This document shows, piece by piece, positions 1 to 64,000 of a stretch of DNA of 64,000 nt. Under the pieces are notes generated by a model, which did no database searches, had not been told where the DNA came from, and saw nothing but the letters and a program-made list of their open reading frames with translations. Numbering within the stretch: position 1 is the stretch's first letter; each line of letters opens with the position of its first letter. Source of the DNA: Octopus bimaculoides (taxonomy: Eukaryota); assembly GCF_001194135.2 (NCBI RefSeq), contig NC_068983.1:124037742-124101741 (forward strand), written 5' to 3'. Made by a program: the position numbers and the translations under genes.

Positions 1-113
1 TCCTTCTTCCATTTTAATTTCATCATATTGAGAAATAACTGTTGACTGAGATGATCTGAAGACTGAATCAGAATCCATATCAGATCCTTTTATTTCAGTC
101 GAAATCTCCATAT
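1..113 (-). CDS. KMT2C: KMT2C-like exon 25 (partial): DMEISTEIKGSDMDSDSVFRSSQSTVISQYDEIKMEEG...
   Basis: Acceptor TTTATTTTAG at 115-114; phase 1 matches the exon 24 donor; open to the window edge. Confidence 0.75.
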
Positions 114-3100
114 CTAAAATAAATTAATTTAAAAAAACATCATTCTTAAATTAATCTTATATTAAGAAAAATTTTCTTAATTGGAGATGCTATGAAAATG
201 ATGCTATGAAAATGATGCTATGAAAATGATGCTATGAAAATGATGCTATGAAAATGAATCAAAACCTACTCCTATATACTAAAAAAACTCAGTAGCAGTG
301 GTACAAATAATGTCCTAACAAAAAAATAAGAAAGAATATATTTTTGCACTTCTGTACAGCTAACCTCTCGTTACTTATTACATCACTGTGTGTGTGAGTG
401 CAACATATTACATCACAGTGTGTGTGAGTGCGACATAATGAACACAATAATAAGACAGGCCATCATATAAACAAAGTGTATGTGTATGAGAGAAATACAG
501 AGCATAGAAGAGTCTATAAGTCCAAACACAAGGATGGAAAATATACCAGTTCGTATCCAAGGTACACAGTATTTGAAGTGCTGTATCAAAAAGTTGTAGC
601 GGCAAGGCAAAGCCAAAGTAGGACACATGTTGTGTTAGAGTTGAGGCTTCAATGCTGTGGCCGGTTACTTGGTACAGGAGTTCTCGCAGGTTGTATTCGC
701 TGTTAACTATGGTGAAGCATTTCACAAACAGCGTGGATAAAAGCTGTGCGATAGTTGCTGGTGGTGCATACATAGAGAAGTTGGAGTAGACGCTGGTGGT
801 GGCGACAAAGGAGTTTGCAGTAAGCTATTGAACAAAGTGTTGGATCTCCATGAAGTGGTGTCGTGTCGTCGCTGGAACTGGCTGTGTGTTCTGTGGTCAG
901 CAGCTAGACCTCAGAAAGTCTAAAGCCGACTGACAACTGGGACGATGTAACAGCTAGCTATTTATAAGATACCATCGGCTCAAACACGGGTTCAGAAAGA
1001 CTATCCCATGTGACCTTATCTGAAGGCTGCAATTGGTTGGGTTGCACCTTGGCACGAGATAGAACAAGAGACAAAAATATGCCAATACCAACCAATCAGA
1101 GTGATGGACACAACAGAGTCCAAAGATGCAGCCGAAGGCTAGCTGTTAACCACTACATCTGCACTCATGTATATATAGCAGACACAGAGAGAAGTACACT
1201 ACACATAGGGTTGTTGCAGGCTTTTTTCAATCTCCATCAATGTTGGTTTTAGGCAGGACTTTTTGCTACTTTAAGAATGTTGGTTGAGGTGATTTGCAAC
1301 CTTTGTCTCTCATTGCATGAGGGCCTTCCTATCCCTAGGAATCTTGTACTTTTCTGTGTTGGCCTTGTGTTTTGGGACGTATTTCTGAAATATGGTTTGC
1401 AGTTCGTTTCCTCTTTCTTCATTTCTTTTGTGTCTCCCTACCTTTTTCTTTTTCCTCCCATTCTCTTCCTGTTTTTGATTTGACCTCTCTCCTCTTTCTA
1501 ATCATACACATCTCTCCTCCTTCCGTCTATCCATTAATATTTCAAACACATTCCCAAATTTTATTCACACCAAAAAACCCCCTCAATTGAACGCCATTTA
1601 CAAGGCTCTATGCTTGGAATGACCAAATATAACTACAATAGGAACTCACACACAAGGTACGAGACACTTCATGACTTATATACACCATTCTACTTGAATA
1701 ATGGAACTGCAAATACAATGTCCCTATGTATCACACTTCTATTTTTCATTCTCTTACTTCCCTCTGTACTTCATATCTTCTCTACAATAATTAATACTCA
1801 AACATTTTCTCACACCGTCTGTAATGAAAGGATATATAAAATATCCCGGAAACAGCTGTAAGACCTTTTTCCATATAAATGTTCTGAAAACTATTTACAG
1901 CCTTGGATATTTTATTTCATTCTGTCAATTTATATATATATTTATACACACACACACACCACCCTTCACTAGACCTGTATATGAAAGCCTGTATTGTTCC
2001 ATCCTCATCATCCCACTTGTACCTTCTTCCTGCCCTCCCCATCCATCGCCCTATCCATTTCAAGCACCATCCTATCATTCATAACTCTAATTCTCAACCT
2101 GTGATGCTTGCTGAGTGCTATCCATGACTCCTTTCCTCTCCTCTCATTTTCTGTCATGCCTACACCCTCTCATCTCTCCTTTTCTGGCCTACCTCCCATG
2201 ACCTCCTCATCTCGCTTCACTGACACTTTCTGAATGATTACACTTGGGTCTATATTTTTTCGCTTTCATGTTCCCCTTCCCTTCACACCTCTTGCTCATA
2301 CTTGCCTTTGTCATATGAATTTGTCCACCCTTTGTCACTAAACACTGACACTAATCTCTGCCCTTTTCCCTTCCAAACTCCCCTCCCAATAGTGTCTACT
2401 CGATTACTTATAATATTAACACACTATCACAACTATAAACACTTTACCTTTTCTCATCACCTTGTTGAAAATCAGCTCATCTCTCACCCCATCATTTTTC
2501 TTCAGTTACAAAGGACTCCATTAGGCTTTTCCATCTGCAAGTTGCAAAGCAACTTCACGGGTACAAGTGCCATGAATATTGCACCCAGTACACCGTGTTT
2601 GGTTTCAGGAAATGCATCCAATTGTAGAAACCATACCAAAATAGGCATTTGTGCACATGTACTTCAACTTTTCCTCTAGTTAGTCAATTTTAACATTTAC
2701 ATTCATTGTGTGTGAACATCCATTAATTGGCACTTAATTCAGCTAAAAATGTTTTACAATTAGAATGCAACAACTCATTATATTACCAACACAATACTGA
2801 ATTTCTACAAAGCAAGCCAAATTTTCTTTCAATTGCACATAATCAGTTATGTTTCTTAAGTTGTAATATTCATTCCAGATCACTGTTTGAAACCTTTTCT
2901 ATCAGATTTCAACTTAATTCAATGATTCACTGAATACACATTAGATAACTATTTTGTAACTGTGCAGTTGTTGTTGCTGATGGATGTGATGGCAGTAGTT
3001 GTACAACATCAGCACGGATGATGATAATGATATTCCTCCTAAACTACAAAAAGCAAAAAGTAAATAACACAATTTTATTAGCAGCTCCAAAATGTGAATG

Positions 3101-3823
3101 CGTTAAATAAATTTCAAATACCTTTTTCGCATGTATCTTCATTCTCAAGAGATGAGTCTGATTTCTGCCCTAGAGCTAATAAACGAGCAACACTTGGATG
3201 TTTTATCTGAGGGTCAGTCTTCTTAGGTCGGGATCGTTGTTTCTTTTTCATCGCCATGCTAGCAGTTATATTTTGAATATGTTGCAATCCCAATGCTGAT
3301 AATGTTACACCTTCATAAATATATTGCCTTGGCAATTCTGTAAATACATTCAAATTCATTACAGGACTTCACATTTATACAATCATTAAATATAATTTCA
3401 ACCAAATTAATGTTTTTTTATTTTTCCCCAAGTGAAAAATCTTATGTTTCTCATTCACATTTTAAAACATTTCTTCAAAGTCTTATTACAATAACATGTT
3501 TTTAAGAAATGGAAGCTAAACTCATTTTGTTTTGCATTTCATTATCTGACATCAAAACAAGTTGATATAAGATAATACAAACCATGAACATTAAAATAAG
3601 TGGATGCTCTAAGTTATATAACAGAAACATAAACACTAGTTTTGTAAACATTCTCAGTAATCTTAATAAAATAAGCATCTTGCAAATAGCTGTCTCTACA
3701 CTCATACACAAAAGTAGTAATAGTTGCAGCAGCTGCAAATGGAAGAGTTACTAAGTCATAATCAAGCAGTCTTCAAAGCAAACAATATAATAATTTCATA
3801 ATGTGTGTGTGTGTTTGTGTGTA

Positions 3824-3911
<88 letters not shown>

Positions 3912-6900
3912 CAAGCAAAGCATCCGAACTAATATGGTCTACCTTTCTAAATAACAAATATCCAAAGAATTTACATGGTCATACTAATAGTCAATGTTTT
4001 AAATTTTTCAAAAAAAATAATTCACATGTCATTTAAATTACAGAATAATTTTCAACATCCATTTATATTCAAAATGTTCTACATGAATATTCAATAAATG
4101 AAATGAGATATCATGTAATTTTGATAAGTTTTGTACATACATAATGCTGAATATACATTAGTCAATATATGTAACACAGTTAAACAGGCATGTTAAGAAT
4201 CTTTCTGGAAGCTATCTTGCCTTGAAGCTAGTGTGTGTGTGTCCATATGAATACACATATATCCCAAGTTGCATGTTTTTATCTTTAGCACTGTGTGTAC
4301 ATGTGCTGGTATGCCTGTATACATGTATATAGGCATACCAGAAGCAAGTGGTATGTGTATATGTGATGTGAATGTGTGTGCATGAATGTACTCCCAAGTA
4401 TATGCACTTAGTACCAGGATTGAGTTTATGTGTTTGCATATATAGCTTGTGTATGCACAATGTGTGTATACACATGTAGTGAGCAACATTGAATCTTTAT
4501 GCATAGGTGTGTTTTTATGCATATATATAACCATCTTGAACCTACAGATTCATGAGGTCAATGCTTATTTGTATTTTCAAATTTAGGCTGAGAATATAAA
4601 ATTCTTTGTTGAATGGGATGCCAGTATGTTGCAAAATTAGCAACTAAATTAGTTGTAAAAAGCTAAATTTTAAAGGTCAGTTTTGTATAGCATAAATGTC
4701 AGTAGTTCACAAAGATACTTTTGTTCATGTGTATCAGAATCTGAACATTTAAGTGTATCATATTAAATTATAAAATAATTGTATAGTTCTAAATTACATA
4801 ATTTGATTTTAAAGCAAATTGATGTCCTTGGAATCATATTTCAGAAATTTTTTTAACCTTTTTGTTACCATATTTCTGTTCTAATACACTATTTAAATTA
4901 ATTTTGAAATTATTTAATTTTCAAAAATAATGACAAATTTAAGAAAATAACTTTAGGCTAGTGAACATAAGTTAACATGGAATTTTGATGGACTTTAATG
5001 TAGAGCACTTTTAAGTATGAAGTTTGTATCAGAGAACCAGAGGCAGTCACATGCAAGTTGGTATTAGAGGGGTTAAACTTGAACACCCTCTGAGTATCTT
5101 TTCACTGAAGGAAAAAAGAAAATCAGCATTATACAAATGAAAGTTTTTAGTGTTTCATACCTGGAATAGGTTGGGGCCATTTTTTAGGTTCAACCTTTTT
5201 TTCTTCAACTTCCTTAGGTATAACAACTGGTGAGGGACATCTGACTTTTTCCTCTTCTGGCTCAGGAGGTGGTGGTGGAGNNNNNNNNNNNNNNNNNNNN
5301 NNNNNNNNNNNNNNNNNNNNNNNNNNNNNNNNNNNNNNNNNNNNNNNNNNNNNNNNNNNNNNNNNNNNNNNNNNNNNNNNNNNNNNNNNNNNNNNNNNNN
5401 NNNNNNNNNNNNNNNNNNNNNNNNNNNNNNNNNNNNNNNNNNNNNNNNNNNNNGGTGGAGGTGGTGGTGGTGGCGGCGGTGGTGGTGGAGTAGGGGGTAC
5501 TGAAAAAAAAGTTTACATCATAAAAAAGAAAATTTTCTTAACTCACTCAACTTATGAAATATTAACCCCTTGCAGACAGATTTAGTACCGACAATCTTTG
5601 CTGTGTACCAGTATTAGGCTGTTTACTAACTACACAATTTTTCATACAAGGAATTTTACAGTGTATTTACAGATTCTTCTCAGCGTGGTATATTTGGAAA
5701 CACGGTGCTGCACAGAGTGAGACATCACACTGCTCACACACCAAATGTTTTGATGCGGTCAGTACCACTTCCTCTCTGCAAGGGGTTAATTTTGTCAAAA
5801 CAAAAACAAAAAAATAAAAGATTTTTAATTAGTACTTAAAAATTGATGAAATATTTTATTTACACTAGCCAGACTCCTAATTAAGGTTATGCCTTATTTC
5901 TTTGCGTACTCTTTACAAAACCAAAAACTGCATATTAAAGATGATTCTTTTGATAATACCTTCAAAGCTGTTAATTCAATATGAAGTGCATATATCTCAT
6001 TATTGAAGTTCATACTTCTGGAACAATAAAGACCCTGTATGTGTATCATTAGTCAAAGTAAAATGGCTTTCCAGCTGATAGGTAAGCCTTCATTCATATA
6101 CACTTTGACAGCTTTAATCTACCATTCAGCTATAGTTTCCTTGCAATACTTCTAGTTTCTTCAATGGTATCTGCTTACTCTAACTTCAAGATTGTATACA
6201 CTCTGCACTTAAATGCCTTTGGTGTACCTCTCTCTATTGCTACCATCTCTGCAGAATATCCCACTCTCTATATCCATATAAAGCATTCCCTCTGCCTCAA
6301 TCTGAATGGTTAAATCAAACAACTAACAAGTATCATTTCAAGATAAATATTGGTTTCAAATTTTGGCACAAGGCCAGCAAATTTGGAGTGGGATTTGGGA
6401 GTCCATTGCATTGACCCCAGTGCTCAAGAGGTACTTACTTTATTGACCCCAAAAGGATGAAAGGCAAAGTCAACCACAACAGAATTTGAACTCAGAATGT
6501 AAAAACATGATATTCTGCTAAGCATTTTGCCCAGATTGCTAACAATTCTGTCAGCTCACTGCCTTACTTCAAGATAAATATTGACAATTTAATCTCATCT
6601 ACAAAGAGTAAAAAGATTACAGACATACACATTCCTCTTCTGAATAACAAAATAAATTTATATATTTAAACTTACAAGGTCCTGGTTGTCCAGTCTTAGG
6701 ACGACAGAATAAACAGTGATAGCCAGCATCAGCTGCTCGTTCTGCTTCATCCTCATTCTTTAGGCCATCACAACTAGCATGGAGCCATCTAAAATATATC
6801 AGATTTTGATAATATACATTTACTGTATCTGCACAAGAGAATAATCACAATAATGAAATCAGTTGGATTTAATTAGTTTTTCCTACTTGTGATTTCTACA

Positions 6901-9900
6901 TATCAGATAAGAAAACTGGTTTGATCACTTCTTCCCTGAAATGGCAATTTGAATCATTCACATTACCCATTTCTTCTCACCTTAAGTTGGGGGTCAATTA
7001 CAAAAATTTCAGCAATGTCAGTTAACATCCAAACTTCAAAACAAAACCATTAATGCCAAAATTAGTGAATATGTCATCAATGGAACATTTGGAATGTTTC
7101 AATTTGCATATACATTTTCTTCTAATCCTGTCTTATTTTTACCTCATAGTTTTGGGGAGCTAACATATTCTGTCTCTTTAAGCCTAATGGTGATCTATGC
7201 CTCAAAGCAGCCAGATGTACTTTTATACATGCTGTGTTAATAGCAAATTTGTCATTTGTCTCCAACTGTCTTAATTCAGAATTCACATTCATTCAGCTTG
7301 ATGTACTAACAAAGTGTGTGAAGTGACCATTACAACTTTAAGACATTCATGAGTTCTCAATTATGATTCCTTCAGGTAGATTTCAAACTACAGCAAAAAT
7401 TAGCAGCTTTTAATTCAAATTCAGAGATGTCATCCTCCACTCATCAAAAGGCCCTTGTTCATTTGTCTCTTGTGATCACTGAATGCTTTCTTCTACAGGA
7501 GATCAGCAAAGCAACCCAATTGGTTCCACAGTATTCACACTGGATATTGTTGATATCACAAGGCCAGACATACACCTGAATATCTGGTGCCTTGATGATG
7601 CAGACTTAGGGGTCTCCTAGATGGAGTTCTTGCAATGATGAAATTGATGGTTGAGGAACTACACAATAAGGATTTTGAATTGGGTAATGTTAAATAGGAA
7701 TTCTGAATGCCTTCATTTTCACATCAAGATACAGTAGATCTTATTTACTGAATCTTTCCCTTTCAACTGCTAATCCATGGCAATTCCAATTTTCAATCAT
7801 ATCTTCCAACACACATTTCTCTCTCTCTGATTCAAAGCCTCAAATAACTACATATAAACTGTGATTTAATTCAAACTTATCAATGATTTTTCATTTCAAA
7901 ATTATTTTATCAATTTCAAAGATAATGTATATTCCTAGGTACAGTCCCTCAGATGTTTACAAACTCTGCAACTTCTGAAGACTTAACTTGTGAGAAACTT
8001 GAAAGTTTGGCCAAAATAGGATTTTCTTTGGAACCCTTCTACTCAGCTGCATTACCCACAAGTGATTCAGAGATCTAGGTTTACACAAATGCAGTTTTTT
8101 TCTCCTGACTGCTGTTTCCCTTCTCCTGGCCACACTTGTTCTTTGGTGGGGCAATACCACCTCAACTGGACATAAGTTTGACAGGGAGGAAGATAAGCTA
8201 TATAACTGACAGGACCCTAGTTTGTCAGCCCCAAGGCAGTTTGCTTGACCAGGATGAACTCTACAAAGTTCTCCAGAATCAGAATCAACGTTTGTGAAGT
8301 AGTGAGATGCTTGTGTTCCTGATGAACCTCCTAGACTGTTATACTAACTGAATGCTAGTTGCTTCACTCAACATTTAAGATACATTCAAGTGAGCCTTAG
8401 CAAAAAATATCAATAGCTAGTTTTGAAACTGTAGTAACGCCGTGCGCATGCGTAGTCTCACGCATGCGTAGAATTAAACAACCAAGCGTTCCCGCTCAAT
8501 TCATTCTCTTTCTTGCTGGCCAGCATAGAGCAATGGACGTGTCAAGAGTGTCTCTAACATTCGAACTCTGGAGACAGCCTCTTTACGTGTTAAGCTGTCT
8601 CTCTACATCTTTCGGACTTACGCTCGACAGCGCGCTCACACCTACATAACAACGTCCCAACAACAGAAGCTGTAACAACAAGAACTAAAGATGTATATAT
8701 TTACCACCTGAATAAATGTTGTTTAAGTTGATAGTCTGGAGTTCAGCGTTCCGTTATATTCCTTAATATTATAGTAGGAAAGTCAGGTATACAATCTAAA
8801 GATGTATAACCCACTTTTACTATAAAACTTAAGGATTATTCAAGGATGATAAAAAGAAGCCTAAGAGGCTTACCAGTTGTCTCTCAAGGGAGATACCCTA
8901 TATGAAACACTAGTGATTCTTTCATTCCCTTACATAGTCTAAACAGTGTGATAAGGTAAGGGCTACTGCATCCATGGATAAAGAGTAAATTGCTGATGTA
9001 TCACTAATTGTACATTTTTCTATCCAAAATATTTGAGATGTTTAGATGAGCTGGTCATTAACCACAAAATTCTTTACTTCTTTGATAACTCATTTAACGG
9101 AAATGTTAAGAGACCTCTGAGAGTGCATGGCTGTTCTTGTATCTCAACTTCAGATACAAGAACAGCCATGGAATGATGAGTTGATGAAATTCCACAAATC
9201 TTATTGTTTTTTTTTTCTTTGTTCTTTATCTTACATAAGGCAAACTCAAGTTCATTTCTAAAAAATCTAATTGAAAAATGAAAGAATTGAATAACAAAAG
9301 TTTATTTTATCTAATTATATCTCTTCAAATTTGTATACATTCAATGAATTCCCTGCAATATCAATGACACTGTCTTGACCATTCAATCCAGACATGTCAG
9401 ATACAATAAAATTAGATATAAGCTAAAAGATGTACAAAAGAATATTCCAAGATAAATGAATTTTGCAATATTTAAAAGTGAAGATGCATCTATAGAATTA
9501 TCGATCAATAATGAATTAACAATTTCTAAATTAATTTTAAAATGTCACAGAACTTACCTATCACACTGTACACACTGTATGACTACTTCTTCTTCTTTAT
9601 AGGCTTTATAACAACAACAACAAGTTGTCCTGCTGGAACACGGTCCACATAAAGTGTAATTATTTTGCCACTGGGACAAAAATCCAGGTGATGTAGCACC
9701 ACAGTTAACACACCATACACACCTATAACAGAATTTTCCACAATTAAAAACTGTTCAATCCAACAATTAAAAATGTAAGGCTTCATTTAAAAAAACATTT
9801 AATAATCTAACTTTTTTTTTAATGTCAAAATAGCATGAAAACTATATTTTTAATTAAACATACCATTTACACTTCCATGGTCCTTTAGGTACTTGATCCA

Positions 9901-12138
9901 ATGGTGGATCAAGGCAATATATATGATAGCTAATATCACATTCATCGCATAACAGTAAGCGGCCTTCATCATGAGGTTTACCACAGCCTTCACACACAGT
10001 ACAATCCAGGCAACGCCATCCCTTCTGAAGAACAACTTTGGTAACCTAAAATTTAAGTAAGTAGATTTAGTTTTGTTAGATAAAACAGCAAAAAAACATG
10101 AAATTAAAACATGAACAAACATTTTTACAAGAGAGTGGGGGTCTTGCTGTTACTCTTCAAATAGGAATATTTTTGTTTGCGACTTTTCCAAGTTTTTGGT
10201 TCTGGATTCAAGTCATTTTGTGAATGGAACATTTTTGGGTCTATCCTTTTCTCTTGATTACGGAATAAAGATTTCTTTCTAGTCTTGTGATCATCATCAT
10301 TTAACATCAGTTCTCCATACTAGCATGGGTTGGACAGTTTGACAGGAATCGGCCAGCTGGAGAGATGCCAGAGCTCCATTTGTCTGTTTTGGTATGGTTT
10401 CTACGGCCGGATGCCCTTCCTGACACCAGCCACTTTACCGAGGGTACTAGGCACTTCAAACATGGCATCAACATGGGTGCTTTTAAGTGGCATGAGCGTG
10501 GGTGCTTTTATGTGGAACCAGCATCTCTAAGCCCACAAGACTGGAATCTCTTGGCTGAGAGAGGGATGTAGAGGACATGCCTGTATGCATGGACAGCCAC
10601 AATTTTACTTAGCTTAATGAGTCTTCTCAAGCACAGCAAACTACCAGACGTCTTGGTCCCTTGTCATCTCCTGTCAGGTCTGACATCTGAAGATCCTTTC
10701 TACCTATGTGTACTACATCTTCCTGGGCTTATCCTTCCACACACTCCCTCCACCATTAGAAATTTGCACTTTTTGATGCAGCTGTCCTCATCCATACACC
10801 TCACATGACAATACTAATGTGCTCTTCTCTCTCACACACTATATTTATACCAATTTTTTCTCTAAAATCACTTACACTCTATCATACATACACACTCACA
10901 TTACCCATCCAGCAAAACATGCTAGCTTTGTTTCTTTCAAGCCTCATGTCCTCAGTAGTCACAACCCATGTCTCACTGCCATGTAGCATAGCTTTCATAC
11001 ACAGGCAGCATACAATCTGCCTTTCACTCTGAGGGAGAGGCACTTTGTCAGTAAAAGTAGTAGTAGTAATTCTTTAAACTTTGCCCAGCCCATTTGTATT
11101 TTAGCAGCTACACTTTCAGAACTATATCCTAAGTAACAGAAACCATCTACTACTTCTAAGGATCCATCCTCACCCGACATTTGAGGAAGTCTATTTCCTG
11201 TACATTCCTCATGTTGCATGTACTTGCATGTCTTCTACATACAAAGACTACTTTCTCTGTTAACCCAAATGTGATACAGCTGCACCTCTTATGTGTCCAT
11301 AGACTGCACTGGATACACCATATGGAGTTTCTACAAACACTTTTTCTATATACTGAGTAGGGCCATCTCCCTGAAGGGATCAGTGATTTGTCTGTTTTTC
11401 TACTTACAAGGATTTTGGTCTTTGCTAAATTAACTCCAAGGCCCTCTGATTCCAGACCTTGCTTTCACACCTGAAATTTCTTCTCTAGTTCTGGTAGTTA
11501 TTCAGCAATAAGAACAAGGTCATCAGCATACAGGTGCTCCCAAGGGCAGACGCTCTTAAATTCCTTTATTATGGCCTGAAGAACTATGATAAACAAGAGC
11601 TGAAATCTGATTCTTGATGATGAACTACCTGTGCACTAAATTTCTTGCTATATTCATAGCTGACTTTCACCTTATTGACATAGTGTGTACAGCTCTCACC
11701 AACCACTCATCTATACCTAGCTTCCACATTACCCACTAGATACGGGGGTGGGAGACCCTGTCACAACTTTCTCCTGTCAACAAAAGCCAAATGCAGTGGT
11801 TTATTTTTGGTTAAGTACTTCTCTTGCAGTTGCTTTACTAAGAAGATAGCATCAGTAGTGCTTCTTGGCACAAAACCAAACTGCCTCTCGTCTTGACTAA
11901 CTCTCCTCATTAATTCAGCTTTGACTTTTTTTGTAACTTTCATCACCTCATTTATTTTTTTTAATACAGTTTTTCTTTTTAAATTCAACACAAAGCATGC
12001 CAGTATGAAATTAGTTAGCATAAAAATTACTCATGCCTAGCCAGTTCTTAAAAATTTGATACAATTTCAAAGTAATTCAATAATCTTTCTAACAATTCTT
12101 TTGGTCACCAGTTTACTTATCTGGTATCTTTGCTCTAT

Positions 12139-12194
<56 letters not shown>

Positions 12195-15100
12195 GTTCTA
12201 TACAAAGACTAAATAGGATGGTTTAGTAAAATGCTAGACAAGTATATAAAAAGGAAACATTTCTAAAAATTATTCTTTTGAATTTAAAAAAATGTTCACT
12301 TACCTTTATATTTACACAATATGGATGATAACACTGACCACATTGAGAGCAAATGATTACTCGGCTCTCTTCTCCAATGCCAATACTCCCACAAGTTTTA
12401 CAAATATCCTAGCAAAAGAACATTTTAAAATATCATCTAGATTTATTATGTAAAGTATTTTGAAATTAGAAATAAAGTTAAATAGATAGAAGGAAACCTA
12501 AATGATATTCTTTTTTTAATTCATGACACACAATAAAACTAATTCTGATAATTTACCAATCATATAGAAATAATTTTTTACATGAACAGTTTAAATTATT
12601 TGAAAAGAATAATGAAAGCTATCAACAGAAAAAAGTGATGGTTGAAAACAGAGAGTGCTGTGAATGTAGATAAAGGAAAATTCTCAATGGACTATCAACT
12701 GAAACACCTTTCCAATGTGCAATCTGCAAGATTGCATTATGTAGAGTAAGATACTTAACAAGTTTCCATGGCAGGAATATTTATGTCTATTTCTTATTTG
12801 ATTTTCATAAAGTACATTTCAAATTTACCTCATTTTATTTATTCTATTTGCTTGTAATTTTAATTAACCTGTATGAGGAGTGACAAATTTTATGAATCAT
12901 TACTGTGTTTGTATGTATATTTATTTCATTCTGCAAACATTATTCCAGTATTTTTGTTCTATTTTACCTTTATGGTGCATCTGTTTCATGTGCATTTTAG
13001 TTCAACTGAAAATTCAATCATGCGCACAATGTTAGACTAAAATGCAGCTGTAGAATCAGTTGTGTATTAGCTAATAATTCATTTTCTATGTAATTAGATT
13101 TGCTTTGAGAGAAAGACTAAGTAGTAGATTTAAGAATTTTTTGTTGTTCCAAAAACCAAATTCATTAGTCCAAAATCTAAAATAGTTATAGTCGCTTTAT
13201 CAAATTAATCTAAATTCATGATTATTTTAAGATTTAACTGAAGCAATTAGGATGTGTTAGGAAAGGGTTAAATCAGACAATTCTTTTTGTTTTCCATTCC
13301 TTAATTTTTAGTTTCCAAAATGTTAACCTCTATAATTTCTCTTCTCTATTGAATGTTTATATTATTATTAAGTAAACTTTTATTACTTCTGCTTAGTCAC
13401 ACAGAAGTAATAAACTTAATATAACCATTTAACAAGTTATGTTGTTTACTATGAGTTCACAACAAATTTTTCATTTCTTTTTAAAACACAATGCAATGAC
13501 TATGTATAAATTAGCTTACAAAATTAAAAGTATTAAAAATGTTACAAGAGAAGATTGAAAATAAATAATAAATATTCAATAAAAAACTGAAACAGAAATT
13601 AGATAAAACTAAATAAAGAAAATTATACTTTACAAGAAAAATGAACTGAGAGCAAAAAAATTATTTTTGTTTACCTGCTCTAGTACATATTCATCTTTAG
13701 AATTGGCAATAACTACAGTAGATGGATGATCATCAATTTCTCCATTATCCACTGCTGTAGGATAGAGTGACTACAAAGAAAAGAATGTTAATTATGTTAC
13801 CAAAGTAATATGTATAAATAAATACATTTCTCAAAAGATTGCACCACAAAAAAGTTGCAAGATATTTATATTATTTAGTCATAACACAAACTTCACATTT
13901 AAACCATATTTTTTTTATAATGAAAAATTGAAATGTTAAAGATTTTAAAATCATCACAAGTGTCTTAAATTATTGTGCTCAATAGCATTGTGACATATGA
14001 TAATTTTAATGAGTAAAATATAAAAGCAATAACATAATAACACAGCATGGTTGTGATAGAATTTTAAGTCACAACTTATAATCAATTAAATTTGTCACAT
14101 GGAAATTAAATTTACACAGTTAAAACTGATTAGTAAAATATGAACCTAAAGCAACTAATAAATGACTATAACACTTTAAATAAAGTAAATTTTTCTTTAC
14201 AAAATACGATTGTTTTAAGTTGCGTTAAAGAAAAGACATTCATCATTATTATTATTCAAAACAGGATCTCTCCTTATATCTCATCTATGAAACTCCAAAA
14301 TAAAATTGCTTTCTTCTTTTGCTCAAAATCTATCTTAAGTACCATTAATTTTTTTCATACCAGTCATCTCTCTCTCACATCTGTCAATGTCTTCAATACC
14401 CAACTGCTTCCATAAGTAACTATGGTCAAACTTTCTCCTAAGTTCATACTGCAACTTCAACACACACTCTATACTTGATTCATTCCTCTTTCAATCATTA
14501 TTTACTGCAAACCACTATTACATCTTTCAAATATATAATACACTCTAAAATTTCATGTTCTTGTGAAAAATATGTTTAAATTATAATTGAGTGACTACTT
14601 TTTAAATATATTGTTGGAAAGATCATGAATGCATTAATTCTTACAATTTATCTCTATGTGTAGATTTTCTTTTATTTACATATGCATTATTAAATAACAA
14701 TTTGCTTAACAGTAGAAAGAAATCCCTGCTGCAAACTGTAAAGTTAACTGCTGAATATTTCAAGTGATCTTATTTTAGTTATAGCTTTTAAAAAGCATAT
14801 TTCTCAACACATATCTAAACCTTAAAAAAAGTTAATCAAAAGAGAAAATAGAAAAAATTCTGCATTTATCAAATCATGAAACATTTTAGTTGTATTTACT
14901 TGATTCCCAACATTTTGACCAGTCTTCACTTTTGTTCTTGGACCTCGCCTTCTATCTCCAAGAGATGTAGGACGTTGACGTCGTCTTTCAGCAGCAATTG
15001 GACGTCCCTGAATAAAATATGTAAAGTATCATATTAGAATACAATTTTTTAATATACTCTACTAATTCAAAACCGATTACAAAAAAAATACAAGTCATTT

Positions 15101-15853
15101 ATAAATCAAAGAATATTAATGTTTATTTTAAAATAAAAAATTTGTATACTAGAAGGGGACTTTCAAACATATTTAACTTCAACTCCAAGCTTGACATTGA
15201 CAAGAAATTCCACTAGGTAGCCATTGCTAGTAAGATATTCTAGTTAAGCATAGCAAACCCATGTTAAAATTTATTAAGTCTATTTAGATGATATAGTATA
15301 CATATGTATTGACCAAACACATCTTGTAAAAATCATAATAAAAAATGTGGGGTTTCAATTTGTTCAAATAATTTCACCTTAACATCAATAAGGATGAACA
15401 GAGTTAATTTTATAAATTCCAATAATGACAGTGAAGACATACAAAAGTGTAATTCAGATGAATGTTTAAGTGAACTTTGTTAAAGTTTGATAAAGATTAG
15501 CAGAATGCAAAGAATAAATAAAGTATGAAAACAAAATCCAAAATTTACACGTGTCAGTATAATGTGTGCATTTGTAAATGCTTCTTCATAGACAAAAAAT
15601 TACAAGGTTGGCAGTTTTGTAAAAAGTAACCTGGTTGAGCTAATAAATTAATGTTTATTAGTAATGAACTGAAGAATAAGAAAATAAAAAATATTTAACA
15701 TAATCATTGGATGACTAATTACTAAATGAGTATTACATAAATATGAAATTGTAAAGAAACTAATTTATTTTCAGTATGAAATAGATTGGGTATAACAAAA
15801 GTTAGTTTCAACAATTATTTTAAGAAATATAATATTACACAGGATTTTTTTTT

Positions 15854-15887
<34 letters not shown>

Positions 15888-18144
15888 ATCAGTTAAGATC
15901 TAGATCTAATTTTTGTATGCTACCATGGATTGGACAGGTTTGCAATATAACATTTTGCTATGAAACTCAATCTTGCATCATTTCAGTAAGACTGTTCAAA
16001 CAAAGCATATTTCTACATATCACTGCTTTCAACCAGACTTATGCTTTTAAACCCAACATACATCATCCATTTGCATTACCTGTCTCCGATCCCCAAATAA
16101 CATTACATCAACTCTACTATTCTAACTCATACTCAAATTTTCACAAACCAAAAGTTCTCTAAAGCTTTAATTACAAAACAAATAATCCAAATATGAGATA
16201 ATAATAACTTGTTTTTCCTTTCATAGTCGAAATCAAATTCATAATATACTTTTATTGTAATTTAAAGAAAACATACTTTTGGCCTTCCAGCACCAATTTT
16301 CTTCCTGCCAACAGGATGCATCTTAATTCCTTTTGGTAAAATGTCAGGCTGCATTTTAGATGCTGTTTTAGTCCATGTTGACCCACTAGTCAAGGAAGTT
16401 AATTGCAGTGGAGATCCCTATAATCAATGATTAAAAGAAATTTATATATACATAGACACACAAAGCCTTAAAAGAAAAGCTTTCTGGAGATCAGCAGAGC
16501 ATTATGTACAACAATGCTGCCTGAAAGTCTGAGAGCAACATTAATAAGCAGAGCAGTCTATTGTAAACATGACATTTGTGTCACCTCTCATTTTAACGAG
16601 AGTATACCTTTCTAATTCAGGAGTAAGAAATATCTACCAAATATCTCATGTATAAAAAAAGTAGAGATAATAAGTAATGCATCCAGGCACAATAGATGTT
16701 GGCAATGTGTTATTAGTCTGGAAGATGTGATCCACATCTAGTACCTAGCCAAAAATGTCACTGAAGTAATATATCATAGCAAAAACACTATACAATATAT
16801 TTCAAAGAAGGTTAGTTCAAGAGATCAACACAAAATACTGATGGAATAAATTCAACACCAAATCTACAAAATACAAACATAAAGAGTGGCAATGAAGAAT
16901 GAACAAATGCCCTATTGTGAAATTTTGTTGTCCAGCAAATAGATATTTCAAAACAAAAAGAGTGTGTGTAGACTATATATANNNNNNNNNNTTTGTCAAC
17001 ATGAAATGGAAATGATTGACTTACAAATTACTAATTGAATCCATCAAATAAAGTAATAAATTATGCTAGATGTTGCAGAAGTTTAGCTTATAATTTTTAG
17101 AAGTTATTTACTATACAACTAAGTGACTGACAACACAATAATTAAATAGTTATCTAAATATTGAACACACACTTATACATATCCACACATACTTTTCTAA
17201 TTTTTCCATAGAATATACTGATATCATACTTTGAAAAGAACAGCTTACTTGTGTTGCTAATACCTTACTATTATGCTGAAGGGAGATTGCATGAAAGTTT
17301 AAAAAGCCAAGAAAACCCAAACAAGAGGTACATAGGAAAATGTTTAATGAATTTATAAATTAAGAGAAGGGACAGAGAGAGGTAGAACTTAAGATTATTA
17401 AACAGTTAACAAATGACATATGAAAAGGTGTTAATGTGAAGAACTAGATGGCTCCAGTACCAGCAAAGGAAATAAATAAGAAAGTACAAAGGAAAAGATA
17501 ACACTCTAGAATGTAGCACACATCATCATCATCATCATCATCATTTAATGTCCACCTTCCAAACTGGCATGGGTTGGACAGTTTGACAAGAACTGGCCAG
17601 GCAGGAGTCTGCACCAGACTTCTGTGTCTGTTTTGACAGGATTACAGAAATAGAGACATGAGGAAGAAAGTACATACAATGTATGTTGAATGGGTTCAAA
17701 CATGCGCTGGTGTGAGAGGATTATTAATTTATGTAGTAGCTACATTTAAGTGTGTATAGAGGAAGTGTTGAACTGGATCTAAAAATGGCATAAAGATGAA
17801 AGTACAGTTCTATATTTAAGAGATGAAGAATTATGTACATTATTTACATTTGACGGATATTTGTCCTCATCTTGTTTGTTAACACAACATTTCAGCTGAT
17901 ATACCCTCCATCCTTCATCAGGTGTCTTGGGGAAATTTCGAACCTGGGTTCTCATTCCTAAGGTATTTTTCGATGTTGTTATTATTATTATTTAGGTCAC
18001 TGCCTGGAATCGAACTCGGAACCTTGGAGTTAGTAGCCTGCGCTCTTAACCATTACACTATATGCCCATGGGCATATGGTGTAGTGGTTAAGAGCGCAGG
18101 CTACTAACCCCAAGATTCCAAGTTCAATTCCAGGCAGTGACCTA

Positions 18145-18176
<32 letters not shown>

Positions 18177-21100
18177 CAACAACAACAACATCGAAAAATA
18201 CCTTAGGAATGAGAACCCAGGTTCGAAATTTCCCCAAGAACCTGATGAAGGCTGGAGGGTATATCAGCCGAAACGTTGTCTTAACAACAAACAAGATGAG
18301 GATAAATATCCGTCAAATGTAAATAATGAAGATGAAAATAGTAAAATGTTTTGATACCAAGAAGATAAATTGAATGGAGAAGACTAATTAGCCTTAACAT
18401 CAATGGCTAGAATATAAGCAGATGGAAAAAGTTCAGAGAACTGAATGTCATTCAAATGAGTGGAGAGCATTACTGAAAGGAAAGGAATATGCTGCATATG
18501 TAAGATGGGTTATCATTTATGACATTTCTTACATATGAGTAATGAATGTAGAGTGCATAATAAGTTGGGAAAGAGAGAAGAGACTATTTCGGTAAATGAT
18601 CAAAGTATTGATGAGAAAGCAGAAGACAAAATATTACAGAAAATGGGGACAGAGTGAATGAAGACAGTTATGGAGAGAAATGGGATAAGATGACTGTGTT
18701 ATGTACTGCAGGAGAGGAGTGAGAGAAATGAATGTGGAAAGAAGTAGCAAAAGAAAACAAAAAGACAAAAGAAATACAGAAGGAAATGGGGACAACAGGA
18801 TTGATGAAAGAGGATGTAGAAGATAGGGCAAAATGAAGAAGACTATCATGCAGCCCACAAAGCTAAAATCAGCATTAGCAGGAAAAATTATACCTTACTC
18901 TCCCTCTTCTGATTTTTCTTATGCCTAATTTTTCTTTCAACTTTCTCATATATGCAATACTGACTTTGTGTATCCAGTGGAGCATGCTAGCTTCATTTCC
19001 TTCTAATCTTTTACATGTTCTCTACATTCACATTTCATTAGCATGTAGCATTGCTGTTTGTACACAAGCATCATACAATCTACCTTTCTTCCAGAGAGAG
19101 GAGCCTTTTGTTACCAACAGCAGTAATATCTCTCTCAACTTTATCTAGCCAGTTCATATTTAGTAACTACACTTTTAAAACCTTCTCCTCCACTGCTAAT
19201 TAGGTCACTTACGTAACAGAAACTGTCTACTATGCCTAAAGGATCCTCCTGGGCATTTGAGAAAATCTATTTCCAGTGTGCTCTTAGTATTTATTGCTCC
19301 TGTGCATCTACCACTAACATAGTCTACTATCTCAGTTAATCTTCCAGTGATTTTACTGCACCTTTTATGTGTCCATAGTTTGCACTGGATACATCATAAC
19401 AAATTACTACCTTTACTTTTTCTACCTATCAATCAGGATTATTTTCTTGAAGGGATGAGCAGACTATGTTTTCCTGCTCACTAGGACTTTGAGTTTTCTA
19501 AGTTAACTCTAAGGCCCTTTGTTTCAAGGTTTTGCTTCCACACCAGCAATTTCTTTTCTAATTTTACAACAAATTCAGTTATAAGAGCAAGGTCATCAGC
19601 AGAGAGGAGTTCTCACAGGCAACCAATCTTAAACTTTTTTGTTACAGCCTGGAGGACACTAATAAATAGGAGGGGACTAAGAGACAAGAACTAGCAGACT
19701 TCTGCCTGTACACTTAATGTCACTGTACTCATTTTGAACTCTCATCTTGCTGACAGCACCCTTGAACATGTCTTGGAAGGCTAACACCATTCATTCATCT
19801 ACTGCTAGCTTCTGCAGCAATCACTAGATCAAAGAGTGGAGAACCTTGTCAAAAGCTTTCTCCAGGTCAACAAAAGCCAAATACGGCAGTTCACTTTTGC
19901 CTGAAATTGCCTTACTTAGGAAGAGAATATTAGTGGAAATTATCTGTGGTATGAAACTGAACTGCATCTCATCTAGTCAAGTCCTCTTCCTTGAAGTTGA
20001 ACAATAACTCTTTCTGTAAGTTTCAAGACCTGGTCCGGCAATTTGATACAACTGTAATTACTCGTCTCTAAGGCATCACCTTTAACTTTGTAGTAGTTGA
20101 CTATAATGTTGCTACAGTCATTAACTATACAGGTGACTGGTAAGAGTTCTATACTAATTATCCCTGGCAGCATATGTGCTTCTCCCTTAACTTATCAGAA
20201 ATTACTGGGCTGGTGACGATCCTTTTAGGCTTGTCCTTCCACCTTTCATACCTCCCTAATTTTCTAAACTCGGCCATTTTTCAAATGCATCTTAATCACC
20301 TCACACCAAATCTATACTGAAACTGTGAGCAAAAACTTTGAAAATATCCTGCAATGGAGTCATGTCACCTTCAACAATAAAAAAAAACACAATCACTGCA
20401 CCTATCAAGAAAACATTACCACATCTCATACTCTTTAAATATGAACAGCAACTAAATCCCTAAAAATCAACTTGAAATGCTAGATCTTATTATTGCAGGA
20501 AAGATCTCTGCAAAAGGACATCCTCAACCTAGCAAAAACTACATCTCAAAAACTGGCCATTATCTTCAGAGCTAGAAAAATACTTCAGCCCCCAACAACC
20601 ACTGGCTCTCTACAAAACTCATAAGACTCACATTAGAGTAATGTCCCCATATCTGGTTCAAACCATTACACACACACACGAAGAAAGGTTACCCATTTAC
20701 AAACCCACTCCAATCTTTGGCCTTCTATTTACCTTTGCTACTAATAGTACACCAGTCTCTGTTCCTGATAACTAGCTAACCTTGTGCCACATCTACCCAG
20801 GGACTCCTGATTCAAACATCTCTTCTTTCTCCTCATCCATATTGTATCCAATCAACCAATATTGCCTGTCCATCCTGAGAACATCAACTATTCGGAACTC
20901 CCTTCATGCACGTGTGTTTACCACAGCCATACACTTGTGGCAGTTTAAGTGGAACATTACAAACATCAATCTCACTAGTCTCAAATGTTTGAAAAGTAAT
21001 GTGTGCTGCACCTAACTCCAGAGCAAAATATTGATAAAAAGTTTTTTAAAAGTGCCGTATGTAGTGAGAAGTACAACTAGCTTTATACAGAAGATCTGAG

Positions 21101-24100
21101 AAGATAATACATAAAAATAAAGATTTAAGTTCAATAAGTTTACTGTTAACATACTTTTTCCAGTGAGCTCATATCAATATCCATGCTTGAAGTTGAATCA
21201 TCATTCAAATAGAAAGAATCTTGTGAACTTTGCACTGTATTTTCTCCAGCCATATCTTCTTTCATAGAAGAAGAATCTCCATCTGAAAAATCGTATTTTT
21301 CATACAAACAAAATTCACATTTTTACAATCATTTTTGCAAAGAAAGTTACTGGAAAAGAAACATGCACTAATATTTCAGATAAAATACATAATTCACTCT
21401 GGTTCAACAAATCTTCAGGTGTATACAATGAAGTTTTTTTGCAGAGACTAAATAGAAAACCATGCAATAAGACTTGACTGGCATGCCTGAGGATTTTTTT
21501 TTTTTTTTACTGTTCAGACTACCAACTATTATAATCAGCATCACTGATTTTACTTTTTCTCATGCTGCTTTAAAGTTGGCTGAAACTCAAATACAATAAC
21601 CAGGTTCTTCAGTTAATGTTTAACTACATAATTGTAGCTATAGTCAAGAATGTGTATGTGTGTTATCAATAAATCAGTCAATAAAAAGATAAAACGGAAC
21701 AGAGAGGTAAGTCAAGCAAGCAGTTGAAATATCACAAGAATCTGTCCAAAATATTTGCAACATGCCAGTGCACTATATTAGTCTAAATGTAATCAACTTC
21801 ACTAATTAGAAGTTCATTTCTTGCCTGATACTCAAAGTACTAAATAAAGAATGAAGTGTGATATTTTATTTCATTCAGTCTTTCAAATAATTTATGCAAT
21901 AAATTAGATTTATTGATTGATAAGGAAAATATGTAAATAAATTAATACCTTTAGTCGATAATTCTTCAAACATTTCATCCTGACTTCGTATACCAATGCT
22001 GCACAGCTGTGAAAAGCAAATTAATATTATTTTTTTAGAATTAGTAATAATAATTAGAGTGATTAAAAGTCAAACCATTATCAAGCAAATGAAAAAGTAC
22101 CTCAGAATCTCGGTTTCGACATACTGTGCATACATAATCTGTCTGGCATTCATTGTCTTTAAAATGTAGTGAAAATGTACTATCTACAGTTTCAACACAT
22201 TCTACATGAACATACCTAAAAAGAAAAAAAACGACATATTAAAACAACTTGTAAATAATTATAATGTAAAAATACACAAGTAATAACAAATAAATTAAAA
22301 TGTTAATCAAATATCAAAAAACTTCATTCATAATATGAAATTAGCTTAAATAAAGTGAACTGGATTTTTTAATGTTAACACACAAATCTAATTTAAAATG
22401 CTAACACTGACCATTGAAAAAGGTAATTTGTTCAGTTCTATATTCAAGAGATGAGGAATTATGTACATTATTTACATTTGATGGATATTTGTCCTCATCT
22501 TGTTTGTTGTTAACACAACGTTTTGGCTGATATACCCTCCAGCCTTCATCAGGTGTCTTGGGGAAATTTNNNNNNNNNNGCTGATATACCCTCCAGCCTT
22601 CATCAGGTGTCTTGGGGAAATTTCAAACCTGGGTTCTCATTCCTAAGGTATTTTTCGATATTATTATTATTCAGGTCACTGCCTGGAATCAAACTCGGAA
22701 TCTTGGGGTTAGTAGCATATGGCATAGTGGTTAAGAGCGCAGGCTACTAACACCAGTTGCCGAGTTTGATTCCAGGCAGTGACCTTAACAACAAAAACAA
22801 CAACATCGAAAAATACCTTAGGAATGAGAACTCTGGTTCAAAATTTCCCCAAGACACATGATGAAAGCTGGAGGGTATATCAGCTGAAACGTTGTCTTAA
22901 CAGCAAACAAGATGAGGGCAAATTTCCGTCAAATGTAAATAATGTAAATAAAGGTAATTTGTTGACTAAATTTCTGGAAATTAAAATATTACAAAATTTT
23001 ACTCACTTCTGACATATTTTACACTGCAGCATTGTCTTTTGAGTAAAATGCCTATAAGCTTTTCCACAGAGAGGACAAGATAATCCTTTATTACGCTGTT
23101 GATAACAACTGTCACAAACGGAATAATTTAGGTGCCATCGAGAACTTGGTCCACTACCAGGTGTTCGTGAACCACAATCTCCACAAACTCGACAATTCTG
23201 AAAATAATATAATATTAAATGAAAATTTCTTTTTGTCTTAATTTTATTAATTTAGACCCATTTTCCATGCTAAAATGAGTGGTGGTTTTTCACATACTTA
23301 GATGTTTTGGGTCTTTTGAGAGGTTTATGTGTGTGATAGAAAAAAATGCTGTTAAACATACTTAATGTTCTACTTTCCAAGTACATGACATTAAAACATC
23401 TTTTCCATTGTGTGCAGGTGTATCGAGATGGAAGTAAAAAGAATCGAGATCTCTGCTCTCCTGCATTGCAGGCCACAAGTCCAACATTGCCAAACAGCTC
23501 AACATCAGCCAGATGACTCTCCACAGAGTCACAGAGAGGCTCAAGAACAGGAAAGACTTCAAGTTGTCAACCGTTTGGCTGTGAGAAAGGCCTTTGAAAG
23601 TGATCTGAAACTCAAAATGACTGTGCTTGTGAAGAACAACAATATCTCGGTGGTCACGATGTCCAAGCCCATCAAGGAGGTGGTCAGCAAGAGCTTGAGG
23701 TGCACAGAAAGGCTTCTGCTCACTGACTGTATGCAAGAACAACGTCGGGAGTGCTGTCATCATCTTCTCAACAACTTTAAGTGTCATGGCAATCAAATAC
23801 TCGTTTTTGCTTATGAAAAACCTTCATGATCAATCCAGTTGTCAACAAGCAGAACTACCGCATGGTCAGCTTTAGCCATGACATCTCTGAAGTCTGCTAT
23901 GCGTCCACGACCAAGCATCTGTCCTCCATGATGATGCTCAGTATCATGGCTTTGAATGGCGAGAAGATACCACCAGTGTGGTTCGCGGCTGGTTACAGGC
24001 TCACCACAGGGATATCTTGGCCACAGAAGTCCTGCCCTGGATGAGAAAGATCATGAAGAAGGCAGACATCTTTCAGCAGGATGGTACCCCGGCCCACATG

Positions 24101-27100
24101 GCCAAGGCTATGCAAGAGTGTTTGGGGGTCAAAGATGAATTTCTAGTTGAAGGACCCTTGGGTGCCCAAGTGGCCAGACCTCAAACCAATCAACTACAGC
24201 GTTTGTGTGCATGTCGAGAGCAAGGCCTGCAAAGTCCACGACAACAACGTTGACAAGCTTAAGTCTTCCATCAACCATGTATAGGCCAGCATGAGGAAGG
24301 ATGTTGTCCACAACGTACATGACGTTCAGGTCTCACCTGGAGCACATGCTCACCGCCAAGAGTAGCCACATTAATTAACATTAATATTTAAACACACATT
24401 TATATGTTAAAACAATAAAAGCATGCCTAACTGCAACTTCCTTATATTTTTATCCTGCCCTCATTATTGCTACAAGCAGCCATATTACCAATTGCATTAA
24501 TTTCCCCACATCACAAACATGCAAAGATCATAAGCACTTTCCCACTTCTAATTAAATAATAAAAATAGGAAAGATTAAAAAATTATGTAAAATACATGCC
24601 TTGCATTTCCATCCATTCTTTGGTGCTGCTGTCATCACAGGTTTTAAGCAAAATGTATGGTATCCTTTATCACAATTATCACAAAACAGCATTTTACTTT
24701 CCTCACCAGATTGTCTAGAAAAATACAATAAAAAAACACAAACATTTAATATAACTTCAAGCAATAGTCTGCACTCATTTCTAAAGCAATGCAAATTTGT
24801 TAAGTATTCCCTATATAAACATATTATTTTCCAATTAATACAAAGGACATCAACAACGTAGTACTTTGTATGAACAGCTATGGTGAAATTTCCAATTAAT
24901 CTTTTTAAAAAATTCTTTACAGTTTTAATTGCAAAGAAAATAAATTAAATTTTCTCTCTCAGTCATTCATTTACATAACATGGCACTAGAAAGAGGGAGG
25001 AATAAATGTTAAAATCATGAAAATAATAAAGAAACATCAATTATTGTACATCTCATAACTACATCACACATTTCTACCAGCATGTTAACACATGCACAAC
25101 AGAAAGAAAAGAAAAAAGAAGCCTGCTTTATATCCATGTTAATCTGATTTCTTAACAAAATTCACTCATGTATCTAACAGCAAAACTTTGAAGGGTATAA
25201 TTTCACAAAGGAAGTATAGAACTTAAATGTAAATATTACTAAATGCATTGAATTTTAGTATTTTCAGAATAGTAGAAATCACAAGACCTCCAACTTTAGT
25301 AGTTAAAAGTATAATCAATTACTGGGTTTGAAGGTAGGCGCAGCGTCCAGCAGGCACTCCAATGCTGGTGAGAACTGATGTTGTTAATGCTCAATTTAAA
25401 CTGTTGCAAGGTAACAATGAAGAGGAAAGACATAAGCAGGGAGTAAATTTCAGAGGGGGCAATGTTTTGAGAAAGAAGGAATAGGCAGAGTAGTTAGTGC
25501 AGGCTCTAGGTGGGTTGGACAGAACAAAGATGATTAGAGAAGAGTTAAGAGGGTTGGGAGTGCATAGGTGGAAGAGACACAAGATCAACCAACTCAGAGG
25601 AACAGTGGTCATTATAGTAATGATTACAAAAATGGTAGATAAAGGAGACAGAATGCCTGTGGACCAGAGACTGTGAATTTATGTGTGAGTGACTGTACTT
25701 ATTAACTGATAGGCCTTTTTCTGGTTGCAATTTAGGACATCTTTATGTCTAGCAGTAGTATTGTACCCAATGCAGAAACAAGAGTAAATACTCTATTATG
25801 GTCCTCACTTGAGCTTTGTTGAGTATCACAAATTGATGGAAGCAATTATCAGGGTGCAGTCCTAGCTAAATACAGTATGTACTTTTGCTAGAAGGAATCC
25901 TCAATGATAGCAAGGTTTAACACTTTGAACAACTGATTGCTCTAGTTTGAATGCAGCTCATATTTAATGGAGTGCAATGGGGTTTTATTAATAAGGGGCA
26001 TCATTAGATGTCACAGCAAGTATAATGATTAATGTATAGAAAGGAGGGAATGGAGGACAATAAGCCCAAAAGCATGACAGAGTTGACTGAAAGTGGAATG
26101 GAAAGAAGCTTTGTCAATACATCACAATGGTGCAATCTGATAGGAAGCTACTGATTCAAGAAATAAGAGATGAAGGGAGCCCATAAATGGGAAATTTCAA
26201 TAAAAGATTCACAAACCAAATACAGTTGAAAACTTTGCTCATGTCTAGAGCAACAACACTGTTTTTACCAAATGGGTGACATAATTAATGTCTGGCAAAC
26301 TGGGACTCAACATTTTCTCCTAACCAATGAAACACTCAATTTTTCATTCCACATATATTAAAGAAATAGAAAAGATTTGAAAAGTATTAACTTACTTGCA
26401 AGTAAGACATATTTTACATCTTGGACACTGCCACCCTGCTCGTACAGCAGGTTGAACTGCTACTGCTGGTTGTAAACAGTGGCCATGATAATGACCACCA
26501 CAAGTAGTGCAAAATAGCAAAGAACAATTGCCAGACCATTTGCCACATGTAATACAGAGAGCCTGTTGACCAGCTGTAAATGAAATATATGTATAATATC
26601 TGAATAATTTGTTAATGGAAGTAAAATTAAAAATTACGAACTCAATATCAAACATTTAGTTGTGAATAAACAAGAAAACTGAAAAAATCTGATGAAATTC
26701 TTACCAATGGTCTCTGCTTGGTCAGTGTGTTCTGGGCAGAGCAAAGACGGCCCTTTGATATCCTAAAATATTAAAAGTACATACAATAACACTTTTATGA
26801 GAATTTGACCATGCAAAATATCTATAGGATCAGATATTTAAGTTCACAAATAAACTAAATAAAACATTACAAAATGAACATTTAATCACAAATAACACTA
26901 TATTCAAAATACCTTCACTTAATACTAATGTTACCAGTTGAGAACTAAAATATAACCTTAAATAACAAGAAAAACATTTCATATTAGTTAAGCCTATTTT
27001 AAAAAAGAATTCAAAATTTGTCTTAAGTATACAAAAGATTTAATTGAATTTAACAATATTTTTAAATATTGGTCTTAAATTTTGCACAAGGCCAGCAATT

Positions 27101-30100
27101 TTGGGGGTGGAAGTCAATTATATCAACCCCAGTGCTCAACTGGTACTTATTTTATCAATCCTAAAAGAGTGAAAGGTAAAAGTTGACCTTGGCAGAATTT
27201 GAAGTTAGAACATAAAGATAGACGAAATACTGCTAAGCATTTTGCCTGGCATGGTAACAATTCTACCAGCTCCACCACCTTGTCTCAAAAGATATATTCA
27301 AATAACTGACTTACTTGAAAACATCCACTGCTAGCTGCACATGGATAATGATATTTTTTCGTACAACGAGGAATTCTGCAAGTTATTGTTGCGCCGTATC
27401 GATGACAGTAACTGCATTTCTGTAAAATTTGTTTTTAAAATGAACATATGCTATAAATTGTCTAAATAATATTCACAAATTAGTTTCAACATCTAGTTTT
27501 CCCATTCCAACTCTTCCAAAAACTGAATAAACTCAGAAGCTGAAAATGTTGCCATTTTTAATCTAAATCAAGAAATCTACCCTTCTGTTCATGTCTTTAA
27601 CTTGTTCTTTATTTTTCAATTCAAGATTCACTCACTACACAGAAATTACAATACATATACTCTTTTACTTGTTTCAGTCATTTGACTGCGGCCATGCTGG
27701 AGCACCGCCTTTAGTCGAACAAATCAACCCCGGGACTTATTCTTTGTAAGCCTAGTACTTATTCTATCGGTATCTTTTGCCAAACCGCTAAGTGACGGGG
27801 ACATAAACACACCACCATCGGTTGTCAAGCAATGCTAGGGGGGTGGCGTTAGGAAGGGCATCCAGCTGTAGAAACTCTGCCAAATCAGACTGGAGCCTGG
27901 TGTTGCCATCCGGTTTCACCAGTCCTCAGTCAAATCGTCCAACCCATGCTAGCATGGAAAGCGGACGTTAAACGATGATGAAGATGATGATGATGATATA
28001 TACATATATACGACAGGCTTCTTTCAGTTTCCGTCTACCAAATCCACTCACAAGGCTTTGATCGGCCCGAGGCTATAGTAGAAGACACTTGCCCAAGATG
28101 CCACGCAGTGGGACTGAACCCGAAACCATGTGGTTGGTAAGTAAGCTTCTTACAACACAGCCACTCCTGCACTCATAATTCTATGAGAACTGCCACAACA
28201 ACAATCTACACACTACAAGCATGAGCCAACAAGTAAGCCTCTACATATTCACTTGACCTTGTAGAAATAGAAGCCAAATTTTCCTCAAACAAAATTCTAT
28301 ATCTTAACAAAAAGGACACATTTCCCATAAAAGATTATAACGAATGGAATGCCCTTGTTCATAGGTCTACTCAATCAGAGCTGACATTAGGTTAAAAACA
28401 ATAACAATTAATTACCAACAACCATTAAATAATTTACAAGAGGGTTTGCTAAATAAAAACATACTACAAACAGAACGCTTTCAACCAAAACCGGTATATC
28501 TTGTACTTCTTACTCTTCTCTCCATATACTCCAGACTTTTCTTACAGTTTAGACACATGGCCACAAGTTACAATAATTCCTTTAGCAGCTAAAGTCCCAC
28601 AAATCAATGGATCCTGGCAGTATTTCAGCCATTATGAAATAGTATACTCCCAAGTTGACTCTTAAACTCACTATGCTTTTTTTAGAATTTCTTTCTCTTA
28701 AGAATTTAATGTAAAATATGAAAGCATATTCATTAAAAAATCTAATAAAGTTGCCTGCTCTCAGTTTCCATCTAAATTGTGAACTATTTGTCAAGTTGTT
28801 CTATTGCAGCATGTGCTGATGAAAATCTTTGACTACACCTCATTTACCTGGTTGTACTTCAGCTCCATCATTTCTTTATCATTCCTAAAACAGATACCAA
28901 CACACTTTATAATCTCTAACTATACACACTCATACATAAATAACCACATGCTACAGCTCACTTTCAGCCAACCCCAACCACCTTCATAACACACTATTTT
29001 ACCCCTATGTATTTCTGATCTCCCCTGTCACCATACTTTCCTCTCACACCATCCCACATTATCTCTACTGCCATCTATTATATAACACAGTCTACAAAGA
29101 TTTATTATATGGGGAAATAGCAGTGGTCATAATTTTTTTTTTATAAATCAATTTTCAAATGCTAATTAATATCTCTGTACCTACAAAGGTTAATTACATT
29201 GAATCATAGCACAAAAAAGGTTTCAAATCATAATACACAACTTAATCGCAAACCATAGTTCAACTCATTATGTCAGTTTTTCAAATCTTTAATATCTCAC
29301 CCTCTGCTTCTGGCCTTTACAGCTCAATTACTTTATATATGGCATCTCTGCTTGTTAAGATGCTTCATGTTTCATATACAACTAGTTGTATAGCTTATAG
29401 TGGTTTTCAAAACAATATTTTAAATTATACATATTTTTCAAATGATTTAACACAATATTTAGAATTTCAATGTAATTTTAAATAGAAATTGTCAATGATT
29501 TTTAAAAGAAAAAATTACAAAATGACTTACCTGTGTCAAACCGGCAAAAACAGCTCTATCAACAAACTGCAAGCTATCATCATCTCTCATTGTTACACCC
29601 TCAGACCAACATGCACAAGACTGATGACCCCATACATGTCCTGAATTAAATAAAAGACAATTGCATCAAAATATAGCTGATACTTAATAAAAATCATATT
29701 GAAAACATATTTTTTCATACAGCTTCACCACCTACATTTATTGCTATCTTTCAATCTCTTACATTACTCTTTTCTCAATTTCCTTTTGTTGGCATATCAC
29801 TTTCCCAAAATTCCAATATTATTTTCCCCAATCTTGTCCCCTTCACCCATCACTCCACTTAAGCTATTTTTTTCTATTAAATCTCTCTATCAACAGTCAC
29901 TATGTAATTACCCATCACTGTTTTTCTACCATTACTCCTCTCCTACATTTACATTATTATCACTGTTCCTCCCATCATAGCCATACTCAAAACTCCTTTC
30001 ATACTCTCATTCTACTTCACTATATGCCATCATCCTCTCTTCTATTCACCCACTTAGTAATATCTGCCTTGAACAAATGGCAAAAATGTAAAGTAAAGAG

Positions 30101-33100
30101 GACTTTTAGCCCTGCACACAACAAAGTAACCTTCTTAGTGCCAATGCTATAATAAAGTATACTCAGTACGCTCTACAATTTGGTTGGCAAACAGAGACAA
30201 TGTTGCATCAAAAGGATTCTTTTGTCATACTGAGGACATGATAACCTCTTCAATGCTAGTGATGTAATAAAATGCACCTAGTACATTCTGTAAAGTAACT
30301 GATGTTAAGAAGAACATCTAGCCACAGAAACCACACCAAAAATGGAATGTACTATCAAGATGGTTCATCACACACCTAGGAGGACAGTAACTCCAAATGA
30401 AAACTGACTTAGAATGTAATAATCCATGCCAAGAAGGTAAATGAAGAATGTCAAAAGGTGGTGGAGGTGATGAAGATTTTTCTATCAAATTATTGAAAAT
30501 ACTAACATAAATCATAAGAAAACATTTTTACAGATTTAAATCATACTACACTAGCCATGCTAGCCAAGAAAAAGGGATTATAAACAGTAAAAGAAAGATA
30601 AACCATACACCTTTGATGTTTATGAACTTTTAATTCACAATCAATCACAGTTAAAAAGGACAATGCTCAACACATCTCCAATAGCTGCAGATCCTTCTAC
30701 TTCAGGAGAATATGTTATTACAGTTGTTTTGTATCAATAACCTAAACAAATAAATTTGTTTGCAAGTTGCCTGCTTTAATATATTTTAAAACTTCTGGCT
30801 ATCTCATTGCTCTTATAATATCAGCTATTTTATATGACCAGCTTGTTGAAAAGCAGTACACAAAATACCAAACAAAATTTTTTTTATGAAATTCACAAAG
30901 AAATACTAAAAAAAAAAAAATTCAATTAAGTTACCTGTTATTTCATAAACCTGATGCACATCTACATCTTCTGAATGACCAACCAAACTAAGTTCATCAA
31001 CAATTGCCATGGGCCGTCCATCTTCATCGTGAATACTATGAGGATTTGGACGTCGTGGAGATTTACTTCGCTCTCTACAATCACAAAATTACATTGATAC
31101 ATTTCCGTTAAATCAAATACTTTATAAAAATAAATAGAAAAAAACTAAATTTTTATATAAGAAAATAGTCACAGTTTAATAATGATTAAGTATTAACAAA
31201 GAAACAAATGTTTATACATCCTCATGAAGGAGAATATACTTAGAACTCAATTATTAAGTAAGTCATTTGTCAAAACAAAAATTTAAGTCTGTCTGAAAAC
31301 TACAGGATCATGTGGTGGAGCAGCTCCCAGTTTCTCAGATGTTTAAGCAACTAAGGTTCCTCCAGAATGGGACACCAGTCCACTGCAAGATTAAACAACC
31401 CCCTCCCCAGCTACTGCTGGAGTACACTTTGGCTGAAGAGACTGGAGGTTGCTCAAGGAGACAACATGCCACTCAATCTGGGAATCAAGCTGATGACTTT
31501 ACAAACATGAATGAGCTTAACACCCAAACCACACCTTAAGCTTAATTATGAACAATAGATATTACCTAGCAGGTCTAGATGGGCCTCTAGGTCTTCTCCA
31601 TGTTAAGTGCTTTGGATTTCTGTCGTTTCCTTTTTCATCAATTTCTGAAGATGTTCTCCTTGCTCGCTGAAGTATCCGCTTGAAAGGATTAAATCCAGGG
31701 GTTGGGTCATATTTTGACAATATTCCTTGACCAAGTAAGCTATTTTCACCACAGTTACAAAAGGAGCATGTACGACTATTACTGTAAAATGAAAAGAATC
31801 AAAGAAAATTAATTCACAAGATGTTTAATTCAAAAATTTACATATGGAATGAAACTATATAATTTTACTTCATTAAAAACAAAAATACTAGTGATATCAC
31901 AGCATGAATACTAATAACCTATTCAAATTAGAATATGTATTTAAAAAAAAACACTTAAACATACGTGTTTTAATTTATCGCATTTTCCAGCATACAAGTC
32001 CATTTCTCAGACCCAAATTTACAGCCAAAAAGTAGGTCAACTTATACATCAAGACAACTTTAGGGGACCAAGCAGGATTTGGAAAGAAGGTGATAATGTT
32101 TCAATGTTTACAGTACGTTTATTTTCACACTATATACTAGATCGATGAGTATGCCAGAAAATACGATATTTATATTGAACATATGAAAAATTACCTTAAA
32201 ATTCCACTTGAATTCGAATCTTCAGAAAGTTGCCTGTCAGAAGACTGAATAATGCTGTTATCAATAGCCTCAACACAAGGATTATCTAGAAGCATTAAGA
32301 AAAAAATGTTTTTTCAATTACTATGTATGTTGTTGTTAGTTTTTTTCAGGCATCATCCACTCAACTGAATCTTTCACTAGTATAGTTCCTTTATCCAAAA
32401 TACATATATGAGCACAGATGAGAATAAAGTAATAGCAACAAAAATTCCATTACAAATTGAGCATATATATTTTTAAAAAAGCAATTTCCTATAATAGTGT
32501 AGCTCTTTCTATATCAAGTATACATGGTGAAGAAAAATAGCAACTGTTCCTTATCATTGAGTATATTAATTTCTTTTGACTTATCTCAATAAATCAAAAT
32601 TAAAGGAGAAAGCGTAAATGAATGTTGTAATATCTAGGCATTTCCTGAAGACAATGTAGCATAAGTAAAATGAAACAACCACAGCTGGGAATCAAAAGTA
32701 AATCATATAACATTTTACACTAGAGTAACAGGAAATAGTATTCAACAGTTTTCTTGATTCTTGGATATTAAAATATTACCAAAGTTTTGAAATTGCTGAA
32801 ATGAATGTACAAATAGTGATGAACATGTACAAGCAAGAGATGGAAACCTATCCAAGAAATACATATCTAACTGTTGCAGTAATTATATTTTCTGATGATA
32901 GCAGTTTTCAACAATGGATTGGTCACTAAAGAACAGTAATCAGCAAAACAATAAATTAATATTTGCTGCCTTTCTACAGATGAACTTTCTTCTGTGGCTT
33001 TTCAAGTTAAAAAAATTGCTGTTGAAACAAAATTGTAAGTTCACCCAACGACAGTTGAATCAAGCAGTGCTAGAACTGTTTGATAAGACCTAGCCTAAAA

Positions 33101-36100
33101 ATTCAGTCTAATTTGAGATAACTGAACTTCAGGGCAAACATAAATTATTTCAATCATTTTATTCTGCATCATATTAGGAAAGTACTTCCCACAAGACATT
33201 GATGGAGACAGTTTCAAAGGATTTGGCTAATAAATGTTAGTCTTGCAAATACTGTAATGTAAATATTCTGCTAAATTACTGCCTAAGTTAATGAAACCTC
33301 AAAAATAAAGCATGACTGATGACTCAAAACAAAAGATGGGGGGGGGGGAATAATTGGTTAATTTAAATCACTATCAACAGAAGATACAAATTTTCAATCA
33401 AGAAATGCAGTAAAAATGAATAAAACAAAACTAAATACTATTTTTCTAAACAATTAAGATCATTAATAAAAAATTACCTCCAGATGGTGTTTCTGATAAT
33501 TCTGTCTCAGTTGATTCATCAGCAAGGATATCAAGAATTGAACTTGGGATAGCTTCAGTTGTTGTAGGAATAGTAGTAGATAAACTCATAGTTGTAGAGT
33601 CTTGAAGTTTGAACACGGATGCATCAACACTTTCAGTAGGTATATCCATTGCAATATCGGGACTGAAACTCTCAACAACAGGGTTATATTTGGGTTTACG
33701 TCCAGTTTTTACTCTCCTGAAAATTCAATAAAAACTCTATATATATTTTCCTTATATATGTAAAAAATATACAGGAAATATCTAAAATTTGTCAGAATTT
33801 TTCAAATTATATTAACTTTTTACATGCTTGTCATTTTAAAAAATCCATATATAATTAGAGATTTTGAATTCTAATACATTATCTAAACAAAATTGTCCAT
33901 TACATATTCAAATATTATACTATATTAGTTTTAAGACTATATCAGAAACAAAAATAAATTGACAAGTTACAGTTTTCTTTTTTCAATTCATAAATTTCTC
34001 AACAACAAATATGGATATTATTTAATTGAAATAGGGTTCAATATTTGTTGAACCCATGATACAGCATAATGTTGAGTGTAGAAATAGTGAAATAACTAAA
34101 AATTTTCTGTTAACAATTCTTTTAAACAGGAAAATGAAGAGATCAATCAAATCAGAAATGGCCATTATCAAATATTAAAACTATAAAATATTTGTATATA
34201 CTTTCTATTTTATTCGTTACTATTCATAAACAATTTTGAAAAGACCACTCACGTTTTTTTCTTAACTAAATGTGATGGGGTTCCAACCGATTCTTTTCTA
34301 GGCCTGCCTGGTCCTCGCTTCTGTTGAATTCCACCAATATTTTCATTCAAATCCCCAGCAGTACTCGACTGAGAAGAATCCATTGTTGCAGAAGACAGTA
34401 AGCCCTCAGCTTCCAAAAACATATTTGGAGAAGATTGCAATTCACTATCAGATTTATTCTGTGAGTCATCAAAATATGTACTCCTATCAACAAAACTACT
34501 TGTTTTACTTTCTTTGGCATCCATGTTCTCGTCATATTTTAATTCAGCTTGTTCTAAAGAAAGTTGTTGCAGTAATACTGATTGGGATTTGGGAGATGTA
34601 GTTTGTTCTAAGGAAGATACAGAATGAGCTTGAGTAGATCTGCATGAAGAGAGGTTTTGCTCATTTGATGCCTCATTATCAGGTTCCCAATCCATTTCTT
34701 GTGATAGGGACTGTTCTGACAAAGGATGACTCGAAGAAGATTCTGAGCATTTTGGAGACTGGTCAATTTGCAATTGTCTTCTTTCTGGTTTCTGTTGCTT
34801 AGAGCTTTCAAACTCATATTGTAATTCTTGAAATCGTTCAGTAAGAGGACTTTCTGAAACACAATGTAGATTCGAGTTTTCTGTAGAAACACTTCCTTTT
34901 GTTAATTCATTGACATCTGATTTTTCTCTCTGCTGCAGTAGAAGATTCTGATCAAAGTTATTATCCACATCAGATTTTGTTTCAGATTCTACTATAAATT
35001 CCTGATTCAAATGAGTATCTTTCTTTCCTAAGTCTTGTACTTCTTCATTTAATGTTAGTCCAGCTGTTAGAATCTCTGCTCCTGGGGAAGATTTTTCATT
35101 ATCTGTTGATTGACCTGACATTTCAATAGACTGAACTGAATGCAAGTCTTGTTTTGTGCTACATCCAGATACTAACTCTGATTTATTAGCTATAATAAAT
35201 TGTTCCTGTTCAGTTGTTTCACTACTAGCAATTTCTGGTTTCATTTCCTGAGCATGTAATTCAGATGCAGAACCTGAAATAGATTCTACATCTGATTTTT
35301 CAGAAGAAACTAAATGCAAGTTTGTACTCACAAATGAAACAGATCGTATCTCTGATTCTTGAGTATCAACTGATTGTATTTCAGACCAAGTTGATTGTTG
35401 GGTAAGCTCAGATGCTGGAAGAGATTCAAGCTGTATCTCAACTGCTGAGACAGTTTGTACTTCAGTATCTGTAGATGGTTTACTCAATGACACACTGAAC
35501 TGAGGAGCATTTTGTTCTGATTCAGTAACTTGATATAGTACCATCTCTTTTTCTTCTTGTGCCTCATGGAAAAATTTCCCTTCTTCGATTTGTTGATCAC
35601 TCATTCCTATTGAGAGTGTTTCTGGAAGAGTTACTGAAACTACATCTTGCTTAACTGTTTGGAAAGTATAAAATCGTTGATCTTGTTCAGTTGTTAGTGG
35701 ATGATTGCCAAGATTTTCTTCAGTAGAAACCTGTGGCTCTTCAACTGATAATGCACTTTGTTGCTCAGAATCTGTTTCAGAAAAGAGGGTTTGAGTTATT
35801 TCAGAATGTTGTTCGTGTTCTGGTACAGGCTGTTCAACTTTAAGATCAGATGCAGTGTGTAAAGACTGCCTTTGTTTAAATTCTGATAGAGAACCTATGT
35901 GCTGATTTTCTGTTTCATTTTGATGTTCATTTTCTGGAAGTTGTTTCTCTACTTCTGATTTTGTACATAATTCTACAGCCTGATTGGTTTCTGACTCTGA
36001 ATTTTGTTGCACAGATGACACAATTTGCTCTTGCTGTTTTATCAACTCTGAAAGTGTTTGTGATTTTTCCTGTTGATTTTGCTCTAAAGATTCTGAAAAG

Positions 36101-39100
36101 GTTTGTTGATCTGATTCTATTATATTTTGCTGCTGAGAATCAATATCAGAAACAACTGCCTGTAGCTGCTCAGTTTCTACAATTGGTTCCTTCTGATCAC
36201 ATTTTAACACCATTTCCTGTGACTGCTCCATTTCTGATATCTCTGCTACTTCATAATTAGGCATAATTTCTTGTTGCAGTTGCTCACTATTAGATACCAT
36301 TTCTTGCAACTGGTCATTTTCCAACAACATTTGCTGCTGCTCAACTTCTGACACTGTTACTTGCATTTGAACAGCTTCAGATGGCAATTGCTGCTGCTGC
36401 TGCTGCTGTTCAACTTCAGATACTATATGTTGTTGCTGTTCAACTTCAGATACCAGCTGATGCTGCTCTGGTGCAGATTCAGACAAGTGTTGCTGCTTGT
36501 ATTCAACTTCAGCCATTGCCTGTTGCTGCTCAACTTCAGACACCATTTCTTGCAGCTGCTGCTGATGCTTAATTCTAGATACCATCTCTTGCAACTGCAT
36601 AGCTTCCGGTATTTGCTGCTGAAGATCACTTACCATCTCCTGTAAATGTTCGACTTCAGACACATCTTGCAACTGCACGGTGTCAGATATGTGCTGTTGC
36701 TGGTCAACTTCAGAAACTTGCTGCTGCTCAACTTCAGAAACCAGCTCTTCATGCTGCTCCTCAATTTCAGAAATTATCTCCTGTGGTTGCTGTTCAACTT
36801 GAGAAACCATCTGTTGCTCTATTTCTAATATTACATGAGCCTGTTTCTCTTCATTCACTATCTGCTGTTTCTTGTCACTTTCAGATATCATATGAGGCTG
36901 CTCGACTTCTGAAACTATATGGTGTGATTGCAAAATCTCATGCATCTGCTCATTAGCTGGTGATTGTTGTGATGACACAATTTGCTGGTGCACACCTTCA
37001 CTCATCTGCTGTTGCTGCTGCTGCTGCTGCTCTCCTTCAGACAATACATACTGTTGTTGCTGAGGAACTTCTTCAGACAAAATCTGCTGTTGTGGAACTT
37101 CTTCAGATAAAATCTGTTGCTGTTGCTCACCTTCGCACACTATCTGTTGTAAATGAACCTCACCATCACAAACAATCTGTTGAAACTGCTGCTCACTTTC
37201 ACACACAATACTCTGCTGCTGATAACCTTGGAACCTAATTTCTTGATCAGATATTTCAGATGCAATTTCCTGTTGTTGCTCATCGATACATAACATCTCC
37301 TGTTGGTTGTCACTTTCAGAAACAACTGATTCAATTTCTTGTTGTTTGTTTTCAGACACTTCTTGTTGCAATTCACTTTGGGATATAATTTTCACTGGTT
37401 CTCCTGAAACAATTTCCACTTGCTGTTGTTTAATATTCTCAGATAATATCTGTTCTTGAGGCATATCATCAATCCCTACTAATTGCTGACTATTATTTTC
37501 TGATAATATTTGAGGTTGCTGACCTGGTGTGGTAACAATTTGTTGCAACACACTTTCCATAACAATTTCTTGCTGTTGAACAATTTGTTGCTGTTCAGCT
37601 TCAAGCACAATCTCTGGTTGCTGTTGTTCAGTTTCCAATACAGTTGGCTCAGCTTCTGATACAGTTGCATCAGCTTCTGATAGATCCTGCTCTGCTGTTG
37701 AGATTTCCAATTGATCAGGTAAAATTCCCACATGCTGTTCAGATGTAGACACAATCTGTTGTTGATCTGATTTAGATATAAGTTGAGCTTTTTGATGATG
37801 TCCAGATTCCAACAAAATTGGTTGTTGCTGAGTAAATGTAGATTCTGACACAACTTGTAATACTTCCTCTGATTCTGTCAGAATAGGTTGCCATTGTTCA
37901 TACTTTGGCGAAGTCTTCTGTTGTTGCCCTTCTTTACATATAAACTCTGATTGTTCATCAGGTTCATAATTTTGCTGCTTTTCATCAAACTGTTGTAGCT
38001 CCTGCTCTGGCTCAGGTATAAACTGTGTTTGTTCAGGAATAAAGTGCACTTGCTGTTCTTCAATATCTGGAATAAACTGTGTCTCATGCTCTGCATGAGG
38101 TATAAACTGTAATTGCTCATGTGAAGTTAAATGAGATGGTATCTCTTCTGATACACAGTGCAGTTGCTCTTCTGTGATAGCTGGTTGCTGTTCTTCTGAT
38201 ACATATTGCTCATGTTGTTCTTGCAATTCAAACTGCATGTGTTTTTCAGATGAAAATTCTGTTGTTTGATCTCCAGACTCAAACTCATTTTGCTGATCAT
38301 GAGAGGCAAATTGCACTTGCTGCTCCTCGGAAATAAACTCAACTTGCTGCTCTTCAGAGATGAACTCAACTTGCTGCTCCTCAGAAATGAACTCAACTTG
38401 CTGCTCCTCAGAAATGAACTCAACTTGCTGCTCTTCTTGTAGTTGTAAGAACTGCACATGTTGCTCATTAGGTATTTGCACAAACTCCATTTGTGGTTCC
38501 TCAGAGATTGTCTCAAATTGCATTTGCTCTTCTTCAGATATTGACTGAATTTGTACTTCTTGAGCTTCAGACTCTGCACCCACAAACTGAGGGATTTGTT
38601 CAGTTTCTGTGGCAAGTTGGGGTAACACTTTTGATGGAGATTGTTCTTCAGAAACCAATGCCAACTGTACTTGCTCATCTGGCACAAAGTTCTTCTGTTG
38701 TTGCTCTGATTCAAGAATGATTGCTTCTTTCTTTGTAGATGTTGCATATTTCTTCTCTTCCTCTTGAAGTTGCTCTTTAGGTACAAATTGTTGTAGATGT
38801 ATAGAATCTTGTAATGTTTGCTGCTGGATTGACTTTTGTATAATGATTTCTGGTAGAATCTGCTGCGAGTCTGAAATTTGTTGCCATTCAGCTGTACATC
38901 TATCTTGCTTGATTTCTTGTCCAGATTCTGGTGTAGAAGAAACCATATGAGTAGATTCTGATTCAACATATTGTGGTTGTTCCGTTTCTGGGTTAATAGT
39001 CTGTTCATATTCATGATCATAATGGGAAACTTGTGTTTGTTCAAATTCTGCCACAGGTATTTGCTGCTGGTTTGAATCTGAATCAAGACTTGGTAAGTGT

Positions 39101-42100
39101 TCTGATCCTGGTGTAACTGGCTTTGCTTCAGATGTAACCAATTGAGAATTTGTCTCTTCCTGTTGAAATTCTGTCTCACAATCTTGTTTGTTTTGTTGCA
39201 TGAATGTTTGATGCAATGTATCTTGAATTTCTGACAAAGATCTATGAGAATTACCCATTTCAACATCATCCACATCTGAAACAGAATCCTGAAGTTTAAC
39301 ATCATGAATAGGCTGAATATTTTGCTCCAGTTCATGTTGCAAACCAGCCTGTGACTCTGGAGAGAAACCTGCTTTGGTGTCTGGCAACACAAGTTGTTGT
39401 ACACCTTCTTGTTGCCCTGGTAAAAGTAGAACATCCTGTGTTTCAAAGTGTTCTGACTGTTCAGTTTGCTCAATTGTTGTTGGTTGAAATAATACCTGTT
39501 CATAGCTTTGTGCTGTTGATAAATCTTGTGAAGTACTTGTTTCCTCGTTCCATAACTGACTATCTTTTGATATTTCTGGTTGTTCTTTATCTTCAAATGA
39601 TTGGCATGGAAGTGGAGGAGATTGCTGAGATGTATTAGAAGGACGTGGAGAAGATACCAAACACTCTGAAGGATCAGTTTGAGTTGAACATAATTGTTGA
39701 TCTTGCTCTTCACTTGTTTGCTGGAGTACTTTACTTTCAGAATTACTCTGCAATTGTGATTGTACGTCATCACCATCATTACTTACAGGAAGATTAGTAG
39801 TTGCAGAATCAGGTAATTCTTCAGGTTCTTGGTGTTTCTCCACCAGCTTTTCTTTTTCTATTAATTGGGCTAAAAAAAGAACAAAACAATTTGCAATCAA
39901 ATATATTAGTACATTTATATGACAAAAAATGGTCTGAAATAAAATATAATGTACATTCCCTGAGAGTAGTTGATAACACTTGCTACCAAGGTGATATAAT
40001 TTGCAGGTTATATATACATATGAGGAAGGATTGCACATTTGCTTTTGCATGTATACATAAATGTTTACATGTAAGTGTGTGTGAGAGAGAGAGATCATTA
40101 TTCCTCATCATTTAACATCTTAATACCCATCTTCCATACTGGCATGGGTTAAATGGCTCAACAGGATCCAACGAGCAAGAAGACTGCAGTGAGCTTCATA
40201 GTCTACTTTGGCATAGTTTCTGCCACATTGAATTCCATTTGATCCATGTGAGCATGGAAAAGAGTAAACAATATGTTTGATATAACACAATAATTGTAAA
40301 TGAGCATCAGTGTTATACAAGCATTGTTATTCATTTCTAATCTAATGTGGAAACATGTCCAGCCATAGGAAAAAATAATTTGCATGGAAGAAAGTGAAGG
40401 TTAGTGACTGGAAGCCATAGAAAATCTACTTCAGCAAATTTCGCCTGAACAAGTATGGAAATGGGGATGTTAAAATAAAGATGATTATATTTTTATATGT
40501 ATATCTGAGTGAGTGAGAGTGTATGTGTACATTGATGTGTGTGGGTACATGATGATACACATGTATATGTGCATATATAAATGTTCATATGCATATATGT
40601 AAGTACATGTGTTTTTATTCATATTGTTCATCATCATTGTTCCTTTATTTTTACATCCGTTTTTCCATATATGGGATAAACAAATACATTAGTAAGGCTA
40701 TTTTTTTTTACAGCCAAATGCTTTTCCTGTCACTAACCCATACCTATTTTACACATACAAGATCTCATATTTCACATGTCTTCAAAGACAAAGTCAGCAA
40801 GCAATTTGGTGATGGGGAAAACGATAATTATGTCGCTCAGCAATTTTTAGAAGTGCAAATGTAAGCAAACACATAGACATACATATATGACAGGCATCTT
40901 TCAGTTTCTCTCTACTAAATCTACTCACAAAACATTGGTTAGTTTGTAGCAATAGCAGAAGACACTCGGTCATATAATTATATTTGTGTGTTTATATAAA
41001 CAAGATGTATATGTAAAACATAAGTGTGATTGTCAAATAAGAGATGAGAGCACTCAACATCAGATTGTTAGTGTAATGTAAAATAATTAACAAGAAATGC
41101 CAAGAATCACATCATAAAATTATATCATAACAACATAATAAACTCATCAGGCATATTAAACAATCTGGATTTGTTGTTATTAAACAAAAACTATTAGAAC
41201 AAAAGGTCTATTCTAGTTTACAAACAGTCCTTGATATGACCTATTCAATTTACAACCATCTGCAGTTACAACCTTTTTTACATTTCTCCACATACACATA
41301 TTTTTTCTTGGCATTCATCTTAGTTCAGCACTCAAATTCAGATATTCCAATATCTGTGCTCAAGCAATATTTTCAAGTGTTTGTTAGCTCACTTTCTCCA
41401 AAGATCATTTATACTTCAGCATTCACATTGCTTATAAGCTATTTTATAAGATCCTCAAGTTTTATTACCCCAAATATATCTTGCAAAAGGAAGCTCGTCC
41501 ATCTAGCAAAATACCAGGCAAGAAACAGAACTTGATCTGAAGGTTAAAATTTAAATTATCAACACAAACGTGAGAAAAAAATAAATGCAATCCTACATGA
41601 TTTGCAGTTGTTTAAATTCAATGATCTCCATTATTATTAAAAATGGCGGTGAGCTGGCAGAATTATTATAGTGCACCGGACAAAATACTTAGCAGTATTT
41701 CACCTGACACTATGTTCTGAGTTCAAATTCCACAGAGGTCAACTTTGCCTTTCATCCTTTCGGGGTCCATAAATTAAGTACCGGTGAAACACTCAGGTCA
41801 ACGTAATCAACTAGACCCTTTCCCCCAAATTTCAGGCCTTGTGTCTTTAGTAGAATGGATTATTAAAAAGCACTAAGAAAAGTTTTAAATGCAGCAAAAG
41901 GTACAGCTATATGCAGTTAACAATAATAATAAAGGACAACAATCTATCATCAAAATAGAGAAATTGTTCATGATCTGGACCAAAATTTAAACATAAAAAT
42001 GTGTACCTAAAACCCTACTAATAATTTAAGCTAAGACAAAAAGCATTTTTGTGACTTTGAAGAAATGAACGAGACGGAGATGCAGATAATTTAATCACTT

Positions 42101-45100
42101 CAAAATAATAAATCATCTCTCTACATAATGTCTAAGTAATAGTGGAAGCAGCAAGCATGGGATGAATTATCAGGAGAAAAGTATTGTATTGGCTGGCACT
42201 TAAGACGCACTACTATTTTACAAGTATATTTTGTGGAAAAAACAAATTTAATATGTTTCAACATACACTTATTGGAAGATATTTTGAGGCAATTTTATAG
42301 GGAAAAATGTACAATTCTGCATGTGTAAATACATTGACAGGAAACTAGAATAAAGTATGAAACTATGATAGTACCGTATTTCAACTTTATCTTCTTTCAA
42401 ATCAACTATAGTTGTTAATAGTTTGGTCAAGAGAATTACCATACAGGATGTGAAAGTTGTATTTCTGACAATGAATTGTTATGTAACCACCAATAGACAC
42501 CAGGGTGGTTGCACCACAGCTATGATTTTGTTGTCATCCACTAACTGAAAATAACTGACAAGTAGATGAAAACTGAACATTCTTTTCATCTTTCTAAGAA
42601 AATTTTTCCACTTAGATAAATTAAGAATGCTTCTTAAAGGTAATACAGACATTAAATAATGTAATCCACATCTCACATGAGGGTTATGTATATTGAGGAA
42701 GAAGGTACAATGAGATAATGTGACTGACCCACATGACTGCCAACATACTACATGCAATTTTTTGTAAGTTTATGCTAACAGATTGTGATAATTTGACTTG
42801 CTTACAATATTTTATCATGAGTAACAATTATTGTGCTTGGCAGACTTATGCTCATCCAGCTCCCTAAATTACGACACTCAGTCTTCCATCCATAATACAG
42901 ATGCATTAGATGCAAGGCAATTTTTTGATACATTTAAAATTTTTTAAAAGTGCCTTTATATTCCATAAAATATGGTATATTTAACAGAAAAAGATATTCA
43001 ACATGGACAAGACCAACTGACATAGACAAAGGATATTTGAACAATTATACATACACAAAGAGGTAAACACTATGCATAGGTTTCAACATTTAAGTACCAG
43101 ATAGCTGTTATTAGAGGGGAATGTGGCTACATATAAATTTAATCCTTTTTGGTCAAATGTAAAGCATATTTATTCACATTATCTTGTAGCTTTGAGAGTT
43201 CAGTAATGCGATTGTTTCATTTTTAGAAGACATTGTAGGGTAGGTATGAGAGATCAGATCTAGCTGGTTTGAGCATAAAACAAAGAAAATATTTGGTCTG
43301 AACATGGCTGGTTTAAATGCTAAAGGGTTGAGCCTTTTCTAATCTACCACTCTTAAAACTGGTGCACATTCAACAAACAAGATCAAATAGAAAAAAGTAT
43401 GAATAATTCAAACATTGAAGACTAGTTTCTCTTTCAGTGTATATTCCAGATACAAGAGTATTGCATTGAAAAAGAAATCCTGATTTTATTTACCTTAGAT
43501 AATGCACCTGGACATCCACCCTAACTAGATGACATCCATCCATATGTAAAAATCATCTATTTGCTACCTTGTCTATCTGTCAACGGCTGAACTGAAGAGC
43601 TAAAACAACATTTAACCTTTTTTAAACCAGCCTGCCTGAACTCTCCCTGGTTCTATGATAAAGACTTTTCATTATCAAGTGATTTAAGTTGAAACCTTCC
43701 ATCAAAATTACATGTTAATTTATGTTCCAAAACACCAGCTTAATAATGACAAAGTTACTTTACAAAATTAATTGAAACAAAGGCAATATAACAGAAATAT
43801 GGTAAGAAAAGGGTTAAAGCCTTCAATCAACATTTTCCCAAGCTAAAGCATGATGAGGGTATACATTTTAGAATGTTCTAGAAAGGTTACAACATTCATC
43901 ACTGAATCACAAATATTGCAGCACTACTGGAGAATGTTAGATTTAAATTTATGAAAAGAGCACAAAAGCAGTATCGCAGACATTGTGCTAATACATTTGC
44001 CAAACATCATGTGGTACAGGTAAACAGGTGTCTTTCTCATTCATTTCCAGTCTTCCATGAAAACATGTCCAGCCATGAAGAAATATTACTTAACTAAGAA
44101 AAAGTAAAAGTTGGTGACAGAAAGGGCATCCAACCAAAGAAAATCTGCTCCAATGAATTCTAAGAGACAGCCAAGCATGGAAAAATGGACAATGATGATG
44201 ATGATAATGACAGCAATGATAATTGTGGAATTGGCTAAAATTCTTTAGTAAAGTGTAAGAATTGGATAATGGAAAATAGTTATTGGACTATATGAATCCG
44301 AAGAACTATCTACAGACTTACAAGCAGAGTGAATAAAAGAAGAAAGATAAGAAAGTTGACTAAACAAGGAATTTGTTCATTTAAAATTTCAGACATATTC
44401 TTCCATTTAAACAAAGGCCTTCACCCAATCAGAAATAATGAACTAAAACACTGAATGCCAAAAGGAATACTTAAGACACAATACATATACAAAAAATATA
44501 TATATATATTACACAAGGGCTAAAGAGAGGGGGCAAATAAAACTCAGTGCCCTTTTCAAGAAGTTTACAAGAACTTGTCCTTCAACCTCATCATTCTCAA
44601 CCCAGGAAGCAACTCTATCATTGCCAACTTATCAAGAATCCATTCTGTAAAATTTACTGGACATCACTACCAAAGGCAATATAAATTTTAAATTTTCACA
44701 GGTACAAATTTAGTACTACTACTTATCTCACAAGCTGTTCTCTCAAGCTTAATTCAGACATACTGAGGTCTGCTACTACTGCTACAGCTGTTACTAGTAA
44801 GGCTATGGGTAATTACATCTTACATGAATTTATTTCTTATTCTTACTGCCTTTTATTAATTTTCTTCTTGTACATTTGTATTGTGTGTCTTTATGAATAA
44901 CAAATTCACTTTTTTTAATCTCCTCCATCTTATACTATACTACTACTTAATAATATATAATTTCATCATAATCTGTTCACACATATACACAAACACATGT
45001 ATGAATGTATATGTGTGTCTGTGCTTATTTACATTTGTGCATCTCTGAAAACTGATGAGCTACAAAAAGTGTCATTTCTCTGTCAACAAATCATCCACTG

Positions 45101-45260
45101 GCTTTGCACCTTCAAACACTTGTGCAATAAGAGATTCCATACTTGGGAAACAGCTATGGGTTAGTGACAGGAATCTCATTCGCCTCTAAAATAATGCCTA
45201 AGTAATATTGAGCACACAAGCATGAAAACTTACACATATGTACACACACACACATCAAAT

Positions 45261-45292
<32 letters not shown>

Positions 45293-48200
45293 CAAATACA
45301 CACACACACATATATATCAAATACACACACACACACACATATATAATCATCATCATCATATAACATCTATTTTCTATGCTGGCACAAGATGGACAGTTTG
45401 ACAAAGGGTATTGACAATTGTTAAGGGCCTCCTTAACATGAAACCAATGGTAGTGTTAAATCACAAATAAAGAATCTTTATCCACCATTGCAGTGTCAAG
45501 CACTCATTCTCATTGTTCGATATTTGCATGTGTGTATATGTGTGTGTGTATTTTCCAAAAATGAGTTTAAAGGGATTATTATCCTGGCATTTACCGTATT
45601 TCCTCTTAGAAGAAAATTTACATTTAAACAACTTAAATAAACACATTACACTTAATATAATAATAAAAAATTATTATAACAACTGAGAAACCAAGAACCA
45701 AAAGATAAATCAAAAATAATAGAATACCTCTAGACTAAGAATATTCTCTTTGAAATGAGTGGAATAGTAAACTTTTAATATCAATGATAAATTTACATAT
45801 ATTAAATACAACTTCGACCAATTTTTAGGACTGTTTCGCTTCACCTACCACATTTAAAAAGTAACATTATAATTTTAAAAAGAAGGTACTATCATTTTGT
45901 TAAAATATTGAGAAACAAGAATACTTTAAAGATGAGAGACAGAAGTACCAATATAGCTAAAGTTTTATGCAAAGTAGAATAGTATATATGGTAGGCAAAT
46001 TCATTATATAAAAAATAGGCATTGGGTCAAGACTAAAAATGTGAAGACTTGGCAATAACTCAAGCAAATTTTACTGTGAATTTGTTGTTACAGATAGATT
46101 TTACTGTAATATATAACTAATTTTTGTATTATTCTATTTATTGTACTAACTAATTATGTACTACTATTATTTTATATAACCTATTTTCAAATTTCTAATT
46201 ATTAATTAATAATTAAAAAAATGAATTTTCTTAGAGTGCAAAAAATATTTTGAGTTATTTTTTATTTTTAACAGAAGTTAGAAGTAACAACTTGGAATAA
46301 AATTTTTAGTTTTAAAAGCTAACATTTTCTAAATCTAAATATTTTATTTGAAATTTTATCCTTAGCTGCAATATTTTAAGTAAAAGTTTTCTTGTTCTAT
46401 ACTTTACCAGATGTAATAACTTGTCCTGTACTTTTCCAGGTTAAGAATATTATTTCTCTTGCTTGAATTTTTCCATATAATGTGTGTGAGTGTGTGTGTA
46501 TATATATATATAATTTATTTGAAGATATAAAAACCATAGGATTATAAACTATTTTCAAAATATAACCTGAAATCCAGAGGATTGTTGTAAAACTTAAATC
46601 TGTGAAGTACAAAATCTGATATTGGCACCCACAGTCTCTATTTACATAGATTTTAATGGAATTCTGAACCTGAAATCTAAGCATCTCAAAGGTTGTTGAT
46701 GTTGGTTGAAATAATAGAGTTAGGTAAAAATGAAAATTGTGTATAACAAGGTTTGTATCAAGACAACCAAATAAAAGTATATGGATCTATTTTAAAACGG
46801 GGGCCACAGTTTTCATTAATGTTTTACGTAGTGTTTTTGGTACGGAAAGACTTTCAAATTTCGTATACTTATCTATTTTGTGTTATAGAACAGAAAAATA
46901 TTTTTGTATCCGAATTTATTTCATGTAAAAAATTGTCTTATTTCGATAATTTCTACTAATCACTGATGACTATTCAGTTGAAAACAGTTAGCGCTGTAAC
47001 GGTGTATATCGTATTAATCTCCTAACCCTAACTAGACTGTTAACCGTAACTGTAACCCTAACTCGAGAATCCGAACTCTAAAATTGTTACACACATAGAT
47101 ACGCACAGCGTAATTTATTATATAAACAATATATGCGTATAAATTACGATTAAACCGGATGAAATATGTCACAGGGAATAACATTTTTATGACCGCCCAG
47201 CAGTAATGCTTATTCAGCTGAATAGACTTCAGTGATAGGTTGAAATTACAGAAATACAACTTTAACATGGAATAACTTAGGGATTTCTTTTTTTTTTTTT
47301 AAGAAGACTAAGAGAAAAAGATGTTTTATATGACACATTCTACCAGTGTTCCAAGTTTCAAAGTGTTTCGTTAAGAAAATACTGTGGCCCCCGTTTTAAA
47401 ATAGATCCAAGTATATTTACAAACTTCTATATTTGTCAACACAATTGTTACTACTGCTATAAGTATTAGGGTTAAGGGTGGCAAAAATAGCAAAATACTG
47501 TGTGGTATTTAGTGAACCCTTATGTCCCAAGTACACATCCTACTGAATTGATCTACCCAAACCCAGTGTTTGATTTAATCAGCTGTACCCCAAACACCAA
47601 AATTTCTAGCTTTATATCTATGTTACAAATAAATGAAAACAGGTCAATTATCATAAGAAAAGGAGTAAATAATGACAGAAGAGAAGAGAACACTTTACTA
47701 AAAAACTAGAATCAGCTTTGAGTTGTTGTTTTTTCTTTTCTTTCTTTCTTTCTTTCACATACTGAATATGAGAAAAGACCACCAAGAAAATGTTGTCAAA
47801 CCTAGCAACTAGAGGCTGGCATGTAGCTGAGAGAGAAATGGAGAGAAGCTGATTCAGACAAATAAAGTGAAAAAATAAGTTGAGATAGTCATATACTTTT
47901 CAGTATTCCTCATCACTCATTTCTTTGAAGCTTGTTGATAAGGCAAATTATTTATACCTAATTTGCTCATTCAAAAGGAACAGAAGCTATTTTATAGTAG
48001 TGGTAGAAGAGATAGAGAGAAGAATTAAACTTTATTGATCACTTGAATGGCCTTTGGATGAAGTCTAGGATGTAATAATTACACAAAGTATGACAGAAAT
48101 TGCTAGGAAGTTTGCATAAACAGTAACTTCTGGATGTGTGTGTGTGTGTGTGTGTGTGGAAAGACTATCATAAGAGGCAATTGTAAATTCATATAATGTT

Positions 48201-51200
48201 TGCTTTAGAAGTCAAGAAAAGTATATTGTAAGAAATAACCGAGAAGAGACACAAAGAATATGTTCTAGCACTACACACTAATCTAGTTTTGATTTGCACA
48301 GTAAGAATGTTTAAACAATTCTGAGGAATAACTGTCAGTAAAATTTCATTTAAGTTTCTATCATACAGCCTTGTGAAAAATATTTTTCATCATGTTTATA
48401 TTTTACAAAATGGAAATTATCAGAATTTTAATTATGATTTTATTTTTTTAAATTTTAAAATGAAAATTTGACTTATTATATTTCAAGCAAGTAAACAATC
48501 AACACTAAAATCTCCATCATCATCATTTTACACCTACTCTTCCCATGCTTGCAAGGGTCAGATGGAATTTGTTAAGGCAAGATTTATTGCCAGATGCCCT
48601 CTGTTGCCAGCCCTTACCTATTTCCAGAAAAGGTATTTCCCCATGGCCAAACATGTCTTTCATGGAAGACTGGAAATGAACAATATCACTTGTATAAGTG
48701 TTGCTCATTTACATCACATGATATCAAAACAAAGTTACGCACACAATGGACTTCTTTCAGTTTCCATCTACCAAATCCACTCACAAGACCCCAGTTGGCC
48801 CAAAAGCAAGTGTCTTCCATTCAATGGGACTGAACCAAAAACCACATGGTTAGGAAGCAAGCTTTTTAAGCCACAGTGTAATATAATATTAAAACTTAAG
48901 TTAGCTAAAAGGTAATTGTAAAAAAATATTCATACTCATCTGATCGTATCATCAATTTAAAATGATTCTAAAATATATACTTTTATTCATCAACCCACCA
49001 TATCATCATTTATCCACTTTCCATGTTGGCATAGGTTAGACAAGTCGTCACAGTTTGAGCTAGATTTTGTTAGGAGTAACTGCCCCACCTCTCCCCAGTG
49101 GCCAGGGATCCATGCCTCTAGTCCATTTTCATCAGCCATTTTTTCTACAGCTGAATGTCCTTCCTAACACCAACTATTTTACAGAGTGTATTGGGTACAT
49201 TTTTCATGGCAACAGCACGAAAGAGGTTGTCAGGTTTTCAACAGGCTAAAAAGTCTTCCTAATCTTATGATATTTCTATACATTCACCAACCACTTTACA
49301 TGACACAGCACTAGAGAGATAATCGCCTTTGCCAAGACAAGAATTATGATCCTCTGAACCCTGTATTTCTGTCTCCGTTCACCTTTCACTTCACAAAATA
49401 TACTGGATGAACTTTATGGTGGCAGCTGGTGATACACTGGGAAGTAATGTTAGCTAGTAAGAGAAAGCACAATTGGATAATTGAGATGACAATGGAAAGA
49501 AAATGAATGATGGATGAGTGATCTTAGTGGGGAGGGGCATAAGCATATGTGTGGGCTTGTTTTTATATTTACACCAGTCAACACATGTCAACTGTTCATT
49601 CATGTCTTGTAACTTAGCAGTTCAGTAAAATAAGTACTAGATTTGAAATGACAGACTAAACTTGAAGCGATGCTCCAGTATTACAACCCAATAACTAAAA
49701 CCAGTAGAAGAATTCAAGCAATTTTTTTAATTTCTGTTATCTAAAGTCTTACATACTTCTTGACCATGATAAGTAGGCTCCTTGAATTTTAGGAATCATC
49801 ATCAAGCACTTTTGCTAAAATAAGGTGTTCCAGGGGCAGACTTCTAATCATAATCATATTTGGGGGGGAGGGGGGCAGTGCTGTGCTTTTACAGCTAAAT
49901 ATAATGCCAACCCTTTTAGTCACATTCTACCAAATTTTACATTTCGTTGTTATTATGCAAAAGTGTCTCATAAGTTCAAAATGTTGCTTTTTTAGAAAAC
50001 AAAAAAATAGTTTCATCATTCCATAGCAAAATTGTTGTACTACACTTTGACAATTTTTGATATTTTGGCATCTGAAGCAGTAGGAGATACGATAGTTTGA
50101 CCAAAAGAACTGGATTAGCAAGCAAAAACAAATATTGAAAAAAGTGCATTTGGCCAAATTTGGACATATGTCAGTTTAACATAATAGCAACAATTTGTTT
50201 ATACAGGTTGTCCCAAAAGTCACTATGAGTTTCAATTTTTAATAACTTCATTAACTTTACAAATAAATACATGCAATTTTGATACAATATAAAGGACATA
50301 ATGAAAATTAATATGCACACAATAGGTGCAGGAGTGGCTGTGTGGTAAGTAGATTGCTTACCAACCACATGGTTCCAGGTTCAGTCCCACTGCATGGCAC
50401 CTTGGACAAGTATCTTCTACTATAGCCTCAGGCTAACCAAAGCTTTGTGAGTGGATTTGGTAGACAGAAACTGAAAGAAGCCCGTCATATATATGTGTGT
50501 GTGTGTGTGTGTATGTATGTTTGTGTCAATATTTGCCCCGCCCCATAATTTCTTGACAAGCAATGCTGGTGCATTTGCATCCCCATAACTTAGCAGTATG
50601 GCAAATGAGACCGATAGAATAAATACTAGGCTTACAAAGAATAACTCCTGGAGTCAATTTGCTCAACTGAAGGTGGTGCTCCAACATGGCTGCAATCAAA
50701 TGACTGAAACAAGTCAAATTTTGCAACACCAATACATCACATATGAAAAATGACCGCATAAATGGCAGCCGTTTTCAGCTTCACATACCTGTTGCTCTTT
50801 CCAAAACTTGCACCATAACACCCTCAAGAGTTTCAGACACCACTTCTCTGAGTTCTCTATTTTTGTTCTCCTTCAGTTACACCAGGGCCTGCGGTTTGTT
50901 GGCGTAAACCCTCTCTTTCAAGAAAAAAATCTGGGCTAGTCAATTCTGGGAAATGTGAAGGCCAGCGACATTGCCGTGGCGGAAGATTATTCTCTCTCCA
51001 AAGCACTGCCATAGTAACTGCATTGTTTCTCTTGCGGTATGAGCAGTTGCCCTATCTTGCTGGAACCATGTGTGAGGTCTACTTTGAATGGCCTTCATGT
51101 CAACAGAGTAATCAGAGAAGTGGGCTCTGAAACTCTTGAGGGTGTTATAGTGCAAGTTTTGGAAAGAGCATAGGTATGCAAAGCTGAAAATGGCTGCCAT

Positions 51201-54200
51201 TTAAGCAATGTCATTTTTCATATGTGATGTAGTGGTGTTGCAAAATTTGACTCATGCATATTAATTTCCATTATGTCCTTTATATTGTATCAAAATTTCA
51301 TGCATTTATTTGTAAAGTTAAGGAAGTTATTAAAATTTGAAACCCATCAGTGACTTTTGGGACACCCTGTATTAGTTATATCCCATGTTCAATTATCTCA
51401 AGAAATTAAATTGAAGTTGCTCAGTAAAATAGTGTCCAATAACGGTTATTTTCAATACTTTGCTTGCTGGATTGCTCATTCGTTTCTCTTTTTGCCATCT
51501 GTGATTTTATTTTTGATCTTCTATATAAATGAAGATATTTCCTCCATCTGGAACAGTCAAGGTGATGCAGTAGATACAAATAATTACAGAGGTATTGAGT
51601 TGTTGGATCAGGTAATGAAGTCATGGAGAGGGTCATAGCCCATCTAATTAGGGAAAGAGTCAGTCTAGACGAGATGCAGTTTGGGTTTGTGCCAGGGAAA
51701 AGCACCACTGATGCTATATTTCTGGTAAGACAGCGGCAGGCAAAATACGTAACCAAAGATAAACCTCTGTACCTGGCTTTCATTGACATGGGGAAAACTT
51801 TTGACAGGGTCCCCCCTATCCCTTACCTTGTGATCAATGTGGAAACTAGGGATAGATGAGTGGTTAGTGAGAGTTGTACAAGCCATATACAAGGGATGCT
51901 GTCAGTAAGGTGAGGGTTGGTACCGAGTACAGTCCTCAGCCCCCTCTTGTTCATCATAGTCCTCCAGGCCATATCAGAGGAATTCAAGTCAGGATGCCCC
52001 TGGGAGCTTCTCTATGCTGATGACCTTGCTCTAATAGCTGAGTCACTATCTGAACTAGAGAAGTTTCAGGTGTGGAAACTTTAATATTTCTGAAAGTTAA
52101 CAACATATAGCAGAAATATGTAACACGTTTGTTATAAAAAGTGTCAAGAATTAATTAACTACTGAATCACAACCGGACCTCAAAAACTGCTAATTAATTG
52201 GATATAGTAAAAAGATGGACAAAAAGCTTAGACAAGAGTAGCCCCTAACAGAATATATATTTATTGATAGAACACATCACAGTGCTATACAATAAAAAAA
52301 ATATATTTACTCATTTAACTTGATCACTGAATAATCAATATCTAATAAAGAAATCCAGTAGCTAATGTTTGAATAATCTCATTCATTCTATCAAGAAAAT
52401 ATTTTTTTAATATTTTATAGTAGAGCTGAATGGTTTAGCATTTTACATTAAATGGAACATCTGATGGCCAAATGAATCAGGTATTGGATAAATTACTCAC
52501 AAACTCATAACCACTGCAAGTGTTTTTGAACACTTAATCTACATTGCTTTAATTCTACCAAAATCATCTGGGACTATTTTACTTGCAATGTAATAGTTCT
52601 CTATGGCTTTTTTTTTATCTGGACAAATTTAAGTAGTAAAACTTTTACAATAGGATCTCACCAGAATTAATGGTAGTCTAAAACTCTAATCATTCAAGCA
52701 AAGCATCTTTATGCCTTTAAAGTTGCCATTATGTATATGAATTACTATTAAACTATATTTAAAATTCATGCCAATATCAAAACAAATGAATTTCTGATTA
52801 AAATATTCAAAATATTTTTATTCATTACAGCTGTAAAATTTTATAATCAAAGTTATGTATAGACATAAATGACAGATCATTTTGTATGATATGGAAAATT
52901 TTGAAGAGCTGTTTGAAAACTTTTAGAGTAAATATTGCAAAACATTTACAATGGTAAGAAAACACCAATGTTTGACTCTTCACCAAATATAAAACAGTGA
53001 CCCAGATAGGGGACTATTTTAACCACAATGTCTAAAAGCATAAAAATATATGGTAGAGTGGCAGAGATTGTAAAAATTTTAAATCGTCTGCAAATCTACA
53101 TTATAAGTTCAAACCTCAACAGAAACATAAAATAAAAGCCATGAATTGAAGGCACTTTGATCAACTTAATCCCAACAAGGTAAAAAATCTTTATAATTGG
53201 TGTAAAAATAAGATAATTAAAATGGTAAAGCACTGAAATGCATTACAATATTTAGTGCTCGTCCCAATCACAACTCGAGTTCGAATTATATAGACTGACT
53301 TGCCTTCTTCCTATTTGATAAAATGTACATAGTAAATACACAAACCCAATTCCATCAGCTATATCCCTCTTCTACAAAAATTAGCCTTAGCGTATTGATT
53401 CCATGTCTATTCATAGATAATGGAGTAGGTTCGTCAGAAATATTGTAACATACAACAGTATAAAATCCCCAAAATCATGCAATTCTCAATTTATTTACAT
53501 CAACTAAACTACTTTCTATATTTTGACATAGCCACTTGTTTTCCAAACATTGATCTTTTCCTCAGTTTGTCATCAATACCTGTATGCCTAAGAATTTTTT
53601 TTTTGTATTCTTTTAATCACTATATTTTCTAAACAATTATCAATCGCTTTGAAATGAAGTTTATATCCTTGACTATCAGCCATCAACTTTATACATTAAC
53701 AAGAAACACGATTTAAATGTAAGTTGCTCAGTTATCAAAACTGTTAACATGAATATATACGACAACACTATCAGTTTTTATATCCTTAAAATATACGGTG
53801 TATATTATTAAGCAGGAGAGCGCCTTAGAGAGAAAGCGTACCCTCGTCCCTAATCTTTGATTTTATCAAACTGTCCACTTCCCATTGGCAACCTCTCATA
53901 GACATGTATATGAAAAAGAACTAGCGCCAAAAAAATACGGAATAATAGCGAATATTATTATTCCTAGCATTCGATTCCATTTAAGTCATTTCAATGGAAC
54001 CTAGACGTTACAATAAACAAGATGTTATTACCATTCCCAAGTAAAATAATTAATTGAACCAAAATGCAGATCGGGAATTTTAAATTGTAATCTTCCCACA
54101 AAATTCCAAACTGAAATGTTCATGTATTTTAATTCTTCTTGAAACTTCAAAATTTGTTTGTGTATAAGTTTGAAGCAATTAGTTCTATTTATGATGAAAT

Positions 54201-56047
54201 TACAAGATGAAAGTTGGGGAAAGTTTCGCCAAACACCAATATCTTGCAGAGAATGCAACATCGAACAAGACCATTTCTCCGTTCCTAAATTTGTTGAACA
54301 CAGCGCATTGACCTATAAACGGGTATGGAGGAATGTGCGCGCACGCGCTTACTGGCCTATATCAATCATGATTAATTGCTTTTCAGATTCAAAACCTCAG
54401 ACTTTTAAAACAATGAAATGTTTTGGTGCTGATGTAATTCACTTAAAACAGAAATGCCAGTAACGTTTGTGAAAATAGTTTTTTTCTAATTGGGAATCGT
54501 AACAAAATAGCAACACGTCAGACAAATAACATAAAACAATTCGAGTCAAAACGAAAGATAGCCCAATATTTGAATCTCTAAGTAAATGAGATTTTTTTTC
54601 ATCACTGAAAAATTTTAAATCTTAATTTCCAGCCCTACTAAAAAATTTGAATTTTCGGCAATATAGCATTTTGTTTACACAATGTAGAATAAACAGTTTA
54701 CTGAGGTTTATGTATTAACGATATATAGAGGATCCAGCTGAGAACGAAAAACGGATGCATAGATTATCAATGAATATATACATATATATGGTACTATTCA
54801 AGAAGAGTGGTCCCGGTGCGCGCAGTCGCATATATATATATATATATATATATTAATTTTCTTATGTGTGCGTGTGTATGCACCTCAATTTAGACAACAC
54901 TAACGATTTGACTTACGAAATAATTCACTACGTTTAATGAATGATACTCAACTAGCCATATATATATATAGATATAATCCTTCTTTACACGCAACCAAAT
55001 CGATGAGTTAATGATTGTGGCTATGCTGATAGTAATCTTTTTCAAAATCCTCGTACATCAAAACTACCAATGCTCCTTTGAAAAACAAACAGAAAAATGA
55101 TTCATCGTCGTCAGTATTGATATGTATGTTGCCTATAAGACTAAGGCTTCTCCATAGTGAAATGAACACCGAGTATGATAGAAGCGAGGGATGTGAGGGA
55201 CTAAATATATCTGTAATAAGTAAAGCAAATTATGTCCAACAGTAGAAAGCGTGCATAGTGATTGTAAATTTTATGAATTATTTTTTGTCTATTTTCTTTC
55301 CCGCCCCACCCCCACTCCTCACAGAAAAAGCTGGGTTTTATACCGAGAAGTATAAATGGTTAAGTTACTGAAATTACCAGAAAGAGGTAAGGGAAAAAGA
55401 AAGAAACAGAAACAAGCAAATAGATATTCCGGTGCAAAAGAAAGGGACATAATTGAATACAGAAGAATGGAGAAAGCAAATTTGAGAAATTAACTAAATC
55501 ACTTAATATCTAGTATAAATAAATGTTTGGAGTTGCAACAAAGTTTACAGAGGAGCTAACTTAAAATAATAACAACACAAGGTCAAGTAAAATAATTGTA
55601 CTAAAATCCTATAAATGGAAGCTAGCATCTAAAATATAAGACTGGTTGAAATAGAAATGTTTTCCTCCAGAAGACGATTTTATATGGCAGCCATATTGAA
55701 TGTTAAATTGGCGAAGACAGGTTGCTTGGTTTACTGTTAATACACAGGACGGCATTGAAATATGACTGATTACTCTGCCAACATTGGCTGAAAATATATC
55801 ATTTTCTAAAATATTTCATCTCCACTAAATTTTATATTATTTTGAGAAAAATAAAACAAATATGAAACTAAGAATATATTCCCTTACCAGATATCAAGAG
55901 TAGCAAGGAATATTTATTTGATTTTAACTTGTCACAGACGGAAGATAAACAAAATAGAAAAACTTTTCATGATGGTATTTTCTAATATAAAAAAATCATT
56001 CGAAATATTGAAATATATAAAAGATAAACATATTTCTTACCTGACAT
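1..56047 (-). CDS. KMT2C: KMT2C/D (MLL3/4, trr-related) histone-lysine N-methyltransferase, 5' portion; 25 coding exons, gene continues left of window
   Basis: Exons joined at AG/GT sites (one GC donor) give one uninterrupted 8,946-nt frame. Motifs follow the vertebrate KMT2C order: [157 protein letters not shown]. KMT2C versus KMT2D cannot be resolved; invertebrates usually have one co-ortholog. Confidence 0.95.
186..255. repeat. 14-bp tandem repeat (GATGCTATGAAAAT) x5
   Basis: Five perfect copies read directly. Confidence 0.95.
1817..1864 (+). ncRNA. Degenerate minimal type I hammerhead-ribozyme motif (Penelope-like retroelement remnant)
   Basis: GTCT-gtaatga-aa-GGATAT/ATATCC stem II-cg-GAAAC-AGCT-GTA-AGAC. 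Stem I is GTCT/AGAC, helix III is the palindrome ACAGCTGT, cleavage triplet GTA. The CUGAUGA core is mutated. Confidence 0.5.
3122..3337 (-). CDS. KMT2C: KMT2C-like exon 24: ELPRQYIYEGVTLSALGLQHIQNIT...NEDTCEK
   Basis: TTTACAG acceptor, GTATTT donor, phase 1-1. Resembles the KMT2C post-PHD segment (YTQDGVCLTESGM..LQSLT). Confidence 0.88.
3829..3908. repeat. (AG)n microsatellite
   Basis: About 40 perfect AG units. Confidence 0.95.
4857..5072. mobile_element. piggyBac-like MITE (degenerate)
   Basis: TTAA on both sides and degenerate CC..TACC/GGTA..GGG ends; a related copy lies in reverse orientation near 43613-43817. Confidence 0.5.
5161..5499 (-). CDS. KMT2C: KMT2C-like exon 23: poly-proline exon (LPPTPPPPPPPPPPP..gap..PPPPPEPEEEKVRCPSP...WPQPIP)
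   Basis: T8-CAG acceptor, GTATGA donor, phase 1-1. Contains a 173-N gap (5281-5453); total 339 nt stays in frame. Confidence 0.85.
5566..5785. mobile_element. piggyBac-superfamily MITE, 220 bp
   Basis: TTAA at 5562-5565 and 5786-5789; terminal inverted repeats CCCCTTGCAGA / TCTGCAAGGGG. Confidence 0.8.
6353..6567 (-). mobile_element. tRNA-derived SINE with GCCTTTCATCCTTT..GGGGTC central domain
   Basis: 16-bp TSD TTCAAGATAAATATTG (6337-6352 and 6568-6583); homologous to copies at 27071-27281 and 41643-41862. Confidence 0.8.
6676..6788 (-). CDS. KMT2C: KMT2C-like exon 22: WLHASCDGLKNEDEAERAADAGYHCLFCRPK (end of last PHD of cluster 2)
   Basis: TTTTAG acceptor, GTAAGT donor, phase 2-1. Confidence 0.93.
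8430..8773 (+). mobile_element. Probable solo LTR (CpG-rich, about 344 bp)
   Basis: Starts TGTAGTA and ends TATTATA (inverted complement with two C>T changes); AATAAA about 60 nt from the end; CpG-rich against the flanks. No TSD found. Confidence 0.4.
9558..9722 (-). CDS. KMT2C: KMT2C-like exon 21: [28 protein letters not shown]...QCVQCD
   Basis: TTATAG acceptor, GTAAGT donor, phase 2-2. Confidence 0.95.
9864..10045 (-). CDS. KMT2C: KMT2C-like exon 20: [60 protein letters not shown]
   Basis: TTTTAG acceptor, GTATGT donor, phase 0-2; strongly conserved PHD. Confidence 0.96.
10289..11960 (-). mobile_element. RTE-clade LINE fragment (RT plus 3' end), degraded
   Basis: RT motifs RQFGFVPRSTTDAIFLVKQLQEKYL..PLHLAFVD and GWAKFKEL..LSLRVKGRLYAACV; (TGA)n tail at 10289. 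Confidence 0.85.
12139..12192. repeat. (TG)n(TA)n microsatellite
   Basis: Read directly. Confidence 0.9.
12304..12408 (-). CDS. KMT2C: KMT2C-like exon 19: [35 protein letters not shown]
   Basis: TTGCTAG acceptor, GTAAGT donor, phase 0-0. Confidence 0.95.
12630..13270 (+). mobile_element. piggyBac 3' remnant with C-terminal cysteine-rich domain
   Basis: Translates RECCECR*...TPFQCAICKIALCRVRYLTSFH (CRD-like); ends ...GGAAAGGG-TTAA at about 13270. Confidence 0.55.
13675..13770 (-). CDS. KMT2C: KMT2C-like exon 18: SLYPTAVDNGEIDDHPSTVVIANSKDEYVLEQ
   Basis: TTTGTAG acceptor, GTAAAC donor, phase 0-0; resembles KMT2C HNTVVLFSSSDKFTLNQ. Confidence 0.9.
14900..15007 (-). CDS. KMT2C: KMT2C-like exon 17: GRPIAAERRRQRPTSLGDRRRGPRTKVKTGQNVGNQ
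   Basis: TTATTCAG acceptor, GTAAAT donor, phase 0-0. Confidence 0.88.
16277..16417 (-). CDS. KMT2C: KMT2C-like exon 16: GSPLQLTSLTSG...HPVGRKKIGAGRPK
   Basis: TTATAG acceptor, GTATGT donor, phase 0-0. Confidence 0.85.
17521..17635 (-). mobile_element. RTE LINE 3'-end fragment
   Basis: (CAT)n-TTAATGTCC..GCATGGGTTGGACAG, same terminus as the 10289 copy. Confidence 0.7.
18071..18142 (+). ncRNA. tRNA-derived Pol III head of the palindromic element (mirror copy on minus strand about 17995-18066); not a functional tRNA gene
   Basis: A box TGGTGTAGTGG, loop CT-ACT-AA, B-box-like AGTTCAATTCC. Confidence 0.7.
18236..18282 (+). ncRNA. Minimal hammerhead-ribozyme motif, intact core
   Basis: CTGATGA(18242-48)-A-GGCTG/CAGCC stem II-GAAA(18270-73)-CGTT with palindromic AACGTT helix III. 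Stem I is imperfect in this copy. Confidence 0.65.
18930..20190 (-). mobile_element. RTE LINE fragment, degraded
   Basis: Collinear with 10900-11900 (for example AAAGCTTTCTCCAGGTCAACAAAAGCCAAATAC and TACAATCTACCTTTC). Confidence 0.75.
20250..21000 (+). mobile_element. CR1/L2/Jockey-type LINE RT C-terminal remnant
   Basis: Frameshifted LYKT..RLTLE*CPHIW motif. Confidence 0.45.
21155..21282 (-). CDS. KMT2C: KMT2C-like exon 15: DGDSSSMKEDMAGENTVQSSQDSFYLNDDSTSSMDIDMSSLEK
   Basis: TTTTTCAG acceptor, GTATGT donor, phase 1-0. Confidence 0.85.
21949..22006 (-). CDS. KMT2C: KMT2C-like exon 14: LCSIGIRSQDEMFEELSTK
   Basis: TTTTCACAG acceptor, GTATTA donor, phase 0-1. Confidence 0.83.
22101..22215 (-). 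CDS. KMT2C: KMT2C-like exon 13: YVHVECVETVDSTFSLHFKDNECQTDYVCTVCRNRDSE
   Basis: TTTTTAG acceptor, GTACTT donor, phase 2-0; ends PHD cluster 1. Confidence 0.92.
22433..22949. mobile_element. Palindromic tRNA/hammerhead retroelement, copy 2
   Basis: Perfect 14-bp TSD AAAGGTAATTTGTT (22419-22432 and 22950-22963); same asymmetric tail as copy 1; hairpin tip deleted; 10-N gap inside. Confidence 0.85.
23007..23197 (-). CDS. KMT2C: KMT2C-like exon 12: NCRVCGDCGSRTPGSGPSSRWHLNYSVCDSCYQQRNKGLSCPLCGKAY...CKICQ
   Basis: TTTTCAG acceptor, GTGAGT donor, phase 0-2. Confidence 0.95.
23390..24375 (+). mobile_element. Tc1/mariner (maT, DD37D-like) transposase pseudogene
   Basis: Frameshifted pieces VFAYEK..PVVNKQN, TTKHLSSMMML..NGEKIPPVWF, FQQDGTPAH, WPDLKPINY; about 36-37 residues between the second and third catalytic positions. 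TIRs not identified. Confidence 0.85.
24600..24714 (-). CDS. KMT2C: KMT2C-like exon 11: [38 protein letters not shown] (GC donor)
   Basis: TTTCTAG acceptor; frame requires donor AAG|GCATGT. Confidence 0.93.
25330..26300 (-). mobile_element. Degraded L2/Crack-like LINE 3' region
   Basis: HYYNDHCSSELVDLVSLPP resembles the L2-group C-terminal motif; boundaries approximate. Confidence 0.4.
26396..26573 (-). CDS. KMT2C: KMT2C-like exon 10: AGQQALCITCGKW...[14 protein letters not shown]...RAGWQCPRCKICLTC
   Basis: TTTACAG acceptor, GTAAGT donor, phase 1-2. Confidence 0.96.
26705..26762 (-). CDS. KMT2C: KMT2C-like exon 9: DIKGPSLLCPEHTDQAETI
   Basis: TTTTAG acceptor, GTAAGA donor, phase 0-1. Confidence 0.93.
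27071..27281 (-). mobile_element. tRNA-SINE, same family as 6353-6567
   Basis: Collinear homology (TTTTGCACAAGGCCAGCAATTT...GGCAGAATTTGAA). Confidence 0.75.
27315..27419 (-). CDS. KMT2C: KMT2C-like exon 8: KCSYCHRYGATITCRIPRCTKKYHYPCAASSGCFQ
   Basis: TTTTACAG acceptor, GTAAGT donor, phase 0-0. Confidence 0.95.
27661..28172 (-). mobile_element. tRNA-derived CORE-type SINE (octopus OR-like) with an RTE 3' fragment nested at 27843-27997 in opposite orientation
   Basis: Head GGAGTGGCTGTG..GGTTCAGTCCC, core-like CTTGGGCAAGTGTCTT; homologous to 50325-50714. Confidence 0.85.
29531..29640 (-). CDS. KMT2C: KMT2C-like exon 7: [37 protein letters not shown]
   Basis: TTCAG acceptor, GTAAGT donor, phase 1-0; extended PHD1. 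Confidence 0.95.
30935..31074 (-). CDS. KMT2C: KMT2C-like exon 6: ERSKSPRRPNPH...[23 protein letters not shown]
   Basis: TTGTAG acceptor, GTAACT donor, phase 2-1; DELSLVG motif. Confidence 0.93.
31566..31781 (-). CDS. KMT2C: KMT2C-like exon 5: [30 protein letters not shown]...RGPSRPA
   Basis: TTTTACAG acceptor, GTAATA donor, phase 2-2; pre-PHD zinc knuckle. Confidence 0.94.
31978..32166. mobile_element. pogo/Tigger-like MITE, about 190 bp
   Basis: TA flanks; imperfect TIRs TCGCATTTTCCAGCATAC / GTATGCCAGAAAATACGA. Confidence 0.6.
32195..32285 (-). CDS. KMT2C: KMT2C-like exon 4: DNPCVEAIDNSIIQSSDRQLSEDSNSSGIL
   Basis: CTTCTAG acceptor, GTAATT donor; phase 1-2 bridges exons 3 and 5 exactly. 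Confidence 0.85.
33478..33716 (-). CDS. KMT2C: KMT2C-like exon 3: RVKTGRKPKYNPVVESFSPDIAMDIPTES...ETPSG
   Basis: TTTTCAG acceptor, GTAATT donor, phase 2-1; AT-hook-like GRKPK. Confidence 0.87.
34253..39869 (-). CDS. KMT2C: KMT2C-like exon 2: 5,617-nt Glu/Gln/Ser-rich low-complexity exon ending in AT-hook KRGPGRPRKES
   Basis: Within ORF 34249-40098; acceptor TTCTTTTTTTAG at 39871-39870; donor AC|GTGAGT, phase 2, joins exon 3 in frame. Confidence 0.88.
38310..38436 (-). repeat. Coding 27-bp minisatellite encoding (EEQQVEFIS)4-EEQQVQFAS
   Basis: Visible in DNA and protein. Confidence 0.9.
41643..41862 (+). mobile_element. tRNA-SINE with GCCTTTCATCCTTTCGGGGTC domain
   Basis: Head GGCGGTGAGCTGGCAGAA, B box GAGTTCAAATTCC; ATTATTAAAAA repeated on both flanks. 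Confidence 0.8.
43139..43330. mobile_element. piggyBac-like MITE remnant
   Basis: Ends GGTTTAAATGCTAAAGGGTT(G)A; TTAA-like left flank. Confidence 0.45.
43400..43570 (+). mobile_element. Tigger/pogo DDE transposase fragment
   Basis: EYCIEKEILILFTLDNAPGHPP*LDDIHPYVKIIYLLP (DNAPGHP motif). Confidence 0.7.
43613..43817. mobile_element. piggyBac-like MITE, family of 4857-5072, reverse orientation
   Basis: TTAACCTTT...GAAATATGGTAAGAAAAGGGTTAA. Confidence 0.5.
46783..47408. mobile_element. MITE, 626 bp, 28-bp perfect TIRs and 8-bp TSD (Merlin-like)
   Basis: TIR GGATCTATTTTAAAACGGGGGCCACAGT; TSD AAGTATAT at 46775-46782 and 47409-47416. Confidence 0.85.
48517..48865 (-). mobile_element. RTE 3' end fused to SINE-like fragment
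   Basis: (CAT)n..CCCATGCTTGC terminus followed by CTTTCAGTTTCCATCTACCAAATCCACTCACAAG..ACCACATGGTT. Confidence 0.6.
50204..51369. mobile_element. Non-autonomous mariner derivative made of two inverted 3' ends, TA TSD
   Basis: CAGG(T/G)TGTCCCAAAAGTCAC termini; arms of about 260 bp each carry the transposase C-terminus (ENGCHL); the centre has WFQQDRATAHTARET and FLKERVYANKPQ. Confidence 0.85.
50325..50714 (+). mobile_element. tRNA CORE-type SINE inserted in the left arm of the mariner derivative
   Basis: Full head, central (TG)n, tail ..CAAATGACTGAAACAAGT. Confidence 0.85.
51556..52079 (+). mobile_element. RTE LINE reverse-transcriptase fragment
   Basis: GDAVDTNNYRGIELL, EMQFGFVPGKSTTDAIFLVRQ, LSPLLFIIVL, ELLYADDLALIAES. 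Confidence 0.9.
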
Positions 56048-56400
56048 TTAGTCTAACCGGTGGTGCACAAGTAGCCCAGTTAAGTACTATGTGTGTCCTG
56101 CAGAACCAGCCAAGCAGTCGCCAAAGGCCTTGTTGCGGTTTCTTACCCAGTTTATCTTTGACATGAGGCAGGTCACAAATACTTAAATGATGGAAAAGGG
56201 GGCGATCCCAGAATATGATAACAATAGTAAAGAATCACTGAATGGTCGACAATGCATATTCCACAAGCAACTAGTATAATAATAATCTCAAATGTATAAT
56301 GCAACTCGCTTTCATACAAATCATAAAGTTCTCTATTCGGTTCCAGATAGATTTCGGTTTACTGAAAAGATTAAAAAAATGTTTATAAACATTTTTTTAT
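53800..56400. promoter_or_regulatory. CpG-enriched promoter/first-intron region of the KMT2C-like gene
   Basis: Locally more CpG by eye; NRF1-like GCGC motifs at 54336-54348 and 54817-54824; brackets the candidate first exon. Confidence 0.35.
56041..56047 (-). CDS. KMT2C: Candidate exon 1 coding part (ATG TCA G), giving N-terminus MSAQLIEKEK
   Basis: Strong donor CAG|GTAAGA at 56040; phase 1 matches exon 2; A at -3; CpG-rich setting. 5' boundary unknown. Confidence 0.5.
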
Positions 56401-59400
56401 AATTTATAAAAAAAAAATACAGATTATATTTTATAATGAATTATTTAATTTTTATAGTTAATCAGGTTAGTTGCTAATTAAGGTAAGATATTACTAGTAC
56501 AAATTTATATAATTTTATTACAAATCTAAATGCTTAAACTATGGAAATCGAACGAAATCATCTTTAAAGCATAAAATTATAACCAAAAAAACAATCGTTA
56601 AAATCTTCCTCTATTACAGAAAACTGATATTTATACAATTAGTGAAAGCATGACCCAAAAACGAAAACTACTCACCAACTATTATTGTAAGGTTGATAAC
56701 AAATAAGATCTCCACTGATCATTTATCAACCATTATAATAGAATAAAATTTTCTTTTATATGTCCTAATACTGTTCTTATATTATTCAATTTGCTTTGTA
56801 ATATGCGAGTAGTTGCAGTAAGCTTGTCTAAAATCCGTGAAAGTAAAATCTCCAGCCAACATTGAACGAGCAAATACAACACTAACATTAAGGCGTATTA
56901 CTATCACATCAAGCAACCAAAATCTTTAATTGGATGGTTGCTTCAGAATCCTACGCGGCAAAATATAGTTCCTTGGTCTGCATCCGGCTGATTCTTTATA
57001 CAAGAAAACTTTTAAAGTATAAGTTAAACATTAGACTTGACCTCTCCACTGATATTTTATGTTGTTTATTATATTTTCAACAAACAAACTTAATAACTTG
57101 ATCTTGTTACGATATTAGCGCACAACTACATTATCTGGTTAACTAACAAATTAGTATAGATTCACAGTGGAATTTAACCAATGTGAGCATGTTTTGGGAA
57201 GGAACTTTTTAGATAAAAAGGTTAATTCTAGCAATTCTATAATTATTATTTTAATACGTGATTTATATAACTTTAAAATAGGGTAATTAAAGATTCATTC
57301 CATGTATTTTGTTTCTAGAGTGAACTTTTCAACTCGCAATTGTGTTTTTCTCATCAGCAAAGTTTATATTTTAATAAAACTATATCTAAAGACATACTAT
57401 TTCATAATCATCATCAACAAACCTTAATATTTGAAATAACTTGCAATTTTTAACTACGGAACAGATTATCATTAGTAAGACAATTAAAGGAACTCCAGAA
57501 TTATGTCCCTTGTTTAGGTTCGTTTATAAATTTCAATTCCAACACGAAATCTTTAATCAATGAATTGAAATTGTATTTATTTAGTATTAAAATATGGAAA
57601 AAAAATACTTAAAGTTTTTAGAGAACCAAACGTTTTTAATTATACATTCTAAAGGTGTCTATATAATGAGTTCTATAAAATACAATTTAGCTTAAACGTT
57701 AATTTGTATAGAAGGAAGGCTGCTTCATACACCAGTAAACAACGAAAATTAAGGTGCTAATAATTTTAATAATTTTATTTGTTTAAATACTAATTAATTA
57801 TAGTATTATAATTTCAATAATCTAGTTTAATTATAGAAATACTTAAGAAATAATTGGAATAACACAGTTGTATATCAAAGAATAATAGGTTCGATTAGAA
57901 ATTGCGCAATTCCTTTAACTGTCAGCGGAGAGACACAATGTTGGAAGCGAGGAGGGGGTCATTCGTCTAGATAGAAAATTTTAAAGACTAGTTTGAAAAT
58001 TAAGAAACTTTCTTTACTTCTTTAGCCCTGGTTTATCGTCGTCTTCAGAAATTTACCACAGAGGAACGTATTAAATTAATGTTTATCATATACATATATA
58101 TAGAGAGAGAGGGGGAGAGGGAGGGAGAGAAAGAGAGGCGCACACACAGATGGAAGTAAATTAGATTAATACAAATTTTATTTTACTATTAAATTATTTA
58201 GAAGAATAAATTTCTCTTTGGGAAAGATATTTTACTTTGCAAATACAGGACAGAATAATTATAACCAAGATTAACATTGTCCTAATTCAGACTTTCTTTT
58301 GCAAATACTAATGAAGAAGTTGGTAATTTTATTGAAAGAGCCTTCTTTTTCACTGTTTTACTTTCATTTTCATCGTAAAAAAAATTGTGATGATTTTCTC
58401 AAATTAGAATATTTGGATATTAAGTAATTATTTATTATAACTGGATCCTTGCATTAAAGTGATAATTTGTTTATCAATGAAACAGATTTATTTTGACTAA
58501 AGACAGAACGCAAATGAAGTAGTCAATCAAGTTTGAGTGCAATCACACGTGGTCCAATCATTGAATTATACTGATTTTTATGTTTCACTGAAAATGGAAA
58601 TCAATATTGGCTGCAAAAATCTAAAAGTCCACTTAAAGATATCATTGTTTACTCTGATTTAAGACAAAGCAGCACTGTTTTAAAAGATTAACAATTTACA
58701 AAAATAGATGGTTGATAATATAACAAAAGTGCAATTACACTCTCTTAATTACACACTGCAACAAAGAATACTGGTATTTCCCTATGAGCTTTTAAGGCAA
58801 TGCATAACACTTATGTCGTTACTTTAGGTGATACAAGTTTGAGGCCCTGGAACAACCAGGAACTCTCATTACCTGATATTTCAGTAAGACAAAATGCCAA
58901 CTAAGACAAAATTTTCATTGTCAGCAAGCTGGCTCCGCAGGAAGTTTTGAATGTCACAAGTTGAAAAATCTAATTCAGTAGCATATTATGGTTTTCAGGA
59001 TCTTGTTCTATTAGATGACAGATACAGTGTCCCACATTTAGGATATGTGATGGAGAGTGTCTTATCTTCCATAATGCATCAACATCTAGCCCAAGGTAAA
59101 AAAAAAGAGTAAGCCCATCAGATATCTTGCCATCATATTTGGATGAGGGTAAGACCACTGGTTCCAGAGTTGAGGGAATATAAACCTAAGCTATAAATGA
59201 TTTTATCATCCAATTTATAAAAATAAAGAAACATTATATTCATCTCAATTCAATTGACATGGCAATCCATGACACCCACTCCTGAATTGAGGGGCTTGCT
59301 AGTAATACCTTGTTCCTTTATATACATCAGCTGCAACTTTTAACAGTAATAGAGATATGAAGTTCATCTGGACTAAAAAGAAGCCACTAATATTTACCAT

Positions 59401-62400
59401 AAGTACAGTGTCAACATAATCCCCAGTACTGATGAAAAAGAAAAAACATAGTTCAAAATTTGCTTAAAGTGTAAAGTGCTTAAAATTCTCTGAGGTAATA
59501 TGTGCTGCTCTGGAACTAACAAACCAAGCTCACTTCCACAATAGAGCTCCAGCCACCTACCTTTGGGAGCTAGTCTATGTTGAAAAACAGATGATGTCTC
59601 CACCAAAGAGGAACAAGTATGAATAGAAGAAAGGAAATAGAGAAAAGCTAACAGATAGCATTTATGTAAATCCAAGCCTTAAATTATTTAGGTCACACAG
59701 ACTGTTCAAGAGATTTCAAAACGTATTTAACATTCTCCAAACTTTTGAGTTTCATAAAAATGAAGTCATCAAAAATTGCCAAAATTACAAGAACCTAAAT
59801 GAGGAACTAACCATATGAATGTATGCTTAGTATCTTAGAAAGAAAAGTGAGCTGAAAAACAAGATCAGGAATTGGGTCTCCAAAGGAACACCATGATGGA
59901 AGAGAAGAAAGTAAATAAAAGCTATGTAGAAATACCCAAATTAATCTTGAAAAGTTTTCTCAAATAACTACTAAATAAGTATTTAAAATATTTTCTTGAT
60001 AATTACAATGATGACCAGGAAATTTAAATTATTGGGCCAACAATTTTGAGGGAGTGATTAAGTCAATTACATCGACCCTGAAAGGATTAAAGGCAAAGCT
60101 GACCTCAGCAGAATTTGAACTCAGAAAATATTAGATTTAATGTATAATATAAAAAATCTAATATTAGATACTAGTTTTAATATTTTGAAAAATGTGTGGT
60201 TTTCTTGTTTATATTATACCAAATTGCTTTCTTGATATGTGTAGTGATCATGACTTTATGCTGCTGAAAAAGATAAGACTGATATGATTGAGAATGAAGT
60301 CACTAAAGTTGAAATGTCTATGTTGCATATGGGAGATGCATGGACACAGAAGATTAGGCAGGAATGAAGAAAGGTAATGCAATCTTTATACACAATATGT
60401 CTAAAAAAAGATATTTGCTGGATCAGGATTTATCTGGGGTTAAACAACACATTCTACACAGTCACCTCCCAGTTCTTTAACATAAATATTCTACACCATT
60501 AAATAGTATATACATCCATTCACTGAAAATACAACAACAGAGATCTGAGTTTAAATATTACAGTATTAAAACTGACATGATAGGAAGCATAGTAAAGCGT
60601 ATCAGTAATTTATCCAATTTCCTATCTCTCACTTTTCCCTAGAAGACAATTTCAACTGAATATTGAGATCTATAAAAAGAAAAGCCTAGATTTTACATAT
60701 TGACTCTGAGAAGACAGATGAAACAGTACATTGACATATACAGGATTTGATATTAAATCCATTCAAATCTCCTATACCTGTTCGATTCTTTCGCATCATT
60801 AATAAAATCACACTTTAATTACTCCCAAAAGAAAAAAACTTTCACACAAAAGTATAAACACAGTCTCTCCCTCTCCTTCTCCCTTTCTCTCTTAACCCGA
60901 AGAGAAATCTCCCTTCTCAAACTTCCACATGGTCACATGGGCTGGTAAAAGATGGGCACTTTTTCATATCAACAAAGAGGAGAATTTTAATTTATGAAGA
61001 GAAAATGAAATAGCAAATATTTAGATACACAACCAGTGAAATTTTTTCTATTGAATATTTCAAATCGATTGGCTGAATTGTCAGAGCATTGGACAAAATG
61101 CTTTGTGGTAATGGTTCCAGGTCTTTATGTTTTGTGTTCAATTCCTGCTGGGATCAATTTTACCTTTCATTTTCCTAGTTTGCCATGGGAAAATATGTTG
61201 GTTTATAATAGTAATTTCTTTTGACAAATATTTTGCTACACAACAATAGGTATTCATCTGCAGGATAAGGGTCTTCAATGAGTTTCAAATCTTCATCACA
61301 GCTCAAACAAGGCCAAAAGTAGTAATTTCAAACAAGGCTATGAAGTAGTAATTTTAAAAAATACAGTTGTATTTCCTTTATTTGCTGTTAATCATGGAAT
61401 TTTTTATTAACATTTTTATATACTTGGACAGTTAATAGCCATGCTTTTCTCCTGTTAACCATACATGTAATCACAAAATATTTCATAAATCCAACTGAAA
61501 TAATGGAAACATCATCCTATGTACTTTACAATATATATTTGGCTCTACTGTCTAGGTTGCTTCTATTGATGAATATTTTTGTTCCTTAATAATTTCATTT
61601 ACAAAGAGAAAATTAATGGAGATTCTGAGAATGAAAGATTGCCAAAAGGTAACCATGAGATGCTTAACAGCATCCAAAGCTGATTTTGGATAAGATTCTC
61701 TCCTGAGTAACATTCAAAATAATGTCTCCTCCCATCTCTACATCTGTTCAGATCTGATTGTAATTATTGTTCCACATTTGGTTAATGGTACCATTTTCTT
61801 CATGCTTGAACTGATAACTTTCTCTTTATATATACCACAGTACATCCTGAAGATGCCAGTATCTGAGTCGCAGACATTGAGCCAGTAGTAATTAATCACC
61901 ATTCAATGACAATAGCAACATCAGCTACAGAAAAAGCAAGAAACCAATACTCAGCATCAAGTGCTAGAATGTTTGGATGATGACAAACTTATGAAAAAAA
62001 ACCTTCAAGTCATCCATGACATTCACAACAAACACACACACATGCACACATACACACACACACATGAACAAGTCTCACCTAGTATTGCAAATCCAACAAG
62101 ACCATCAAGGTAATGGAAAACATTTCCATGTATCACACAATCCTCAGTCTTTCATACGTTCCAAAATGCAGCTGGTCTCTTACCAAAAAGCTCCTGATCA
62201 ATGTCATATAATTTTCTTTTCTTCCACCTGTCACCCATGGTGACTCTGTAAGACATACTCATGTGGAAAAAAGCCTCTATATTTGCCTTTTGATTCACAC
62301 TGAGCTCAAGCCTGTCGCCAGACTTTGGTGCTTGAGGGTGCTTCAGAATATTCTGGTTGGGTACTAATTTGTAATAACGCTAAAGTGGTGTTTCCAAAAT

Positions 62401-63516
62401 AAGTGTATCAGTGTAAATTAGAGTGTGTACCATTTAATAGTGAAGGGGCATTACTCACACAACACACTGCTAAGCTAGTCCCTATCCACACCAAACTCTC
62501 TCTCTGTCTCTCTCTCTCTACATTAGAATCATTAGAAACAAGCTACATTGAATCCCATTCCCAAGAATGACAACCTTCTGCTCCCGCAGATGATAGTTTA
62601 TGAATTTGTTTTGCAAGATTCCTGATATGAAATTGTGTGTTGAAACAGATATTGTTATATTTCAGGTTGGTAATTTTTTTTTTTTTTTTTCAAACCAAAT
62701 AAACACATGGACTGTACATTCGTTCTTCATTCATTTATCATTGTTCTTATTTTATCTTACATCCATTGTCTGGAAATATTTCATCACACATCTGTGACCT
62801 CTTCGGCGACTCTTCCGTCCTACATGTATCCTCCTGTTCCAATTAGTCTATTCTGTCTTTCTATGATGTGTATCGCACTACTCTCTCACACACACACAGG
62901 TAAGAATACACATTATAAAAAGACAGAATGGACAAAACAGAACAGGAGGATATGCATGGGATGGAAGAGTTGTTGAAGAGGTCACAGATGTGCAATGACA
63001 GATTTCTTGACAATGTACATAAGATAAAATAAGAACAATAATAAATGAGTGAAGAACGAATATATAGTGTGTGTGTTTATATGGCTAGAAAAAACATGAC
63101 CATACTGAAATATAACAATACCATCCTATTATGCTTCCAATATTTCAAAGGTGACAGAAACAGCCATAAACAGCCTTCTTCATCAACCTCGAATCTCTCT
63201 CCTCCTAAATAGTTAACAAGATGACTTATGTCAAGCTAGAAGAGGTCATTCGCAAAAAGTAAAAATTAACAATTACAGAACAGAGAAGTTACGCAAAAAT
63301 TCAGCAGTTCAATATTTTGGCAAATGTTTACTTTAGCACCCGGCAGCCAAAACAAATAAAGCAAGTGTAATAGATGTAAAAAAATGTGTATTAAACAACT
63401 ATGAAAACAGAAATTTACGCCAATGAACTGGGGGTGGGGAGATGACTTTCAGAAAATTCACATGATCCGATTTTTTCCCTCGTAACCTTTAGGAAAATGG
63501 ATATCTTTTAATGAAA

Positions 63517-63850
63517 TCTATATATATAAAAATGAGAATGTGTGTCTGTCTGTCTGTCTGTCTGTGTGTGTGTGTGTTTCCCTAAAACTCGAGAACTACA
63601 CAACCAATTTCATTCAAATTTTACACGTGCCTTTTTTAGGGTCCCGGTTGTATTTTAGTCAAAAAAAATGTTTAACTTCTTGCATAGTTCGAGCCCACAG
63701 CAACATAATATCTCCTCCACTATTTAAGTATGACGTGTCAAAGTGAAACAAAAACACTCATGTCAAATACTTTCACTTTAAAAATGAAACTATTCCACTA
63801 ACTGAAACAATCACATTTCGATACTGTAATGACAGATACTTTCACTTTAA
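63517..63850 (+). mobile_element. Helitron-like non-autonomous element, 5' part
   Basis: A|TCTATATATATAAAAATGAGAATG followed by (GTCT)n(GT)n, typical of non-autonomous Helitron 5' ends; 3' CTRR end not seen. Confidence 0.5.
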
Positions 63851-64000
63851 TGGTTTCAGAGAGAGAGATGTATATGTATACATATAGATGTATATGTACA
63901 CGTATATGTATAGATATATATAGAGATATAGATCTATATGCATACATGTATATGTATACATATGTGTAGATGTATATATATAGATGTACATGTAATATGT

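What the first reader, a model, noticed from the sequence alone, without database searches (positions are those of the whole stretch)
34253..39869. Giant 5.6-kb exon adds about 1,870 acidic E/Q-rich residues ahead of the PHD fingers
One exon encodes a low-complexity domain built from degenerate repeats (EMVSEVEQQQ-like, QQQILSEEVP x2, EEQQVEFIS x4) and ends in an AT-hook. Known: human KMT2C has only a few hundred residues before PHD1, and Q-rich disordered regions of KMT2D drive condensates. The exon is phase 1-2, so it cannot be skipped in frame from the candidate exon 1. Inference: a lineage-specific, repeat-expanded acidic activation, condensate or histone-chaperone-like domain.
Basis: partly seen in the sequence, partly recalled or inferred. 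Interest (0 to 1): 0.7.

Follow-up and report, generated by a model that had tools for sequence, protein, structure and literature searches.

The report
Giant acidic exon in octopus KMT2C/D
A single 5.6-kb exon adds about 1,870 disordered, strongly acidic Q/E-rich residues ahead of the AT-hook and PHD fingers of an octopus enhancer histone methyltransferase (KMT2C/D); it is conserved under purifying selection from Octopus to Argonauta, but public annotations cut it into separate "hypothetical" genes and its function is untested.

Summary
On the minus strand, 39869..34253 is a 5,617-nt exon inside a 1,951-codon stop-free run. It has an AG acceptor and a GTGAGT donor, enters in phase 1 and leaves in phase 2. 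It encodes 1,871 residues (Q 18%, E 15.5%, S 12%, net charge -281) and ends in KRGPGRPRK.

It reads in frame, with no stops, through six AG/GT exons into an ePHD and PHD fingers whose best solved match is human MLL3. An orthologous exon with the same splice sites and phases exists in Argonauta hians (65% amino-acid identity, dN/dS 0.26) and in Octopus vulgaris (96%, dN/dS 0.29). Introns do not align between Octopus and Argonauta.

Both public annotations split the exon off as a "hypothetical" gene. The O. vulgaris 6,436-aa model nevertheless starts inside the exon and must splice out of it.

Only the central ~40% is a decayed tandem array of (M/I)VSEVEQQQ units. A 145-residue island holding five QVE[FY]ISEE copies is the most constrained part (dN/dS about 0.07).

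Composition tests do not support an acidic activation domain, a poly-SIM array or a histone-chaperone tract. The exon is a real, octopod-conserved N-terminal disordered extension. Whether it exists outside octopods, and what it does, remain open.

The parts
34253..39869 (-). Giant exon 2 (5,617 nt; 1,871 full codons plus two split codons) encoding the acidic Q/E/S-rich N-terminal extension
   Evidence: Stop-free run, AG acceptor and GTGAGT donor. Orthologous exons in Argonauta (L001:3289-8830) and O. vulgaris (L002:30709-36264) have the same boundaries and phases. The block conserved with Argonauta is 39889..34243, so conservation stops at the splice sites.
56041..56047 (-). Candidate coding part of exon 1: ATGTCAG|gtaag (M, S, plus the first base of Ala). 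An in-frame TAA lies directly upstream of the ATG.
   Evidence: This is the start of the O. vulgaris model P0070 (MSA-QLIEKEK...). The same 19-mer occurs in the window. Its end phase (1 base) fits the giant exon. It is not conserved detectably in the 3.3 kb available upstream in Argonauta, so it stays provisional.
38185..38619 (-). Most conserved island (exon residues 417-561), including five QVE[FY]ISEE units and flanking Q-x-x-F motifs
   Evidence: 85% and 82% identity to Argonauta in two adjoining blocks. dN/dS is 0.07 for alignment columns 401-600. The 27-nt tandem repeat lies at 38315-38433. AlphaFold2 on residues 400-640 gives mean pLDDT 35.
36245..37640 (-). Decayed in-frame tandem array of (M/I)VSEVEQQQ-like units, with QQQILSEEVP x2, QQIVC[ED]GE x3 and short polyQ runs
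   Evidence: the repeat finder families D1-D4 and D6: up to 20 copies at 60-83% identity, all spacings multiples of 3. TRF rows. The motif [VILMF][VILMF]S[DE] occurs 22 times against 2.5 expected.
34273..34485 (-). Conserved C-terminal block of the exon (residues 1795-1865), ending in the AT-hook KRGPGRPRK (34294-34320)
   Evidence: 79% identity to Argonauta over 71 columns, with the AT-hook itself invariant. dN/dS is 0.19 for the last alignment segment.
33478..33716 (-). Exon 3 (T-RVKTGRKPKYNPVVESF...ETPSG)
   Evidence: AG/GT sites. It takes the 2 bases AC left by exon 2 (AC+G = Thr). In Argonauta the same junction reads AT+T = Ile and then RIKSVKKPKYSPVVES. Conserved block.
32195..32285 (-). 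Exon 4 (DNPCVEAIDNSIIQSSDRQLSEDSNSSGIL)
   Evidence: Phases fit. The junctions are identical in the Argonauta model P0001.
31566..31781 (-). Exon 5 (pre-PHD CSFCNCGE...RPRGPSRPAR)
30935..31074 (-). Exon 6 (ERSKSPRRPNPHS...EITG)
29531..29640 (-). Exon 7 (HVWGHQSCACWSEGV...GLTQ), first part of the ePHD
   Evidence: Pfam zf-HC5HC2H, E = 7e-10.
27315..27419 (-). Exon 8 (KCSYCHRYGATITC...SSGCFQ), second part of the ePHD
26705..26762 (-). Exon 9 (DIKGPSLLCPEHTDQAETI)
   Evidence: Present in the Argonauta model P0001. Conserved block.
26396..26573 (-). Exon 10 (PHD finger: AGQQALCITCGK...CKICLTCK). Further PHD exons lie near 24.7, 23.1, 12.3, 9.9, 9.6 and 6.7 kb.
   Evidence: The best solved-structure match is the human MLL3 homolog PHD pair 2ysm, E = 9e-40, followed by KMT2D.

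Best explanation
Window 39869..34253 (minus strand) is exon 2 of the octopus ortholog of KMT2C/KMT2D (the MLL3/4, Trr/Lpt-type enhancer H3K4 methyltransferase).

Gene structure (shown):
- A 7-nt coding tip of exon 1 (ATGTCAG, about 16 kb upstream) probably supplies Met-Ser.
- The giant exon then supplies about 1,870 residues.
- It splices in frame to exon 3 and onward to the pre-PHD/ePHD and PHD fingers.
- The conserved N-terminal AT-hook therefore sits at about residue 1853 and the first zinc-finger cysteine at about 1990.
- The O. vulgaris model lengths imply a full protein of about 7,200 residues.

Nature of the extension (shown):
- It is predicted to be disordered and has no known domain.
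- It is a polyanion, with net charge about -281 and almost no Arg.
- Its middle arose by in-frame tandem expansion of a 9-12-residue (E/Q)n-hydrophobic-hydrophobic-Ser-Glu unit.
- It has been kept as an open reading frame under moderate purifying selection since Octopus and Argonauta split. About 37% of residues lie in conserved islands, separated by fast-evolving E/Q spacers with many in-frame indels.

Function (inferred, about 40% likely in this form):
- The tail is a multivalent docking and spacing region.
- Its conserved islands, above all the five QVE[FY]ISEE units and the block just before the AT-hook, would be short linear motifs for partner proteins.
- Its charge would tune how the adjacent AT-hook/PHD reader module engages DNA and basic histone tails. 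Possible routes are electrostatic competition or auto-inhibition, and altered nuclear partitioning.
For: Coding:
- 1,951-codon stop-free run against a maximum of 146 in shuffles.
- Third codon positions diverge most: identity to Argonauta is 0.77, 0.85 and 0.63 for positions 1, 2 and 3.
- dN/dS is 0.256 against Argonauta at dS 0.84, and 0.29 against O. vulgaris at dS 0.066.
- All of the many indels against Argonauta keep the frame.

Exon boundaries:
- AG and GTGAGT sites.
- Argonauta has the same acceptor context (cag|CCCAATTAAT) and a donor at the same codon position, AT|GTAAGT.
- blastn between the two genomes aligns exons only. The big block ends within 20 nt of the acceptor and 10 nt of the donor.

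Splicing into KMT2C/D:
- Six successive junctions are phase-compatible and give 2,172 codons without a stop.
- The exon 2/3 junction is also open in Argonauta.
- The junctions of exons 3-9 equal those of the Argonauta model P0001.
- The O. vulgaris annotation was built with Iso-Seq and RNA-seq (PMC10700109). It has a 6,436-aa gene whose CDS starts at the first ATG of the giant exon's frame after an assembly frameshift (L002:33014). That CDS would hit the TGA formed by the donor unless it splices there.

Gene identity:
- Pfam zf-HC5HC2H in the downstream exons.
- Best PDB matches are the MLL3 homolog (E = 9e-40) and KMT2D.
- Relatives in the protein search are named KMT2C-like or MLL3.

Disorder and novelty:
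- No Pfam family in the exon and no PDB sequence match.
- AlphaFold2 mean pLDDT 35 on the best-conserved part.
- The exhaustive HMMER search found only the O. vulgaris fragment plus one spurious repeat protein.

Island-and-spacer layout.
Against: - I examined no transcript or peptide directly. Splicing rests on phase, on conservation and on one evidence-based gene model whose exon table I could not read.
- Both public annotations treat the exon, or its first third, as a separate 'hypothetical' gene.
- The O. vulgaris assembly carries a 5-bp tandem duplication that breaks the frame at about codon 553. If that is real and fixed, the first ~790 residues would be dispensable in that species.
- Exon 1 is provisional.
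- An internal promoter or an alternative first exon that bypasses the giant exon cannot be excluded.
- The functional part is inference from composition and conservation only. The specific function classes I could test came out negative.
- AlphaFold2 was run on a single sequence, which is weak evidence for disorder.
Confidence: 0.85

Rival explanations
1. The ORF is an independent single-exon (or two-exon) gene for an acidic protein that happens to lie upstream of KMT2C/D, as annotated in Argonauta hians (1,852 aa) and in part in O. vulgaris (581 aa).
For: Gene calls in L001 (2937..8834) and L002 (10001..32447). The source names P0070 'hypothetical predicted protein'.
Against: - The 'stop' is the TGA or TAA created by the donor consensus G|TGAGT or G|TAAGT in both lineages.
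- The reading frame has no start of its own at its 5' end. It begins at a conserved polypyrimidine-AG acceptor.
- It ends in the AT-hook that belongs to the KMT2C N-terminus, 537 nt from exon 3, and the phase is compatible in both lineages.
- The Argonauta downstream model is flagged partial and starts inside exon 3.
- The O. vulgaris split coincides exactly with a 5-bp frameshift in that assembly.
Confidence: 0.04
2. The exon is real but optional. The main KMT2C/D isoforms would start from a promoter or first exon downstream of (or skipping) the giant exon, and the long form would be tissue- or stage-restricted.
For: Nothing excludes it. The O. vulgaris assembly tolerates a frameshift in the exon. 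Large chromatin-regulator genes often have internal promoters (general knowledge).
Against: - Skipping from a coding exon 1 shifts the frame, since 5,617 mod 3 = 1.
- The AT-hook, a conserved KMT2C N-terminal feature, is encoded only inside this exon.
- dN/dS is 0.26-0.29 along the whole length, with no relaxed segment. This argues for regular use.
Confidence: 0.2
3. The extension is a classical acidic transcriptional activation domain, with aromatic or leucine residues held exposed by acidic residues, that recruits Mediator or p300-type coactivators.
For: Strong net negative charge. The conserved island has F or Y every 9-11 residues in an acidic context. One tile in the VEFISEE array (residues 473-511) passes the published rule.
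Against: - Rule of PMC10550315: 39-aa tile with charge <= -9, W+F+Y+L >= 7, plus a diagonal limit.
- Only 1 of 1,833 tiles passes in the window and 0 of 1,808 in Argonauta. Composition-matched shuffles give 4.5 and 10.4 on average.
- The hydrophobic residues are mostly V and I, not W, F, Y or L.
Confidence: 0.15
4. The extension is a histone-chaperone-like acidic tract or a poly-SIM (SUMO-binding) array.
For: Net charge -281. The recurrent hydrophobic-hydrophobic-Ser-Glu motif (22 observed against 2.5 expected) superficially resembles a phospho-SIM.
Against: - The longest uninterrupted D/E run is 3 residues (5 in Argonauta). Histone-binding acidic tracts are typically long D/E runs (general knowledge).
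- Canonical SIM cores (3 of 4 V/I/L) are depleted: 11 observed against 23 +/- 5 expected.
Confidence: 0.08
5. The long ORF is a by-product of biased composition or a decaying repeat, not a translated sequence.
For: The coding strand is T-poor (24.5% T). A second sense frame also stays open for 551 codons.
Against: - Frame 0 has 0 stops, against 66 and 214 in the other two sense frames.
- Codon-position divergence pattern and dN/dS of 0.26.
- The ORF is preserved across many indels in a lineage whose introns no longer align.
Confidence: 0.01

Closest known systems
Human KMT2C (MLL3) N-terminal region: AT-hook, pre-PHD/ePHD, PHD1-3
   Same: Same order of AT-hook, C-x-x-C pre-PHD, ePHD and PHD fingers. 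The PHD pair matches the MLL3 homolog structure 2ysm at E = 9e-40. The spacing from AT-hook to pre-PHD is about 135 residues here, against roughly 100 in human (from memory).
   Different: In human KMT2C the AT-hook lies at about residues 34-46 (UniProt Q8NEZ4, from memory, not tested here). Here it lies at about 1853-1861. The roughly 1,850 extra residues have no counterpart in Pfam or PDB.
Human KMT2D (MLL4) prion-like / polyQ domain that drives condensates
   Same: A long Q-rich disordered region inside a KMT2C/D-family protein.
   Different: The KMT2D region is at residues 3561-4270, with a polyQ tract at 3898-3974 interspersed with Leu (PMC13584762). It lies in the C-terminal half. The octopus region is N-terminal and carries about 20% acidic residues. 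Its longest Q run is 8 (15 in Argonauta). No sequence similarity was found.
Drosophila Lpt / Trr (split KMT2C/D ortholog)
   Same: An invertebrate member of the same family in which the N-terminal PHD/HMG part has undergone a lineage-specific structural change, in that case gene fission (general knowledge).
   Different: The change in flies is a split into two genes, not an N-terminal addition. No comparison was run here because no long Lpt sequence was retrievable with the tools.
Acidic tails next to DNA-binding modules, e.g. the HMGB1 C-terminal acidic tail (functional analogy only)
   Same: A polyanionic disordered segment in the same chain as a minor-groove DNA-binding element. This is the model for the proposed electrostatic tuning of the AT-hook (general knowledge, inference).
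   Different: The HMGB1 tail is about 30 contiguous D/E residues. The octopus tail is about 1,870 residues of mixed Q/E/S/V/L/I with conserved islands. No homology, and the mechanism is untested.

Membership tests
KMT2C/KMT2D (MLL3/4, Trr/Lpt) histone methyltransferase gene | N-terminal ePHD (C2HC pre-PHD plus PHD-like zinc finger) | tested here: met
   Pfam zf-HC5HC2H E = 7e-10 and zf-HC5HC2H_2 E = 7e-9 on the spliced exons 3-8.
KMT2C/KMT2D (MLL3/4, Trr/Lpt) histone methyltransferase gene | Cluster of PHD fingers most similar to MLL3/MLL4 rather than to other PHD proteins | tested here: met
   Best PDB sequences are the MLL3 homolog 2ysm (9.4e-40) and KMT2D 9yl3 and 9atn (6e-36, 2e-33). DPF3 follows only at 4e-18. 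Named relatives are KMT2C-like or MLL3.
KMT2C/KMT2D (MLL3/4, Trr/Lpt) histone methyltransferase gene | N-terminal AT-hook (GRP core flanked by basic residues) | tested here: met
   KRGPGRPRK at 34320..34294, invariant in Argonauta and O. vulgaris. Equivalence to the human AT-hook is from memory.
KMT2C/KMT2D (MLL3/4, Trr/Lpt) histone methyltransferase gene | HMG box, FYRN/FYRC and C-terminal SET/post-SET catalytic domain | not testable with these tools
   The gene runs off the low-coordinate end of the window. The 6,436-aa size of the O. vulgaris model is compatible, but its sequence could not be retrieved.
Acidic activation domain (acidic-exposure class) | 39-aa tiles with net charge <= -9, W+F+Y+L >= 7 and the diagonal rule (PMC10550315) | tested here: not met
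   1 of 1,833 tiles in the window and 0 of 1,808 in Argonauta pass. Shuffles give 4.5 and 10.4.
Poly-SIM (SUMO-interaction motif) array | Repeated cores with 3 of 4 V/I/L, flanked by acidic residues or Ser | tested here: not met
   Cores are depleted: 11 against 23 +/- 5 expected. Flanked cores number 5 against 2.3 in the window and 2 against 2.6 in Argonauta.
Histone-chaperone-type acidic tract | Long uninterrupted D/E runs | tested here: not met
   The longest D/E run is 3 residues in the window and 5 in Argonauta. The defining feature itself is taken from general knowledge.
Prion-like / polyQ condensate domain (as in KMT2D) | Q/N-rich, low-charge region with a long polyQ tract | tested here: inconclusive
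   Q is 18%, but D+E is 19.6% and the longest Q run is 8 (15 in Argonauta). No prion-domain predictor or phase-separation assay was available.
Intrinsically disordered region with conserved short linear motifs | No stable fold, biased composition, and conserved islands between fast-evolving, indel-rich spacers | tested here: met
   pLDDT 35 on a single sequence, which is weak evidence. No Pfam or PDB match. 37% of residues lie in blocks of 75-85% identity, against 65% identity overall, with 96 + 121 gap columns.

The most novel reading that the evidence does not exclude
The ~1,870-residue polyanionic tail is an octopod- or coleoid-specific regulatory module of the enhancer methyltransferase. 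Its conserved QVE[FY]ISEE array and its pre-AT-hook block would be new docking motifs. Its charge would gate the AT-hook/PHD reader, through auto-inhibition, DNA mimicry or condensate partitioning. Cephalopods would then have rewired how MLL3/4-type complexes are targeted to enhancers.
Probability: 0.15. Interest if true: 0.65.

Novelty: new variant of a known kind. Interest (0 to 1): 0.4.

Why it matters
KMT2C/D proteins mark enhancers in all animals, and their N-terminal reader module is usually close to the protein's start. A conserved 1,870-residue disordered polyanion placed in front of that module is a large, lineage-restricted change to a core chromatin regulator. It occurs in a clade studied for its regulatory and neural novelty.

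There is also a practical consequence. Current public annotations of at least two octopod genomes split this exon off as orphan "hypothetical" proteins. This creates false orphan genes and truncates the KMT2C/D ortholog. The splice-phase and conservation evidence given here is enough to correct those models.

The finding is not a new kind of system. Disordered-region expansions in chromatin proteins are common, and the function here is unproven.

Tried and rejected
1. Word-indexed protein search with the whole exon, and with the exon's C-terminus plus the ePHD. Neither gave a hit. Even the Argonauta protein P0001, which overlaps the second query at about 90% identity, was missed. These negatives mean nothing.

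2. The third search, with the PHD region only, worked. It returned only proteins of 401 aa or fewer, so full-length orthologs and their N-termini could not be compared. The short invertebrate models (Ptychodera, Capitella, Helobdella) start near the pre-PHD and say nothing about N-terminal length.

3. Exact look-up of the 1,949-aa ORF: not on record.

4. Exhaustive HMMER search with exon residues 1-640 plus 1331-1871. It found only the O. vulgaris 581-aa fragment and a fish protein with ELLSEDQNP repeats, which I take as convergent low complexity. It missed the Argonauta 1,852-aa and the O. vulgaris 6,436-aa products. That library therefore also lacks long proteins, and the absence of squid or Nautilus hits is uninformative.

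5. JGI metagenome scan with the two-species alignment: nothing.

6. Pfam on the exon, PDB sequences on the conserved island and Rfam on the window: nothing.

7. Protein self-BLAST for internal repeats gave no off-diagonal hits under composition correction. Nucleotide-level repeat finding was used instead.

8. Search for a conserved exon 1 between the window and Argonauta. The upstream sequence does not align. Argonauta's predicted 13-nt first exon is probably an ab initio guess.

9. Function classes considered and rejected on composition tests: acidic-exposure activation domain, poly-SIM array and histone-chaperone tract.

10. Two literature searches for KMT2C in octopus or cephalopods found nothing on this exon.

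Full report
**1. What is at the coordinates**

The feature lies on the minus strand. A stop-free run of 1,951 codons spans 40104..34252. The next-longest ORF anywhere in the 64-kb window is 144 aa. Shuffles of the same bases never exceed 146 codons. The chance of no stop over that length at this composition is about 1e-62.

The first ~78 codons of the run read through a polypyrimidine tract. The tract ends in the acceptor ...ttgttcttttttt-ag|CCCAATTAAT, so the exon starts at 39869. The run ends at the TGA formed by the donor AAAAAAAC|GTGAGT, so the exon ends at 34253.

The exon is 5,617 nt. It enters needing one base from the previous exon and leaves two bases for the next. Because 5,617 mod 3 = 1, it cannot be skipped in frame.

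**2. Composition and repeats**

The 1,871 residues are Q 18.0%, E 15.5%, S 12.2%, V/L/I about 19%, R 0.9%. D+E is 19.6% against K+R 4.6%, giving net charge -281. Every 100-residue window carries -9 to -23, except the last 70 residues, which hold KRGPGRPRK (34320..34294).

The named repeats are real:
- EEQQVEFIS, 4 exact copies plus 1 degenerate (27 nt x4.4, 38315-38433).
- QQQILSEEVP x2 (30 nt x2.8).
- QQIVC[ED]GE (33 nt x2.7).

The repeat finder also shows up to 20 degenerate copies (60-83% identity) of a unit encoding (M/I)VSEVEQQQ across 36245-37640. All spacings are multiples of three, as expected for a decayed in-frame tandem array.

The four-residue signature [VILMF][VILMF]S[DE] occurs 22 times against 2.5 expected.

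Recognisable repeats cover roughly the central 40% of the exon. The first ~400 and last ~600 residues are biased in composition but not repetitive.

**3. Which gene it belongs to**

Downstream on the same strand I located exons with AG/GT sites at 33716-33478, 32285-32195, 31781-31566, 31074-30935, 29640-29531, 27419-27315, 26762-26705 and 26573-26396. Joined to the giant exon, the first six of these give 2,172 codons with no stop and matching phases at every junction (2, 1, 2, 2, 1, 0).

They encode a C-x-x-C pre-PHD, an ePHD (Pfam zf-HC5HC2H, E = 7e-10) and PHD fingers. The best solved relatives of the PHD fingers are the human MLL3 homolog (2ysm, 9e-40) and KMT2D. Further PHD exons lie down to about 6.7 kb.

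The gene is therefore the KMT2C/D (MLL3/4, Trr/Lpt-type) ortholog. Its SET end lies beyond the window.

With the provisional Met-Ser-Ala start, the AT-hook sits at residue 1853 and the first pre-PHD cysteine at 1990. In human KMT2C the AT-hook is at about residues 34-46 (UniProt, from memory). The extra sequence therefore lies almost entirely between the initiator and the AT-hook.

**4. Comparative evidence: Argonauta**

The PHD-region search returned a partial Argonauta hians protein, P0001. Its locus L001 (GCA_054771915.1) carries an orthologous giant exon at L001:3289-8830 (5,542 nt).
- The acceptor context is the same (cag|CCCAATTAAT).
- The donor is at the same codon position (AT|GTAAGT).
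- The exon 3 junction is also open (AT+T, then RIKSVKKPKYSPVVES).

The two exon proteins align at 64.7% identity over 1,750 positions, with 96 + 121 gap columns, all in frame. The downstream exons are 92.6% identical.

By the Nei-Gojobori method, dN = 0.214, dS = 0.837 and dN/dS = 0.256. Third positions are the most diverged.

blastn between the loci aligns exons only. Introns are saturated. The large block ends at 39889 and 34243, essentially at the splice sites.

About 37% of residues sit in islands of 75-85% identity. The strongest island is residues 417-561, which holds the five QVE[FY]ISEE units. dN/dS is 0.07 for alignment columns 401-600. Next is the last ~170 residues leading into the invariant AT-hook.

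**5. Comparative evidence: Octopus vulgaris**

The exhaustive HMMER search found one true relative: O. vulgaris CAI9719343.1, "hypothetical predicted protein", 581 aa, 97% identical, starting MSA-QLIEKEK.

Its locus L002 (OX597816.1) is 91-95% identical to the window even in introns. Exon dS is 0.066 and dN/dS is 0.29. The window therefore comes from a different Octopus species. The distance is compatible with the O. bimaculoides / O. vulgaris split of about 34 My quoted in PMC10700109, and not with O. sinensis (2.5 My).

The model's first exon is ATGTCAG|gtaag. The identical 19-mer is at window 56047..56029, with a TAA directly upstream of the ATG. It ends in the phase the giant exon needs.

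In the O. vulgaris assembly the giant exon (L002:30709-36264) carries a 5-bp tandem duplication (TGAGC) that shifts the frame at about codon 553. The annotation consequently has two genes:
- A 581-aa gene.
- A 6,436-aa gene whose CDS starts at 33014, the first ATG of the shifted frame.

The shifted frame meets the donor-derived TGA at 36266. A 6,436-aa product is therefore possible only if the model splices at that donor into the KMT2C/D exons. That annotation used Iso-Seq and RNA-seq alignments.

This is indirect but real support for exon 2-exon 3 splicing. It implies a full-length protein of about 7,200 residues (about 790 + 6,436).

**6. What it is not**

- It is not a separate gene. It has no start of its own. 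Its "stop" is the donor consensus in both lineages. It also carries the family's AT-hook.
- It is not a compositional artefact. There are 0 stops in frame 0 against 66 and 214 in the other sense frames, and the frame is under purifying selection. The 551-codon run in a second sense frame is explained by the T-poor coding strand.
- It has no Pfam domain, no PDB sequence relative and no confident fold (AlphaFold2 pLDDT 35 on a single sequence).

**7. Function: what the tests say**

- The published composition rule for acidic activation domains (PMC10550315) is met by 1 of 1,833 tiles here and by none in Argonauta. That is fewer than in shuffles.
- Canonical SIM cores are depleted (11 against 23 expected).
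- The longest D/E run is 3 residues, unlike histone-chaperone tracts.

The best-supported description is a disordered polyanion with conserved short islands between fast-evolving E/Q spacers, directly fused to the AT-hook/PHD reader module.

My preferred mechanism has two parts. The islands act as docking motifs. The charge tunes AT-hook and PHD engagement with DNA and basic histone tails, or tunes nuclear partitioning. This is inference, and I put it at about 40%.

**8. Limits**

- I saw no transcript reads or peptides.
- Exon 1 is provisional.
- Bypass isoforms cannot be excluded.
- The O. vulgaris frameshift may be an ONT-assembly error or a real variant.
- Nothing outside Octopoda could be examined. 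The protein collections evidently lack long proteins: all hits were 401 aa or shorter, and the exhaustive search missed the known Argonauta and O. vulgaris long products. Their silence about squid, Nautilus or other molluscs says nothing.

**9. Verdict**

The structural interpretation, a giant coding exon of KMT2C/D ahead of the PHD fingers that is partly repeat-built, is supported. Lineage specificity is shown only as conservation within octopods. The specific functional labels are unsupported or untested.

This is a new variant of a known kind. It is of moderate interest, and it has an immediate use in correcting gene models.

Noticed in passing
L002:32310-32430 (O. vulgaris OX597816.1), corresponding to window ~38200: The O. 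vulgaris assembly has a 5-bp tandem duplication (TGAGC-TGAGC) inside the giant exon. It is absent from the window and from Argonauta. It shifts the frame at about codon 553, yet the remaining 1,302 codons stay open and dN/dS is similar on both sides (0.34 and 0.28). It is either an error in an ONT-based assembly or a very recent or heterozygous variant.
   Followed up: partly
L001:2937-8834 and 10001-17546 (Argonauta hians BAAFZT010000014.1); L002:10001-32447 and 33014 onward: Public gene models split the KMT2C/D ortholog. In Argonauta the giant exon is a separate 1,852-aa gene and the next model is partial, starting inside exon 3. In O. vulgaris the first third of the exon is a 581-aa 'hypothetical protein'. 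Both create false orphan genes.
   Followed up: yes
window 38127-39779 (-): A 550-aa ATG ORF lies in a second sense frame inside the giant exon. Counterparts exist in Argonauta (563 aa) and O. vulgaris (521 aa). It is most simply explained by the T-poor coding strand (24.5% T), because the codon-position divergence follows the main frame. Dual coding was not tested formally.
   Followed up: partly
window 50940-51200 (-) and 51623-52084 (+): Intron 1 holds ORF fragments that look, by eye, like a mariner/Tc1-type transposase (…FQQDRATAHTA…) and a reverse transcriptase (…FGFVPGKSTTDAIF…YADDLALIA…). The local G+C rise to 0.43 reflects these fragments, not a promoter.
   Followed up: no
window 27658-28164 versus L002:18328-18714: About 350 nt in an intron near the ePHD exons of the window matches, at 93-94%, a segment that in O. 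vulgaris sits in intron 1 upstream of the giant exon. This is an interspersed repeat with different insertion sites in the two species.
   Followed up: no
window 5281-5453, 16982-16991, 22570-22579: Runs of N (assembly gaps) lie inside the KMT2C/D gene region downstream of the finding. Small exons could be missing there.
   Followed up: no
window 37006-37031 and 36389-36408; Argonauta alignment columns ~910-965: PolyQ runs differ sharply between species. The longest run is 8 Q in the window and 15 in Argonauta, and Argonauta has two extra long runs. This indicates ongoing slippage inside an otherwise constrained exon.
   Followed up: partly
window 38315-38433; L001 ~4700-4860: All three species keep five copies of the 9-residue unit. 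The first three copies read VEFISEE in Octopus and VEYISEE in Argonauta. Synonymous divergence is high in this block (dS about 1.2). The pattern suggests within-array homogenisation (concerted evolution) under strong protein-level constraint.
   Followed up: partly
L001:2937-2949: Argonauta's predicted first exon (ATGTCACCAGGGG|gt) also begins ATG-TCA, like the Octopus exon 1 (ATGTCAG|gt). It lies only 352 nt upstream of the giant exon, against about 16 kb in Octopus, and the surrounding sequence does not align. Coincidence or a relocated start was not resolved.
   Followed up: partly
P0071 (Etheostoma cragini XP_034721986.1): The only non-octopod hit of the exhaustive search (E = 1e-5) is a fish protein with about 11 tandem EDQ[NS]PELLS units. 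It aligns to the EEQQVEFIS array. I regard it as convergent acidic repeat composition, not homology.
   Followed up: no
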